Positions 1 to 32,000 of a stretch of 32,000 nt of DNA are shown one piece after another. The stretch is from Candidatus Saccharimonadota bacterium (GTDB taxonomy: Bacteria; Patescibacteriota; Saccharimonadia; Saccharimonadales; UBA4665): NCBI GenBank assembly GCA_003516025.1, contig CP023991.1, positions 330,001-362,000 of the forward strand. Direction: 5' to 3'. The number at the start of each line of letters is the position of its first letter. Positions within the stretch are counted from its first letter, which is position 1. Both the position numbers and the translations under genes were made by a program. Below the pieces are notes generated by a model. The model saw only the letters and a program-made list of their open reading frames with translations, made no database searches and was not told the DNA's origin.

Positions 1-498
1 GAAACGACCGACTACCAGTTCCCAGCGTCATTAGTTGGCCGGGCAGATTTAGCCCGGTTGCTGCGTGAGATCGAGACTGTAGATGGAGACCTGGAATCGC
101 AGAAGGTACGCGCGACCGGTAACGGCAGCAAGCCGGCTTACCATATGCCACTGCTCAGCCAGGCTCTGAGCGATTTCCTGAACATGAATAAGCTTGATAT
201 AACAAAAGAGCAGGAGCGCATGGTTATAAAGGAGCGCGTCCGGGTTCTCAAGGATAAAGCACCGACAGTTCATATGACCTTCGCGGTTGAGGCTGACCCG
301 GAAAGCCTGCAAACGTTAGTAGCGTGGCTGCGCGCTAATGCTCATCCGCATACACTGCTAAGTGTCGGCCTGCAACCAAACCTGGTGGGTGGAGTGTATC
401 TTCGTACGCCGAACCACGTACATGACTACAGTATGCGCGCCTTGTTCGCTAACAGCCGCGACGTTTTGGCCAAAGAAATCGAAGGAATGACCGGGTGA
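1..498 (+). CDS. atpH: F-type ATP synthase subunit delta (OSCP), 5' end lies upstream of window
   Basis: Frame 1 is open from nt 1 into the listed ORF 58..498. C-terminal LVGGVYLRTPNHVHDYSMRALF is delta/OSCP-like. Immediately precedes atpA with a GTGA start/stop overlap (495-498). Confidence 0.7.
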   Translation, partial: ETTDYQFPASLVGRADLARLLREIETVDGDLESQKVRATGNGSKPAYHMPLLSQALSDFLNMNKLDITKEQERMVIKERVRVLKDKAPTVHMTFAVEADPESLQTLVAWLRANAHPHTLLSVGLQPNLVGGVYLRTPNHVHDYSMRALFANSRDVLAKEIEGMTG

Positions 499-2033
499 AA
501 GACAAACTGTTCGAAGAACTGGTCGAAAAGGGAAACCCGGTAGGTGAGATTATCGGTATTGATTCGTTCCTGGTTAAAGTCCGTGGACTGCAGCCAACTA
601 ACGTGCATGCCCTGATCCGGTTCGAAGATGGCAGCCGCGGGTATGTACACCACGTATATGAAGACTACGTCGTCGTAATGAAACTCGGTATCACCGTTCT
701 GCGCATTGGTATGGTATGCGTCATCCAGCACGAGGAGCTGCTTGCCAAAGTCGGTAAAAACTTCATCGGGCGGGTTATAAATATTTTTGGTGACCCGATT
801 GACGGCAAGGGCACGATTCAGTCTGATGATGTCTGGGAAGTGTTCCATGAAGCACCGATGTTGTACGAGCGCAAACTACTCGATTCGCAGCTGGAAACCG
901 GCATTACCATTCTGGACATTAACTTCTCCCTAGTGCGCGGCCAGCGTATGGCGGTTTTAGGCGACGGTAAGGTTGGTAAAACGGCTATGACCACCCAGAT
1001 CGCCATTAACCAAAAGAACACTGATATTACAGTGATCTATGTGCTGATTGCCAAACGCCAACGTGACGTGGCCCAGCTGGTAGCTCGCCTGGAAGAAAAC
1101 GATGCTCTCAAAAAAGCTATTATTATTGTTACGAACATGTTCGAATCCCTGGTGGCAACGTATCTGGCACCCTACATCGGCGCGGCCCACGGTGAATACT
1201 TTTGGCAAAAGCTCGGTATGGACACGTTGGTGATTTACGACGACCTAACCAGCCACGCCCAGGCCTACCGCGAAATCTCTCTGATTGCCGGTGTCAGCCC
1301 TGGCCGTGACTCCTACCCGGGTGACATGTTCTACACCCACTCCAGCCTGGTAGAGCGCGCCGGACGTTTGGACAGCAACTCGGCTAGCCAAACCATTCTG
1401 CCGATCATTTACGCTCCGTCTGGTGATATTACGGCCTATTTGCCGACCAACGTCATGTCCATGACGGATGGCCAGTGGATTCTCGATATGAACGTCTTTA
1501 AAGACACTATGCGCCCAGCCGTTAGTACCGGACTGAGTGTGACCCGCGTCGGTGGTGTCGGCCAAAACAAACGCCAGAAAGGCTTGGCCGCCGGCCTCAA
1601 TAAAACGCTGGCAGGATATCGCCAGGCTGAGGAGTACGCTCACTTTGGTACCGAACTATCCCCAGAGGCCCAGACGGACTATGACAAAGGTAAGGCCTTG
1701 TTTATTCTCATGAACCAGGACATTGGCGAAGGTTATAACCTTATGGAGCAGCAGTTCCTATTGGATATCGTGCTGAATTCCAACCCAGGTGAAAAGATTG
1801 ATATTAAGAAAATGAAAGAGCTGGTGCGTGATTACGCGCCTAAGGTAGTCGAGGACAAAGAAAACAGCAACTTTGACCAACTGCGTGATGAGCTCAAGGC
1901 ACAGGTTTTGATATTAACCGATGGTAAGAATGCCAGATTAGATGCGGCGACCGCGCCAGCGCCGGCGGAAGACGACAAACCGACAGATAGCGATAAAAAA
2001 GCTAAAGACAAAGCAAAGGAACCGGTAGCATGA
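495..2033 (+). CDS. atpA: F-type ATP synthase subunit alpha
   Basis: 512-aa ORF with P-loop GDGKVGKT and alpha/beta-family core blocks (VIYDDLTSHAQAYREISL, YPGDMFYTHSSLVERAGRL, ITAYLPTNVMSMTDGQ). GTG start overlaps the atpH stop. Has an unusual Lys/Asp/Ala-rich ~40-aa C-terminal tail. Confidence 0.95.
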   Translation: MKDKLFEELVEKGNPVGEIIGIDSFLVKVRGLQPTNVHALIRFEDGSRGYVHHVYEDYVVVMKLGITVLRIGMVCVIQHEELLAKVGKNFIGRVINIFGDPIDGKGTIQSDDVWEVFHEAPMLYERKLLDSQLETGITILDINFSLVRGQRMAVLGDGKVGKTAMTTQIAINQKNTDITVIYVLIAKRQRDVAQLVARLEENDALKKAIIIVTNMFESLVATYLAPYIGAAHGEYFWQKLGMDTLVIYDDLTSHAQAYREISLIAGVSPGRDSYPGDMFYTHSSLVERAGRLDSNSASQTILPIIYAPSGDITAYLPTNVMSMTDGQWILDMNVFKDTMRPAVSTGLSVTRVGGVGQNKRQKGLAAGLNKTLAGYRQAEEYAHFGTELSPEAQTDYDKGKALFILMNQDIGEGYNLMEQQFLLDIVLNSNPGEKIDIKKMKELVRDYAPKVVEDKENSNFDQLRDELKAQVLILTDGKNARLDAATAPAPAEDDKPTDSDKKAKDKAKEPVA

Positions 2034-2893
2034 AGCGCCCACTAGAGATTGCCGCCGAAGAGTTGTCCATGAAGACTATTGTGTCGCTTACCAGCGCCTT
2101 TGAGAGTCTATCCAGTATGAAAATTACCCAGACAAAGACCCGGGTACTTATCAGTAACGAGTTTTTTAAAGAAGTCTGGACTATCTATAAGCAGATTCGC
2201 ATGGATGTGATGTTTAATTTTGGCCGCTCAGTGGACGAGGTGCCGATCGATAAAGAGCTAATGCTGCTTATTACTGCTCCGGGTGGGCTAACCGGTGATA
2301 TCGACCAGCGCCTGATCCGAAAATTCCGCGAACATTACGATCCGGAAAAGAACGATATTATCGTTATTGGTCACCACGGCGCGCTGCAGCTCGAACAATT
2401 AAAGATTAAGTACAATTTGTACTTCGACATCCCCAAAAAAGACTATATTAACGTTGATCCGCTCATGAAAGAAATCAAGAAATATAAGGCGAGCCGGGTA
2501 TTTTACCAGGACTATGTTTCGCTCAGCGAGCAGGTTATTAAAGAGCTCGACCTTGGTGAAGTGGTAAATACCATGGGTAAAATTGCAGATATTGACGAGC
2601 TGGATGGTGATGTCATCACTGAAAAAACATATATATTCGAACCCAATGCTTATTCGGTCGTTATGCACTTGGAATCATCAATTTTGCGTCTTATGCTGGC
2701 CCAGTTTATCTATGACAGCCGCTTGGCGCAGCTGGCCAGTCGCTTTAAGGCTATGACCGCTGCCAAAGAACGCTCGCTGGAAACCCAGCAGGACCTGCAC
2801 GTCGCCTTTTCGCGCGCTAAACGTGCTCTGGTGGATGTCCGGCTTAAGGAAAGCCTAGCCGGGCTTAAGAAGATTCGGGCGGGGAGGGACTAG
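2030..2893 (+). CDS. atpG: F-type ATP synthase subunit gamma
   Basis: 287-aa ORF between alpha and beta (conserved operon position). ATGA overlap with the atpA stop. Helical N- and C-termini (LSSMKITQTKTRVL..., ...AKRALVDVRLKESLAGLKKIRAG) fit a gamma coiled coil. Sequence is divergent, so the call rests mostly on synteny and size. Confidence 0.85.
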   Translation: MKRPLEIAAEELSMKTIVSLTSAFESLSSMKITQTKTRVLISNEFFKEVWTIYKQIRMDVMFNFGRSVDEVPIDKELMLLITAPGGLTGDIDQRLIRKFREHYDPEKNDIIVIGHHGALQLEQLKIKYNLYFDIPKKDYINVDPLMKEIKKYKASRVFYQDYVSLSEQVIKELDLGEVVNTMGKIADIDELDGDVITEKTYIFEPNAYSVVMHLESSILRLMLAQFIYDSRLAQLASRFKAMTAAKERSLETQQDLHVAFSRAKRALVDVRLKESLAGLKKIRAGRD

Positions 2894-4221
<1,328 letters not shown>

Positions 4222-4222
<1 letters not shown>

Positions 4223-4551
4223 TGGTAATGAGGCAAGACGCCAGTACCGGCGAAATGGTAGAAGCGCCCGATGACGGCAGCGAGCAGAAAGCGGCTGATC
4301 CCAAAAAACCAATTATGTCGGTTAAAGTGTACGCCCCGTTCCAAGTGTATTTCGAAGGCGATGCCTACAGCGTGACGGCCGCAAACGAGACTGGGCCGTT
4401 CGATATTTTACCGCGCCACCATAACTTTATTTGTATGCTGGTTCCGTGTAACCTAGTCATTAAGACGCCGTACGAAGAGAAAGTTGTCAAGATTTCGCGT
4501 GCCCTGATGCACGTCAAAGCCGAGCGTGTCGTTGTGTTCGTCGACGTTTAG
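4222..4551 (+). CDS. atpC: F-type ATP synthase subunit epsilon (beta-sandwich domain only)
   Basis: Follows atpD with a TAATG overlap. Core MSVKVYAPFQVYFEGDAYSVTAANETGPFDILPRHHNFICMLVPCNLVIK matches the epsilon N-terminal domain pattern. An alternative internal start at ATG 4315 would remove a 31-aa acidic N-extension. Confidence 0.8.
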
Positions 4552-5570
4552 CCAGCGACGAAGTAGGAGAAGCCGAACACCTGGTTGGCCGGAGCAGGGT
4601 TGGCAGTGCAGACGCTAAAGCCCGTGTTAGTGCGCGTAACGTAGTACTGGGTCTGGCCAGCGGCGAGACCAACTGGGCTGATAATGACGTTAGGCGGGGA
4701 AGCGAAGGCTTGCGCGAAGTTTACCGAGATGAAGCAACCGGCAGTCGGGTTGTTGCCGCTGTTAATATTAACAGTACCAACAGTATCGGAACCGTTTACG
4801 GATGCGGTTCCACCGTTGCCAAGCACACCTGTGTTGATGGATGCCCGCTGCGCCGGAGCGCCGGTGAAAGCAATATGGTTTGGTACTTGCAATACGGCGT
4901 TACCGCTCATAATGAGCCGGGTAACGGTAATCTGCGAAGCGCCCATGGGCCCGCTAAAATTACTGGCACCAGATACGTTAACGGTGCTCAGGGTCGTAGT
5001 GCCTTGCATGATGGCATTCTGGGCTACTTGCAGGCTATTTATTTGCGTGTCAGCCAGGTTGGTCTTGCCAGCGACAGTAAGGGTGGCTGCCTGCAGGTCA
5101 CCACCCAGGCGGATGCGGCCGGCAACATCAAGATCTTTTTGTACCAGGAGCTGGCCGGTAAATACGGCGTTTCCCTGCACGGTCAGTGTCTGGGCGGCAT
5201 TACCGACGGTGGCGTCTGAGTTGGCTAGTTGCTTGAGGGCATCAGTCGTCAGCTGTTGAGTGGCGACTTCAGGAGTATCCGGCGCTTTCTTGCTGTTTAA
5301 GAAGCTGACCGCGCTGGTGGCGGCGACGACTACCATAATGAGAATAAAACCGAGTAGATAGACGTCGACTTTGTGCCAGAAAGCTTTGAGCGGATTAACT
5401 TTTTTTGCGGAGCCTTCGGTGGCGGCAGCTTCAAGTGATCCGGTGGCGTCAACCCCCTCCGCGGTCAGCTCTTCGTTGGTCTTTTCCAGAGCATCAGCGG
5501 GCGCGGTTTGAGTTACTCCGATATTCTCAGGAGTTGCGGACGTGTCTTCGGTTGGTTTTTTGTCTTCCAT
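4548..5570 (-). CDS. hypothetical membrane-anchored surface protein with beta-helix-like imperfect repeats
   Basis: 340 aa. Acidic, disordered ~70-aa N-terminus, one TM helix (VYLLGFILIMVVVAATSAVSFL), then a Gly/Thr/Asn/Val-rich region with repeating short-strand patterns (LTVQGNAVFTGQLLVQKDLDVAGRIRLGGDLQAATLTVAGKTNL...). Overlaps the atpC stop convergently by 4 nt. Confidence 0.75.
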   Translation of the reverse strand: MEDKKPTEDTSATPENIGVTQTAPADALEKTNEELTAEGVDATGSLEAAATEGSAKKVNPLKAFWHKVDVYLLGFILIMVVVAATSAVSFLNSKKAPDTPEVATQQLTTDALKQLANSDATVGNAAQTLTVQGNAVFTGQLLVQKDLDVAGRIRLGGDLQAATLTVAGKTNLADTQINSLQVAQNAIMQGTTTLSTVNVSGASNFSGPMGASQITVTRLIMSGNAVLQVPNHIAFTGAPAQRASINTGVLGNGGTASVNGSDTVGTVNINSGNNPTAGCFISVNFAQAFASPPNVIISPVGLAAGQTQYYVTRTNTGFSVCTANPAPANQVFGFSYFVAG

Positions 5571-5652
5571 CTCAGCTATAGCTTTGCTTATGCTTTATAT
5601 GGGATATCGTACTACATATGCCCGCTATAATCCAGCTCTAGACATAAACGGT

Positions 5653-5691
5653 TTGAAATTTGGGCGGGCATCAAGCATACTAAACATAAGC
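5653..5691 (+). promoter_or_regulatory. putative promoter of gene A plus AAACATAAGC box
   Basis: TTGAAA (5653-5658), 17 nt, CATACT (5676-5681), then AAACATAAGC (5682-5691). The palindrome CATAAGCTTATG (5685-5696) contains the ATG start. Confidence 0.5.
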
Positions 5692-5693
5692 TT

Positions 5694-6443
5694 ATGCAAA
5701 AACAAATGATGAGACGGTTTTTACATAGTGCGGCGCTCTCGGTACTTATATGTGTTGGCGCTGTCGGAATGGCGGCCGCGGATACCGCGAGCTCGTCGAA
5801 TTATATGGTGTCTGAGACGCAATTCGGTTCCGGCTCCGCATTGGAACAGTGTAGTGGCAGTTACTGTGCCCGCTCGGCAACCGGCGATTTAGTGAACGGC
5901 CAGGCCAAAAGCGATAATTACGGTGCCCGTTTCGGGTCGGTGACTACGGCAGACCCCTACCTGGAAGTTTATACTAGCGGTGGTTTATCTGATTTGGGGA
6001 CGCTTGACATCGACCGGACCGCCACCGCCACCGCCCAGATAAGTGTCCGCAACTATATGGGCGGCTACGTTATGCAAATTACCGGCCGGCCGCCGTCGCA
6101 GGGCAGCCACGAATTAAAGGCCATGGATAGTGATCCACAGTGTCCCTGTACATCGCAGATGGGGGCCGAGCAATTCGGCATTAATTTTATTGCCAACACT
6201 GCACCATCGGTCGGCGCTAACCCAACACAGGTGCCATCAAATACTTTCAGTTTTGGCCAGGCGGCGACGGATTATGACACGCCGAATCTATTTAAATATG
6301 TTGAAGGTGACATTGTGGCTCAGAGTAATATCAGTAGTGGACAGACCGATTACACGCTTTCAATGATATTCAATGTCTCCAACGTGACACCGGGTGGCCA
6401 GTACACCGGCTCTTACTCGGCAGTGGTGGTTCCGACGTATTAG
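5694..6443 (+). CDS. secreted protein A, smallest member of the locus paralog family (CscB/WxL-like by architecture; hypothetical)
   Basis: 249 aa. Signal peptide MQKQMMRRFLHSAALSVLICVGAVGMAAA/DT. Shares EQFGINF and the C-terminal TPGGQYTGSYSAVVVPTY-stop with B, C and E. Confidence 0.85.
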   Translation: MQKQMMRRFLHSAALSVLICVGAVGMAAADTASSSNYMVSETQFGSGSALEQCSGSYCARSATGDLVNGQAKSDNYGARFGSVTTADPYLEVYTSGGLSDLGTLDIDRTATATAQISVRNYMGGYVMQITGRPPSQGSHELKAMDSDPQCPCTSQMGAEQFGINFIANTAPSVGANPTQVPSNTFSFGQAATDYDTPNLFKYVEGDIVAQSNISSGQTDYTLSMIFNVSNVTPGGQYTGSYSAVVVPTY

Positions 6444-6462
6444 TTCATTAACTGTTAATGAA
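6444..6462 (+). terminator. weak AT-rich palindrome directly after gene A
   Basis: TTCATTAAC-t-GTTAATGAA begins right after the TAG stop. No U-tract follows, so terminator function is doubtful. Confidence 0.25.
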
Positions 6463-6483
6463 CTACTGCTGTGGATAAGTATC

Positions 6484-6512
6484 TTGTTGACACATAACGC
6501 TTATGCTACAAT
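6484..6512 (+). promoter_or_regulatory. putative extended -10 promoter of gene B
   Basis: TTGTTG (6484-6489; alternatively TTGACA at 6487-6492), then TGcTACAAT (6504-6512). GCTTATG lies in the spacer. Confidence 0.55.
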
Positions 6513-6580
6513 CCGCATTGTACCCACAAAAATATAAACAATAAGTCTCAAACCAATATAGAAAGGAGAATCTTTTCTCT

Positions 6581-8248
6581 ATGTATGTAAATAATATTAA
6601 GGAAGCTGTAACGCGCAGTGGGGCATTCGCGATGGCTGTGAGTATGCTGAGCATTCTGGGTATCAGTGCTTTCCCCTCACTGGTATTCGCTAACGCCCTC
6701 AACCCGCTGACAGAGCGTACATTGCTCATGACGAGCTCTGCTCCTGGCTACAATAATACGGACGGTTCCGGCAATGCGACATATGCACCTCCGGGCAGTG
6801 GTCCGAATGGCCAGAAAGCCGGACATAAGTTCAGTTTTAAAGTGAGTACCGACAGTAGCGGCAGTGGTGCTGCGATTGACGGTTTTTCATTCCAGTACTG
6901 TACTACTGCAGCTGGTAACTGTACCTCTCCTGGAAACGACACTGTTGTTGCACCTGGTGATGATCAAACTCCTGGCACTGCCGATGACCGTGTAGATAAT
7001 GCTGCAAATAAAGAGAGTGACCTCAACGTCAGCTATGCTAACCCCCAGGAAGTAACGGCTATTCCGACATCCAACCCAGATGGGTTGGCACTTGTTGATG
7101 CTGATAACAGCGACGGAAATTTCGCGGTACTGTGGGACAGCAATAATGACGGCGTTGACGAACTAAATGCTGGCTGGGAAATGGACGTACAAAACTACGA
7201 AACTCCTAGTGCGGTTACGGTAAAAAACAACTTCATCCGTCTCCGTAAGGCTACTACCGGTTCTGGCAACAGTGCTGCCCTGAAGCCTGCTCCGGGTGTC
7301 AAGATTACCGTAGTCTTCTATGCTACTGATGATAACTTCATTACGAATCCCGGCTCCGGTAACTTTTTCGTCCGGTTGAATACCTACAAGACAAATGTTT
7401 ACACCTCAATGCTACCGAACTCGAACACGAATATCCTCGACGGTGGTGTAACGGTTGCAAATGTCATGACTGATTCAATCCATATCACCACTAAGGTTCT
7501 GGAAACGATGAGCTTCTCAGTCGGTACTGAAAATCCAGATTACCTTCCAGCTGGCGGCGGACAACATGGTCCTTGTGATCCAATTGAGGACAATGATCAA
7601 ATCCAGCTGGGTAACGCCAATGCAGAATCTTCACTGGAAGTAAACACTGCGTATGACGCTAAATCATACTGGCGCCTGTCATCCAACTCCTCCGCTGGCG
7701 CATCAGTGTATTACTCAGGCAGTACGCTCAGCAACACCGTCGGTGATAAGATTGACCCAGCTGGTTTCTTCGTAGCTGATGGTTCCGGAAAAACTGCCTT
7801 CAACGGCACTAACGTGCTCGACTTCGCCCATGCCGGCGGACCAGGTGCGCTTAGTCATCCAGGAATGGAACAATTCGGATTAGCTTTCGACCCAACTGAA
7901 GATCGCGATAACGATGGCGTCGCTGACCTACCTGATGGTAACGTCGGTGAACAAGGCCCAGGCAATGACCTTAAAGGACTGATTATGAGTGACGCCTACA
8001 ACGGTGGCGCAGGTCGTATCAATAAGGAAGTGGTAGATCCCGATGATTCATCTCAAGATCTCCCTATTACGGCTAAGTTCGCTTTCGATCCTTCAAGCCA
8101 GTCAACACCAGCTCTGATTGCTAGCAACACTACTGATGTTGTTGACTGCTCGACCGGTAAGATGCGCTACATTGGTAACATCGCTGCTGCAACACCAGCC
8201 GGTGTATACACCACTAAGATTAACTACCTCGCTGCTCCTCAGTACTAG
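6581..8248 (+). CDS. secreted protein B, large paralog with two DxDxDG-type acidic loops (CscC/WxL-like by architecture; hypothetical)
   Basis: 555 aa. Signal peptide ending SLVFA/NA. AAAGGAGA SD upstream. Family motifs FQYCTTAAGNCTSP, VLETMSFSVG, EQFGLAF and the C-terminal TPAGVYTTKINYLAAPQY-stop. Confidence 0.9.
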   Translation: MYVNNIKEAVTRSGAFAMAVSMLSILGISAFPSLVFANALNPLTERTLLMTSSAPGYNNTDGSGNATYAPPGSGPNGQKAGHKFSFKVSTDSSGSGAAIDGFSFQYCTTAAGNCTSPGNDTVVAPGDDQTPGTADDRVDNAANKESDLNVSYANPQEVTAIPTSNPDGLALVDADNSDGNFAVLWDSNNDGVDELNAGWEMDVQNYETPSAVTVKNNFIRLRKATTGSGNSAALKPAPGVKITVVFYATDDNFITNPGSGNFFVRLNTYKTNVYTSMLPNSNTNILDGGVTVANVMTDSIHITTKVLETMSFSVGTENPDYLPAGGGQHGPCDPIEDNDQIQLGNANAESSLEVNTAYDAKSYWRLSSNSSAGASVYYSGSTLSNTVGDKIDPAGFFVADGSGKTAFNGTNVLDFAHAGGPGALSHPGMEQFGLAFDPTEDRDNDGVADLPDGNVGEQGPGNDLKGLIMSDAYNGGAGRINKEVVDPDDSSQDLPITAKFAFDPSSQSTPALIASNTTDVVDCSTGKMRYIGNIAAATPAGVYTTKINYLAAPQY

Positions 8249-8289
8249 GATATAATTCCTTACTTTTACGCCACATAGTTTGGCAGGAG

Positions 8290-8318
8290 AAAAAGACCCG
8301 GTTTACCGGGTCTTTTTA
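8290..8318 (+). terminator. intrinsic terminator after gene B
   Basis: AAAA-AGACCCGG-TTTA-CCGGGTCT-TTTTAT: an 8-bp GC-rich stem, a tetraloop and a U-tract. A-tract/U-tract symmetry suggests it may work in both directions. Confidence 0.85.
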
Positions 8319-8323
8319 TGCCT

Positions 8324-8353
8324 TAGACAATTCGATGGTTATTCTTGTACAAT
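8324..8353 (+). promoter_or_regulatory. putative promoter of gene C (leaderless)
   Basis: TAGACA (8324-8329), 18 nt, TACAAT (8348-8353). ATG 8360 begins 7 nt after the -10 box. Confidence 0.55.
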
Positions 8354-8359
8354 ACATCT

Positions 8360-9442
8360 ATGCATAAGCTCAATCATGTGAGGGTGAGGGTATTGCCGCA
8401 CCATGTTTTTTGGGCTGAGATGTTGTTGTCTCTGTTCTTCTCGGTAATCGTTTTTCTACCGAGCGTCGACGCGGCCGATGTCTCACGCTTAAGGCTGCGC
8501 AGTTTGTTCATGTATAACCCCAACCCGGGCGTTGTCACGGACTACAAGGTTTCTTTCACATATTCCACGACTACCACTGTCGGATCGGTTGACATGCTAT
8601 TTTGTACAAGCCCTATCCCGGATGATCCGTGTTACGTCCCTGTGGGGCTGGACTTATCTAATGTAAGTATGGGTGTACAGACGGGTGAAACAGGATACGA
8701 TGTCCAGGTCAAATCACCGAACCACATTGTCCTTAGCCGAGCGACGCCAGCTGTGGTAGACGCGGTAGCATCATCTTATACGCTGCATAATGTTAAAAAC
8801 CCGACGGACGATGTCCGGCCTTTCTCAATTCGTTTGAGTACCCATAGCGATAGCGCGGCGAACAATCCCGTTATTGATCTCGGTTCGGTTGTCGGTGGAC
8901 TCAATAATGGGATTTTTATAGAGACACAGGTGCCGCCGACACTCATGTTCTGTCTTGGCCAGGAGGTTTCCGTCGACTGTAGCGATGTAGACGGTGTAAA
9001 TTACCATGATATGGGAAATCTGGCGGCGGACACTACATTAACGGCTCAGTCACAGATGTCGGTAGGTACCAACGCGACTTCGGGGTTTGCTATTACTGTT
9101 AATGGCACCAGTATGAAAGCGGGCAATAATGTGATAGACGCCGTAGCTGCAATACCAACTACCAGTATTACGGGCAAGAACCAGTTCGGAATCAACTTAG
9201 TAAAAAATACCCAACCGGAAGTTGGCGGCGATCCTGACGGTGATGACTCGGTAGCTGCCGCAGCCGCAAATTACGACCAGCCGAACCGTTACTTTTTCCG
9301 AGATGGGGATGTAGTCGCAAGCTCTCCTCATGTCAGTTTATTGAAGCGATTTACAGTCAGCTATATCGTTAATACCGATCCAAACTTACGTGCCGGTGTC
9401 TATAGCACAACGATTACCTACATTTGCAGTGGCCGATTTTGA
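8360..9442 (+). CDS. secreted protein C, paralog of B and E (hypothetical)
   Basis: ORF track begins at TTG 8345. I prefer ATG 8360 because a TACAAT -10 box (8348-8353) lies 6 nt upstream, which fits a leaderless mRNA. Signal peptide ...FFSVIVFLPSVDA/AD. Motifs DYKVSFTYS, LFCTSPIPDDPCYVP, NQFGINL and the C-terminal RAGVYSTTITYICSGRF-stop. Confidence 0.85.
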   Translation: MHKLNHVRVRVLPHHVFWAEMLLSLFFSVIVFLPSVDAADVSRLRLRSLFMYNPNPGVVTDYKVSFTYSTTTTVGSVDMLFCTSPIPDDPCYVPVGLDLSNVSMGVQTGETGYDVQVKSPNHIVLSRATPAVVDAVASSYTLHNVKNPTDDVRPFSIRLSTHSDSAANNPVIDLGSVVGGLNNGIFIETQVPPTLMFCLGQEVSVDCSDVDGVNYHDMGNLAADTTLTAQSQMSVGTNATSGFAITVNGTSMKAGNNVIDAVAAIPTTSITGKNQFGINLVKNTQPEVGGDPDGDDSVAAAAANYDQPNRYFFRDGDVVASSPHVSLLKRFTVSYIVNTDPNLRAGVYSTTITYICSGRF

Positions 9443-9451
9443 TGCTACAAT
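9423..9451 (+). promoter_or_regulatory. putative extended -10 promoter of gene D, overlapping the 3' end of gene C
   Basis: TTTGCA (9423-9428), 17 nt including TGc, TACAAT (9446-9451). Confidence 0.5.
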
Positions 9452-9488
9452 TATGCTTATACTTAAAAGTAACAGTGAGAGAGATAAA

Positions 9489-10535
9489 ATGAAACGTTTA
9501 TTTACGTACGTCAGCAGTGTTACTCTGCTGCTTGCACTTATTGGCAATGTAGTTCCTGCTTCGGCTCAATCGACAGGCTCATCAGGCCTAAGTATTACGC
9601 CCCGCAAAAACCTCACACTAAAACCAGGCGAGTCGACCACTGATAAACTTACTATCGGTAACTTAAGCAAAAACGCGGATTTGGAAGTTAGCCTAAAAGC
9701 TATCGATTTTACTTTCATGAATGAAACGGGCACGCCAAAGTTATTGCTCGGCGAGAATACACAGCAGACAGCGTGGTCAGTTAGGCCGTTTCTGGAATTC
9801 ACTCAATCTGTTGTCGTGCCGGCTGGACAGTCTCGAACCGTTAATTACACGCTAACTATTCCAAAAAACCAGGGTGCCGGTTCTTACTACAGTGCTATCC
9901 AGTATGGTACGGGCGGTACTAATGGAGGAAATGTTAATTTGAGCGCTTCTGGAGTTACACTTGTATTTGTTTCTGTCCCCGGTGTCGTAAAAGAAGACAT
10001 GACACTTAAAAGGTTTGGTGCCTACCAACTAAACAAGGACAATATTACCGGTAGTTACGTTAAGATAGCCACAAATAAGCCAGAACAAGTCGCATTTACA
10101 TTACAAAATAATGGAAATGTTGCAGAAGCTCCCGTTGGCAGCGTAACTGTTAAATATATGTTCGGCAAGAAACAATGGAATATTGACAACGTCAACGAAA
10201 CGTCATCGCTTGCTCTTATCGGCCAAAGCCGTATTTATTTAAATTGTCTAGAATCTCAAGAACAACAGGTGAATGTTGCTGGTAGTGAAGCCAAAAACAA
10301 GACCTGTAAGTCACCAAAATTATGGCCCGGCCGTTACACGGCAACCCTCGATGCCTTCTACGGGCAAAACGGTAACAACACTCATCAGGTATCAGCTACC
10401 GCCAGTTTCTGGTACTTGCCATGGTGGTTCCTTATTACCATAATCGCTCTACTCACCATCATTTCAACCGCAGTACTGCTCATAGTCTATAAGGCAAAAC
10501 GAGCCGCCAGGGGCAAAAGCGCCCGGCGCCGCTAA
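9489..10535 (+). CDS. cell-surface protein D: signal peptide + two beta-rich halves + C-terminal TM anchor (CscA / DUF916-DUF3324-like by architecture)
   Basis: The track ORF starts at 9390, inside gene C. ATG 9489 gives a proper signal peptide (MKRLFTYVSSVTLLLALIGNVVPASA/QS). C-terminal TM helix WWFLITIIALLTIISTAVLLIVY followed by KAKRAARGKSARRR. Clear paralog of F. Confidence 0.85.
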   Translation: MKRLFTYVSSVTLLLALIGNVVPASAQSTGSSGLSITPRKNLTLKPGESTTDKLTIGNLSKNADLEVSLKAIDFTFMNETGTPKLLLGENTQQTAWSVRPFLEFTQSVVVPAGQSRTVNYTLTIPKNQGAGSYYSAIQYGTGGTNGGNVNLSASGVTLVFVSVPGVVKEDMTLKRFGAYQLNKDNITGSYVKIATNKPEQVAFTLQNNGNVAEAPVGSVTVKYMFGKKQWNIDNVNETSSLALIGQSRIYLNCLESQEQQVNVAGSEAKNKTCKSPKLWPGRYTATLDAFYGQNGNNTHQVSATASFWYLPWWFLITIIALLTIISTAVLLIVYKAKRAARGKSARRR

Positions 10536-10542
10536 CAAAAGT

Positions 10543-10569
10543 AAAAGGGGACTGTAAAAGTCCCCTTTT
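10543..10569 (+). terminator. intrinsic terminator after gene D
   Basis: AAAA-GGGGACT-GTAAA-AGTCCCC-TTTT. Confidence 0.85.
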
Positions 10570-10588
10570 CGCATAAACAGAATAAGGT

Positions 10589-10604
10589 TAGAATAAACAT
10601 AAGC
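10589..10604 (+). promoter_or_regulatory. putative -10 box of gene G plus AAACATAAGC box
   Basis: TAGAAT (10589-10594) followed directly by AAACATAAGC (10595-10604), then TATG with the start at 10606. No convincing -35 box. Confidence 0.45.
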
Positions 10605-10605
10605 T

Positions 10606-11523
10606 ATGAGGTTTGAAAAGCGCATCATTTTGTTACTGCAAGCTAGCATCCTGGCTTGTTCGTGCTTAGTGGCTTTCGCCGTACCGCAGGCTAGCGCTGC
10701 CATAAACAAAATACCCGAACCTGATCCCAAACCTAATTCATTCGGCCTTGAGGCCACTAAAACGCAGCCGGCGCCAACTCAGGGCGCGACTATATCGGTG
10801 CCCGGCAGCGGCGCGTCGTTTAGTACCTCGCCTGTAACGGTTAGCGGTATCTGTCCGAAGGGCTTGCTGGTACAGGTATACAACAACGGCGTGCTGGCGG
10901 GTTCCATAGACTGCGCCAACGGCAGCTTTAGTATCCAAGTAACACTCTATAATGGCACAAACGAATTAACGGCGACCGTTTTCGATGATCTTGACCAGGC
11001 GGGGCCGGAGTCAAACAAGGTGAGCGTTAGCTATAATAACGCGTCCATCACGGCATTTGGCCAACTTATTACGCTTACCAGCGCCTTTGGCCGTCGGGCT
11101 GCCGATCCGGGAACGCAGCTTGTCTGGCCACTGGTACTTTCGGGTGGCACTGGGCCGTACGCCTTTAGTATTGACTGGGGAGATGGCACTTCGCCTGAGC
11201 TTAAAAGCCAGGCACTGTCCGGGGAGGTTCGAATATCGCATACCTATAAGCAAGCTGGTGTGTACCATGTGATCGTTAAAGTAACCGATGCCAACGGTGT
11301 CAGCGCTTTCTTACAGTTAACGGCCGTAGCGAATGGTAAGGTAACTGCCGCCGAGACGACGGCAGCTAACACCAAAACCGTGGTCGTGACGAAAATGCTG
11401 TGGATTCCGGTGATCGTGGCAGCTATCATGCTGGTACCTGCGTTCTGGCTGGGCCGGCGTAGCGAACTGAAGAGCCTGCATAAGCGGCTGCAACATGATT
11501 TAGATACCTATAAAGATTTGTAA
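10606..11523 (+). CDS. membrane-anchored Ig-like/PKD-domain surface protein G
   Basis: 305 aa. Signal peptide ...VAFAVPQASA/AI. PKD-type block YAFSIDWGDGTSPE...ISHTYKQAGVYHVIVKVTDANG. C-terminal TM helix MLWIPVIVAAIMLVPAFWLG and a short charged tail. Confidence 0.85.
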   Translation: MRFEKRIILLLQASILACSCLVAFAVPQASAAINKIPEPDPKPNSFGLEATKTQPAPTQGATISVPGSGASFSTSPVTVSGICPKGLLVQVYNNGVLAGSIDCANGSFSIQVTLYNGTNELTATVFDDLDQAGPESNKVSVSYNNASITAFGQLITLTSAFGRRAADPGTQLVWPLVLSGGTGPYAFSIDWGDGTSPELKSQALSGEVRISHTYKQAGVYHVIVKVTDANGVSAFLQLTAVANGKVTAAETTAANTKTVVVTKMLWIPVIVAAIMLVPAFWLGRRSELKSLHKRLQHDLDTYKDL

Positions 11524-11530
11524 AAAAGTA

Positions 11531-11560
11531 TTGCGCATCATAACATAAGCATGATAAAAT
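11531..11560 (+). promoter_or_regulatory. putative extended -10 promoter of gene E
   Basis: TTGCGC (11531-11536), 18 nt, TGaTAAAAT (11552-11560). TAACATAAGC (11541-11550) lies in the spacer. An AT-rich leader of about 55 nt carrying an SD follows. Confidence 0.45.
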
Positions 11561-11621
11561 CTACTCGTTAACCATAAAAACCAAAAATATTAAAATAAAA
11601 TTAAAAAGAGGGATTAAACAT

Positions 11622-12785
11622 ATGAAATCCATAGGGATCTTCAACCGCCGCTCCAGCTCTCTCGTAGCCGCAACGGCCATGCTCCTGTCGGTCGTGGCGC
11701 CGAGTCTGGTATTTTCCAGCGCGTCAGCCGACCAGCTGACCGGCCGGAAGATAGAATTGAGCAGTTCCGCTGCCGGCGCGACCGACGTAGACTATAAAGT
11801 AACATTCACCGCTACTGAATCAGCGGCAGGATATGTCATTGATTTTTGTAGCAACAGCCCGTTGCTTGGTATGAGTTGTGTGCCACCCACCGGCATGTCC
11901 ACGGCTAGCCCTACTGCTTCAGGCGCTACAGTTGTTGACGGTCCTGCTGCACCTACAACAAACACCAGCTTAGAAATTACACAAGCTATTACGGCCGGTC
12001 CTGTGACTACAGAAGTAAGCGGCATAACCAATCCAACGACAGCCGGTCCATTGTACGCTCGTATCTATACCTATGAGGACATGGCTAATGCGGCCGTGTC
12101 ATCCAATCCAGGAACTACTGAAGACAATGGCGCAGTCGCACTGTCAATAACTAACAAAATTGGCGTATCCGCTGCCGTCCTGGAAACTATGACTTTCTGC
12201 GTATCTAAGACAGATACATCTTCGTCAGGCCATGAGAATTGCCTCGATCTAGGCGATGCCGAAGATTTGCCGAATATTCAGCTCGGTGAAGAGAGTGGCG
12301 GCGTCAAGGCGCTGCAAACTGGTATCGTAAGTAAGGGTACTATATGGACTCAAATTTCTACTAACGCCGTAGCAGGCGCCGTAGTAAGCATGAAGATTAA
12401 CAATCAATGCGGTGGCTTGAAATTGGCGGGCGTTAGTTCTCCTTGTAGCATTGCTCCTGCAATCAGCGGAAGTATTGTAGACAACGGCCCGGCTAAATTC
12501 GGTGTCAAAACCGGCACTGCGGTGGCTTCAGCGGACATCACTACCGCCCAGGGTACATACCAGCCTGCGACAGGCAGCGGTTATGGTGACAGTTCGTACT
12601 TCATGGGATTTGTTGACGGTGACGACGGTGTCACTAGCACGTATGGCGACCCTGTTCTTGACACCAACGGTGCTCCAATCAACAACATGAACATGCCGCT
12701 GGAATTTGCTGCTACGATTACTAACCAGACTCCAGCTGGCCTGTACTCGGCAGACCTCAATATGATTGCATCGGGTACATTCTAG
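11622..12785 (+). CDS. secreted protein E, paralog of B and C (hypothetical)
   Basis: 387 aa. AGAGGGA SD about 10 nt upstream. Signal peptide ...PSLVFSSASA/DQ. Motifs VDYKVTFTAT, DFCSNSPLLGMSCVPP, VLETMTFCVS, AKFGVKT and the C-terminal TPAGLYSADLNMIASGTF-stop. Confidence 0.9.
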   Translation: MKSIGIFNRRSSSLVAATAMLLSVVAPSLVFSSASADQLTGRKIELSSSAAGATDVDYKVTFTATESAAGYVIDFCSNSPLLGMSCVPPTGMSTASPTASGATVVDGPAAPTTNTSLEITQAITAGPVTTEVSGITNPTTAGPLYARIYTYEDMANAAVSSNPGTTEDNGAVALSITNKIGVSAAVLETMTFCVSKTDTSSSGHENCLDLGDAEDLPNIQLGEESGGVKALQTGIVSKGTIWTQISTNAVAGAVVSMKINNQCGGLKLAGVSSPCSIAPAISGSIVDNGPAKFGVKTGTAVASADITTAQGTYQPATGSGYGDSSYFMGFVDGDDGVTSTYGDPVLDTNGAPINNMNMPLEFAATITNQTPAGLYSADLNMIASGTF

Positions 12786-12816
12786 AAAAATCCGCCAGCC
12801 CACGGAACTCATTTAC

Positions 12817-12826
12817 AAACATAAGC
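12817..12826 (+). repeat. third exact copy of the AAACATAAGC box, upstream of gene F
   Basis: ATTTAC-AAACATAAGC-GTG. The same 10-mer occurs at 5682-5691 and 10595-10604, each time right after a -10-like hexamer and right before a start codon. Confidence 0.5.
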
Positions 12827-12874
12827 GTGTCTGTTAAGGTAAGTACAAGTAACCACTATGGGAGTTAAAAACAA

Positions 12875-13924
12875 GTGATAAAACAAACACTACGGGTTGC
12901 ATTGTTCGCGACAGTGCTTTGTGGGCTTGTAGCTACGTCCAGTGTGTCTCCTGTCTTTGCCGCGACGACCGCTCCTGCCAAAGCCAAGACGACGCCGCCT
13001 AATACCAGCACTAACACGCTTAAAATATCCCCTATCCGCACCGAAGTAACGATCATTGCAGGACAGACGAGTACCGTTAAGACAATTGTTACGAATATTA
13101 CCGGCAGTCCGATTGTGGTTGAACCGATTGAAAACGACTTCGTGGCCGGTGACGAAAATGGTACGCCAGCCCTCATCCTTGACCAGAACAGCTACGCCCC
13201 GACCCACAGCCTGAAGCGTTTTATGGTACCGCTTAAGAATGTGACGATTAATCCGGGCGAAGCCAAAGAAATCCCTGTAACTATTACCGTTCCAAAGAAT
13301 GCGCAGGCTGGTGGTTACTTCGGCGCCGTGCGCTTTGCTCCCGCCAACACCAGCGGTAGCCAGCAAGTCAACCTCAGCCCGAGCGTTGCCTCCCTGATTC
13401 TTCTGACCGTTCCCGGTCCGACCACCGAACAACTGAACCTGACGAACTTCGACATCCAACAAGATGGCAGCTCCGGCTCCAATTTCCGCACGCCGGAAAA
13501 TCTTCAGGCTTTCATCCGCTTTGAAAATAAGGGTAATGTACAACAGGCACCCGTCGGCCAGATCAACGTTAAAAAGGGCAGTAAAGTCGTGTACACCGCC
13601 GACTTTAACCAGACCGATCCGAAAGCCAACGTCCTGCCCGACAGCGCCCGCCGCTGGACCGTTCCGCTGAAAAAGCTTGGGAAATTTGGTAAATATACCG
13701 TCAGCGCCACCTTTACCTACGGCAGCAAAAACGAAAGCATTGATGTCACTAAGACCGTTTGGATTGTGCCAACGACCTACATCTACGCTGGCATCATTGC
13801 AATTGTTGTCCTGGTAGCCATCGTTGGTGGCTTCATCCTCTTCCTTAAGGGCTACAAGCGCCGCCTGTTGGGTGGCTCATCCCGCTCCGGCCGCGGTGGC
13901 CGTAATAATTACCGCCGCCGCTAG
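12875..13924 (+). CDS. cell-surface protein F: paralog of D (CscA / DUF916-DUF3324-like by architecture)
   Basis: 349 aa. GTG start with GGAG SD 10 nt upstream. Signal peptide ...SSVSPVFA/AT. C-terminal TM helix YAGIIAIVVLVAIVGGFILFL followed by an Arg/Gly-rich tail (RRLLGGSSRSGRGGRNNYRRR). Multiple conserved blocks shared with D. Confidence 0.9.
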   Translation: MIKQTLRVALFATVLCGLVATSSVSPVFAATTAPAKAKTTPPNTSTNTLKISPIRTEVTIIAGQTSTVKTIVTNITGSPIVVEPIENDFVAGDENGTPALILDQNSYAPTHSLKRFMVPLKNVTINPGEAKEIPVTITVPKNAQAGGYFGAVRFAPANTSGSQQVNLSPSVASLILLTVPGPTTEQLNLTNFDIQQDGSSGSNFRTPENLQAFIRFENKGNVQQAPVGQINVKKGSKVVYTADFNQTDPKANVLPDSARRWTVPLKKLGKFGKYTVSATFTYGSKNESIDVTKTVWIVPTTYIYAGIIAIVVLVAIVGGFILFLKGYKRRLLGGSSRSGRGGRNNYRRR

Positions 13925-13940
13925 CCTCCAGCTGTTCCGC

Positions 13941-13972
13941 AAACCCTCTCACATTGCAGGAGAGGGTTTTTT
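13941..13972 (+). terminator. intrinsic terminator after gene F
   Basis: AAA-CCCTCTC-ACATTGCAG-GAGAGGG-TTTTTT. Confidence 0.85.
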
Positions 13973-13982
13973 GCTTAAAAAA

Positions 13983-13991
13983 TGCTATAAT
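13983..13991 (+). promoter_or_regulatory. extended -10 promoter of mnmA
   Basis: TGcTATAAT, a perfect extended -10, lies 10 nt upstream of ATG 14002 with no SD in between. Confidence 0.6.
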
Positions 13992-14001
13992 AAGTATAGC
14001 T

Positions 14002-15063
14002 ATGAGTCAAACCCCAGGTCAAAAAGTCTATGTCGGCATGTCCGGCGGCGTCGACAGTTCGGTTACGGCAGCACTGCTACAAGAGCAGGGCTATGACGTA
14101 ACCGGCGTATACATGAAAAACTGGAGCCAGGATCTGCCCGGCTTTGAGTGCCCGTGGAAAGAAGACTATCAGGACGCCAAGCGCGTAGCCGTGCAACTCG
14201 GCATACCGTTTAAAATGTACGACTTCGAAACCGAGTACCGCGAACGTGTAGTCGGCTACATGCTCGACGGCTATAAGGCCGGTATCACCCCAAACCCTGA
14301 CATTATGTGCAACCAGGAGGTTAAGTTTAAGCTCTTCCTCGATACGGCACTGCAGGACGGCGCCGATATGATCGCTACCGGCCACTACGCCCGTAGCGAC
14401 AATGGCCAGCTGCTCACCGGCATAGATGCCAATAAAGACCAGAGCTACTTCCTGTACCGCGTAGCTGAAAACGCGCTTCAGCACTCGCTGATGCCAATTG
14501 GTGAATACGAAAAACCAAAAGTTCGTGAGCTTGCCAAAAAGTTCGGCTTGGCAACGGCGGAGAAAAAGGACAGCCAGGGCATCTGCTTTGTGGGCAAAGT
14601 CGGCATAAAAGAGTTCCTCCAACAGTTCGTCAGTACCAAGCCAGGAGCTATCCTGGACGCCCAGGGCACCACGCTTGGCGAGCACGACGGCGCCTTGTTT
14701 TATACCATCGGCCAGCGCCACGGCCTGAACGTCGGTGGAGGTCTGCCGTATTACGTCATTGGCAAAGACATGGCAAAAAATGAAGTCTATGTCACGACCG
14801 ATTTGCAAGACCCCGAGTTATGGACCCGGGAATATACTATTACCAGCCCGCACTGGATTAACGCCAAACCGGAAGAGGGCACTACGGACACAAAATACCG
14901 CGTACGAACCAGATACAGGGCGCCACTGGTAGCGTGTACCGTCCAGAAAGATGGTAATAACTGGAAAATCGCTATGGACGAGGATGTCCGGGCACTTACT
15001 CCCGGCCAGTCCGCCGTGCTCTACGAAGACCAGCGGGTCGTCGGCGGCGGTATCGTTATCTAA
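14002..15063 (+). CDS. mnmA: tRNA 2-thiouridine(34) synthase MnmA
   Basis: PP-loop VGMSGGVDSSV, plus NPDIMCN and GICFVG motifs. The track start 13954 lies inside the upstream terminator hairpin. ATG 14002 sits 10 nt after a perfect extended -10 (TGCTATAAT). Confidence 0.93.
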   Translation: MSQTPGQKVYVGMSGGVDSSVTAALLQEQGYDVTGVYMKNWSQDLPGFECPWKEDYQDAKRVAVQLGIPFKMYDFETEYRERVVGYMLDGYKAGITPNPDIMCNQEVKFKLFLDTALQDGADMIATGHYARSDNGQLLTGIDANKDQSYFLYRVAENALQHSLMPIGEYEKPKVRELAKKFGLATAEKKDSQGICFVGKVGIKEFLQQFVSTKPGAILDAQGTTLGEHDGALFYTIGQRHGLNVGGGLPYYVIGKDMAKNEVYVTTDLQDPELWTREYTITSPHWINAKPEEGTTDTKYRVRTRYRAPLVACTVQKDGNNWKIAMDEDVRALTPGQSAVLYEDQRVVGGGIVI

Positions 15064-15102
15064 CCCATAGCTGTTATCACAACGCTTTTGTCTCATTTAC
15101 TA

Positions 15103-15131
15103 TTGACATAAACGTTTATATATGACAATAT
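15103..15131 (+). promoter_or_regulatory. putative promoter upstream of the high-GC gene and its structured leader
   Basis: TTGACA (15103-15108), 17 nt ending in TGa, CAATAT (15126-15131). The spacer contains the perfect palindrome ATAAACGTTTAT (15108-15119). Confidence 0.5.
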
Positions 15132-15193
15132 TAATTGTCTTTGTCGAGCAGCTATTGCTCCAAAGTACCTTTACAAGCAAACAGGGAATTATG

Positions 15194-15249
15194 GGTTATT
15201 CCGGGATATCAGCTTACCGGCTCAGGTAATTTGATACCTCGGAATAACC
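15194..15249 (+). other. long imperfect hairpin in the 5' region of the high-GC gene
   Basis: GGTTATTCCG (15194-15203) pairs perfectly with CGGAATAACC (15240-15249). Inner pairing GGaTATCA/TGATAcC and TTACC/GGTAA surrounds the loop GGCTCA (15219-15224). An alternative hairpin CCTCGG-AATAAC-CTGAGG (15237-15254) competes for the 3' arm. Confidence 0.5.
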
Positions 15250-15301
15250 TGAGGAACCAGCAGAGCCTATTCATAGGTTCTACTACAGCAGGGGGAAACA
15301 A

Positions 15302-15754
15302 GTGCGTACTCGCTCCAACAAGATCCAGCTCGTGACCATCGGGCTCCTGGCGTTCGCCATGGTGCTCACCGCGCTGTTCGGCCCGTCCACGTCTGCGGCT
15401 CCGGTCCAGGACAACGGCGTCTCGGCCAGCGACCTCGCCGCCGGCGACATCTCCGACAACGTGGTCGACTCGCAGCTCGGTGGCACCAACCTCGGCAGTC
15501 CCGACACCGACACCGTGGCATCCAGCCTCGTGCGGATGTCCTACTGCGGCATGCGCAACGGACGCATCCTCATCGGCGGCTGGGGGGCCTTCACCTACCG
15601 GCTCGACGCCAGCAGCCTCAAGCCCGCCAGCATGAAGTACGGCCAGGTCTACAACTTCACCGTGGACACCAACTCGTTCGTGGCCTACCACGTGGCCTAC
15701 GCGCCGCGCGCCGGTGTCCTGGACATCCCGTCCTGCCGGCGGATCGGGGCCTGA
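15302..15754 (+). CDS. small secreted protein of unknown function on a high-GC island (putatively horizontally acquired)
   Basis: 150 aa. GTG start with AGGGGGA SD 6 nt upstream. Sec-type signal peptide (IGLLAFAMVLTALFGPSTSA/AP). Only 9 of 150 sense codons end in A or T. Mature part has 2 Cys. I recognise no family. Confidence 0.75.
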   Translation: MRTRSNKIQLVTIGLLAFAMVLTALFGPSTSAAPVQDNGVSASDLAAGDISDNVVDSQLGGTNLGSPDTDTVASSLVRMSYCGMRNGRILIGGWGAFTYRLDASSLKPASMKYGQVYNFTVDTNSFVAYHVAYAPRAGVLDIPSCRRIGA

Positions 15755-15768
15755 CGGTCTGAACTGAT

Positions 15769-15807
15769 CCAGCGGCCGGTGGCAGCAACATCGCCATCGG
15801 CCGCTGG
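15769..15807 (+). terminator. GC-only hairpin after the high-GC gene (no U-tract)
   Basis: CCAGCGGCCG (15769-15778), a 19-nt loop, CGGCCGCTGG (15798-15807). Followed by a C-rich run (CAACCCCCCCCACCTCC) rather than T residues. Confidence 0.45.
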
Positions 15808-15876
15808 ACTACCGCGCTGGTACAACCCCCCCCACCTCCTCTTTTGACTCCTTGTTTGCTTGTATATTCCCCTCAT

Positions 15877-15905
15877 TTATCATCTGCAATTACCTCTGTT
15901 ATACT
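15877..15905 (+). promoter_or_regulatory. putative extended -10 promoter of alaS (leaderless)
   Basis: Weak -35 TTATCA (15877-15882), then TGtTATACT (15897-15905). ATG 15913 begins exactly 7 nt downstream. Confidence 0.55.
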
Positions 15906-15912
15906 AGACGGC

Positions 15913-17802
15913 ATGACAGCACAAGAAATCCGCCAAAAATATCTCGATTATTATAAAGAGCGTGGCCATAATGTTATAGCGCGGGCCCAGCTTGTGCCGT
16001 ACAACGATCCAACGACTTTGTTTACCGGCTCCGGCATGCAGCCGTTATTGCCGTATTTGCTCGGTGAAGTTCATCCGGACGGCTCCCGCCTGGTGGACTC
16101 ACAGACCTGCTTGCGGGCTCAGGATATCGAAGAAGTCGGCGATAACCGCCATACTACTTTCTTCGAAATGCTTGGTAACTGGAGTCTCGGCGACTACTTT
16201 AAGCAGGATCAGCTGCCATGGGTCTTCAGTTTCCTGGTTGATGAAGTCGGTCTTGATCCCCATAAATTATATGTAACTTGCTTCCAGGGTGACGCGGCTA
16301 ACAATATCCCCAAAGACACCGAAGCAGCTGATATTTGGCGTAACCTGTTTGACCGGCGCGGTATCGAAGCCCGCGAAGTGGAAGTCGGCAGCGAAGAAAA
16401 CGGCTACCAGGTCGGCGTACCCGAAGGCGGCCGCATATTCTTTTACGACGCCAGCAAAAACTGGTGGTGCCGCGGTGGTAAGATCGGCGATATGCCGGTT
16501 GGTGAGCCAGGCGGCCCGGACAGCGAAATCTTTTATGAATTCGACTTTATTGAGCATGACACAAAGTGGGGTCCTAAGTGCCACCCGAACTGCGACTGCG
16601 GCCGCTTTATGGAAATTGGCAACTCCGTGTTTATGGAATACGTGCGGCGCGAAACCGGCTTCGAAAAGCTGCCGAAACAGAACGTTGACTTTGGCGGGGG
16701 CTTAGAGCGCATCGCGGCTGCTAAACTTAACAGCCCGGACGTTTTTAAGATCAGTATTTTGCAGCCTATCATCGCCAAACTGGAAGAAATTTCCGGTAAG
16801 AGCTATGACAGCCACACCGAGAGCATGCGGGTTATCGCTGACCATCTGCGGGCTTCGGCCTTCCTGGCGGTAGACGGCACGGCGCCAAGTAATAAGACGC
16901 AGGGTTACGTGATGCGCCGCCTGATGCGCCGTGCTATCCGCTTCGCCTTTGACCTTGGCATTGAGCAAAACTTCGTGGAGCAGGTCGTGCCGGTTATCGC
17001 AGACTTATATGCTAACGATTATCCGGAAGTCCGTGGCAACCGCGAACGGGTGATCGAAGTACTGGTAAAAGAGGAAAAGGCTTTCCGCCAGACGCTGCGC
17101 AAAGGCCTGCAAATGATGCAGAAACTATCAGCCTCCGGTTTGTCCGGCGAAGAAATATTCGCGCTCTATGACACCTATGGTTTTCCGGTTGAGCTCAGTA
17201 CAGAGGAAGCCTTTAAACAGAACATTAGCCTCAGTGAAAACTGGCGCCAAGAGTTTGACGTTAAAATGGCCGAGCAGCGCCAGCGCTCGCAAACTGCCGC
17301 TAAAGGAACGTTTAAGGGCGGCCTTGGCGGCCAGACGTTGCAGCATAAAAAGTATCATACCGCGACGCACCTGATGTACCAGGCGCTGCGCACGGTACTT
17401 GGCGACCATGTTATCCAACACGGCAGTAACATTACCGAAGAGCGCCTTAGGTTTGATTTTAGCCATTCCGAAAAAATGACGCCGGAGCAGATCAAACAGG
17501 TTGAGGATATCGTAAATGAGCAAATTGCTAAAGACCTCGCGGTAACCTGGGAAGAACATCCCACCAGCTACGCCATTAACGAGCTGCATGTACTAGGAGC
17601 TTTCGGCGACCGTTACGGTGACATTGTTAAGTGCTACCGCATGCAGGCGGCAAGCGAAGACAAGCCATTCAGTTTCGAGATTTGCGGCGGCCCGCACGTT
17701 GACCATACTGGTCAGCTAGCCGAAGAAGGTAAAAGCTTCAAGATTCTGAAAGAAGAGTCGTCCAGCGCCGGTATCCGCCGCATTAAAGCCGTTCTGCAGT
17801 AA
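15913..17802 (+). CDS. alaS: alanine--tRNA ligase, short form lacking the C-terminal C-Ala domain
   Basis: MTAQEIRQKYLDYYKERGHNVI..., FTGSGMQP, RFMEIGNSVFMEY, and editing-domain HTATHL and CGGPHV motifs. The track start TTG 15844 is rejected: ATG 15913 sits exactly 7 nt after an extended -10 (TGTTATACT). Confidence 0.93.
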   Translation: MTAQEIRQKYLDYYKERGHNVIARAQLVPYNDPTTLFTGSGMQPLLPYLLGEVHPDGSRLVDSQTCLRAQDIEEVGDNRHTTFFEMLGNWSLGDYFKQDQLPWVFSFLVDEVGLDPHKLYVTCFQGDAANNIPKDTEAADIWRNLFDRRGIEAREVEVGSEENGYQVGVPEGGRIFFYDASKNWWCRGGKIGDMPVGEPGGPDSEIFYEFDFIEHDTKWGPKCHPNCDCGRFMEIGNSVFMEYVRRETGFEKLPKQNVDFGGGLERIAAAKLNSPDVFKISILQPIIAKLEEISGKSYDSHTESMRVIADHLRASAFLAVDGTAPSNKTQGYVMRRLMRRAIRFAFDLGIEQNFVEQVVPVIADLYANDYPEVRGNRERVIEVLVKEEKAFRQTLRKGLQMMQKLSASGLSGEEIFALYDTYGFPVELSTEEAFKQNISLSENWRQEFDVKMAEQRQRSQTAAKGTFKGGLGGQTLQHKKYHTATHLMYQALRTVLGDHVIQHGSNITEERLRFDFSHSEKMTPEQIKQVEDIVNEQIAKDLAVTWEEHPTSYAINELHVLGAFGDRYGDIVKCYRMQAASEDKPFSFEICGGPHVDHTGQLAEEGKSFKILKEESSSAGIRRIKAVLQ

Positions 17803-17810
17803 GCGCGCAG

Positions 17811-18863
17811 CTATCGCATCGAATCCATATAGCGGCGCATGGTATTTACTACGGCGTCGTTATTTGGATATTGCAGCAGCGCCGCGTTCAGCAGGCCATT
17901 GCGGTCTTCCAGTGACGTGCTGATGCCTTCAGGAATGGCGATAGCAGCCTGTATGGTTGTTTTGATAGACTCAGGACGGTTTCGGTTGACGTTGGCCATG
18001 AACTGGGCGATTCCCGCGTTAGAGTCCTCTATGGCATATGGTTTTCGGCTCGCCAAACCGGCTGGCTGGCTGAGCGCGGCAGGGTTATGCAGGATAACGG
18101 TCAGGCCAGTGGTTGCTACGGCGGCCGGGTCAACGCCATAAGCCTTCTGGTCGGCTAAGCGGACTTCTATGGTTCGGGCTGTTACTTCTGATTGCTGGGT
18201 TGTCAGTGTCTTAGTGACTTGGAGTGAAGTAGCGTTTCCATGCTTATCCTGACGCTGATACAACCCGTCTTTTACGACGGCTGCCAGCGGAGACAGGCCG
18301 ACAAGCCCGGTACTGATGCTTTCAATTGAAGCGGTCGCTGAGTTGTCGTCCTGGTCGGCACCTGCCTGCAGGGCCACGTCGGTAAGGACGTCCAGCGCGG
18401 CCGAACTGTCGATTGTCAGCACATCGGCGTCTTCAAGGGCTTCCGGGCGATGCGCTTGTTTGATGGTGTAGTGTCGCCGGCCGGATTCATCGGTAGTAAT
18501 GGCCAGATCGGCACTGCGCTGGTCCTCGCTGCGCAGGTAAAAGGTCGCGTCGCGTAATATATCACCGCCAAAGGAGTGCATCATGGTAGCCGTGTGGCGT
18601 ATGCTGGTAAGCGGAAAGTCGAGCACTGAGCGGTACACGATGCCGTAATCCTTACGTAAACTCACCAAAGATGTCGGGCGTAAGGTGTCCTGAGCGATGT
18701 CGTAGCTGTTAGATGCCAGGATTTGGCAGGCGAGCGGGCCTAAAGATTCCGCCGCGGCTTCATAATCACGCCATTCTTCGGGTAAGTGGCGTAAGGCTGC
18801 GCTCATTGTGTCGGTATGCAGCCTATCGGGCTCTACGATAGGGAATCGTTCCGGTGTGGGCAT
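17811..18863 (-). CDS. hypothetical cytoplasmic protein (350 aa)
   Basis: Long ORF with host-like composition and no signal peptide or TM helix. Preceded on its own strand by a consensus TTGACA-17-TATAAT promoter ending 9 nt before the ATG. No family recognised. Confidence 0.7.
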   Translation of the reverse strand: MPTPERFPIVEPDRLHTDTMSAALRHLPEEWRDYEAAAESLGPLACQILASNSYDIAQDTLRPTSLVSLRKDYGIVYRSVLDFPLTSIRHTATMMHSFGGDILRDATFYLRSEDQRSADLAITTDESGRRHYTIKQAHRPEALEDADVLTIDSSAALDVLTDVALQAGADQDDNSATASIESISTGLVGLSPLAAVVKDGLYQRQDKHGNATSLQVTKTLTTQQSEVTARTIEVRLADQKAYGVDPAAVATTGLTVILHNPAALSQPAGLASRKPYAIEDSNAGIAQFMANVNRNRPESIKTTIQAAIAIPEGISTSLEDRNGLLNAALLQYPNNDAVVNTMRRYMDSMR

Positions 18864-18872
18864 AATGTAATA

Positions 18873-18901
18873 ATTATAGAATATTATACATCTACTGTCA
18901 A
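18873..18901 (-). promoter_or_regulatory. consensus sigma70-type promoter of the 350-aa hypothetical gene
   Basis: The minus strand reads TTGACA-gtagatgtataatattc-TATAAT: both hexamers are perfect with 17-nt spacing. The ATG (18863) lies 9 nt after the -10 box. Confidence 0.65.
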
Positions 18902-19125
18902 TAGCGCTTATGCAATTTACGCTTATGGTTGTAAAAAATAAACATCAGCTTGCCTTCTCAGAGTAGTGGGTGTTTACTGGATGAATAGATTAATTAATAT
19001 AACATCGTAGAAGGGCTGGCACAATTTTATAAAAGTACAAGACTTTATTTTCAATTGCTATTTGCAATAATAAAATAATAATGGTGTAATAATTAACTTA
19101 TTGAGGTATTTACGGGGTTTTTCTT

Positions 19126-19587
19126 ATGGCTATGTATGAATGGGCGGCAACAGAAACAGATTTAAAGCAGGTTGATGCGGCACACGCTACAGAGTTACAG
19201 TCAGCAGGGCAGGCAGTGACCGCGGAACTCGACTACGCGGCACAGACTAATGACGACCCTGACGGCGCCCCTGATATAACGACGAGCGCTATTAGTGTCC
19301 GGCAGCCAATATGGTTCGGCGAGCGGCAGATTGTTCTGAGGGGCTTAAACTGGGGATATAAAGGCATGCTGGCCTATCGGGCTGGCTGCAATCCCAATGT
19401 AGGACCCGGTAGCGAGCAGGAGCAGGACTTCGTAAAAATACACACGCATAACGTTGATGAGTATATGGCAGCGCTTGACGCACATGCTGTATACGAAGCG
19501 GATGAGTACTCCGGACCGCTCGACATGAGCAAGGTATATGCGGCCTTAGGTTTAAACGCGCTTCTCGACGAAGCCCATAGGCGGTAG
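19126..19587 (+). CDS. hypothetical protein (153 aa)
   Basis: ORF of normal composition diverging from 17811..18863 across an AT-rich spacer. Acidic, with no TM helix. No family recognised. Confidence 0.6.
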   Translation: MAMYEWAATETDLKQVDAAHATELQSAGQAVTAELDYAAQTNDDPDGAPDITTSAISVRQPIWFGERQIVLRGLNWGYKGMLAYRAGCNPNVGPGSEQEQDFVKIHTHNVDEYMAALDAHAVYEADEYSGPLDMSKVYAALGLNALLDEAHRR

Positions 19588-19626
19588 CGATACATAATTT
19601 ATCCGTGCCGTAGCCGGCTGGCAGTG

Positions 19627-19635
19627 TGCTAAAAT
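19627..19635 (+). promoter_or_regulatory. extended -10 element upstream of the ftsA-like gene
   Basis: TGcTAAAAT lies 8 nt upstream of ATG 19644. The 12-bp palindrome AAGCATATGCTT (19638-19649) spans that ATG. Confidence 0.45.
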
Positions 19636-19643
19636 TAAAGCAT

Positions 19644-21005
19644 ATGCTTGATTTGCAAAAGTTAAAGGGTGTGGGCGCGTCTGTTGCTAAAAAGGCTGGC
19701 CAGGCCGCGAAACAAGCGACTGACTCCGCTAAAAATGTTAAAGATAAGCGAGCCACCGGCGCGGCTGCGCGCAACGACCAGTACATCGTGGCGCTTGATA
19801 TCGGTACGGAATACGTCAAGGCGCTCATCGGCCGGGTAAACAGCGACAGCGACGAGATCGACATTATAGGTGTCGGCCGCCAGAAACAGCGCTTGAGCGA
19901 TATGCAGGCTGGGGCTATTTCAGATATCCCGAGCGTTGTTCAAAACTGTGACCAGGCACTGGCTAAAGCCGAAGAGCAGGCAGGCGTCAGTGCCCGCATG
20001 GCCGTCGTCGGTATTGCCGGCGAACTGGTCAAGGGAACGACTACCCGTATTAAGGTCACACGTCCCCAGCCGACCAAGGCACTCGATACAGCTGAAATGG
20101 AAAAAATCATCCGTTTAGTACAGGAACGAGCCGGCGTGAAAGCCCGCCAGGAATTACTGGTTGAACTGGGCGGCAAAGACGTCGAAGTCCGCCTGGTGAA
20201 CAGTGCCCTGGTGAGTATTGATATCGACGGTTATCCCGTAACCAACCCGATTGGCTTCCAGGGTAAAGACGTTGTAGTACAAATGTATACCGCCTTCGCG
20301 CCGCTGATTCATATTGGCGCTCTGGAGCGTACTGCCCAGGAGCTGGATCTTGACCTGCTGGCTGTAGCTGCCGAACCGTTCGCCGTCGCCCGATCGGTTA
20401 TTGGTAATACCAGTAACTCCGCCTTTAGCGCCGTACTGATGGATGTCGGGGGTGGTACGACTGATATCGCCGTTATCAATGACGGCGGCGTACAAGGTAC
20501 CAAAATGTTTGGCATCGGCGGCCGAGCCTACACCCGTGGTATCGAGCGTGACCTGGGCGTTGACTATGACCTCGCCGAAAAACTGAAACTGGGGCTCAGC
20601 AATCAAACCGTGCCGGCCCGCCAGGCTGTTGCCGTAACAAAAAACCTGCAAAAGACACTTGATGTCTGGACCAGTGGTGTTGAGTTGGCGCTGGGAGAAT
20701 TTCCCGGCCTCGACCACTTGCCGCACCGCATTCTGCTCTGCGGCGGCGGTTCCAGTTTAGACATGCTAATGGACAACCTACAGCGCACCAACTGGTATAC
20801 CGACCTGCCGTTCGCTCGAAAACCTGTCGTGCAGCACATTCAGCCGGGCCAGGTTGTTGGCATTCACGACAAGACCGGCCAAGTCGCTGATCACACTTTT
20901 ATTACCGCTATGGGACTGCTGCGCGTCGGACTTGATACCTTAAGCTATTCCGGCACATCGAGTGGTACCATTAAGGAAAAACTGGATAAGATATTACAAA
21001 CCTAA
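19644..21005 (+). CDS. ftsA: actin-fold cell-division protein FtsA-like
   Basis: YIVALDIGTEYVKALIG, VLMDVGGGTTDIAVINDGG and RILLCGGGSSL phosphate/adenosine motifs. C-terminal IKEKLDKILQT could be an amphipathic membrane-targeting helix. The track start is GTG 19626. ATG 19644 is favoured by the extended -10 TGCTAAAAT at 19627-19635. Confidence 0.8.
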   Translation: MLDLQKLKGVGASVAKKAGQAAKQATDSAKNVKDKRATGAAARNDQYIVALDIGTEYVKALIGRVNSDSDEIDIIGVGRQKQRLSDMQAGAISDIPSVVQNCDQALAKAEEQAGVSARMAVVGIAGELVKGTTTRIKVTRPQPTKALDTAEMEKIIRLVQERAGVKARQELLVELGGKDVEVRLVNSALVSIDIDGYPVTNPIGFQGKDVVVQMYTAFAPLIHIGALERTAQELDLDLLAVAAEPFAVARSVIGNTSNSAFSAVLMDVGGGTTDIAVINDGGVQGTKMFGIGGRAYTRGIERDLGVDYDLAEKLKLGLSNQTVPARQAVAVTKNLQKTLDVWTSGVELALGEFPGLDHLPHRILLCGGGSSLDMLMDNLQRTNWYTDLPFARKPVVQHIQPGQVVGIHDKTGQVADHTFITAMGLLRVGLDTLSYSGTSSGTIKEKLDKILQT

Positions 21006-21022
21006 GGAAGTAAGCAAACGCT

Positions 21023-22765
21023 ATGGCAACGAACCAAAAAGACACCGTTTATATCGACATTGATGATGAAATAACCAGCATCATTGATAAAGTACGCGCT
21101 GCCGACGCCCGCATTGTAGCCCTGGTGCTGCCAAAACGGGCGGCTGTGCTGCAAAGCATCGTCAACATGAAGCTACTCAAGAAAACGGCAGAACAGGCCA
21201 AAAAACATGTTGTGCTGATTACTTCCGAGTCAGGCCTGTTGCCGCTGGCAGGTGCCGTCGGGCTGCATGTGGCTTCCAGTTTGCAGTCGAAGCCGGCTAT
21301 TCCTGTGGCGGGTGGCGTAGTTGCCGCCGAAGTGATTGACGGCAGTGGTGATTTTGACGCGGCTTCCGTAGCTGATAGGCCGGTAGGCCAATTGGCCGGC
21401 CCGGCCGCCTCCGCCTATGACGCTAATGATCTCGATACGATTACCCTTGATGACGAACCGGCTGCGGCAGATGCCGCAAAAGCTGGTACCGTTACCGGAC
21501 TTGCCGCTGGCGCCGCTCCTGTTTCTGCTGCTGGAGCGTCTACTAAAGCCGATAAGGCCGCTAAAGGTAAAAAAGACAGCAAACTTAAAATCCCCGATTT
21601 TAACAAGTTCCGTCTATGGTTGATTGCCGGCGGGGCCCTGCTGATAGCCCTGATTGTATTCGGTTATTTTGCCCTGGTCGTTATGCCAAAAGCAACCGTT
21701 ACTATCGCTACCGACAGCAGTGATATCCCGACGAATGCTGATATTACGCTCGATCCGTCGGCTGACGAACTTGATCTGGAAGACCGTGTGCTGCCTGCTA
21801 AAATTGAGACTAAGCAGCAGGCCAGCACCCAGCAAGCTACCGCCACCGGCCAAAAGAATAACGGTACCAAAGCAACTGGTGAAGTTCGGATGACGGCTGG
21901 TAGCTGTAGTGCTGATATACCCGAAGACGTCCCGGCTGGTACTGGAGTTAGCAGTAATGGGATGACTTTTATTACCGGCAATAACACCACCTTTGTTCCG
22001 ACATCTTCCAATGGTAAATGTGTCTTTACGGCTAGTCGTGATACGAATATAACGGCTCAAAAAGCTGGCGCCACATATAATATTGCTGCAACAACTTTTA
22101 GTGTCGCCGGGCGGAGCGAAGTTAAGGCGAACTCCGAGGATCCTACAAGCGGGGGGACCGACAACATCGTTAAAGTAGTCGCCCAAAGCGACATTGATAA
22201 TGCTAAGCAGAAACTGACGGCCAGCACCAGCTCATCGGTAAAGAGCGAATTGCAGTCCAAGCTTACGGACGACGGGTATAAAGCTGTAGCCAGCAGCCTT
22301 AAGGCGGGAGACGCGGCCGTAACATCGAGCGTAAACGTTGGCGACCAGGCGGACGTGGTAACAGTAACTTCTACGACGACGTATACCATGTACGGTATCA
22401 AAACCAGCGACCTCAAGCGACTGATTCTCGACAATGTTAAAGACAAGATCGACAGTAGTAAGCAGCAAATCCTCAATGACGGTACCGATAAAGCCGCCTT
22501 TACCATCAATTCACCGGCCAGCAGTGGTGAACTCCAGGTACGCTTGGCGGCAACCTCGTTGGCTGGTCCTGACCTCAAGACTGACACTCTAAAATCTCAA
22601 ATAGCCGGTAAGAAAACCAATGATGTCCGCACCGCAGTCACCTCGACGCCTGGCGTAACTGGTGTTACGGTTAAGTACAGCCCATTCTGGGTCTCGAAAG
22701 TACCGAAAAATCAGGATAAAATTACTATCGTAATCGAAAAGGCGTCAGCCAGTAAGAATAATTAG
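21023..22765 (+). CDS. hypothetical bitopic membrane protein (cytoplasmic alpha/beta-like N-domain, Ala/Pro-rich linker, TM helix, Ser/Thr-rich ectodomain)
   Basis: 580 aa. AAGGAAG SD. TM helix LWLIAGGALLIALIVFGYFALVV at about residue 198. Starts 17 nt after the ftsA-like stop, so probably co-transcribed. No family recognised. Confidence 0.8.
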   Translation: MATNQKDTVYIDIDDEITSIIDKVRAADARIVALVLPKRAAVLQSIVNMKLLKKTAEQAKKHVVLITSESGLLPLAGAVGLHVASSLQSKPAIPVAGGVVAAEVIDGSGDFDAASVADRPVGQLAGPAASAYDANDLDTITLDDEPAAADAAKAGTVTGLAAGAAPVSAAGASTKADKAAKGKKDSKLKIPDFNKFRLWLIAGGALLIALIVFGYFALVVMPKATVTIATDSSDIPTNADITLDPSADELDLEDRVLPAKIETKQQASTQQATATGQKNNGTKATGEVRMTAGSCSADIPEDVPAGTGVSSNGMTFITGNNTTFVPTSSNGKCVFTASRDTNITAQKAGATYNIAATTFSVAGRSEVKANSEDPTSGGTDNIVKVVAQSDIDNAKQKLTASTSSSVKSELQSKLTDDGYKAVASSLKAGDAAVTSSVNVGDQADVVTVTSTTTYTMYGIKTSDLKRLILDNVKDKIDSSKQQILNDGTDKAAFTINSPASSGELQVRLAATSLAGPDLKTDTLKSQIAGKKTNDVRTAVTSTPGVTGVTVKYSPFWVSKVPKNQDKITIVIEKASASKNN

Positions 22766-22774
22766 ACCGCTATA

Positions 22775-23209
22775 ATGACAAACACGACTCAATTGGAGAC
22801 GATTTTAGGACTCGACATCGGTGAGCGCCGTATCGGTGTTGCCAGCGCCCACCTGCAGGCCCTGTTTCCTCATCCGCTGACGACATTGGCTGATCCGCAA
22901 ACTTTTATTGCCGATATAGTGGCACTGTGTATATCCGAACGGGTAGCCGCGGTAGTCGCCGGGCTGCCGCGTGGCTTGTCCGGCCAGGAAACTGCCCAAA
23001 CCGCATGGGTACGGCAATTCGCGGCCGAAATTCAGGAAAAACTTACGGTGCCCGTATACTTTACCGACGAAGCGGTGACCTCTGAAAAAGCCGAGTCAGA
23101 ATTAAAACAGCGCGGTAAGCCGTATGAGAAGGGTGATATTGACGCGCTGGCGGCAACCTATATATTGGAAGATTATATTAGCGATCATCCGGAGCAGAAA
23201 TATGACTAA
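22775..23209 (+). CDS. ruvX: Holliday-junction resolvase-like nuclease RuvX (YqgF)
   Basis: 144 aa. N-terminal ILGLDIGERRIGVA motif and a size typical of YqgF/RuvX. Confidence 0.88.
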   Translation: MTNTTQLETILGLDIGERRIGVASAHLQALFPHPLTTLADPQTFIADIVALCISERVAAVVAGLPRGLSGQETAQTAWVRQFAAEIQEKLTVPVYFTDEAVTSEKAESELKQRGKPYEKGDIDALAATYILEDYISDHPEQKYD

Positions 23210-24254
23210 ATTCAATATACATCAGGGAAGGCGCAGCCGTTGGCCAATGCGGCTGATAGTAGTTGTGGGTACCGTGCTCCTGGCCTTGGTTATTGCCGCG
23301 GTTGTCGTACACCGCGATTACAGCGAAAATCTGCGCCCCGTCAGCAGTGATGCTGCTACAAAGGTGTTTGCCGTCAGTTCGGGAGCAACCGTTAACCAGA
23401 TCGCCACCGGTTTGCATCGTCAGGGCCTGATCCGCCAGGCGTGGGCTTTCGAGCGCTACGTTAAAGACCATAACCTGGGCAGCGAGCTGCAGGCAGGAAC
23501 GTACCGCTTATCTCCTTCGCAGGATGTGCCTCAGATTGCCGAGGTTCTGGCTACAGGTAAAGTAGCCGTTAATCTTATTACGATTCTGCCCGGCCAGCGT
23601 ATTGACCAGATACGTGAAGCCTTTATTAAGGCCAAATTCGACCCGGCCGCCGTCGACGCGGCGCTTAACCCGGCTCAGTACGCCGATAGCCCGGCCTTGG
23701 CTGATAAACCCGCTTCCGCCAGTTTAGAAGGGTTCCTGTATCCAGATTCATATCAGAAAGATGCTAACACTGATCCGCGGACAATAATTGAAGCTTCATT
23801 GGCAGAATTAGAAACAAGGCTTACGCCAGCCCGCCGCCAGCAATTCGCAGCCCGAGGTCTTACGGTGTATCAGGCGGTAACACTCGCGTCGATTGTAGAG
23901 CGAGAAGTGTCGAATAATGACGATCGCTCGCAGGTTGCGCAGGTATTTTATAAGCGTATGCAACAAGGTATGTCTTTGGAATCTGACGTCACCGCTTTTT
24001 ACGGTGCTATTAAAGATGGTAAGCCCCAATCGGTGGATTACGATTCGCCATATAATACATATAAAATTAATGGTTTGCCTGTAGGACCGATTAGTAATGT
24101 GAGTGAGAGTTCGCTTGATGCTGTCGCTGAACCGGCAAATACCGACTGGACGTATTTTGTTGCCGGCGACGACGGCAAAACGTACTTCTCAAAAACGCTC
24201 GATGAACACGAAGCGCTTACCGAGCAGCACTGTAAGAAACTATGTAATTTATAG
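23202..24254 (+). CDS. mltG: endolytic murein transglycosylase MltG (YceG-like)
   Basis: N-terminal TM helix (LIVVVGTVLLALVIAAVVV), plus ASIVEREV and YNTYKINGLPVGPISN motifs. ATG 23202 overlaps the ruvX stop; the track start 23124 lies inside ruvX. Confidence 0.9.
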   Translation: MTKFNIHQGRRSRWPMRLIVVVGTVLLALVIAAVVVHRDYSENLRPVSSDAATKVFAVSSGATVNQIATGLHRQGLIRQAWAFERYVKDHNLGSELQAGTYRLSPSQDVPQIAEVLATGKVAVNLITILPGQRIDQIREAFIKAKFDPAAVDAALNPAQYADSPALADKPASASLEGFLYPDSYQKDANTDPRTIIEASLAELETRLTPARRQQFAARGLTVYQAVTLASIVEREVSNNDDRSQVAQVFYKRMQQGMSLESDVTAFYGAIKDGKPQSVDYDSPYNTYKINGLPVGPISNVSESSLDAVAEPANTDWTYFVAGDDGKTYFSKTLDEHEALTEQHCKKLCNL

Positions 24255-24285
24255 CGCATAAAACCGACCGTAAACGATTGAAAAC

Positions 24286-24313
24286 TTGAAAAACCTGCCC
24301 GTTTTGCTACAAT
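24286..24313 (+). promoter_or_regulatory. putative extended -10 promoter of the LysM/CHAP gene
   Basis: TTGAAA (24286-24291), 16 nt, TGcTACAAT (24305-24313). Confidence 0.55.
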
Positions 24314-24336
24314 TGGTGTTGTAACTTAGGTTACGC

Positions 24337-25452
24337 ATGAGGAGCATTTCTATTAGTACTTTCAATTCATTGCAGTCAAATGCTGCATATAAACGTTTGA
24401 ACAGTAAATTACATCGTAAATCAACCCGTCGGCGCGCCACCCGGTACGCCATTTTAGGTTTGAACGCGCTATTGCTATTCGGCGTGCTGGCTTTCGTAGT
24501 GCTTGGCCAACGGTCAGGCAACGCCGCGCCGGAAAAAGTGCTGACTGCTTCCGTGGCTAGCGACCGTACCGACCTGGCCAATCCCATGGACCAGGTATCT
24601 TCGGCTGATATCGCCGTGAATGTAGCCCGTATGAGCGGCCTGCAGGAAAGCCCGAAAATTGCTGAAGACGCTGACTCGGTTGATGTTGAGCTAACCCTGC
24701 CTCCCGCCAGTACCAGTATCGTTGCCAAACCGCAAATTGTCGCCACGGCCCTTAAGAGCAAAAAGGATATACGTACGTATATCACGGTAGAGGGTGATAC
24801 GGTTACGACCATCGCTACCAAGTTCGGCGTTACTTCGGATAGTGTCCGCTGGTCTAACAATTTGTCTACGAATACCGTACCGGCTGGCCAGACACTCTAT
24901 ATTCCACCGGAAAACGGCATTGTCTATGTAGTTAAAGCCGGGGATACGGCTGATTCTTTGGCGACAAAGTATAAAGCTTCCAAAGACGAATTAGTGGCTA
25001 CTAACGACGCCGAACTGTCGGCATTTAAGGTCGGCGAGCGAATCCTTATTCCTAATGGAATCATTGAAACTGTCGTTACTCCTACTGCCCGCGTCGCTAA
25101 TGCCGGTTTTGGTTGGGGTAGTGGGCCGGTATATGGCGACAATCTGTATACCTATGGCTACTGTACTTGGTATGTCGCTAACCGTATCCGCGTTCCAAAT
25201 AACTGGGGCAACGCTAACACCTGGGACAACCGGGCAGCTGCCAGCGGCTGGATTGTCAGCAGTATTCCACGCGTTGGGGCAGTTGGCCAGACCGACCGTG
25301 GTAGCGAAGGCCACGTCGCTGTTGTTGAAGCAGTATCCGAAGACGGTACCATGATTAAGTATTCTGATATGAACGGCTTAGCCGGATGGGGTTCAGTAGG
25401 CCGTTCCGACTGGGTTTCCGCAGTTAAGTTCGAGCATTACATTTACCAGTAA
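24337..25452 (+). CDS. membrane-anchored peptidoglycan hydrolase: 2x LysM + C-terminal CHAP domain
   Basis: Signal-anchor AILGLNALLLFGVLAFVVL. Two LysM repeats (YITVEGDTVTTIATKFGV..., YVVKAGDTADSLATKYKA...). CHAP-type Cys/His (YGYCTWYVANR ... GHVAVVEAV). Confidence 0.88.
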   Translation: MRSISISTFNSLQSNAAYKRLNSKLHRKSTRRRATRYAILGLNALLLFGVLAFVVLGQRSGNAAPEKVLTASVASDRTDLANPMDQVSSADIAVNVARMSGLQESPKIAEDADSVDVELTLPPASTSIVAKPQIVATALKSKKDIRTYITVEGDTVTTIATKFGVTSDSVRWSNNLSTNTVPAGQTLYIPPENGIVYVVKAGDTADSLATKYKASKDELVATNDAELSAFKVGERILIPNGIIETVVTPTARVANAGFGWGSGPVYGDNLYTYGYCTWYVANRIRVPNNWGNANTWDNRAAASGWIVSSIPRVGAVGQTDRGSEGHVAVVEAVSEDGTMIKYSDMNGLAGWGSVGRSDWVSAVKFEHYIYQ

Positions 25453-25486
25453 CGCGGCCGGATTAGGCTTAAAACTGTTTCCATTT

Positions 25487-25492
25487 TATAAT
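25487..25492 (+). promoter_or_regulatory. -10 box of obg (near-leaderless)
   Basis: TATAAT lies 8 nt upstream of ATG 25501 with no SD. Confidence 0.45.
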
Positions 25493-25500
25493 AGGGATAT

Positions 25501-26781
25501 ATGAATTTTATTGATAAAACAAAAGTACTGATTGCTGCCGGCGCTGGCGGTGACGGCAAGCTCAGTTTTCGCCAGGAAAAGTTTATTTCCAAGGGCGGTC
25601 CTGATGGTGGTGATGGTGGCCATGGCGGTGACGTGGTGTTCGAGGCGTCCCGTAATCAGAATACCCTGGCCGCGTTCCGCTACCAGCGTGAACTGCAAGC
25701 TGAGCCAGGCCAGTCAGGCGGCAAAAACAAGCGCCATGGCCGCAGCGGCAAGCATCTCGTGGTGCCGGTACCGGTTGGCACGGTGGTTATGGATATGGAA
25801 GGCAATCAGTTAGCGGACCTGGTCGAAGACGGCCAGACTGCCGTGATCGCTAAAGGCGGTAAAGGCGGCTTCGGCAACGCCCACTTCGTCAGTAGCCGGC
25901 GCCAAACGCCACGCTTCGCTGAAAAGGGCGAAGAAGGCCAGGCTTTGGAAGCCATGCTCGAACTCAAGATGATCGCCGATGTTGGACTGGTTGGCCTGCC
26001 AAACGCGGGTAAGTCCACGCTACTCAGCAAAATCAGTAATGCCCGTCCGGAAATCGCTGACTATCCGTTCACGACGCTGCGCCCTAACCTTGGCATGGTT
26101 GATATCGACAAAGAGTCGACGCTGTTGTTCGCTGATATTCCGGGACTGATCGAAGGCGCGGCCGAAGGCAAGGGGCTGGGTCATGAATTTTTGCGGCACA
26201 TTGAGCGTACCGCCGTTGTCCTGCACCTTATTGACGCCTATCAGGACAATGTGGTCGAGGCTTACACGACTATTCAAAACGAGCTGAAGGCTTATGATAT
26301 CGATCTCAGTGAACGGCCGCAGATAGTAGTAATCAATAAAATTGATGGACTCGACGAGGACATGGTGGCTGATCTTATAAAACAGCTCCAGAAGATTATT
26401 TCCGAACGTACGCCGGTATACGCCATTTCGGCTGCCAGCGGGCAGGGACTGCGCGAATTATTATATGCCGTCCGCGCCATCGTGGTCGAGCAACGGAAAG
26501 TCATCGCCGAACAGGAAACCAAGGACGAGTTACCGGTTCTACGGCTTGATGAAGTTGACAAGTCAAATGCCTGGACAGTCGCTCCAGCACCCGGTGGCTT
26601 TCTGGTGACCGGTACACGGATCGAACAGTTCGCCGGCCGTACCGATTTTACCAATGAAGAAGGCGTGCAACGCCTCAGGGACATTATGCGTAAGATGGGC
26701 ATCATGCATGAACTGGTACGTAAAGGCATTGAAGCCGGCCAGCAGATTTATGTAGGCAACAAGGGTAATTTCGAGTATTAA
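25501..26781 (+). CDS. obg: GTPase Obg/CgtA
   Basis: Gly-rich Obg fold (GAGGDGKLSFRQEKFISKGGPDGGDGGHGGDV) and G-domain motifs GLPNAGKST, DIPGLIEGA and NKID. Confidence 0.96.
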   Translation: MNFIDKTKVLIAAGAGGDGKLSFRQEKFISKGGPDGGDGGHGGDVVFEASRNQNTLAAFRYQRELQAEPGQSGGKNKRHGRSGKHLVVPVPVGTVVMDMEGNQLADLVEDGQTAVIAKGGKGGFGNAHFVSSRRQTPRFAEKGEEGQALEAMLELKMIADVGLVGLPNAGKSTLLSKISNARPEIADYPFTTLRPNLGMVDIDKESTLLFADIPGLIEGAAEGKGLGHEFLRHIERTAVVLHLIDAYQDNVVEAYTTIQNELKAYDIDLSERPQIVVINKIDGLDEDMVADLIKQLQKIISERTPVYAISAASGQGLRELLYAVRAIVVEQRKVIAEQETKDELPVLRLDEVDKSNAWTVAPAPGGFLVTGTRIEQFAGRTDFTNEEGVQRLRDIMRKMGIMHELVRKGIEAGQQIYVGNKGNFEY

Positions 26782-26894
26782 GCGCCTGTTCTGTACGCCG
26801 AAACGAGTACTCTTGACTGTCGATGCCTTCCAGCCTGACCTGAACGACTTAATCAGCAAATACGGCCCGCAGCCTCCTCAATGTGGCTAGGGTG

Positions 26895-26922
26895 TTACAT
26901 AAGCGTTATAGAGTGATACACT
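26895..26922 (+). promoter_or_regulatory. putative extended -10 promoter of sbcB (near-leaderless)
   Basis: TTACAT (26895-26900), 16 nt, TGaTACACT (26914-26922). ATG 26932 lies 9 nt downstream. CATAAGC overlaps the -35 box. Confidence 0.5.
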
Positions 26923-26931
26923 GGTAGTTAT

Positions 26932-28362
26932 ATGGCTGCCAGTTTTTATTTTTATGACCTCGAAACCTCTGGCACTGATCCAAAGCGTGACCGGATCATG
27001 CAGTTTGCCGGACAACGTACCGACATGGACCTTAACCCGATCGGTGAACCGCACAATCTGTTGGTAGCGCTTACCGACGAAGTGTTGCCGCAGCCTGGCG
27101 CTATTATGGTAACCGGCATTACGCCGCAGCATACCCGCGACGAGGGTTACAACGAAGCGCAGTTCCTGGAAATTGTCTGCAAAGAAGTTCTGACACCGGA
27201 CACCATTATTATTGGTTATAACAATATCAAATTTGATGATGAATTCATGCGCTGCACCTTTTTCCGGAACATGTACGACCCATACGAGTGGCAGCTGCAG
27301 CAGGGACGGTCGCGCTGGGATTTCCTGGATGTTATCCGTTTGACCCGCGCCCTACGCCCCGAGGGTATCGAATGGCCAGTTGATGAAAACGGTGTCGCCA
27401 GTAACCGCCTTGAAAAACTGAGTGCCGCCAACGGCCTGGCGCACGAACATGCTCACGACGCGCTCAGCGACGTCTATGCTCTCATCGGCGTAGCGAAACT
27501 GGTAAAAGACAAGCAGCCAAAACTGTACGACTATTTATTAAAGAACCGGGATAAAACCGCCGCTCAGGCTATTGCTGCCGGTGATGGCCGGCAGTTTCCG
27601 GGCCAGCCATTCGTCCATACGTCCTACACCTACCCGAAAGAGCAACTGCACACGACGGTTGCCGCCGCGGTGGCGCCGGGTAAGTTCAAGGGCACTTTTT
27701 ACGTGTATGATCTGCGGCATGACCCTACCAGGTGGCTTGCTATGCCAGTCGAGAAACTGCGTGCCCACTGCCAGAAAACGGCGGATGAACGTGATGACGG
27801 CCATCAGTTCCTGCCCGTCCGCGAACTCAAGTGTAACCAGTGCCCGGCGGTAGCGCCCTATGATGTGCTGCGGGCCGACGCGGCCGCTCAGGAACGCCTG
27901 GCGATAGACCTGGCATCCGTGAGACGCCACCACGCGCTGCTGCAAGCGGATCCGGGTTTTGGTGACCGTGTCGCACAGGCACTCGACAGGAAATTTGCCA
28001 CCGACGATGATCCGGATTGCCAGCTGTATGACGGTTTTGTGCCTGACAGTGACAAAGCTAAGATGGTACGGGTACGGACGGCAGCTCCGGCGGAGCTGAA
28101 GGGCCTGGATCCCGGCTTCAGCGATAAGCGGCTGCAGGCCATGCTGGTGCGCTACAAAGCACGCAATTATCCAAATAGTTTAACCGATGCCGAGCGTGCC
28201 GCGTGGGAAACGTACCGTGATGGCCGGCTGCAAAAAGCCTTGCCTCAGTTTGTCGCGGAACTACAAAAGGCAGTCGCTACACATACGGGGCAGGAAGCTC
28301 AGTACATTCTGGAAGAACTGAGGCTTTACGCCGAATCGATTATGCCAGCTCAAGTCGATTAG
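26932..28362 (+). CDS. sbcB: exodeoxyribonuclease I
   Basis: 476 aa. DEDDh exonuclease motifs (FYFYDLETSGTDPKRDRIMQFAG, GYNNIKFDDEF, HDALSDV) and an ExoI-type C-terminal domain. Confidence 0.9.
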   Translation: MAASFYFYDLETSGTDPKRDRIMQFAGQRTDMDLNPIGEPHNLLVALTDEVLPQPGAIMVTGITPQHTRDEGYNEAQFLEIVCKEVLTPDTIIIGYNNIKFDDEFMRCTFFRNMYDPYEWQLQQGRSRWDFLDVIRLTRALRPEGIEWPVDENGVASNRLEKLSAANGLAHEHAHDALSDVYALIGVAKLVKDKQPKLYDYLLKNRDKTAAQAIAAGDGRQFPGQPFVHTSYTYPKEQLHTTVAAAVAPGKFKGTFYVYDLRHDPTRWLAMPVEKLRAHCQKTADERDDGHQFLPVRELKCNQCPAVAPYDVLRADAAAQERLAIDLASVRRHHALLQADPGFGDRVAQALDRKFATDDDPDCQLYDGFVPDSDKAKMVRVRTAAPAELKGLDPGFSDKRLQAMLVRYKARNYPNSLTDAERAAWETYRDGRLQKALPQFVAELQKAVATHTGQEAQYILEELRLYAESIMPAQVD

Positions 28363-28543
28363 GTTGCCGAACAGACATCATCAAAAACGCCAGCACAATC
28401 CGGATTTTAAGAATAATGTGATGCCGCTTGATATATATCATACCGGCAATGTCGGCAACGACCAACAGGGCAGTTAGCCAGCCGATAAAAGTTATTTGTA
28501 TGGTAGTTCCTGGAATTATGCCCAGTACGATTAAGCTGTACAC
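28340..28543 (-). CDS. small hypothetical membrane protein (67 aa, 2 predicted TM helices)
   Basis: GTG start with an AGGGAAA purine tract upstream. Hydrophobic (LIVLGIIPGTTIQITFIGWLTALLVVADIAGMIY). Overlaps the sbcB 3' end convergently by 23 nt. Short, so uncertain. Confidence 0.45.
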   Translation of the reverse strand: MYSLIVLGIIPGTTIQITFIGWLTALLVVADIAGMIYIKRHHIILKIRIVLAFLMMSVRQPNRLELA

Positions 28544-28623
28544 GTACGTTTCCCTAAATAATGCAGTAATTTAGGCACAGTATAAGCTATTGTTCGCTAA
28601 AAAGGCAAATATATTTTATTACG

Positions 28624-29046
28624 CTAATGCTTGCGCAATTTCTGCTTGAGGCGGGCTGCACGGTCTCTGTTAAGACCGGCAATCAACAGGGCGATAAAGA
28701 AGAGCGCCGTCGCCAGGCTGATCTGCCAGATTGCCGCGTGGCGCCAGGCCAGCGCGGCCACTAAAGCCAGTAATAAGACCGTCGCCAGGTCATACAGGCG
28801 CTGTATCCAGCGGTTGTCGGGAAATAAGACTTCGGCGGCTTTACCGCTGTTTTTAAGCAGCCACTCGCGCAAATTTTTGGCCCATTCATTGTTGATGGAC
28901 AACAAACCGAGGCCAGCCAGGACGAGTGGGATACCACCGGGGCCGGGCAACCAGCCGGAGGCTATGCCCAGTAAGATTAATAAATATCCACCGGTATCAG
29001 TCGCGATTCGTTTAAATGTGTTAGGCATAGTGGTATTGTAAGTCAC
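28624..29046 (-). CDS. PGPGW-motif family transmembrane protein
   Basis: Multi-TM protein with WLPGPGGIPLVLAGLGLLS. The ORF opens at GTG 29046, but ATG 29028 lies 6 nt after a TACAAT box (29035-29040, minus strand) and may be the true leaderless start. Confidence 0.75.
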   Translation of the reverse strand: MTYNTTMPNTFKRIATDTGGYLLILLGIASGWLPGPGGIPLVLAGLGLLSINNEWAKNLREWLLKNSGKAAEVLFPDNRWIQRLYDLATVLLLALVAALAWRHAAIWQISLATALFFIALLIAGLNRDRAARLKQKLRKH

Positions 29047-29082
29047 TTTCCTGAAGGTAGGTGTAAAAAAATCGGTATTCGG

Positions 29083-29088
29083 TATACT
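29083..29088 (+). promoter_or_regulatory. -10 box of the CofE-family gene (leaderless)
   Basis: TATACT is followed by 7 nt and then ATG 29096. Confidence 0.45.
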
Positions 29089-29095
29089 TTGCAGT

Positions 29096-29845
29096 ATGCA
29101 TATACAGTCACTTGTTACACCGCGTATTGAAGCCGGCCAATACGAGCTGTTGAATATTATTGATCAGGCGGTAAAAACCCTGGAGCCAAACAGCGTGCTG
29201 GCTATAACATCTAAAATCGTTTCGCTGTGTGAAGGCAGCGTCGTGCCAATGGCCGGAACAGACAAAACGGAGCTGATGCGGCGGATGTCGGAACAGTTTG
29301 TGGCTGACGAGCACAGCAAATGGGGCGTTCATTTTACTATAACCAACGGCATGCTGATTCCCACGGCTGGAATTGATGAATCAAATGCCGGTGATGTGTA
29401 TGTCCTGTGGCCGCGCGATGCTCAAGAGACGGCCAACCAAGTACGGCAGCACTTAACGCGGCGCTTCGGACATGGCAATGCCGGCGTAGTCATCACCGAC
29501 AGCACCGTCCGGCCAATGCGGCGTGGCGTATCTGGTATCGCGCTGGCCTACAGCGGTTTCAAACCGCTTAAAAATTACGTGCAGTCGCCCGACTTATTCG
29601 GACGCCCTTTCAAAGTTTCCCAGGCGGATATTGTTGGCGGACTGGCAGGTGCCGCGGTGCTAGCGATGGGCGAGGGTGCCGAGTCAACGCCGTTAGCGGT
29701 GATATCTGATCTCACAATGGTCCAGTTCGTAGACCGTAACCCGCTTCCCGAAGAATTACGGGAGTTGACGATAACACTGGAAGATGATATCTTCGCGCCG
29801 TTTCTAACCAAAGTGCGCTGGCAACCCGGCGGGCAGTCCCAGTAA
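29096..29845 (+). CDS. CofE-family protein (F420-0:gamma-glutamyl ligase fold), function here unknown
   Basis: 249 aa. AITSKIVSLCEG, TAGIDESNA, VVITDSTVRPMRRGVSGIALA and AAVLAMGEGAESTPLAVI blocks match the CofE/FbiB N-domain pattern. Confidence 0.8.
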   Translation: MHIQSLVTPRIEAGQYELLNIIDQAVKTLEPNSVLAITSKIVSLCEGSVVPMAGTDKTELMRRMSEQFVADEHSKWGVHFTITNGMLIPTAGIDESNAGDVYVLWPRDAQETANQVRQHLTRRFGHGNAGVVITDSTVRPMRRGVSGIALAYSGFKPLKNYVQSPDLFGRPFKVSQADIVGGLAGAAVLAMGEGAESTPLAVISDLTMVQFVDRNPLPEELRELTITLEDDIFAPFLTKVRWQPGGQSQ

Positions 29846-30004
29846 GTCGTCTGCCACCACGGTCTGGAAGTTTTGCAAAATTTTGTGTATAATACATCAG
29901 CTTAGGGAGAATATAGCGTAGTCGTTTTCGGCTATGTTCGCTTGTTTCAAGATGTAGTTGAATACTAATAGTTGGTTTCCAGGATGCAAGAGAAGGGGGA
30001 GTTG

Positions 30005-32000
30005 ATGAGTTCAGGCAATATTGTTGTAAAAGGGGCCCGCGAGCATAACCTCAAGGATATTGATGTTACGATTCCGCGCGAAAAATTAGTGGTTATAACG
30101 GGTTTGTCCGGTTCCGGCAAGTCTAGCTTGGCGTTTGATACCATTTATGCCGAAGGCCAGCGCCGCTACGTTGAATCGCTCAGCTCGTACGCTCGCCAGT
30201 TCCTAGGGCTCATGGAAAAACCGGACGTCGACCAGATTGATGGCCTCAGCCCGGCTATTTCTATCGACCAGAAATCAACCTCCCGCAACCCACGTTCAAC
30301 TGTTGCAACCGTAACGGAAATTTATGACTATCTCCGGCTGCTGTTCGCCCGCGTTGGCGTGCCGCATTGTCCGATTGATGGCCGGGCGGTTACCCGCCAG
30401 ACGTCAAATGCCATCGTAGATCAGGTTATGGCCTTGCCGGCTGATGCCCGCCTGATGATCCTGTCGCCAGTCGTAATCGACAAAAAAGGCCAGTTCGAGC
30501 ACATTCCCGAACAGTTTACCCGGGCCGGTTTTGCCCGTGCCCGCGTTGACGGCGTTGTCTATGCCTTGGATGAATTCCCGGCACTTGATAAGAATTACAA
30601 GCATAATATCGACATTGTGGTTGACCGCCTGGTTAACGATGAAGACAGCCGAACCCGCTTGTCGCAGTCCGTCGAACAGGCGCTCGACGTGTCCGAAGGC
30701 CGCCTGGCGGTCGTAAATGCGGACACTAACGAAGAATTTAGTTACAGCCTGATGTACGCCTGCCCGGAACACCCGGAGCTGAAGATTCCTGACCTGGAAC
30801 CACGGACCTTCAGCTTTAACTCGCCGCACGGTGCCTGCCCGGTTTGCACCGGCCTTGGATCCCGCATGGAAGTTGATCCTGAACTGGTGATTCCGAATGG
30901 TAAATTGACAATCGCCGAAGGTGCTATCCGCCCGTATAACCGCATTAATGTCGATAACTGGTATATGAAGAAATTACAGGTAGTTTCTGAGCATTATGGC
31001 TTTAGCCTGCATGTGCCGACCGGACAATTGAGCAAAGAAAACCTGGACCGTATTCTGTATGGCACCGGTGATCAGACGTATAAGATCAAGATTGGTGCCG
31101 GCCGCTCGTTTAACAGTGTTTACGAAGGGGTCATTCCAAACCTGGAGCGCCGCCACAAGGAAACCGACAGCGAGTTTATCCGCCGAGACATTGAGCGCTT
31201 CATGCAAGAAAGGCCCTGCTTTAAATGTAAGGGTCTCCGCCTGCGCCCTGAAGTACTGGCAATTACGCTGCATGGCAAATCAATTATGGATGTCTGTAGC
31301 TTGTCGATTGATGACGCCCTCGGCTGGATGGACGAGCTCAGCCTGAGTGATCAGGAAAAACACATCGCCGAGCTCATTCTGAAAGAAATCCACGCCCGGC
31401 TGCGCTTTTTGAAGGACGTGGGCCTGAACTACTTAACGCTACTTCGTTCCGCGACTACTTTAAGTGGCGGTGAGGCTCAGCGTATCCGTTTAGCGACCCA
31501 AATTGGCTCCGGACTTATGGGCGTGCTCTATGTGCTTGACGAGCCGTCGATTGGTCTCCATCAGCGTGATAATGACCGTTTAATCGCGACGCTTAAGCAC
31601 CTTCGTGATCTCGGCAACACCGTTTTGGTGGTCGAGCATGACGAAGACACCATTCGCACCGCGGACTACTTGCTGGACATTGGTCCGGGTGCCGGTATCC
31701 ATGGCGGACATGTTATTGCCGCCGGTACGCCGGATGAAGTCGCCAGTAACCCTAAAAGCATTACCGGCCAGTACCTGTCGGAAACCAAAGTTATTCCCGT
31801 ACCGAAAAAGCGCCGGCCGGGCAATGGCAAGGAACTGGTGATCCGCGGCGCCCGTGAAAACAATCTGCAAAACGTCGATGTCACCATTCCGCTTGGTAAA
31901 ATGGTGGTCGTTTCCGGTGTTTCGGGTTCGGGCAAGTCGAGCTTGATTAATGATATTCTGGCTAAAGAATTGTTAGCCCGCCTGCACCGCGCCAACACCG
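30005..32000 (+). CDS. uvrA: excinuclease ABC subunit A, 3' end beyond window
   Basis: Not in the supplied ORF track because there is no stop in the window. I translated frame 2 by hand from ATG 30005 (GGGGGAG SD upstream): MSSGNIVVKGAREHNLKDIDVTIPREKLVVITGLSGSGKSSLAFDTIYAEGQRRYVESLSSYARQFLG..., then LSGGEAQRIRLATQIG, VLDEPSIGLH and a second P-loop GVSGSGKSSL near 31920. The frame is open to nt 32000. Confidence 0.95.
   Translation, partial: MSSGNIVVKGAREHNLKDIDVTIPREKLVVITGLSGSGKSSLAFDTIYAEGQRRYVESLSSYARQFLGLMEKPDVDQIDGLSPAISIDQKSTSRNPRSTVATVTEIYDYLRLLFARVGVPHCPIDGRAVTRQTSNAIVDQVMALPADARLMILSPVVIDKKGQFEHIPEQFTRAGFARARVDGVVYALDEFPALDKNYKHNIDIVVDRLVNDEDSRTRLSQSVEQALDVSEGRLAVVNADTNEEFSYSLMYACPEHPELKIPDLEPRTFSFNSPHGACPVCTGLGSRMEVDPELVIPNGKLTIAEGAIRPYNRINVDNWYMKKLQVVSEHYGFSLHVPTGQLSKENLDRILYGTGDQTYKIKIGAGRSFNSVYEGVIPNLERRHKETDSEFIRRDIERFMQERPCFKCKGLRLRPEVLAITLHGKSIMDVCSLSIDDALGWMDELSLSDQEKHIAELILKEIHARLRFLKDVGLNYLTLLRSATTLSGGEAQRIRLATQIGSGLMGVLYVLDEPSIGLHQRDNDRLIATLKHLRDLGNTVLVVEHDEDTIRTADYLLDIGPGAGIHGGHVIAAGTPDEVASNPKSITGQYLSETKVIPVPKKRRPGNGKELVIRGARENNLQNVDVTIPLGKMVVVSGVSGSGKSSLINDILAKELLARLHRANT

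Follow-up and report, generated by a model that had tools for sequence, protein, structure and literature searches.

A seven-gene locus of a Saccharimonadota bacterium as a probable pam operon for a donor-strand-exchange pilus

The seven plus-strand genes at 5694-13924 of the window, i.e. the whole stretch of 32,000 nucleotides analysed here, are very probably an orthologue of the pam operon, which builds the CPR-type 'Pam' pilus. The assignment builds on orthology, protein topology, the pilin C-domain, the chaperone fold and synteny, all of which are established for this genome. The system itself is already known, with cryo-EM filament structures published in 2026 and models in NCBIfam. In Ca. 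Mycosynbacter amalyticus, PamA and PamB form donor-strand-exchange filaments as seen by cryo-EM and backed by mass spectrometry (Troman et al., bioRxiv 10.64898/2026.03.03.709456). With AlphaFold, the same authors inferred what the chaperones and the PamR tether do and in which order the subunits follow one another, and they report that the pam locus co-localises with a tail-fibre-like gene and with ATP synthase genes. A first-pass annotation of the window had proposed an uncharacterised host-attachment apparatus of a reduced epibiont. The notion of a dedicated surface apparatus holds, but the apparatus corresponds to an operon already described. Pam pili represent a pilus class confined to the CPR and are probably what these ultrasmall parasites use to reach their hosts in the first place. 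The operon studied here shows the conservation of the system across Saccharimonadia as well as the existence of a one-module core form.

Layout and conservation of the locus

The features of the locus and of its immediate surroundings are as follows (genes A to G are lettered as in the first-pass annotation).

4548-5570, minus strand: conserved divergent neighbour, a membrane protein of 340 aa corresponding to what the Pam paper calls a 'tail fibre-like protein'; may be an accessory component
5694-6443, plus strand: A, PamT, single-domain tip pilin of 249 aa with signal peptide and truncated Ig-like C-domain, without anchor
6581-8248, plus strand: B, PamA-type large major pilin of 555 aa; N-domain with insertion, followed by the Pam C-domain
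8290-8317, plus strand: intrinsic terminator after PamA, hairpin GACCCGG-TTTA-CCGGGTC followed by T5 (RNA folding of the B-C spacer)
8360-9442, plus strand: C, PamE-type minor pilin, 360 aa counted from the ATG; start uncertain
9489-10535, plus strand: D, PamD, membrane-anchored chaperone of 348 aa (from the ATG) with two Ig domains of WxLIP/PapD-like fold
10543-10569: palindromic terminator hairpin after PamD with A/T runs on both sides (terminator scan and RNA folding)
10606-11523, plus strand: G, PamR, RbmA-like tether of 305 aa with PKD/Ig domains and a C-terminal TM helix
11622-12785, plus strand: E, PamB-type small major pilin of 387 aa
12875-13924, plus strand: F, PamC, second membrane-anchored chaperone of 349 aa, paralogue of PamD
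about 13939-13972, plus strand: intrinsic terminator closing the locus after F, CCCTCTC...GAGAGGG followed by T6 (RNA folding)

The seven ORFs A to G were confirmed at these coordinates. For C, candidate starts are TTG 8345, ATG 8360 and 8393, the last being the choice of an independent gene call, and GTG 9390 is an alternative start of D. According to the topology scan all seven proteins possess a basic-then-hydrophobic N-terminal segment with an AxA-type site at its end, in agreement with the earlier claim that the locus encodes only exported proteins. The division of these proteins into two topological classes was likewise reproduced: A, B, C and E are soluble, and only D (315-333), F (306-324) and G (259-277) have a hydrophobic helix near the C-terminus with a basic tail behind it, the tail of F being Arg-rich.

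Three strong plus-strand terminators, as previously proposed, subdivide the locus, with hairpins and T-runs after B, D and F. A promoter-like element had been claimed for nearly every gene. Hereby, the scan found 18 sigma-70-like sites compared to 9.5 ± 3.3 in shuffled sequences; such sites precede A, C, D and E, so that the claim stands for these four genes, but the scan marked none ahead of B, G or F. Alongside the three terminators, AACATAAGC was named as a candidate element of the locus.

In a search of genome contigs, the best match was 63% identical. Of 80 independent related loci, which come almost entirely from Saccharimonadia MAGs, 45 share the gene order T-A-E-D-R-B-C, and the seven-gene arrangement is thus not due to chance. 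Related loci with this order adjoin ATP synthase genes and a tail-fibre-like gene. The latter, the 340-aa gene, adjoins PamT in most related loci; the protein encoded in the window shows weak Pfam matches to bactofilin and H-lectin and no PHROG match. In 12 related loci PamB and PamC are missing as a pair, which supports the two-module reading already put forward from the gene order.

The pilin subunits and the putative tether

The proteins were compared with the NCBIfam models at the respective cut-offs, i.e. 240 bits for PamT (NF058579), 300 bits for PamR (NF058578) and 55 bits for the Pam pilin C-domain (NF058581). A exceeds the cut-off of the PamT equivalog (293.4 bits) and passes that of the C-domain model (150 bits), as does C (151.6 bits), while B (48.2 bits) and E (29.5 bits) remain sub-threshold. 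The four pilin C-domain families are mutually homologous in profile-profile comparisons (hhalign E = 1e-36 to 1.3e-10). Hereby, the family of B matches the other three at E = 4.7e-21 to 7.3e-16, and that of E matches the PamE, PamA and PamT families at E = 6.5e-14, 7.3e-16 and 1.3e-10, respectively. Moreover, the C-domain of C shares 35% identity with that of PamT (E = 2.5e-17) and the N-domains of C and E are related (E = 2.6e-6). Among 278 pilin C-domains from the 80 related loci, the C-terminal strand carries Gly at position -15 in 99% and Tyr at -13 in 97% of cases and ends in Phe or Tyr in 99.6%. The four Cys residues of mature B and the six of E fit the two and three disulphide pairs reported for PamA and PamB, respectively. 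Operon position, Cys counts and C-domain homology are consistent with B being PamA-type and E being PamB-type, and at the sequence level all four soluble proteins are to be classed as Pam pilins.

The AF2 model of PamT, confident for residues 85-249, yields weak matches to PDB structures (E = 3.5e-3 to 0.1, TM about 0.4-0.5), which are mostly donor-strand subunits (TasA, the PapG pilin domain, PapA, CsuA/B, FimA/G). PDB sequence searches with B, E, the PamT profile and the chaperone profile returned nothing useful and recovered neither the Pam filament entries 25PZ and 25QA nor the WxLIP entries.

According to the first-pass annotation, the locus parallels the Csc/WxL clusters in size classes and topology, with the soluble proteins in the place of the WxL proteins. 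In such an arrangement, WxLIP-like D and F would bind A, B, C and E to the envelope by non-covalent contacts, as a static adhesive or polysaccharide-binding complex that forms no fibre. The homology of D and F to WxLIP/CscA described below, their identical topology (signal peptide, two Ig domains, TM helix, basic tail) and the position of the subunit genes ahead of the anchor gene, likewise found in WxL clusters, speak for this explanation. The subunits, however, match the Pam pilin models and not WxL: Pfam returns no WxL domain at E ≤ 1 in A, B, C or E, and hhalign comparisons with 14 WxL proteins stay at E = 0.03-0.46 per family and 0.23 for the pooled C-domains, with only the last strand aligning, in register. 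On these grounds the WxL-domain hypothesis for the four proteins was rejected, leaving the chaperone half of the proposed parallel intact. As the annotation had itself remarked, neither paired WxL motifs nor an LPxTG sorting signal occur in the seven proteins, and the scanned larger ORFs of the window contain no sortase. A Csc/WxL cluster, by comparison, has two or more proteins ending in a WxL domain with dual Trp-x-Leu motifs and a small LPXTG protein (CscD), frequently accompanied by a sortase. Furthermore, the M. amalyticus proteins at the operon positions of B and E, PamA and PamB, form the filaments seen by cryo-EM. We consequently regard a Csc-type complex as unlikely; the best-supported function of the locus is a donor-strand-exchange pilus and not a wall-bound complex.

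G exceeds the cut-off of the PamR equivalog (386 bits) and contains a PKD domain (Pfam 33.1 bits, cut-off 23.5), confirming its earlier description as an Ig/PKD protein with TM helix. Such domains, the designation of PamR as RbmA-like in NCBIfam and the occurrence of RbmA among the fold matches of the D model could also point to a biofilm matrix or envelope scaffold, in which G and the Ig-like proteins build a lattice instead of discrete pili. Yet a tip pilin, major pilins, chaperones and a tether are a set typical of fibre assembly, and in M. amalyticus the filaments of the pam operon have been isolated and their structures solved. PamR is, moreover, of very low abundance in that organism (rank 631; bioRxiv 10.64898/2026.03.03.709456), unlike a matrix protein. 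A scaffold is hence very improbable, and we retain the pilus as the function of the locus.

The chaperones and their kinship with WxLIP

D and F are paralogues, as proposed before, with 27% identity (E = 4e-30). The AF2 model of D (pLDDT 79.5) consists of two beta-sandwich domains and a C-terminal helix. Its top fold match in the PDB (Foldseek) is the WxLIP of E. faecium (9i1y/9i25; E = 8.5e-11 for 9i1y), followed by the chaperone-usher chaperones CfaA (E = 5e-9), FimC, CsuC, DraB and FaeE. In line with this, PF06030 is the best Pfam match of D (24.2 bits) and F (23.4 bits), in both cases just under the gathering score of 27.3, and is matched by 78 of 94 relatives (best E = 7.3e-9). When the Pam chaperones are aligned profile to profile with the WxLIP of Firmicutes, the probability is 98.9% and E = 1.4e-17 across 222 columns. 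Domain 1 (DUF916) alone reaches E = 5.7e-13, compared to 0.1 and 0.26 for cross-domain controls, and domain 2 shows a weak similarity to DUF3324 of WxLIP (PF11797; E = 0.011). PF11797 itself was found neither in D or F at E ≤ 1 nor in the 94 relatives at E ≤ 0.01; the full-length hhalign alignment and the Foldseek superposition with WxLIP cover both domains. The sequence comparisons thus identify D and F as true homologues of WxLIP/CscA (DUF916+DUF3324), corroborating the kinship suggested earlier, and place them much closer to WxLIP than to the Fim/Pap chaperones. Hereby, the homology is well founded for the chaperone N-domain, which cannot be said of a common ancestry and mechanism of the subunits. 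This link, which is absent from the Pam preprint and goes beyond the published account, is the only new point of the present analysis.

The same data bear on whether the locus could encode a classical chaperone-usher pilus or a sortase-dependent pilus. Chaperones and pilins of the former system do occur among the fold matches. However, Pfam shows no usher family in the seven locus proteins (the largest of 555 aa) or in the scanned larger ORFs of the window, the chaperones are membrane-anchored and not soluble, and none of the 94 relatives matches PapD_N or PapD_C (PF00345/PF02753). With small alignments from E. coli K-12, hhalign of the Pam chaperones against FimC/SfmC/YadV gives E = 0.15, i.e. 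no detectable kinship. The lack of LPXTG signal in the seven proteins and of a sortase in the scanned ORFs argues against a sortase-dependent pilus. We consider either type extremely unlikely, and the Pam pilus is the assembly discussed in the following.

Proposed assembly and comparison with known systems

The pilus would be assembled as follows. Sec would export all seven proteins across the membrane, where PamD and PamC, as two-domain Ig-like chaperones, would be held by their C-terminal helix and cap the pilin groove by donor-strand complementation. PamD would probably serve module 1 (PamT, PamA, PamE) and PamC would serve PamB. The next pilin would then displace the chaperone strand with its own linker strand (donor-strand exchange), giving a linear filament in which PamT forms the tip, followed by stretches of PamB and PamA and finally PamE. 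The N-terminal strand of PamR would enter the last subunit, its own helix tethering the fibre to the membrane. Since there is no outer membrane, no usher would be needed. The resulting thin filaments may establish the first contact with the host bacterium.

The closest known system is the pam operon of Ca. Mycosynbacter amalyticus JR1, which has the order PamT-PamA-PamE-PamD-PamR-PamB-PamC in common with the window. In JR1, whose proteins are filed as QHN43268-43274 / WP_260763277-289, the order, read from consecutive accession numbers, runs from pamC to pamT and is mirrored in the window. The seven components, their sizes and topology are alike, as are the flanking ATP synthase and tail-fibre-like genes. 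On the PamC side, JR1 carries CorB/MFS genes, whereas the window has mnmA and alaS. Predicted protein masses differ slightly from those of JR1, as may the start codons used for them, and residue 356 of B is Thr compared to the glycosylated Ser356 of JR1 PamA. Given these different neighbours and the Thr at position 356, the window probably does not stem from M. amalyticus JR1 itself.

With chaperone-usher pili (Fim/Pap, CFA/I, Csu), the Pam system shares the two-domain Ig-like chaperone fold, pilins whose Ig-like domain is incomplete and whose conserved C-terminal strand closes with an aromatic residue, and assembly by donor-strand exchange. By sequence no similarity between the pilins of the two systems was found (hhalign E = 0.1-0.75, small E. 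coli K-12 alignments). In contrast to chaperone-usher pili, Pam pili have no usher, no outer membrane and chaperones anchored by a TM helix; their pilins comprise two domains with the inter-domain linker as donor strand, and the fibres are linear and uncoiled.

The WxL/Csc systems of Bacillota possess in WxLIP a membrane-anchored homologue of D and F with two Ig domains. In both systems genes of anchorless exported subunits precede the anchor gene, and the beta-sandwich of the subunit is predicted to be completed by a strand from the anchor protein. The systems differ in their taxa, CPR for Pam and Bacillota for WxL/Csc, and in that the WxL proteins (CscB/CscC) are described as wall-bound and non-polymeric, whereas Pam subunits polymerise into filaments. 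The homology between the chaperones and WxLIP ties the CPR pilus to a widespread, poorly understood surface system of Gram-positive bacteria and offers a testable idea on how WxL proteins are handled. It is a real possibility, for which we put the chance somewhat below even, that PamC/PamD and WxLIP/CscA of Bacillota form a single family of chaperones that sit anchored in the membrane of single-membrane envelopes and work without an usher, with Pam pili and Csc/WxL as sister systems. If so, donor-strand complementation would hold the WxL proteins, strand exchange might also assemble them, and this chaperone family would stand between the surface complexes of Gram-positive and the chaperone-usher pili of Gram-negative bacteria.

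Identity of the locus

The first-pass annotation placed seven genes for exported proteins (A to G, in the order A-B-C-D-G-E-F) at window 5694-13924, and all seven + strand ORFs were found there as described, with a signal-like N-terminal segment in 7/7 proteins according to hydropathy analysis. By the same analysis, only D, F and G possess a C-terminal hydrophobic helix with a basic tail. As previously proposed, D and F are paralogues (27% identity, E=4e-30), and G is an Ig/PKD protein with a C-terminal TM helix, its PKD domain scoring above the Pfam threshold. The absence of the WxL tryptophans, LPXTG and sortase likewise holds: neither an LPxTG signal nor a paired WxL motif is present in the seven proteins, and a scan of other large ORFs in the window yielded no sortase.

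While A, B, C and E are without any Pfam match at E<=1, NCBIfam release 20 provides models for the Pam system, a CPR pilus system whose names originate in Troman et al. (bioRxiv 10.64898/2026.03.03.709456).

Matches of window proteins to NCBIfam Pam models
A: equivalog 'CPR-type pilus protein PamT', passed, 293 bits (cut-off 240)
G: 'pilus system RbmA-like protein PamR', passed, 386 bits (cut-off 300)
A: C-domain 'Pam pilus system pilin subunit', passed, 150 bits (cut-off 55)
C: the same C-domain model, passed, 152 bits (cut-off 55)
B: the same C-domain model, sub-threshold, 48 bits (cut-off 55)
E: the same C-domain model, sub-threshold, 29.5 bits (cut-off 55)

In Ca. Mycosynbacter amalyticus, two filaments with PamA (55 kDa) and PamB (39 kDa) as subunits were solved by cryo-EM; they rely on donor-strand exchange, a linker strand filling the truncated Ig-like C-domain (bioRxiv 10.64898/2026.03.03.709456). 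Based on AlphaFold and Foldseek, the same authors assign PamC and PamD as putative membrane-anchored chaperones, PamE as probable minor pilin, PamT as probable tip and PamR as probable tether. The accession series of their strain JR1, pamC-pamB-pamR-pamD-pamE-pamA-pamT, is the window gene order in exact reverse, which identifies A as PamT, B as PamA, C as PamE, D as PamD, G as PamR, E as PamB and F as PamC. The protein sizes agree with those of the JR1 counterparts; B contains four Cys, compared to two pairs reported for PamA, and E six, compared to three pairs for PamB. Table S1 of the preprint (mass spectrometry) labels the 119-kDa QHN42421.1 as pamC and lists the 36.5-kDa QHN43268.1, adjacent to pamB, as hypothetical only; the pamC label seems misplaced there.

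When the C-domains of each pilin family were aligned across 80 related loci, hhalign showed all four families to be homologous to one another (E=1e-36 to 1.3e-10). Hence, both B and E are true members of the Pam pilins although their HMM scores are sub-threshold. The last strand is strongly conserved in 278 C-domains: 99% have Gly at -15, 97% have Tyr at -13 and 99.6% end in F or Y. The locus, previously regarded as uncharacterised, therefore belongs to a system already known from the 2026 preprint and the NCBIfam models.

Neighbourhood, modules and regulatory elements

Upstream of pam the window encodes the ATP synthase alpha, gamma, beta and epsilon subunits, and downstream MnmA, AlaRS, an FtsA-like protein, YceG, a LysM-CHAP protein, Obg and others. 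Two further ORFs of the window were noted:

4548-5570, - strand: 340-aa membrane protein with acidic N-terminus, one TM helix and beta-rich ectodomain, divergent from PamT
15302-15754, + strand: 150-aa ORF between mnmA and alaS with a signal-like N-terminus

The former, named 'tail fibre-like protein' in the Pam paper (bioRxiv 10.64898/2026.03.03.709456), matches bactofilin and H-type lectin weakly in Pfam and has no match in PHROG. Its gene and the ATP synthase genes precede pam in most related loci, and the preprint gives the same upstream neighbours. The 150-aa ORF has no family match; it is called as a gene in an independent assembly too. On the PamC side, mnmA and alaS are found in the window, whereas JR1 has CorB/MFS genes. 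The window operon is very probably the orthologue in another activated-sludge Saccharibacterium, distinct from the published strain.

A search of GTDB species representatives with the chaperone-family profile yielded the 80 loci, almost all from Saccharimonadia MAGs. The order T-A-E-D-R-B-C recurs in 45/80, and the remaining loci are mostly contig-truncated versions of it. PamB and PamC are jointly missing in 12/80, leaving a one-module T-A-E-D-R operon in which PamR directly adjoins mnmA (gap 14-85 nt in 9/12).

L061, L065-L069, L071, L073, L074, L080-L082: one-module loci, Saccharimonadia
L064, L076, L075, L077, L078: variant loci, with two PamA copies (two loci) or interleaved order, e.g. 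T-A-D-B-E-C-B-R (three)

This joint absence supports the proposed division into two modules, with T-A-E-D-R as core and B-C as a separable pilin and chaperone module, which fits the pairings PamB:PamC and PamT/PamA:PamD predicted in the preprint supplement (bioRxiv 10.64898/2026.03.03.709456). Typical pam loci also occur in MAGs labelled Chloroflexi, Dongiaceae, Nevskiaceae, Chlamydiae or Parcubacteria (L047, L049, L067, L081, L012, L057); most likely, these labels are binning or labelling errors and do not reflect spread beyond Saccharimonadia.

As anticipated, convincing terminator hairpins on the + strand stand after three of the genes, B, D and F. The region also has more promoter-like sites than its shuffles (18 vs 9.5 +/- 3.3). 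The expectation of a promoter for nearly every gene stood for A, C, D and E, and the scan flagged nothing for B, G or F. In addition, the intergenic spacers share a 9-mer:

5683-5691, 10596-10604, 11542-11550, 12818-12826, + strand: four exact copies of AACATAAGC

All four copies lie in pam spacers and none elsewhere in the 32 kb, where a uniform-base estimate gives about 0.24 exact copies in total; the 80 loci contain 29 copies versus about 10.5 expected. In front of PamT and PamR, a -10-like box precedes the 9-mer and the ATG follows it, without a Shine-Dalgarno sequence, a placement pointing to a very short leader or to a common regulatory site.

For the window locus, orthology, protein topology, the common C-domain, the chaperone fold and conserved synteny are established. 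According to the best-supported mechanism, it would build an usher-less, Sec-dependent, chaperone-assisted donor-strand-exchange pilus. PamA/PamB filament formation has been experimentally shown in M. amalyticus, and chaperone action, subunit order and the PamR tether are predicted from AlphaFold models (bioRxiv 10.64898/2026.03.03.709456).

Relation to Csc/WxL systems

The earlier interpretation as a Csc/WxL-like locus (cell-surface clusters of Bacillota) is partly supported, being right on the modular apparatus and on the likeness of D and F to CscA, and wrong on WxL-type subunits and on the locus as an uncharacterised one. With 14 WxL proteins from annotated plasmid clusters, the Pam C-domains yield E=0.03-0.46 (hhalign), and the aligned part comprises the final strand only (Pam G-x-Y-T-T-x-I-x-Y vs WxL Y-x-T-T-L-T-W), in register and not significant. 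We thus rejected A, B, C and E as WxL-type subunits; the Pam pilin models fit instead. The PamT model, confident from residue 85 on, has weak PDB matches (best E=3.5e-3), mostly to donor-strand subunits (TasA, the PapG pilin domain, PapA, CsuA/B, FimA/G, CfaB, Caf1), with no WxL chain among the top 50. No link between Pam C-domains and E. coli chaperone-usher pilins was detected at the sequence level.

D and F both have their best Pfam match, just below threshold, in PF06030 (WxLIP_PGBD, formerly DUF916). This model is matched by 36/40 close and 42/54 distant chaperone-family members, PapD_N by none of either set. The best PDB matches of the D AF2 model (pLDDT 79.5) are E. faecium WxLIP structures (9i1y, E=8.5e-11; 9i25, complexed with a long WxL protein), followed by the chaperone-usher chaperones CfaA, FimC, CsuC, DraB and FaeE. 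In profile-profile comparison with 33 Bacillota DUF916+DUF3324 proteins, the PamC/D family matches WxLIP (CscA) with 98.9% probability (E=1.4e-17, 222 columns). The N-domains alone yield E=5.7e-13, compared to 0.1 and 0.26 in cross-domain controls, and the second domains only E=0.011. Against E. coli FimC/SfmC/YadV, the PamC/D profile yields E=0.15. By these comparisons, the Pam chaperones are in sequence WxLIP relatives first; their likeness to PapD is one of fold only. The homology to WxLIP/CscA is robust and constitutes the sole element beyond the published account, the Pam preprint (bioRxiv 10.64898/2026.03.03.709456) mentioning WxL or DUF916 nowhere.

Plasmid WxL clusters of Enterococcus and Bacillus (L083, L084, L089) show a fixed order of large adhesin, small LPXTG protein, three WxL proteins, WxLIP and sometimes a class A sortase. 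Both there and in Pam module 1, subunit genes precede the anchor gene. WxLIP, with signal peptide, two Ig domains and C-terminal TM helix (PMC10599100), is identical in topology to PamC/PamD. Moreover, in AlphaFold predictions the beta-sandwich of WxL is completed by a strand of a WxLIP hairpin (PMC10599100), a principle proposed for PamC/PamD and their subunits too. The homology of the Pam chaperones to WxLIP/CscA suggests that membrane-anchored chaperones of single-membrane bacteria form one common family.

Follow-up and report, generated by a model that had tools for sequence, protein, structure and literature searches.

A probable pam pilus operon and its presumed donor strands in a Candidatus Saccharimonadota genome

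Four genes (A, B, C and E) in a 32,000-nucleotide stretch of a Candidatus Saccharimonadota genome, hereafter the window, encode related secreted proteins that all end in an aromatic C-terminal strand; B, C and E also share an N-proximal strand and a Cys loop. An initial annotation read all four as subunits of a fibre that polymerises by donor-strand exchange, which raises two questions: what the fibre is, and which strand of one subunit completes the next. We conclude that positions 5694-13924 are very probably an orthologous copy of the pam operon, encoding a donor-strand-exchange pilus in which the interdomain linker is the donor. Troman et al. described the pam operon in a preprint (2026; bioRxiv 10.64898/2026.03.03.709456), together with cryo-EM structures of the fibre that it encodes on the surface of ultra-small CPR bacteria, the "Pam" pilus. 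The system has been reported so far only from CPR bacteria (Patescibacteria). A, B, C and E are thus subunits of an already known pilus, and nothing categorically new comes from the window.

Pam pili are thought to be long thin filaments by which parasitic Saccharibacteria reach and capture actinobacterial hosts, and the pilus of the window may likewise serve in host capture. Donor-strand exchange that needs neither an outer membrane nor an usher, as in these pili, is rare. The features discussed below are, in window coordinates:

4548-5570, minus strand: 340-aa membrane-anchored protein, divergently transcribed, a conserved neighbour of PamT
5694-6443, plus: gene A, PamT ortholog, 249 aa (NF058579, 293 bits; cut-off 240)
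6387-6440, plus: C-terminal strand of A, equivalent to that of E
6581-8248, plus: gene B, PamA-type major pilin, 555 aa (position, size, Cys pairs, hhalign)
7475-7516, plus: B linker block SIHITTKVLETMSF, residues 299-312, presumed donated strand (conservation, alignment)
8192-8245, plus: C-terminal strand of B, equivalent to that of E
8295-8317, plus: intrinsic terminator hairpin after B (GACCCGG-TTTA-CCGGGTC, then TTTTT)
8345-9442, plus: gene C, PamE-type pilin, about 360 aa, start codon uncertain (NF058581, hhalign)
8909-8950, plus: C linker block GIFIETQVPPTLMF, residues 189-202 (alignment with the E and B linkers)
9386-9439, plus: C-terminal strand of C, equivalent to that of E
9489-10535, plus: gene D, PamD membrane-anchored chaperone (AF2, Foldseek, PF06030)
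10543-10569, no strand assigned: symmetric GC-rich hairpin with A/T-run flanks, just past the D stop codon
10606-11523, plus: PamR ortholog, 305 aa, between D and E (NF058578, 386 bits; cut-off 300)
11622-12785, plus: gene E, PamB-type major pilin, 387 aa, six Cys (mass, Cys pairs, AF2)
12156-12197, plus: E linker block KIGVSAAVLETMTF, residues 179-192, presumed donated strand (AF2, conservation)
12729-12782, plus: E C-terminal strand TPAGLYSADLNMIASGTF (model strand 379-385, invariant residues)
12875-13924, plus: gene F, PamC-type chaperone, 349 aa, a paralog of D beyond the region initially annotated

Identity of the locus

The paralogy of A, B, C and E, first proposed from shared motifs, is established far above chance by two comparisons. 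BLASTP within the window relates A to C (2.7e-17), B to E (2.5e-6) and C to E (3.1e-6). Profile-profile comparison by hhalign, using family alignments from 79 related loci, gave E-values of 1.2e-39 (C-E, spanning the full length), 2.7e-33 (A-C, covering the C-terminal domain), 8.6e-23 (B-E), 5e-17 (B-C, full length), 2.1e-6 (A-B) and 1.4e-6 (A-E); the same comparison of the pilins with the non-pilin neighbours (PamR, D and the 340-aa protein) gave probabilities of just 1-5%. What the initial annotation offered as a structural hypothesis, "not demonstrated homology", is therefore homology demonstrable by hhalign. Its motifs were accurately placed: all 20 quoted strings are present where it put them, and the C-terminal strings of the four proteins end exactly at the stop codon. 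The blocks it listed (the post-signal strand, KV(S/T)F, the Cys loop, VLETM(S/T)F, QFG and the C-terminal strand) stand in register in the hhalign alignments, which also revealed a common block that it had missed, NPxxxGP(L/F)YxR(I/L)xTY. These blocks are conserved through about 80 orthologs per family.

Family models and gene order place the proteins in the Pam system. NCBIfam 20.0 already contains models for parts of the pam operon (NF058578, NF058579 and NF058581). A scores 293.4 bits with NF058579 (CPR_pilus_PamT), above the equivalog cut-off of 240, and the 305-aa protein scores 386 bits with NF058578 (equivalog cut-off 300). NF058581, the model of the Pam pilin C-terminal domain, has a cut-off of 55 bits, which A (150) and C (151.5) clear; B (48.2) and E (29.5) stay under it, yet both match C over the full length in hhalign. 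The gene order PamT-PamA-PamE-PamD-PamR-PamB-PamC is the same as the order of RefSeq accessions in Mycosynbacter amalyticus and is kept in 63 related Saccharimonadia loci (complete, with both operon ends present). PamT occurs in 63/63 loci containing both ends, no locus has PamA without PamD or the reverse, and F is the final operon gene in 45 loci. A profile of PamT searched against 1.84 billion representatives found 776 clusters at E ≤ 0.001.

The surroundings agree in part. ATP synthase subunit genes and a tail-fibre-like gene flank the operon in the window, as reported for pam neighbourhoods (bioRxiv 10.64898/2026.03.03.709456). The divergent 340-aa protein, a neighbour of PamT in 58 of the 63 complete loci and matched in Pfam only weakly, by bactofilin and H-type lectin, is the 'tail fibre-like protein' of the preprint, central in its neighbourhood network (bioRxiv 10.64898/2026.03.03.709456). 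The CorB and MFS genes of M. amalyticus are absent on the PamC side of the window; because that side is unlike M. amalyticus, the probable orthology to the cryo-EM-solved M. amalyticus proteins is based on profiles and synteny. The genome differs from that of M. amalyticus, and the window proteins are 45-67% identical to those of the nearest species in the genome collection.

The individual proteins can be assigned. A is PamT, the tip subunit: it consists of a signal peptide, a Cys-containing N-terminal segment of about 60 aa and the pilin C-terminal domain only, with neither an N-terminal domain nor the first half of the linker block. B is a PamA-type pilin, which adjoins PamT in the operon position of PamA, has four Cys forming two Cys pairs as reported for PamA, and has a mass (53.7 kDa mature, 57.7 kDa precursor) near the 55.3 kDa reported; its N-terminal domain carries large insertions, and its residue 356 is not Ser whichever plausible start codon is used. 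C is a PamE-type pilin, lying between PamA and PamD in agreement with the M. amalyticus accession order; neither of its candidate products, from TTG-8345 or ATG-8360, was found in the protein collection. E is a PamB-type pilin, with a precursor of 38.9 kDa (38.7 kDa reported for PamB) and, like the reported PamB, three Cys pairs; among its 614 homologs, the nearer ones share 45-51% identity with it.

The N-termini resemble Sec signal peptides ending in AxA-type sites, and residues 9-39 of E form a helix in the AF2 model. A Pfam scan of A, B, C and E returned no match, and PDB sequence searches with B, E, the PamD profile and the PamT/PamE profile returned no real match; hits of E to SAKe designer proteins were dismissed as repeat artefacts. 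Rfam and tRNA scans of the whole window detected no RNA genes. A promoter-like site lies at 8324-8353, downstream of the terminator hairpin after B, the hairpin at 10543-10569 looks like a bidirectional terminator, and a palindromic CATAAGC motif recurs in the intergenic regions of the operon. This motif, the PamA-PamD co-occurrence and the placement of the chaperones in the DUF916/WxLIP family are outside the main text of the preprint and could sharpen the published model of Pam.

Chaperones and PamR

D is PamD and F is PamC, both membrane-anchored chaperones. The AF2 model of D (pLDDT 76.5) has two beta-sandwiches and a transmembrane helix (312-340), and its chaperone fold is established by Foldseek against the PDB, where WxLIP 9i1y ranks top (1.3e-10), followed by CfaA, EcpB, FimC, FaeE, CsuC and Caf1M. 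The fold is thus PapD-like and two-domain, though D has no PapD match in Pfam, and D is membrane-anchored. PF06030 matches 31/34 PamD-family members at E ≤ 0.01 (best 1.2e-7), D and F themselves scoring 24.2 and 23.4 bits, both under the cut-off of 27.3; a Pfam scan of D and F, second chaperone domain included, gave no DUF3324 match. F is paralogous to D (BLASTP 3.4e-29, hhalign 1.8e-45) and combines its weak PF06030 match with a C-terminal transmembrane segment. Membership of the Pam chaperones in the DUF916/WxLIP family of Firmicute WxL clusters is reasonably supported, and it links Pam to the virulence clusters of WxL type in enterococci, listeriae and lactobacilli, which are poorly understood.

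[quoted passage not shown] It has been proposed to be the pilus terminator and membrane anchor (bioRxiv 10.64898/2026.03.03.709456).

The donated strand and other readings of the locus

Cryo-EM structures of filaments of the Mycosynbacter orthologs PamA and PamB, at 2.8 and 3.6 A, show assembly by donor-strand exchange in which the donor is the linker that joins the N-terminal to the C-terminal domain; the orthologs were also studied by mass spectrometry and modelled as complexes with AlphaFold (bioRxiv 10.64898/2026.03.03.709456). By analogy with them, the linker would be the donor in the window proteins too, with exact strand limits and a subunit order that we infer. Our placement of this linker, presumed to comprise the VLETM(S/T)F block together with the residues that lead up to it, draws on conservation and on the AF2 monomer of E (pLDDT 81), which establishes a fold of two beta-sandwich domains. 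Strands occupy residues 42-177 and 190-385, and the sole low-confidence internal stretch, by the domain boundary, is 179-186 (pLDDT < 50), directly before VLETMTF. V182, V186, E188 and F192 of the E linker are invariant in 33 orthologs; the B block is nearly invariant in 42 PamA-family sequences and aligns with the blocks of C and E; the C block is conserved in 71 sequences.

The initial annotation was accordingly right in part: pam orthology and the ortholog cryo-EM uphold polymerising, strand-exchanging fibre subunits, so that the right class of mechanism had been recovered from sequence reading alone, but the strand it named as donated, the N-proximal one, was the wrong one. The aromatic C-terminal strand that it emphasised is indeed conserved (in E, T370, A372, G373, Y375, A383 and F387 are invariant) and is part of the accepting domain, being strand 379-385 of the C-terminal domain in the E model; to judge from chaperone-usher pilins and the ortholog cryo-EM, it may line the acceptor groove.

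If assembly follows the published orthologs, all seven products would be exported via Sec. The four paralogs would share an incomplete Ig-like C-terminal domain, which would constitute PamT (A) on its own as the distal tip cap, and B, C and E would add an N-terminal beta-sandwich. Each of these three would donate its interdomain linker strand, IxIxxxVLETMxF, to the preceding subunit, whose C-terminal domain is open, giving a linear, non-coiled filament. D and F, as two-domain membrane-anchored chaperones, would hold subunits until exchange, and the N-terminal strand of PamR would insert in the last pilin and tie the fibre to the membrane, with no usher taking part.

In the manner of Pap/Fim, Csu or TasA, the post-signal strand could instead be an N-terminal extension that completes the next subunit. 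This block does align among B, C and E, and across 33 PamB-type orthologs its residues T40, R42, S43, L46 and S47 vary little or not at all. The ortholog filaments nevertheless have the linker donated, not the N-terminus, and E is not a single-domain pilin with an N-terminal donor: it has two domains, and its N-proximal strand (residues 42-46) is confidently buried in its own N-terminal sandwich (pLDDT block 89), the linker being the disordered element of the monomer model. The N-terminal strand of PamR, of LEAT type, also resembles the linker block and not the N-proximal block. N-terminal donation is thus very unlikely. We give still less credence to unrelated secreted adhesins or S-layer-type proteins with Ig-like folds, or sortase-linked Gram-positive pilins, a reading that is barely conceivable here. 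Although MSCRAMM adhesins (SdrG, ClfA, FnBPA) and antigen I/II C-terminal domains are among the top Foldseek matches of E, the TM-scores to such adhesins are about 0.15-0.2 and the Pam system is identified by specific family models and synteny; the proteins lack an LPXTG signal, their last residue being aromatic, and the operon contains no sortase gene.

The chaperones suggest another alternative, a non-filamentous surface complex of WxL type in which the C-terminal domain is a wall- or partner-binding module held by D and F and nothing polymerises. The best PDB match of D is WxLIP (9i1y, and 9i25, a complex with a long WxL protein; E = 1e-10), PF06030 recognises most of the PamD family, and the layouts are parallel, with a C-terminal-domain-only protein, larger N-extended ones and a membrane-anchored protein of two Ig domains. 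Against this, long filaments of the orthologs are seen by both cryo-EM and cryo-ET, and the two ortholog major pilins rank 2nd and 9th in abundance among the proteins of the cell (bioRxiv 10.64898/2026.03.03.709456); none of 116 PamT/PamE-family members matches the WxL domain PF13731 at E ≤ 10, and the PDB sequence search with the PamT/PamE profile found no WxL chain. We regard such a complex as highly improbable and retain the Pam pilus with a linker donor.

Comparison with known fibre systems

The closest system is the Pam pilus of M. amalyticus, which shares with the window the same seven genes in the same order, equivalog-level PamT and PamR, two-domain pilins of matching sizes and Cys-pair counts, two membrane-anchored chaperones, and ATP synthase and tail-fibre-like neighbours. 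The window differs in its PamA-type and PamB-type proteins, which lie under the NCBIfam domain cut-off, and in lacking the CorB/MFS neighbourhood.

The resemblance to chaperone-usher pili that the annotation drew holds only at the level of fold, where the top Foldseek match of E in the PDB is CfaE, a two-domain chaperone-usher adhesin, but the Pfam and PDB sequence searches found no similarity in sequence. Pap/Fim, CFA/I, Csu and Caf1 likewise have an incomplete Ig-like domain complemented by a donor strand and a conserved C-terminal strand, and their chaperones have the PapD-like two-domain fold in common with D (Foldseek 6e-9 to 4e-6). Unlike them, Pam has two-domain pilins, membrane-anchored chaperones, an internal linker as donor instead of an N-terminal extension, a linear instead of a coiled filament, and no usher or outer membrane; Pfam and NCBIfam scans of the main ORFs between 495 and 29845 found no usher-like protein. 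The further likeness to TasA fibres finds no support because Pfam matches are absent: Peptidase_M73/TasA was detected neither in A, B, C and E nor in the 116 PamT/PamE-family members. TasA/camelysin and archaeal thread and bundling fibres do have secreted beta-sandwich subunits and donor-strand complementation without an outer membrane, but their donor strand is N-terminal, their subunits are single-domain, and they have no dedicated chaperones of the Pam type.

The WxL/Csc clusters of Firmicutes comprise small WxL, large WxL and WxLIP (DUF916-DUF3324-TM) proteins (PDB 9i1y, 9i25), which the main text of the preprint does not mention (bioRxiv 10.64898/2026.03.03.709456). D and F resemble WxLIP in architecture; WxLIP is their nearest solved structural relative, and the DUF916 profile matches most family members. 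In WxL clusters, too, a small protein that is nothing but the C-terminal domain accompanies larger proteins in which that domain comes last, and AlphaFold predicts a WxLIP strand inserting into the WxL domain. Pam differs in having no WxL-domain match, no DUF3324 and no LPxTG protein, and the published picture of WxL proteins is one of complexes bound to peptidoglycan and not of filaments. It is possible, though less likely than not, that the Pam pilus and the WxL/Csc clusters are divergent forms of a single ancient system of chaperone-assisted strand complementation in single-membrane bacteria, with PamC/PamD in the WxLIP (DUF916) family and a homologous pairing of small and large proteins. 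The chaperone half of this proposal is reasonably supported, whereas the half that would relate pilins to WxL domains is negative at the level of sequence. If the common origin is true, WxL proteins might also be held, or even polymerised, by donor-strand exchange.

The pam locus and its identification

Seven genes for secreted proteins lie on the plus strand of the window at 5694-13924, preceded by ATP-synthase alpha, gamma, beta and epsilon genes and followed by MnmA, AlaRS and other housekeeping genes.

Genes of the locus (window coordinates, strand, product)
4548-5570, minus strand, 340-aa membrane protein, divergent from gene A
5694-6443, plus strand, gene A, PamT, 249 aa
6581-8248, plus strand, gene B, PamA-type pilin, 555 aa
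8345-9442, plus strand, gene C, PamE-type pilin, about 365 aa
9489-10535, plus strand, gene D, PamD-type chaperone, 348 aa
10606-11523, plus strand, PamR gene, 305 aa
11622-12785, plus strand, gene E, PamB-type pilin, 387 aa
12875-13924, plus strand, gene F, PamC-type chaperone, 349 aa

Searching NCBIfam 20.0, we found that A scored 293 bits against the equivalog-level model 'CPR-type pilus protein PamT' (cut-off 240) and the 305-aa protein 386 bits against 'pilus system RbmA-like protein PamR' (cut-off 300). The C-terminal domain model NF058581, 'Pam pilus system pilin subunit', matched A and C strongly and gave 48 bits on B and 29.5 bits on E, both under its cut-off of 55. This cut-off would leave B and E unrecognised, though they are orthologs of both experimentally solved major pilins.

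The NCBIfam Pam names come from a 2026 preprint (Troman et al., bioRxiv 10.64898/2026.03.03.709456), in which shed filaments of Candidatus Mycosynbacter amalyticus were solved by cryo-EM at 2.8 and 3.6 Å. The structures identified two pilins, PamA of 55.3 kDa with two Cys pairs and PamB of 38.7 kDa with three, and the RefSeq accessions quoted for the organism run in the order PamC, PamB, PamR, PamD, PamE, PamA, PamT (bioRxiv 10.64898/2026.03.03.709456). The gene order in the window is the exact reverse. B has four Cys, with a precursor of 57.7 kDa and a mature form of 53.7 kDa, and E has six Cys and a precursor of 38.9 kDa. On the basis of the NCBIfam names and of the gene order and pilin properties in the preprint, A is PamT, B PamA-type, C PamE-type, D PamD-type, E PamB-type and F PamC-type. 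The locus belongs to the Pam system, for which a description and models already exist in public resources. It is not the M. amalyticus locus, or at the least does not lie in the neighbourhood described for it: the CorB and MFS genes reported beside the M. amalyticus pam operon are both absent from the window.

Homology of the pilins and the probable donor strand

The initial annotation had proposed, from shared sequence blocks, that A, B, C and E are paralogous subunits of a donor-strand-exchange fibre. All the strings it quoted were found at the expected places, and the four C-terminal ones each end at the stop codon. BLASTP within the window linked A with C (2.7e-17), B with E (2.5e-6), C with E (3.1e-6) and, among the chaperones, D with F (3.4e-29). 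Family alignments made from 79 related pam-type loci and compared profile against profile gave 1.2e-39 for C-E, 2.7e-33 for A-C, 8.6e-23 for B-E, 5e-17 for B-C, 2.1e-6 for A-B and 1.4e-6 for A-E; with D, the 305-aa and the 340-aa proteins as negative controls, probabilities reached only 1-5%. In these alignments the blocks share columns and show the strongest conservation within each pilin family, and a further shared block, NPxxxGP(L/F)YxR(I/L)xTY, emerged. These comparisons show that the likeness of the four proteins is true homology.

We modelled E with AF2 from a 33-sequence alignment (mean pLDDT 81). In the model, a signal helix precedes an N-terminal beta-sandwich (strands 42-177) and a second beta-rich domain (190-385), and confidence is low at 179-186 (KIGVSAAV) between the two domains. 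A Foldseek search against the PDB returned two-domain Ig-like adhesins, the first being the chaperone-usher tip subunit CfaE (8.9e-7), with PapG among the matches, at low TM-scores of about 0.2.

[quoted passage not shown] The donor itself had been misassigned to the N-proximal strand: it is the linker in the ortholog structures, and residues 42-46 of E are placed confidently inside the N-terminal sandwich, whereas the segment just before VLETMTF is a disordered element between the domains of the AF2 monomer. PamT has no N-terminal domain; of the linker block, it is missing the first half (IxIxxxV) and has only a weak counterpart of the second. PamR, the predicted plug of the last pilin, has a conserved N-terminal strand (GSYGLEATK) that is similar to the VLET core of the linker. 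The ortholog structures, the E model, the domain content of PamT and the PamR strand together argue for the linker as donor. The mid-protein VLETM(S/T)F block is most likely the donor strand, and the conserved G-x-Y...aromatic C-terminus most likely belongs to the accepting domain. Chaperone-usher pilins have a conserved C-terminal strand, which this C-terminus echoes.

Residues 30-90 of A (window 5781-5960), an N-terminal segment specific to PamT, carry two similar conserved motifs, SSSxNYxVxExQFGxGS and SSxxYSAxFGSNT, which flank a conserved Cys pair (C53/C58). This segment might serve as a cap or partial fill of the tip subunit.

Operon architectures and probable transcription units

Both operon ends were included in 63 of the 79 loci. 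The architecture of the window, a tail-fibre-like gene followed by A, B, C, D, R, E and F (R being PamR), is shared by 45 of these; the other 18 are shorter and hold PamT, at least one PamB-type pilin, PamE, a single PamC-type chaperone and PamR. PamA-type and PamD-type genes are always present or absent together (45 loci with both, 18 with neither, none mixed), suggesting that PamD is the dedicated chaperone of PamA. All 79 loci come from Saccharimonadia or Patescibacteria assemblies, bar a few that are clearly mis-binned or carry loose names, which fits the reported restriction of Pam to CPR (bioRxiv 10.64898/2026.03.03.709456). Complete pam operons also occur on contigs labelled 'Dongiaceae bacterium' (DATMTU010000018.1), almost certainly a mis-binned Saccharimonadia contig, and 'Candidatus Parcubacteria bacterium' (JAEYSX010000003.1).

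The gene of the 340-aa protein is kept beside PamT, in divergent orientation, in 58 of the 63 complete loci. The protein has a transmembrane segment at its N-terminal end and a body that is repetitive and rich in beta-structure, matches only bactofilin and H-type lectin families, weakly, and has a counterpart named 'tail fibre-like' by Troman et al. (bioRxiv 10.64898/2026.03.03.709456). Unrelated to the pam finding, window 19626-22765 encodes an FtsA/PilM-like actin-fold ATPase (459 aa) and then a 580-aa single-pass membrane protein that gave no family match.

A CATAAGC/GCTTATG heptamer recurs in the pam intergenic regions (5586, 5685-5696, 6499, 8363, 10598, 11544 and 12820) and further along the window (18906, 18921 and 26898). 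At gene A it forms a perfect palindrome of 12 bp, CATAAGCTTATG, which overlaps the ATG. In all, the window holds 14 copies against 4.65 expected, a number reached in none of 100 shuffles. Across 70 related loci its density was tenfold higher in pam intergenic DNA (1.32 per kb) than in ORFs (0.13), and in at least 10 species the PamB-type gene is closely followed by the 10-mer AAACATAAGC. The motif may act as an operator or as a promoter element specific to the lineage. Two canonical intrinsic-terminator hairpins lie within the cluster, each followed by promoter-like sites:

8295-8317, terminator hairpin after the PamA-type gene
10543-10569, terminator hairpin after the PamD-type gene

The internal terminators and promoter-like sites suggest that the cluster is probably divided into several transcription units, which would permit different expression levels of the major pilins.

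Chaperones and relation to known systems

Modelled with AF2 (pLDDT 76.5), D shows two beta-sandwiches and a transmembrane helix (312-340). Its best PDB matches were WxLIP of Enterococcus faecium, 9i1y (1.3e-10) and 9i25 (a complex with a long WxL protein), followed by the chaperone-usher chaperones CfaA, EcpB, FimC, FaeE, CsuC, Caf1M and DraB. PF06030 (DUF916, the WxLIP peptidoglycan-binding domain) matched 31 of 34 PamD-family members (best 1.2e-7) and scored slightly under the gathering threshold on D and F themselves. Profile and model agree in indicating that both chaperones belong to the DUF916/WxLIP family as remote members, a link that the main text of the Pam preprint does not mention (bioRxiv 10.64898/2026.03.03.709456).

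The pilin side of this comparison was negative at the sequence level: PF13731 matched none of 116 pilin family members, and a PDB sequence search for pilin/WxL likeness gave no match. The suggested likeness to TasA fibres likewise found no counterpart, with no TasA-type similarity and no Pfam match on any of the four pilins. The WxL clusters of Firmicutes resemble Pam in combining a small protein consisting only of a WxL domain, larger proteins ending in such a domain and a DUF916-DUF3324-TM protein, a strand of which is predicted by AlphaFold to insert into the WxL domain.

The initial reading was right in kind, and the remaining interest rests on the side results. Although it works like a chaperone-usher pilus, Pam does not belong to that class; it lacks an usher, anchors its chaperones in the membrane, and is built from two-domain pilins with an internal donor strand.

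Follow-up and report, generated by a model that had tools for sequence, protein, structure and literature searches.

Paralogous membrane-tethered proteins PamC and PamD of a Saccharimonadia Pam pilus operon are members of the WxLIP superfamily and proposed chaperones

Genes D and F of the window (the whole 32,000-nucleotide stretch that was analyzed) encode PamD and PamC, respectively, two accessory proteins that are paralogs of each other and come from the Pam pilus operon found in Saccharimonadia (CPR/Patescibacteria). Both proteins belong to the WxLIP superfamily, characterized by DUF916, DUF3324, and a membrane helix and including CscA of Firmicutes. We consider it probable (roughly 70%) that they are Sec-exported, membrane-tethered, strand-complementing chaperones of the Pam pilins and operate without an usher. 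Both gene types received their names in a 2026 bioRxiv preprint on the Pam pilus, which has only recently been described in ultrasmall Saccharibacteria; predicted structures led to the proposal there that they encode membrane-anchored PapD/FimC-like chaperones of this pilus. The preprint sets PamC and PamD beside FimC and PapD only, and WxL, DUF916, and Csc are absent from its text (10.64898/2026.03.03.709456). The genes and the operon were already known, and the link to the WxLIP family is the sole addition made here, a modest new connection. The features are summarized in Table 1.

Table 1. Positions of the Pam operon features in the window and of the sequence blocks common to D and F.
Feature	Position	Strand	Description and basis
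PamT, single-domain tip pilin	5694..6443	+	249 aa; NF058579 equivalog, E 1.1e-87, 293 bits (cut-off 240)
PamA-type major pilin	6581..8248	+	555 aa, 4 Cys; NF058581 Pam pilin C domain, 48 bits; operon position
Hairpin and T run after PamA gene	8290..8317	+	12-bp stem in a -27.1 kcal/mol fold, z -3.7
PamE-type pilin	8345..9442	+	up to 365 aa (public gene call, L001, starts at 8393); NF058581, E 1.6e-44; directly upstream of D
D, putative PamD-type tethered chaperone	9489..10535	+	348 aa, pI 9.8; ORF and translation, hydropathy, shared blocks
D, parts			signal peptide ~aa 1-26, N domain ~31-165, C domain ~170-300, membrane helix ~312-334, basic tail 335-348
D-specific insertion	10245..10307	+	~20 residues in second domain; gap opposite in D-versus-F family alignment and BLASTP
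Hairpin after D	10541..10572	+	flanking A and T runs; -18.4 kcal/mol, z -6.8, 0/200 shuffles as good
PamR	10606..11523	+	305 aa, RbmA-like, PKD-containing, membrane-anchored; NF058578 equivalog, E 8e-116, 386 bits (cut-off 300)
PamB-type major pilin	11622..12785	+	387 aa, 6 Cys; NF058581, 29.5 bits; directly upstream of F
F, putative PamC-type tethered chaperone	12875..13924	+	349 aa, pI 10.1, GTG start; ORF
F, parts			signal peptide ~aa 1-29, Ala/Thr/Pro-rich linker 30-46, N domain 47-181, C domain 186-298, membrane helix ~301-324, basic tail 325-349
F residues 91-122	13145..13240	+	long excursion between two N-domain strands, little regular structure; model, invariant columns
F residues 157-179	13343..13411	+	loop, then last N-domain strand; model confidence and strands, D-F conserved block
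Hairpin at operon end after F	13939..13974	+	10-bp G+C-rich stem, then T6; -17 kcal/mol
Block LSITP / LKISP	D34 / F49
Block TIPKNQ... / TVPKNA...	D123 / F138
Block NVNLSAS... / QVNLSPS...	D148 / F164
Block NNGNVAEAP... / NKGNVQQAP...	D207 / F218
Block WPGRYTA... / KFGKYTV...	D279 / F270
Basic tails	D335 / F329

The operon was identified using NCBIfam models and the preprint (10.64898/2026.03.03.709456), and its seven genes are arranged in the order PamT-PamA-PamE-D-PamR-PamB-F. PamT and PamR exceeded the equivalog cut-offs, and three proteins matched the Pam pilin C-domain model. The model of PamT (pLDDT 78) gave weak Foldseek matches to chaperone-usher pilins. PamR contained a PKD domain and a C-terminal hydrophobic segment, and its proposed role is to end the pilus and anchor it. 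All seven families were present in 55 of the 60 related loci that had sufficient upstream sequence, and their order never varied, so the homologs of D and F do not occur mostly outside such clusters. Operon content and order are also the same in Candidatus Mycosynbacter amalyticus, whose PamC (WP_260763277.1) and PamD (WP_260763284.1) share with F and D their sizes, the C-terminal membrane helix, and the extra insertion in PamD; the 4 and 6 cysteines of the pilins examined here fit the disulfide pairs described there, two and three, respectively. A protein identical to D exists in public data.

The paralogy of D and F was far above the chance level in sequence comparisons. BLASTP aligned the two proteins over 306 residues with 27% identity (E 4e-30), and profile-profile comparison of the two families with hhalign gave a probability of 99.95% (E 2.6e-38, 308 columns). 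The twelve blocks on which the original prediction based this relationship were all found in place, and the counterparts in D and F aligned with each other in BLASTP. The start codon of D is ATG, and GAGAGAGA lies just upstream. Hydropathy analysis of each protein revealed a hydrophobic signal-like N-terminus and a single C-terminal hydrophobic stretch followed by a Lys/Arg-rich tail, and the membrane helix and basic tail were conserved across all orthologs. In the AlphaFold2 model of F, which had a pLDDT of 84.2, residues 49-179 and residues 187-297 formed beta domains and residues 300-333 a helix. These results agree with the membrane-tethered arrangement of two beta-rich domains that had been predicted. 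The insertion in D is bounded by C253 and C273, both invariant in 72 orthologs, and probably forms a disulfide-closed hairpin that is missing from F; in the preprint, too, PamD is described as carrying an additional beta-hairpin that PamC lacks (10.64898/2026.03.03.709456).

It had also been predicted that a strong terminator closes each module behind D and F. Both hairpins were present and resemble intrinsic terminators, the one after D being listed on the minus strand by the consensus scan and the one after F being less exceptional for the surrounding sequence (z -1.7; equaled by 14 of 200 shuffles). The module-closing rule was not conserved, however: terminator-like hairpins followed D-type genes in 8% and F-type genes in 21% of the related loci, so the rule describes this genome and is not a general one. 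The corresponding values were 69% after PamA and 55% after PamB, and the conserved hairpins are those behind the major pilin genes. The hairpin after the PamA gene, which the original prediction did not list, was as strong as those after D and F.

Membership in the WxLIP superfamily was indicated by family profiles and by structure. The best Pfam family for both proteins was PF06030 (WxLIP_PGBD, formerly DUF916), with scores (24.2 bits for D, at aa 41-138, and 23.4 bits for F) just below the cut-off of 27.3 bits; the family was matched by 68 of 72 D-type orthologs, 63 of 64 F-type orthologs, and 34 of 52 proteins of a further set. Against a profile of Firmicutes WxLIPs built from 12 "DUF916 and DUF3324" proteins, hhalign gave probabilities of 98.8% for the D family, 98.0% for the F family, and 98.9% in a further comparison, with alignments of 222-296 columns that covered both domains. 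The best solved-structure matches of the F model in Foldseek were the Enterococcus faecium WxLIP structures 9i1y and 9i25 (9i25_C; E 2.9e-11, 269 columns), which show WxLIP alone and in complex with a long WxL protein. D and F further resemble WxLIP/CscA in their length class (about 340-360 aa), in the order of signal peptide, two Ig-like domains, membrane helix, and basic tail, in a basic pI such as that of Lactiplantibacillus WxLIPs, and in a gene position adjoining secreted proteins that are presumed to be bound, one small and single-domain and the larger ones with N-terminal extensions. They differ in that no PF11797 (WxLIP_HBD, DUF3324) match was found in the window proteins, the motif NQIDKxxxYFDLK is missing and replaced by an 11-12 residue gap in the alignments, the pam operon contains no LPXTG protein, and the host is a CPR bacterium rather than a Firmicute. 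Their partners are also polymerizing Pam pilins and not WxL-domain proteins. None of 145 Pam pilin C-terminal domains matched Pfam WxL, and hhalign gave 5%; the 9i25 complex is therefore not guaranteed to serve as a template for these pilins.

The next Foldseek matches of the F model after WxLIP were chaperone-usher chaperones, with CfaA first (3.6e-9) and CsuC, Caf1M, FimC, CupB2, and DraB following; the fold is the predicted one and not an unrelated one. The matches to PapD-like proteins were significant (E 3.6e-9 to 1e-6), with TM scores of 0.45-0.55 normalized by target. Membership in the PapD-like family was rejected at the sequence level: no PF00345 or PF02753 match was found among 188 proteins, and comparison of D and F with PapD-like chaperone profiles by hhalign gave probabilities of only 0.5-19%. 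D and F nevertheless share with PapD, FimC, Caf1M, CfaA, and CsuC two Ig-like domains, a place within a pilin operon, and clients that are Ig-like pilins lacking one strand and polymerizing through donor-strand exchange, as seen for the Pam pilins in cryo-EM structures (10.64898/2026.03.03.709456). The basic chaperones also face acidic pilins (pI 4.2-5.1 in this operon), and this charge complementarity counts toward the chaperone reading. In contrast to the soluble PapD-like chaperones, D and F are membrane-anchored, are about 100 residues longer, belong to a system without an usher or an outer membrane, and may use another loop as the donor element. The original prediction had offered the CscA layout and a tethered two-Ig-domain pilus chaperone as separate readings; both are supported, the latter also by the independent naming of PamC and PamD in the preprint, and the two readings coincide.

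The WxLIP relationship also bears on the possibility that D and F bind the pilin C-terminal domain stably and hold the filament or surface proteins on the cell without cycling, as a pilus base or anchor. The WxLIP authors assign their protein surface-tethering and host-binding roles rather than a chaperone function and proposed that it anchors and stabilizes WxL proteins at the surface (PMC10599100), the solved WxLIP-WxL complex implies a stable complex, and the membrane helix and tail are kept throughout the orthologs. We nonetheless regard such a permanent tether as unlikely: the operon already encodes the anchored PamR, for which insertion of the N-terminal strand into PamE is predicted, and the cryo-EM filaments consist solely of PamA and PamB and come off easily (10.64898/2026.03.03.709456). 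Two paralogous tethers would be present where one suffices, and a chaperone role and a stable complex can coexist.

Strand complementation by D and F is what we infer from the WxLIP-WxL complex in the PDB, AlphaFold predictions in two papers, and the chaperone-usher analogy. In the AlphaFold complexes of the preprint, the C-terminal domain of the pilin is open and receives chaperone strands (10.64898/2026.03.03.709456), and an unstructured long hairpin loop of the WxLIP DUF916 domain is predicted to turn into a strand and thereby complete the WxL sandwich (PMC10599100). By analogy with that hairpin, F residues 91-122, which hhalign aligned with the WxLIP N-domain region, are a candidate strand-donating hairpin. 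This excursion follows a strand ending at N87-D88-F89, has a pLDDT of 71-73 at residues 91-110, and contains the residues that are best conserved in the family (E94, G96, P98, A108, P109, and S112-M117); its counterpart in D is DF...GTPKL...WS(V/L)(R/K)PF. An alternative candidate is F residues 157-179, in which a loop at pLDDT ~50 precedes a strand, VNLSxS...L.L.VPG, common to D residues 148-165. In position, this element would correspond to two well-established features of PapD-like chaperones, the F1-G1 loop and the G1 strand.

The clients may differ between the two proteins. The strongest co-evolving partner of PamD was PamE (partial correlation 0.56; top partner in 500/500 bootstraps) and the strongest co-evolving pilin of PamC was PamB (0.31; top partner in 394/500), which lends indirect support to module-specific pairing, although in both pairs the genes are neighbors and a common history of recombination, rather than contact, could account for these signals. 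PamT and the PamA-type pilin are likely clients of the tethered chaperones, and a division of labor is likely in which PamD serves mainly PamE and the PamT/PamA group and PamC mainly PamB. That D and F are instead Ig-like adhesins binding the envelope or host (carbohydrate or peptidoglycan), merely co-transcribed and outside pilus assembly, is very improbable: their N domains weakly match fn3_5, NPCBM_assoc, and the GH123 N-terminal domain, which are generic Ig-like carbohydrate-associated families, and Pfam labels the WxLIP domains "peptidoglycan binding" and "host binding" on in-silico grounds, but the operon position is fixed, each protein co-evolves with its neighboring pilin, the structural matches are strand-complementing partners and not lectins, and conservation is highest in flexible N-domain loops and not in a pocket-like site.

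The ORFs between 5694 and 13924 each encode a pilin, PamR, or D/F, and no usher-like gene was found among them. The preprint likewise concludes that trans-envelope machinery is absent and reports filaments that alternate between PamA and PamB stretches (10.64898/2026.03.03.709456). Together with the different co-evolving partners of the two paralogs, these features would suit tethered D and F that also catalyze and order donor-strand exchange as an assembly platform, each paralog setting subunit order. We give this extension little credence, since a two-Ig-domain protein has no catalytic or pore-like feature. Chaperone-usher subunits can polymerize slowly by themselves without an usher, so the order could come from pilin affinities alone.

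As strand-complementing chaperones, D and F would be exported by Sec and held in the cytoplasmic membrane by the C-terminal helix, with the positive tail in the cytoplasm and the two Ig-like beta-sandwiches on the outer face. The chaperone would take up a Pam pilin just after its export. The C-terminal Ig-like domain of this pilin is one strand short, and a strand of the chaperone's N domain would fill the groove and keep the pilin folded, soluble, and near the membrane. The linker strand of the next subunit would then displace the chaperone strand by donor-strand exchange. Because this exchange would free the pilin, the pilus would grow at the membrane without an usher.

We identified D and F, the products of the fourth and last of seven consecutive genes in the window, as paralogs, in agreement with the original prediction. 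BLASTP aligned the two proteins with 27% identity over 306 residues (E = 4e-30), and all the sequence blocks that had been quoted for the pair were present, every D block aligning with its F counterpart. At the family level, the D-type alignment (72 orthologs) and the F-type alignment (64 orthologs) matched each other with a probability of 99.95% in hhalign (E = 2.6e-38, 308 columns). Hydropathy analysis gave each protein a signal-like N terminus and a single hydrophobic helix near the C terminus, followed by a tail rich in Lys and Arg. Both proteins are basic (pI 9.8 for D and 10.1 for F), whereas the pilins of the operon are acidic (pI 4.2–5.1). The AlphaFold2 model of F, calculated from the 64 orthologs (pLDDT 84.2), consists of two β domains and a long C-terminal helix; F was the one modelled of the two, and the β domains of D were assigned from the D-to-F family alignment. 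The main difference between the two proteins is an insertion of approximately 20 residues in D between the invariant C253 and C273. The extra β-hairpin of PamD relative to PamC is described as lying "at the hinge" in a recent preprint (bioRxiv 10.64898/2026.03.03.709456).

The seven genes form a pam operon. The first gene product is the CPR-type pilus protein PamT (NCBIfam NF058579, 293 bits against a cut-off of 240, E = 1.1e-87), and the fifth is the RbmA-like protein PamR (NF058578, 386 bits against a cut-off of 300, E = 8e-116). The C-terminal domain of the "Pam pilus system pilin subunit" (NF058581) was found in four proteins, PamT, PamA, PamE, and PamB, and no usher-like gene was present among the operon ORFs. 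The gene order PamT-PamA-PamE-PamD-PamR-PamB-PamC is the accession order in the preprint, and the sizes and Cys counts of the window genes agree with its description of the operon (10.64898/2026.03.03.709456). D is the counterpart of PamD and F that of PamC, both of which have already been described there. Public sequence data contain identical copies of D and F. In that study, two filaments of Candidatus Mycosynbacter amalyticus were solved by cryo-EM and their pilins were named PamA and PamB, which polymerize by donor-strand exchange; the C-terminal Ig-like domain of a pilin takes a strand from the next subunit (10.64898/2026.03.03.709456). The same operon was reported, and PamC and PamD, with their C-terminal membrane helices, were termed FimC/PapD-like chaperones from AlphaFold and Foldseek (10.64898/2026.03.03.709456).

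Positions, strands, and product sizes of the pam operon and of other features in the window
Feature	Position	Strand	Size (aa)	Remark
ATP synthase alpha, gamma, beta, and epsilon genes	495–4551			Directly upstream of the pam operon
ORF between the ATP synthase genes and PamT	4548–5570	-	340	No Pfam/NCBIfam match
pam operon, seven consecutive genes	5694–13924	+		ORFs
PamT	5694–6443	+	249	Pilin
PamA	6581–8248	+	555	Pilin
Strong hairpin with T run	8290–8317	+		3' of the PamA gene
PamE	8345–9442	+	365	Pilin
PamD (D)	9489–10535	+	348	
PamR		+	305	RbmA-like
PamB	11622–12785	+	387	Pilin
PamC (F)	12875–13924	+	349	
FtsA/PilM-like actin-fold protein	19626–21005		459	FtsA model below cut-off
Protein behind the FtsA/PilM-like gene	21023–22765		580	No family match
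LysM + CHAP-domain protein	24337–25452		371	

The top PDB matches of the F model in Foldseek were the Enterococcus faecium WxL-interacting protein (WxLIP), in its free form and in complex with a long WxL protein (9i1y and 9i25; E = 2.9e-11), with 269 alignment columns on the 251-residue chain 9i25_C. The best Pfam match of D and F was PF06030 (WxLIP_PGBD, or DUF916) at 24.2 and 23.4 bits, below the cut-off of 27.3; the same family ranked top for 63 of the 64 F-type and 68 of the 72 D-type orthologs, with a best E value of 3.8e-9. The hhalign probability was 95.7% against one E. mundtii WxLIP. Against twelve Firmicutes plasmid proteins annotated "DUF916 and DUF3324", each located within a typical WxL cluster, the F and D families scored 98.0% and 98.8%, and a more diverse set of 52 PamC-like representatives scored 98.9%. 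These alignments span both domains (222–296 columns), and those of the D family and the 52 representatives extend to the membrane helix behind the two domains, which is aligned with the helix of WxLIP. These results support the predicted layout of CscA (DUF916+DUF3324), the Firmicutes WxLIP, for both proteins.

The comparison with WxLIP also gave negative results. Neither D, F, nor 188 relatives matched PF11797 (WxLIP_HBD, or DUF3324), although hhalign still covered the second domain of full-length WxLIPs. The conserved N-terminal WxLIP motif NQIDKxxxYFDLK (PMC10599100) has no counterpart in D and F, and hhalign placed a gap opposite this segment. A search of PDB sequences with the F-family profile returned only chance matches to membrane helices and missed WxLIP. 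Furthermore, WxLIP genes cluster with those of at least two WxL-domain proteins, whereas none was recognized among the Pam pilins.

The next Foldseek matches of the F model were the pilus chaperones CfaA (E = 3.6e-9), CsuC (3.2e-7), Caf1M (5.4e-7), and FimC (6.6e-7), followed by CupB2 and DraB (both 1.2e-6). The original prediction of a tethered two-Ig-domain pilus chaperone thus agrees with the fold as well as with the naming of PamC and PamD in the preprint. Membership of the PapD sequence family was rejected: PF00345 (PapD_N) and PF02753 (PapD_C) matched none of D, F, and the 188 relatives, and hhalign against eight chaperones of chaperone-usher systems gave 19% (domain 1 only) and 0.5%. 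PapD-like chaperones are soluble periplasmic proteins that work with an outer-membrane usher, whereas D and F carry a C-terminal membrane helix and are encoded in an operon without an usher-like gene. In PapD-like chaperones, the cleft pair Arg8/Lys112 anchors the C-terminal carboxylate of the pilin. The conserved basic residues of D and F are R39/R55 in the first strand and the K/R within the SL(K/R) motif. The fold and profile matches, together with the lack of a PapD-like sequence match, therefore indicate that D and F are members of the WxLIP superfamily, with a PapD-like chaperone architecture but no PapD-like sequence signature. This firm assignment is what the present analysis adds to the preprint, in which WxL, DUF916, and Csc do not appear (10.64898/2026.03.03.709456).

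With regard to function, AlphaFold predicts that the long unstructured DUF916 hairpin of WxLIP turns into a strand and thereby completes the sandwich of the WxL domain (PMC10599100), and a solved WxLIP-WxL complex is present among the PDB matches of F (9i25). AlphaFold predictions likewise place strands of PamC and PamD inside the open C-terminal domain of the pilin (10.64898/2026.03.03.709456). The F model contains two poorly ordered loops in the N-domain, residues 91–122 and 157–171. In both families, conservation is highest in the former (DF...GTPxL...SL(K/R)xF), and the latter comes just before the last N-domain strand (VNLSxS...VPG). From the WxLIP precedent, the preprint predictions, and these loops, we therefore consider tethered, strand-complementing chaperones to be the best explanation of D and F, with a probability of roughly 0.7. 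The donor strand could be provided by loop 91–122 or by the loop and strand at 157–179, either of which is a candidate. The main rival also draws on the likeness to WxLIP and makes D and F a permanent WxLIP-like tether instead of a chaperone; we regard it as unlikely.

We compared the clients of the two systems, and the possibility that the C-terminal domains of the Pam pilins are WxL domains was rejected as unsupported. None of 145 such domains matched Pfam WxL at E values up to 10, and the PamT profile reached only E = 0.76 against a small WxL protein. A profile of 252 sequences gave 7.5% against 14 WxL domains, PamE alone gave 28%, and a repeat comparison gave 5%, with the hhalign alignments in this range covering the last strand only. 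The PamT model weakly matched chaperone-usher pilins in Foldseek, its 50 best PDB matches included no WxL chain, and PDB sequence searches with PamA- and PamB-type pilins returned nothing relevant. In all four Pam pilins of the window, a G-x-Y-[ST]-[ST]-x-[LI] strand is followed by a terminal aromatic residue (e.g. PAGVYTTKINYLAAPQY). The WxL proteins of the compared Firmicutes loci (L082–L094) have a similar C-terminal end, A-x-x-Y-T-T-T-L-T-W-x-L-x-x-x-P.

A wider hypothesis, which we consider doubtful, is that the Pam pilus of CPR bacteria and the WxL/Csc clusters of Firmicutes descend from one ancient, usher-free, tethered chaperone system of single-membrane bacteria. WxLIP/CscA proteins would then be strand-complementing chaperones or assembly platforms, not peptidoglycan- or host-binding adhesins, and donor-strand complementation would hold the WxL proteins in place and might also join them to each other. 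On the present evidence, this link is established for the chaperones only. For the clients, two resemblances remain: both systems have the C-terminal strand motif G-x-Y-[ST]-[ST]-x-[LI]-x-[WY], and their clusters are laid out in parallel, with one single-domain client, larger N-terminally extended clients, and one separately anchored small protein.

We calculated partial correlations between pairwise distance matrices for 53 genomes or loci with complete operons to investigate co-evolution. The top partner of PamD was PamE (0.56, 500 of 500 bootstraps), and that of PamC was PamB (0.31, 394 of 500 bootstraps), followed by PamT (0.20). PamR correlated with PamE (0.31) and PamB (0.25), the former of which fits the insertion of the PamR N-terminal strand into PamE predicted in the preprint (10.64898/2026.03.03.709456). 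The two top correlations give some support to the proposed modules, D with PamT/PamA/PamE and F with PamB; however, both pairs are adjacent in the operon, so the correlations could also stem from a shared history.

The terminators reported to close each module, after D and after F, are both real in the window, but comparable sites follow D in just 8% and F in 21% of the related loci, which rules them out as conserved module ends in general. Comparable hairpins were found after PamA in 69% and after PamB in 55% of the related loci (L002–L081), and after PamT, PamE, and PamR in 0–1%. The window has such a hairpin behind PamA and none behind PamB. This distribution suggests conserved attenuation or mRNA stabilization behind the major pilin genes. 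In chaperone-usher operons, hairpins behind the major-subunit genes raise pilin-to-chaperone ratios, an arrangement that the pam hairpins may resemble.

A scan of species-representative genomes gave 80 loci, and almost all of them carry a Saccharibacteria or Saccharimonadia label. Of the 60 related loci that include more than 7.5 kb of upstream sequence, 55 contain all seven families in the same order; among the exceptions, three lacked only a recognizable PamT and two, L075 and L037, look decayed or rearranged. From this conservation and distribution, it follows that homologs of D and F do not lie mostly outside such clusters. L075 has a lone truncated PamC-type gene (10049–10873, 274 aa), and L037 has PamC with a 157-aa PamB fragment (9347–10957), the rest of the operon being missing. 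Divergent genes were also checked for in these two loci, which contain no masked sequence and seem to result from decay, rearrangement, or chimeric assembly. The PamA-PamE interval is 1.1–1.9 kb longer than that of the window in L004, L005, L006, L011, L014, L032, L034, L055, L058, and others; it has room for an additional gene, and phmmer gave no assignment to the seven families. Typical pam operons were also found on contigs labelled as Chloroflexi, Acidobacteriota, and Dongiaceae MAGs (L019, L054, and L070). These cases probably reflect contamination during binning and not transfer, because the distribution of pam is otherwise exclusive to Saccharimonadia.

ATP synthase genes in pam neighbourhoods have also been noted in the preprint (10.64898/2026.03.03.709456). 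In the window, mnmA and alaS lie downstream of the operon. The LysM + CHAP protein is likely a peptidoglycan hydrolase, which could matter to a parasite of Actinobacteria.

D, F, and their orthologs (alignments A1, A2, and A8) passed no curated Pfam or NCBIfam threshold, while NCBIfam models exist for PamT, PamR, and the pilin C-terminal domain. The F-family profile detected 5,302 cluster representatives at E ≤1e-3 and 2,457 at E ≤1e-10, so the annotation gap for PamC/PamD covers approximately 2,450 representatives at the stricter threshold.

In a cultivated CPR parasite, Pam pili rank among the most abundant proteins, and they are thought to make the first contact with the host (10.64898/2026.03.03.709456). 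Usher-free donor-strand assembly of a pilus without an outer membrane is a mechanistic question for which PamC and PamD are the sole candidate machinery. The WxLIP placement gives these proposed chaperones a solved relative in complex with its client (9i25), whereas the preprint has the PapD fold analogy only, and it suggests a loop for mutation. It also raises the idea that strand complementation may likewise operate in the widespread WxL/Csc clusters of enterococci, listeriae, and lactobacilli.

What the first reader, a model, noticed from the sequence alone, without database searches (positions are those of the whole stretch)
15297..15840. 545-bp high-GC island with a single secreted-protein gene: candidate acquisition from a high-GC (actinobacterial-type) donor
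Composition jumps between mnmA and alaS. Hand counts per 60 nt give 48% (15241-15300), 62% and 72% (15301-15420), 68% (15781-15840), then 37% (15841-15900).

The island holds exactly one ORF (15302-15754, GTG start, AGGGGGA SD). Only 9 of its 150 sense codons end in A or T (about 94% GC3), whereas flanking genes use mixed third positions. It also holds a GC-only 10-bp hairpin without a U-tract (15769-15807) and a C8 run.

The product has a Sec signal peptide (…LTALFGPSTSA/AP) and a ~120-aa mature domain with two Cys (SYCGMRNG, IPSCRR). I recognise no family. I see no integrase, tRNA or flanking direct repeats.

Saccharibacteria-type epibionts live on Actinobacteria (established knowledge). If this genome is one, the island would be a host-derived secreted factor retained in a streamlined genome. 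It could equally be an assembly chimera.
Basis: partly seen in the sequence, partly recalled or inferred. Interest (0 to 1): 0.85.

Follow-up and report, generated by a model that had tools for sequence, protein, structure and literature searches.

The report
GC-rich gene in conserved RNA-clamped cassette
The GC-rich patch is a small secreted-protein gene inside a seemingly undescribed, self-contained gene cassette of Saccharibacteria whose messenger RNA ends are predicted to pair; all such cassettes carry GC-rich cargo, so the composition is not evidence of recent theft from an actinobacterial host.

Summary
The ORF at 15302-15754 has 67.8% GC and 94% GC3 in a 51.6% GC Saccharimonadales genome, between mnmA and alaS.

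The actinobacterial-donor reading is not supported. Exhaustive protein searches found only three homologues. At least one lies in another Saccharimonadales genome, and none is in a known high-GC genome. In each contig the homologue is again the GC maximum (GC3 0.87-0.94), although synonymous sites between the four genes are saturated. So the GC3 is maintained, not a fading trace of one recent transfer.

All four genes share an AT-rich non-coding frame:
- a sigma70-type promoter;
- a hairpin at the transcript's 5' end;
- a 5' arm, a leader hairpin and a Shine-Dalgarno site;
- the ORF and a GC hairpin;
- a 3' arm complementary to the 5' arm, with covariation.

The same frame surrounds unrelated small ORFs in at least 14 more cassettes. 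Cargo GC3 exceeds flanking-gene GC3 in 11 of 11 testable cases. Three cassettes end in a type III hammerhead ribozyme directly after the 3' arm.

I read the island as the cargo of an end-clamped mRNA expression cassette sitting in a hypervariable intergenic slot. The cassette frame is not in Rfam, and I found no paper describing it. Its function, its mobility and the cause of the GC3 bias are inferred.

The parts
14002..15063 (+). mnmA (tRNA 2-thiouridylase), the upstream flank of the slot
   Evidence: Pfam tRNA_Me_trans and its M and C domains, E 7e-77. Synteny with alaS is kept in 69 relatives.
15092..15099 (+). Left copy of the 8-bp direct repeat CTCATTTA. It may be a target duplication. 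Seen only in this cassette.
   Evidence: Sequence inspection. No equivalent repeat was found around the other cassettes.
15103..15132 (+). Sigma70-type promoter of the cassette: -35 TTGACA at 15103-15108, 18-nt spacer, -10 AATATT at 15127-15132
   Evidence: Promoter scan, 10 of 12 matches. The same TTGAC(A/T)-17/18-TAnAAT lies 5-9 nt before P1 in the other cassettes.
15138..15168 (+). P1, a hairpin at the predicted 5' end of the transcript: TCTTTGTCGAG, 9-nt loop, CTCCAAAGTAC
   Evidence: Covariance model R1 scores 55.8 bits, E 8e-12. 97% of cells are paired and 2 pairs show double changes. P1 is present in both the MFE and centroid folds.
15172..15187 (+). 5' arm of the long-range helix (TACAAGCAAACAGGGA)
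   Evidence: Inverted repeat I3. Duplex energy -26.9 kcal/mol. Covariation across 15 cassettes. The helix forms in the MFE and centroid of the 735-nt transcript.
15194..15249 (+). Leader hairpin P3 (25-nt arms, 84% complementary). A hairpin occupies the same position in the other cassettes.
   Evidence: Inverted repeat I1. Present in the predicted fold. Comparable hairpins seen.
15290..15296 (+). Shine-Dalgarno AGGGGGA. GGGGGA is conserved in front of all four homologous ORFs.
   Evidence: Sequence inspection.
15302..15754 (+). Cargo ORF of 150 aa. It has a Sec signal peptide (about residues 1-32), a disordered D/S/G-rich linker (33-72), and a small beta-barrel domain (73-150) with conserved Cys82 and Cys145 and a C-terminal C-x-R-I-G motif. 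GC3 is 0.94.
   Evidence: invariant columns; pLDDT 75-89 for residues 71-130; weak OB-like matches.
15768..15808 (+). GC-rich 3' UTR hairpin (16-bp stem) without a U tract. It is conserved, with base changes on both strands, in L001-L003.
   Evidence: Inverted repeat I2. Fold energy z -3.1. blastn match to L002. Sequences.
15826..15833 (+). C8 run. In the predicted fold it pairs with the G5 of the Shine-Dalgarno site. It is specific to this window and not conserved in the homologues.
   Evidence: MFE structure. Absent in L001-L003.
15849..15864 (+). 3' arm of the long-range helix (TCCTTGTTTGCTTGTA)
15872..15879 (+). Right copy of the 8-bp direct repeat CTCATTTA
15913..17802 (+). alaS, the downstream flank. 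No terminator or ribozyme lies between the 3' arm and alaS, so read-through is possible. A weak promoter-like site lies at 15877-15905.
   Evidence: Pfam tRNA-synt_2c, E 3e-115. Promoter and terminator scan.

Best explanation
The GC island is the coding cargo of a self-contained expression cassette of a kind that recurs in Saccharimonadales. The cassette spans about 15103-15864. In order, it holds its own sigma70-type promoter, a hairpin (P1) at the first transcribed nucleotides, a 5' arm, a leader hairpin plus Shine-Dalgarno site, one small ORF, a GC hairpin, and a 3' arm that pairs with the 5' arm. Here the ORF encodes a fast-evolving 150-aa secreted beta-barrel protein with one conserved Cys pair. 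Sister cassettes continue with a type III hammerhead ribozyme or an intrinsic terminator directly after the 3' arm. This copy has neither and abuts the alaS leader. Shown: the conserved architecture, covariation in P1 and in the long-range helix, unrelated cargo in the same frame, general GC3 enrichment of cargo, and the hammerheads. Inferred: in the transcript the 5'-terminal hairpin and the 5'-3' helix hide both RNA ends. Where a ribozyme is present it cuts about 10 nt past the clamp. The result would be a long-lived mRNA for an accessory protein, here probably a surface or secreted factor of the epibiont. Also inferred: the cassette moves or is exchanged as a unit, because the same cargo family sits at three different loci and this copy lies in a slot that varies from 18 bp to 5.2 kb among relatives. 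The GC3 bias is a maintained property of cassette cargo. Its cause could be selection for a compact, RNase-resistant mRNA or GC-biased repair at a recombination hot spot. It is not a residue of recent import from Actinobacteria.
For: 1. Only three homologues exist (P0005, P0008, P0009). Each is the GC maximum of its contig.
2. The L001 contig is Saccharimonadales: its Der protein is 72-76% identical to proteins named Ca. Saccharimonadales.
3. Four-fold sites are saturated between the four genes (identity 0.23-0.54 against 0.40-0.51 expected from composition), yet GC3 stays at 0.87-0.94.
4. The AT-rich upstream region and the 3' hairpin are conserved at DNA level (70-79% identity) while the proteins are only 29-35% identical to the window's.
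5. A 22-nt leader motif retrieved 13 metagenome loci with unrelated ORFs. Model R1 scores all of them at 54-66 bits and finds further copies in a bona fide Saccharibacteria MAG (L070, 34 bits), a second in L001 and a tandem second in L085.
6. 5'-3' duplexes of -19 to -29 kcal/mol occur in 13 cassettes.
7. On 15 cassettes, 10 pairs change on both sides against 4.3 +/- 1.3 in shuffles (0 of 500 reach it), and slid controls give 2-6. In the core helix there are 6 G.U against 1 A.C cells on the + strand.
8. The 735-nt transcript folds to -333 kcal/mol (z -9.5), with P1, the long-range helix and both hairpins present in the MFE and the centroid.
9. The -10 box ends 5-9 nt before P1 in all cassettes.
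10. Hammerhead_3 hits lie directly after the 3' arm in L086 (E 6.5e-5) and L091 (E 2.4e-4). A third with all core nucleotides is in L070.
11. Cargo GC3 exceeds flanking GC3 in 11 of 11 cassettes (mean +0.27, p 0.001).
12. The mnmA-alaS gap varies from 18 to 5248 bp in 69 relatives, and none holds this gene.
Against: No transcript data exist. The transcription start, the 3' end, the clamp and any stabilising effect are predictions. I located the 3' arms by their complementarity to the 5' arms, which inflates the percentage paired. The conserved core CTGCTTGTC and the double changes are less affected by this. The G.U over A.C asymmetry is weak (7 informative cells). The window copy lacks both ribozyme and terminator, so its 3' end is undefined and it may simply be co-transcribed with alaS. 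Both hammerhead hits are below Rfam's gathering score (38.7 and 36.7 against 48.5 bits). The cassette is rare: 1-2 copies in about 1 Mb of other Saccharimonadales loci. The cause of the GC3 bias is not established, and no mobility mechanism is identified. Apart from the window, L070 and L001, the taxonomic assignment of cassette-bearing contigs rests on GC content and gene context only.
Confidence: 0.6

Rival explanations
1. One reading: the ORF was recently acquired from a high-GC, actinobacterial-type donor (the host) and retained as a secreted host-interaction factor. Its GC3 of 94% would be unameliorated donor composition.
For: GC3 is 0.94 and GC2 is 0.51, Arg outnumbers Lys 9 to 3, and codon choice looks like that of 70% GC genomes. 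The genome is a Saccharibacteria genome, and established knowledge says members of this group live on Actinobacteria. The gene is absent from this slot in 69 relatives. Two other cassette cargos match phage protein families: phrog_8937 at 3.8e-17 and DUF7736/phrog_18585. So some cargo is shared with mobile gene pools.
Against: No homologue was found in any high-GC lineage among about 15 billion proteins, in GTDB species genomes or in 50,697 phage records. The only homologues are in moderate-GC contigs. At least L001 is Saccharimonadales, L002 shares its synteny, and all share the AT-rich frame. Synonymous sites are saturated among the four genes while GC3 is kept. That would require four independent recent imports from an unsampled donor clade that also carries the same AT-rich leader and arms. 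GC3 enrichment is a property of nearly all cargo in this frame.
Confidence: 0.13
2. The inverted arms act on DNA, not RNA. The unit would be a MITE-like or otherwise recombinase-mobilised cassette, or an invertible segment, and the arms would be protein recognition sites. Any RNA pairing would be incidental.
For: The arms share a conserved core (GACAAGCAGAC / GTCTGCTTGTC) across unrelated cargo. The same cargo family occupies three different loci. An 8-bp direct repeat flanks the window copy. One cassette (L087) has an IS3-like transposase next to the leader.
Against: Conserved sequence extends outside both arms: the promoter and P1 upstream, and hammerhead stem III or a terminator downstream. 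So the arms are not the element's termini. No direct repeats flank the other cassettes. All 18 cassettes have the ORF in the same orientation as the promoter, so there is no sign of inversion. No recombinase, transposase or reverse transcriptase is in the window. P1 covaries as a hairpin and starts at the predicted +1. G.U is tolerated more than A.C on the + strand. Mobility as a unit and an RNA clamp are not mutually exclusive.
Confidence: 0.12
3. Assembly chimera: a high-GC fragment from another organism was joined into the Saccharibacteria contig.
For: There is an abrupt composition change at about 15300 and 15840.
Against: The left composition change lies inside a conserved architecture, at the leader-to-ORF boundary, and the right one lies just upstream of the 3' arm. 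The same arrangement recurs in three other independent assemblies from different sequencing runs. The 5' arm (AT-rich side) and the 3' arm (beyond the GC-rich side) are complementary and covary. The Shine-Dalgarno site and GTG start are correctly placed. The protein is on record from two source records, with contigs of 1,005,782 bp and 1,005,352 bp.
Confidence: 0.01

Closest known systems
hok/sok-type mRNA with fold-back inhibition (5'-3' end pairing) - from established knowledge
   Same: A long-range helix between the 5' leader and the 3' end encloses the ORF. It is thought to give a compact, stable mRNA, and in hok a translationally inert one. In the window the predicted fold also pairs the Shine-Dalgarno G5 with a 3' C8 run.
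   Different: The cargo here is a diverse set of 60-260-aa proteins, in this case secreted, rather than a small membrane toxin. No antisense RNA gene is evident. The frame is modular across unrelated ORFs. Some members have a ribozyme at the 3' end.
Type III hammerhead ribozyme (Rfam RF00008)
   Same: L086, L091 and L070 carry the full CUGANGA...GAAA core with stems I-III and an NUH cleavage triplet.
   Different: The window cassette has no hammerhead. In the sister cassettes the ribozyme occupies a fixed position directly after a 3' arm that pairs with the 5' leader. I know of no description of that context, and I found none in the paper library.
PeSL mobile regulatory cassettes of T4-type phages (promoter plus stem-loop units flanking ORFan genes; recalled from Arbiol et al. 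2010, not checked here)
   Same: Conserved regulatory ends (promoter plus hairpin) bracket unrelated small genes of unknown function in hyperplastic regions. The repeats could mediate modular shuffling.
   Different: These cassettes are on bacterial chromosomes, not phages, and none was found in IMG/VR. They have a 5'-3' complementary helix and ribozymes. They are usually single copies rather than arrays.
Integron gene cassettes
   Same: They are single-ORF modular units with a conserved structured element at the 3' end. The cargo is diverse, mostly of unknown function, and of atypical composition.
   Different: There is no attC consensus, no intI and no attI. Every unit has its own promoter. 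The complementary halves lie 0.55-1.5 kb apart around the ORF rather than in a local attC hairpin.
Classical horizontally acquired genomic island
   Same: It shows compositional deviation, patchy distribution among relatives, and insertion between conserved housekeeping genes.
   Different: There is no donor homologue, no integrase or tRNA, and only 0.77 kb with one gene. The composition is maintained over saturating divergence and is shared by all cargo of the frame.
Correia/MITE-type inverted-repeat elements co-transcribed with genes (from established knowledge)
   Same: Inverted repeats are transcribed into mRNA, where they form helices that affect processing or stability.
   Different: Those are 100-150-bp elements without an ORF and occur in hundreds of near-identical copies. 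Here the repeats enclose a gene and copies are few and divergent.

Membership tests
Genomic island acquired from a high-GC (actinobacterial) donor | Composition deviates from the host genome | tested here: met
   GC is 0.678 and GC3 is 0.94, against 0.516 and about 0.56-0.64. z is about 4.2.
Genomic island acquired from a high-GC (actinobacterial) donor | Homologues exist in the proposed donor lineage | tested here: not met
   Only three homologues were found, all in 55-60% GC contigs. At least L001 is Saccharimonadales. There is no phage hit.
Genomic island acquired from a high-GC (actinobacterial) donor | Composition decays (ameliorates) with time since transfer | tested here: not met
   Four-fold sites are saturated between family members, yet GC3 stays at 0.87-0.94 in all four.
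Genomic island acquired from a high-GC (actinobacterial) donor | Mobility hallmarks: integrase, tRNA target, flanking direct repeats | tested here: not met
   No tRNA and no integrase or transposase in the window. There is only an 8-bp direct repeat, unique to this copy.
Genomic island acquired from a high-GC (actinobacterial) donor | Absent from the same site in close relatives | tested here: met
   69 Saccharimonadales loci keep mnmA-alaS synteny and none has the gene there.
Saccharimonadales end-clamped cassette (defined here, model R1) | 5' element: promoter, P1 hairpin (yTTTGTnGAG...CTCCAAAG) and 5' arm | tested here: met
   Window 15138-15193 scores 55.8 bits, E 8e-12. Caveat: the window sequence was in the seed alignment. 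L070 and the second L001 copy are independent hits.
Saccharimonadales end-clamped cassette (defined here, model R1) | 3' arm complementary to the 5' arm, downstream of the ORF | tested here: met
   15172-15187 pairs with 15849-15864 at 15 of 16 positions plus a G.U. The helix forms in the MFE and centroid folds.
Saccharimonadales end-clamped cassette (defined here, model R1) | Cargo GC3 above that of flanking genes | tested here: met
   +0.38 in the window. 11 of 11 cassettes are positive.
Saccharimonadales end-clamped cassette (defined here, model R1) | Defined 3' end (hammerhead or intrinsic terminator) after the 3' arm | tested here: not met
   Neither is present in the window between 15865 and alaS.
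Saccharimonadales end-clamped cassette (defined here, model R1) | The transcript starts at P1, spans to the 3' arm, and the clamp stabilises it | not testable with these tools
   This needs transcript mapping and mutational tests.
Hammerhead ribozyme type III (RF00008) | CUGANGA and GAAA core with three stems and an NUH cleavage site | tested here: not met
   Not present in the window. Present in sister cassettes L086 and L091 and L070.
Integron gene cassette | attC recombination site, nearby intI/attI, usually no promoter | tested here: not met
   The 3' hairpin has no R''/R' (GTTRRRY) cores on sequence inspection. No integrase is present. The cassette has its own promoter.
MITE / IS-type transposable element | Terminal inverted repeats at the element ends, flanked by target-site duplications; many near-identical copies | tested here: not met
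   Conserved sequence extends beyond both arms. Other copies have no target duplications. There is one copy in the window.
Invertible DNA switch | Inverted repeats plus a nearby invertase, with both orientations observed | tested here: not met
   No recombinase is in the window. All 18 cassettes are in the promoter-sense orientation. Read-level heterogeneity could not be tested.
hok/sok type I toxin-antitoxin | Small hydrophobic toxin ORF, antisense RNA, 5'-3' fold-back | tested here: inconclusive
   The fold-back is met. The cargo here is a 150-aa secreted protein, not a small toxin. An antisense RNA was not looked for beyond the promoter scan.

The most novel reading that the evidence does not exclude
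Saccharimonadales carry a previously undescribed class of modular accessory-gene units. Each is a promoter-to-3'-end cassette whose mRNA is closed by a 5'-terminal hairpin and a covarying 5'-3' helix. Some are trimmed by a type III hammerhead placed just past the clamp. The frame is reused for many unrelated, fast-evolving ORFan proteins with high GC3, and it relocates between intergenic slots. If true, it would give bacterial hammerheads a concrete job: making a clamped mRNA 3' end. It would also define a new structured-RNA motif, and it would expose a process, either selection on mRNA or biased repair, that holds GC3 near 90% in a 52% GC genome.
Probability: 0.45. Interest if true: 0.85.

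Novelty: categorically new. Interest (0 to 1): 0.72.

Why it matters
- A textbook-looking signal of horizontal transfer (a one-gene island with 94% GC3 in an epibiont of high-GC hosts) turns out to be a maintained property of a gene class. This is a caution for composition-based transfer calls in streamlined genomes.
- The locus reveals a conserved RNA architecture that is absent from Rfam and that I could not find in the paper library. It links a 5'-terminal hairpin, a gene-spanning 5'-3' helix and, in some members, a hammerhead ribozyme. That offers a directly testable role for bacterial hammerheads, whose function is largely unknown.
- The cargo consists of small secreted, membrane or unknown-function proteins in an obligate epibiont. 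These are plausible host-interaction factors, and the frame gives a sequence handle (model R1) to find them in any Saccharibacteria genome.
- The natural design could be useful for building stable mRNAs.

Tried and rejected
- Pfam, PHROGs, PADLOC and PDB sequence searches of the island protein gave no hits.
- The strongest phmmer hits after self (P0003, P0004, P0007) are giant cadherin/Ig-like repeat proteins that match only the low-complexity D/S/G linker (residues 29-126) through many repeats. I rejected them as homologues.
- The GTDB genome scan with the family profile found nothing. tblastn against phage records found nothing.
- The look-up of encoding contigs has no record of the window's own gene.
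- Rfam gave no family for the leader, the arms or the L085-type 3' structure, only chance miRNA-like hairpin hits.
- A diversity-generating retroelement is rejected: no repeat of the ORF exists elsewhere in the window and no reverse transcriptase is present.
- Viral contigs: the 22-nt leader motif has no match. Two shorter motifs gave hits at about chance frequency, and the five best-scoring hits to the 5' motif, when inspected, lie in sequence with no P1, promoter or matching 3' arm.
- Target-site duplications around other cassettes were not found.
- The GC-rich patches in the same slot of relatives proved to be a different thing: a disordered Ala/Pro/Gly-rich protein gene, GC-rich through amino-acid composition.
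- The literature search did not identify the source genome. The one complete Saccharibacteria genome I checked is 0.83 Mb, not about 1.0 Mb.
Full report
**Observation.** The composition jump is real. The ORF at 15302-15754 (GTG start, AGGGGGA six bases upstream) has 67.8% GC and GC1/2/3 of 0.59/0.51/0.94. Exactly 9 of 150 codons end in A or T. The window averages 51.6% GC and neighbouring genes have GC3 of 0.56-0.64. This is the highest-GC 540-bp stretch of the 32 kb, at z about 4.2. The flanks are mnmA and alaS. There is no tRNA, no Rfam family, and no integrase, transposase or reverse transcriptase anywhere in the window.

- The 3' hairpin has a 16-bp stem.
- The island is flanked by a 16-nt inverted repeat (15172-15187 / 15849-15864, 15 of 16) and by an 8-bp direct repeat (15092-15099 / 15872-15879).
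- The functional unit therefore reaches into the AT-rich DNA on both sides.

**Whose genome, and what kind of site.** The window's mnmA is 86% identical to that of Ca. Saccharibacteria bacterium RYN_415. All 80 best loci in the species-genome collection are Saccharimonadales-type. In 69 of them alaS follows mnmA, but the gap ranges from 18 bp to 5,248 bp, and none holds a relative of the island protein. The slot is therefore hypervariable and the island is an accessory insertion. Removing about 15100-15871 would leave about 80 nt, the size of the short gaps in relatives.

**The protein.** It has a Sec-type signal peptide, a disordered D/S/G-rich linker, and a 75-residue beta domain. AlphaFold2 gives pLDDT 75-89 for residues 71-130. 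Foldseek gives only weak OB-like small-barrel matches. Two Cys residues and a C-terminal C-x-R-I-G motif are invariant. It matches no Pfam, PHROG, PADLOC or PDB family.

An exhaustive HMMER pass over 1.84 billion representatives and a profile search of 5.8 billion clusters found just three true homologues. They are 29-35% identical to the window protein and 50-55% identical to each other. All come from assemblies of public sequencing runs. A profile-guided scan of 185,579 species genomes and tblastn of phage records found nothing. The contig with the longest context (L001) is Saccharimonadales by its Der protein. L002 shares local synteny with it.

**The GC bias is a family property and is maintained.** In each of the three other contigs (55-60% GC) the homologue is again the GC maximum, at about 67% GC with GC3 0.87-0.94. 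At four-fold sites of shared codon families, third-base identity between the genes (0.23-0.54) is no higher than expected from composition alone (0.40-0.51). Synonymous sites have therefore turned over completely while remaining G or C. A single past transfer followed by amelioration cannot produce this pattern. Either each genome imported its copy recently from an unsampled high-GC reservoir, or something keeps GC3 high where the gene now lives.

**A conserved non-coding frame.** blastn of the intergenic DNA showed that the AT-rich region upstream of the ORF and the hairpin downstream are conserved with the three homologous loci. These stretches are 70-79% identical in DNA, against 29-35% identity between the window's protein and the others. 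Reading the four loci side by side gives one architecture, in this order:
- a TTGACA-17/18-TAnAAT promoter;
- 5-9 nt later a hairpin, P1 (yTTTGTnGAG, loop, CTCCAAAG);
- a 5' arm (TTGACAAGCA...);
- a leader hairpin;
- GGGGGA and the start codon;
- the ORF;
- a GC hairpin;
- a 3' arm complementary to the 5' arm;
- in L001 and L003, an intrinsic terminator.

The arms differ between loci but match within each locus. In the window they are AAGCAAACAGGGA and TCCTTGTTTGCTT. In L003 they are AAGCACACAAGGA and TCCTTGTGTGTTT. In L001 and L002 they are AAGCATCGCAAGGA and TCCTTGCATGCTT.

**The frame is generic.** A 22-nt leader motif retrieved 13 metagenome loci (11 distinct). There the same promoter, P1 and 5' arm precede unrelated small ORFs: membrane proteins, soluble proteins of unknown function, a DUF7736 protein and, in L070 (found with model R1, below), a member of phrog_8937. 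A covariance model of the 5' element (R1) scores all of them at 54-66 bits. It also finds three more copies: one in a bona fide Saccharibacteria MAG contig next to mnmA (L070), a second in L001, and a tandem second in L085. None appears in the other 79 Saccharimonadales loci (about 1 Mb), so the element is rare.

A matching 3' arm lies 0.55-1.5 kb downstream, just past the ORF or ORFs, in every cassette with enough sequence except the IS-disrupted L087. Duplex energies for the 13 computed are -19 to -29 kcal/mol. Cargo GC3 exceeds that of flanking genes in 11 of 11 testable cassettes (mean +0.27, Wilcoxon p 0.001). The same cargo family sits at three different genomic places: the window, L001/L002, and L003.

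**Structure evidence.** The test used a gap-free alignment of P1, the 5' arm and the 3' arm from 15 cassettes:
- 89% of cells pair.
- Ten pairs change on both sides, against 4.3 +/- 1.3 in shuffles (0 of 500 reach it) and 2-6 in slid controls.
- P1 shows U:A to C:G and U.G to C:G exchanges.
- In the 12-bp core of the long helix there are 6 G.U and 1 A.C cells on the + strand. This is weak support for pairing in the sense RNA.

The predicted 735-nt transcript folds to -333 kcal/mol (shuffles -270 +/- 7, z -9.5). Its MFE and centroid both contain P1, the 16-bp 5'-3' helix, the leader hairpin and the 3' hairpin.

One caveat applies. I located the 3' arms by complementarity, so the percentage paired is biased upward. 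The shared core CTGCTTGTC, its fixed position and the double changes are less exposed to that bias.

**3' ends.** Directly after the 3' arm, L086 and L091 have type III hammerhead ribozymes (Rfam RF00008; 38.7 and 36.7 bits, E 6.5e-5 and 2.4e-4, below the gathering score of 48.5). L070 has a third, with the complete CUGAUGA...GAAA core, stems I and III, an NUH site and a large insertion in stem II. The conserved CATGTTCG following many 3' arms is the 5' strand of hammerhead stem III. L001, L003 and L093 have plain terminators. The two L085 cassettes share another conserved 3' structure of unknown kind. The window copy has nothing: the 3' arm is followed by 48 nt and then alaS.

**Most likely mechanism.** The points below are inference, not results.
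- P1 begins at the predicted first transcribed base, so the mRNA would have no free 5' tail.
- The 3' arm pairs next to P1, and where a ribozyme is present it would cut about 10 nt beyond that helix.
- Both ends of the message would thus be buried. This is the classical recipe for resistance to end-dependent RNases, so each cassette would be a long-lived, autonomous expression unit for one accessory protein.
- In the window the predicted fold also pairs the Shine-Dalgarno G5 with a downstream C8 run. That would resemble the inert fold-back form of hok mRNA, but the pairing is not conserved in the homologues.
- The unit probably moves or is exchanged whole. No enzyme for this is evident. Homologous exchange through the conserved ends or through conserved flanking genes is a possibility.

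**Why the cargo is GC3-rich.** This is not settled. The candidates are:
- selection for a compact, G+C-rich, RNase-resistant coding region;
- GC-biased repair at a recombination hot spot;
- a hidden high-GC reservoir.

The first two fit the saturation result and the exclusively Saccharimonadales-type contexts. The third needs donors that the largest available protein collections have missed.

**Rival explanations.**
- Recent transfer from Actinobacteria (confidence about 0.13).
- A DNA-level element (about 0.12). It is disfavoured because conservation extends beyond both arms, the orientation never varies, and no recombinase or general target duplication is seen. Mobility and an RNA clamp can coexist, however.
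- Assembly chimera (about 0.01). The left composition boundary falls inside an architecture that recurs in independent assemblies and the right one lies just upstream of its 3' arm, and arms on either side of the GC-rich part covary.

**Comparison with known systems.** The 5'-3' fold-back works like hok mRNA. The reuse of regulatory ends around ORFan genes resembles T4 PeSL cassettes and, more loosely, integron cassettes. The ribozymes are ordinary hammerheads. The island meets none of these families' defining features as a whole (see the membership table). The 5' element is not in Rfam 15, and the paper library holds nothing that links hammerheads or self-cleaving RNAs with Saccharibacteria or the candidate phyla radiation. 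I therefore rate the cassette as a new kind of unit and the window's island as one of its members. The RNA-level function and the mobility remain unproven.

Noticed in passing
L004-L083 (mnmA-alaS gaps); window 15064-15912: The mnmA-alaS intergenic slot is hypervariable across 69 Saccharimonadales genomes, from 18 bp to 5.2 kb. Its contents are unrelated between genomes. Examples are a 551-aa minus-strand ORF in the closest relative L004 and GC3-rich membrane proteins in L010, L032 and L056.
   Followed up: partly
L023 8253-8660, L024 8344-8730, L026 5219-5626, L049 8494-8961, L061 8358-8675 (all +): Just upstream of alaS, several relatives encode a conserved, apparently disordered, acidic Ala/Pro/Gly-rich small protein (M-G-L-F-S-H-D-D-K-K ... 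E-P-K). It makes a GC-rich patch through amino-acid composition, not GC3. The window lacks it.
   Followed up: partly
L085 (minus strand), about 4880-4970 and 4280-4370: Two tandem cassettes each end in the same conserved structure: GTTCGTC TGTGC, hairpin GGTTTTC...GAAAACC, TCAGA GATGAAC AGAT. It sits where other cassettes have a hammerhead. There is no Rfam match, so it may be another processing element.
   Followed up: partly
3' UTRs of L089, L091; L070, L085, L093, L096: Sub-families of cassettes share 3' UTR motifs between the stop codon and the 3' arm. One is a hairpin loop ATGCTACCACAG (L089, L091). Another is ACATGACTyTCAGAG or CTCTCAGAG (L085, L093, L096, L070). Their meaning is unknown.
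   Followed up: no
L001 3487-3843, 3957-4250, 7000-7365, 9396-9791: Further small ORFs with GC3 0.80-0.92 lie in the same 35-kb Saccharimonadales contig, but model R1 finds no 5' element beside them. GC3-rich accessory genes may be commoner than the recognisable frame.
   Followed up: no
L087 (oriented) 1538-2715: IS3-like transposase ORFs on the opposite strand sit directly after an R1 leader, and no 3' arm was found. This looks like a cassette disrupted by an insertion sequence.
   Followed up: no
window 15826-15833 and 15290-15296: In the predicted transcript fold, the C8 run in the 3' UTR pairs with the G5 of the Shine-Dalgarno site. This is a possible translational lock, but it is specific to this copy.
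   Followed up: partly
window 15092-15099 and 15872-15879: An 8-bp direct repeat CTCATTTA brackets the cassette from just before the -35 box to 7 nt after the 3' arm. It may be a target duplication, but nothing similar was seen around the other cassettes.
   Followed up: partly
window 5694-13924: This is a run of six plus-strand ORFs with hydrophobic N-termini that look like signal peptides or membrane anchors (by eye). Two have sub-threshold WxL-interacting peptidoglycan-binding-like matches and one has a PKD domain. It is a surface-protein cluster immediately upstream of mnmA.
   Followed up: no
window 15302-15754 (protein residues 38-72): The linker GDISDNVVDSQLGGTNLGSPD resembles the repeat motif LGDISDQVxVADLGGYDVDNPE of a 1,950-aa repeat protein (P0004). 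The island protein contains no glutamate at all.
   Followed up: no
P0046: A Der protein 72% identical to the Saccharimonadales one, on a 1.18-Mb contig, is labelled 'Verrucomicrobiae bacterium' at NCBI. This is probably a mislabelled Saccharibacteria genome.
   Followed up: no
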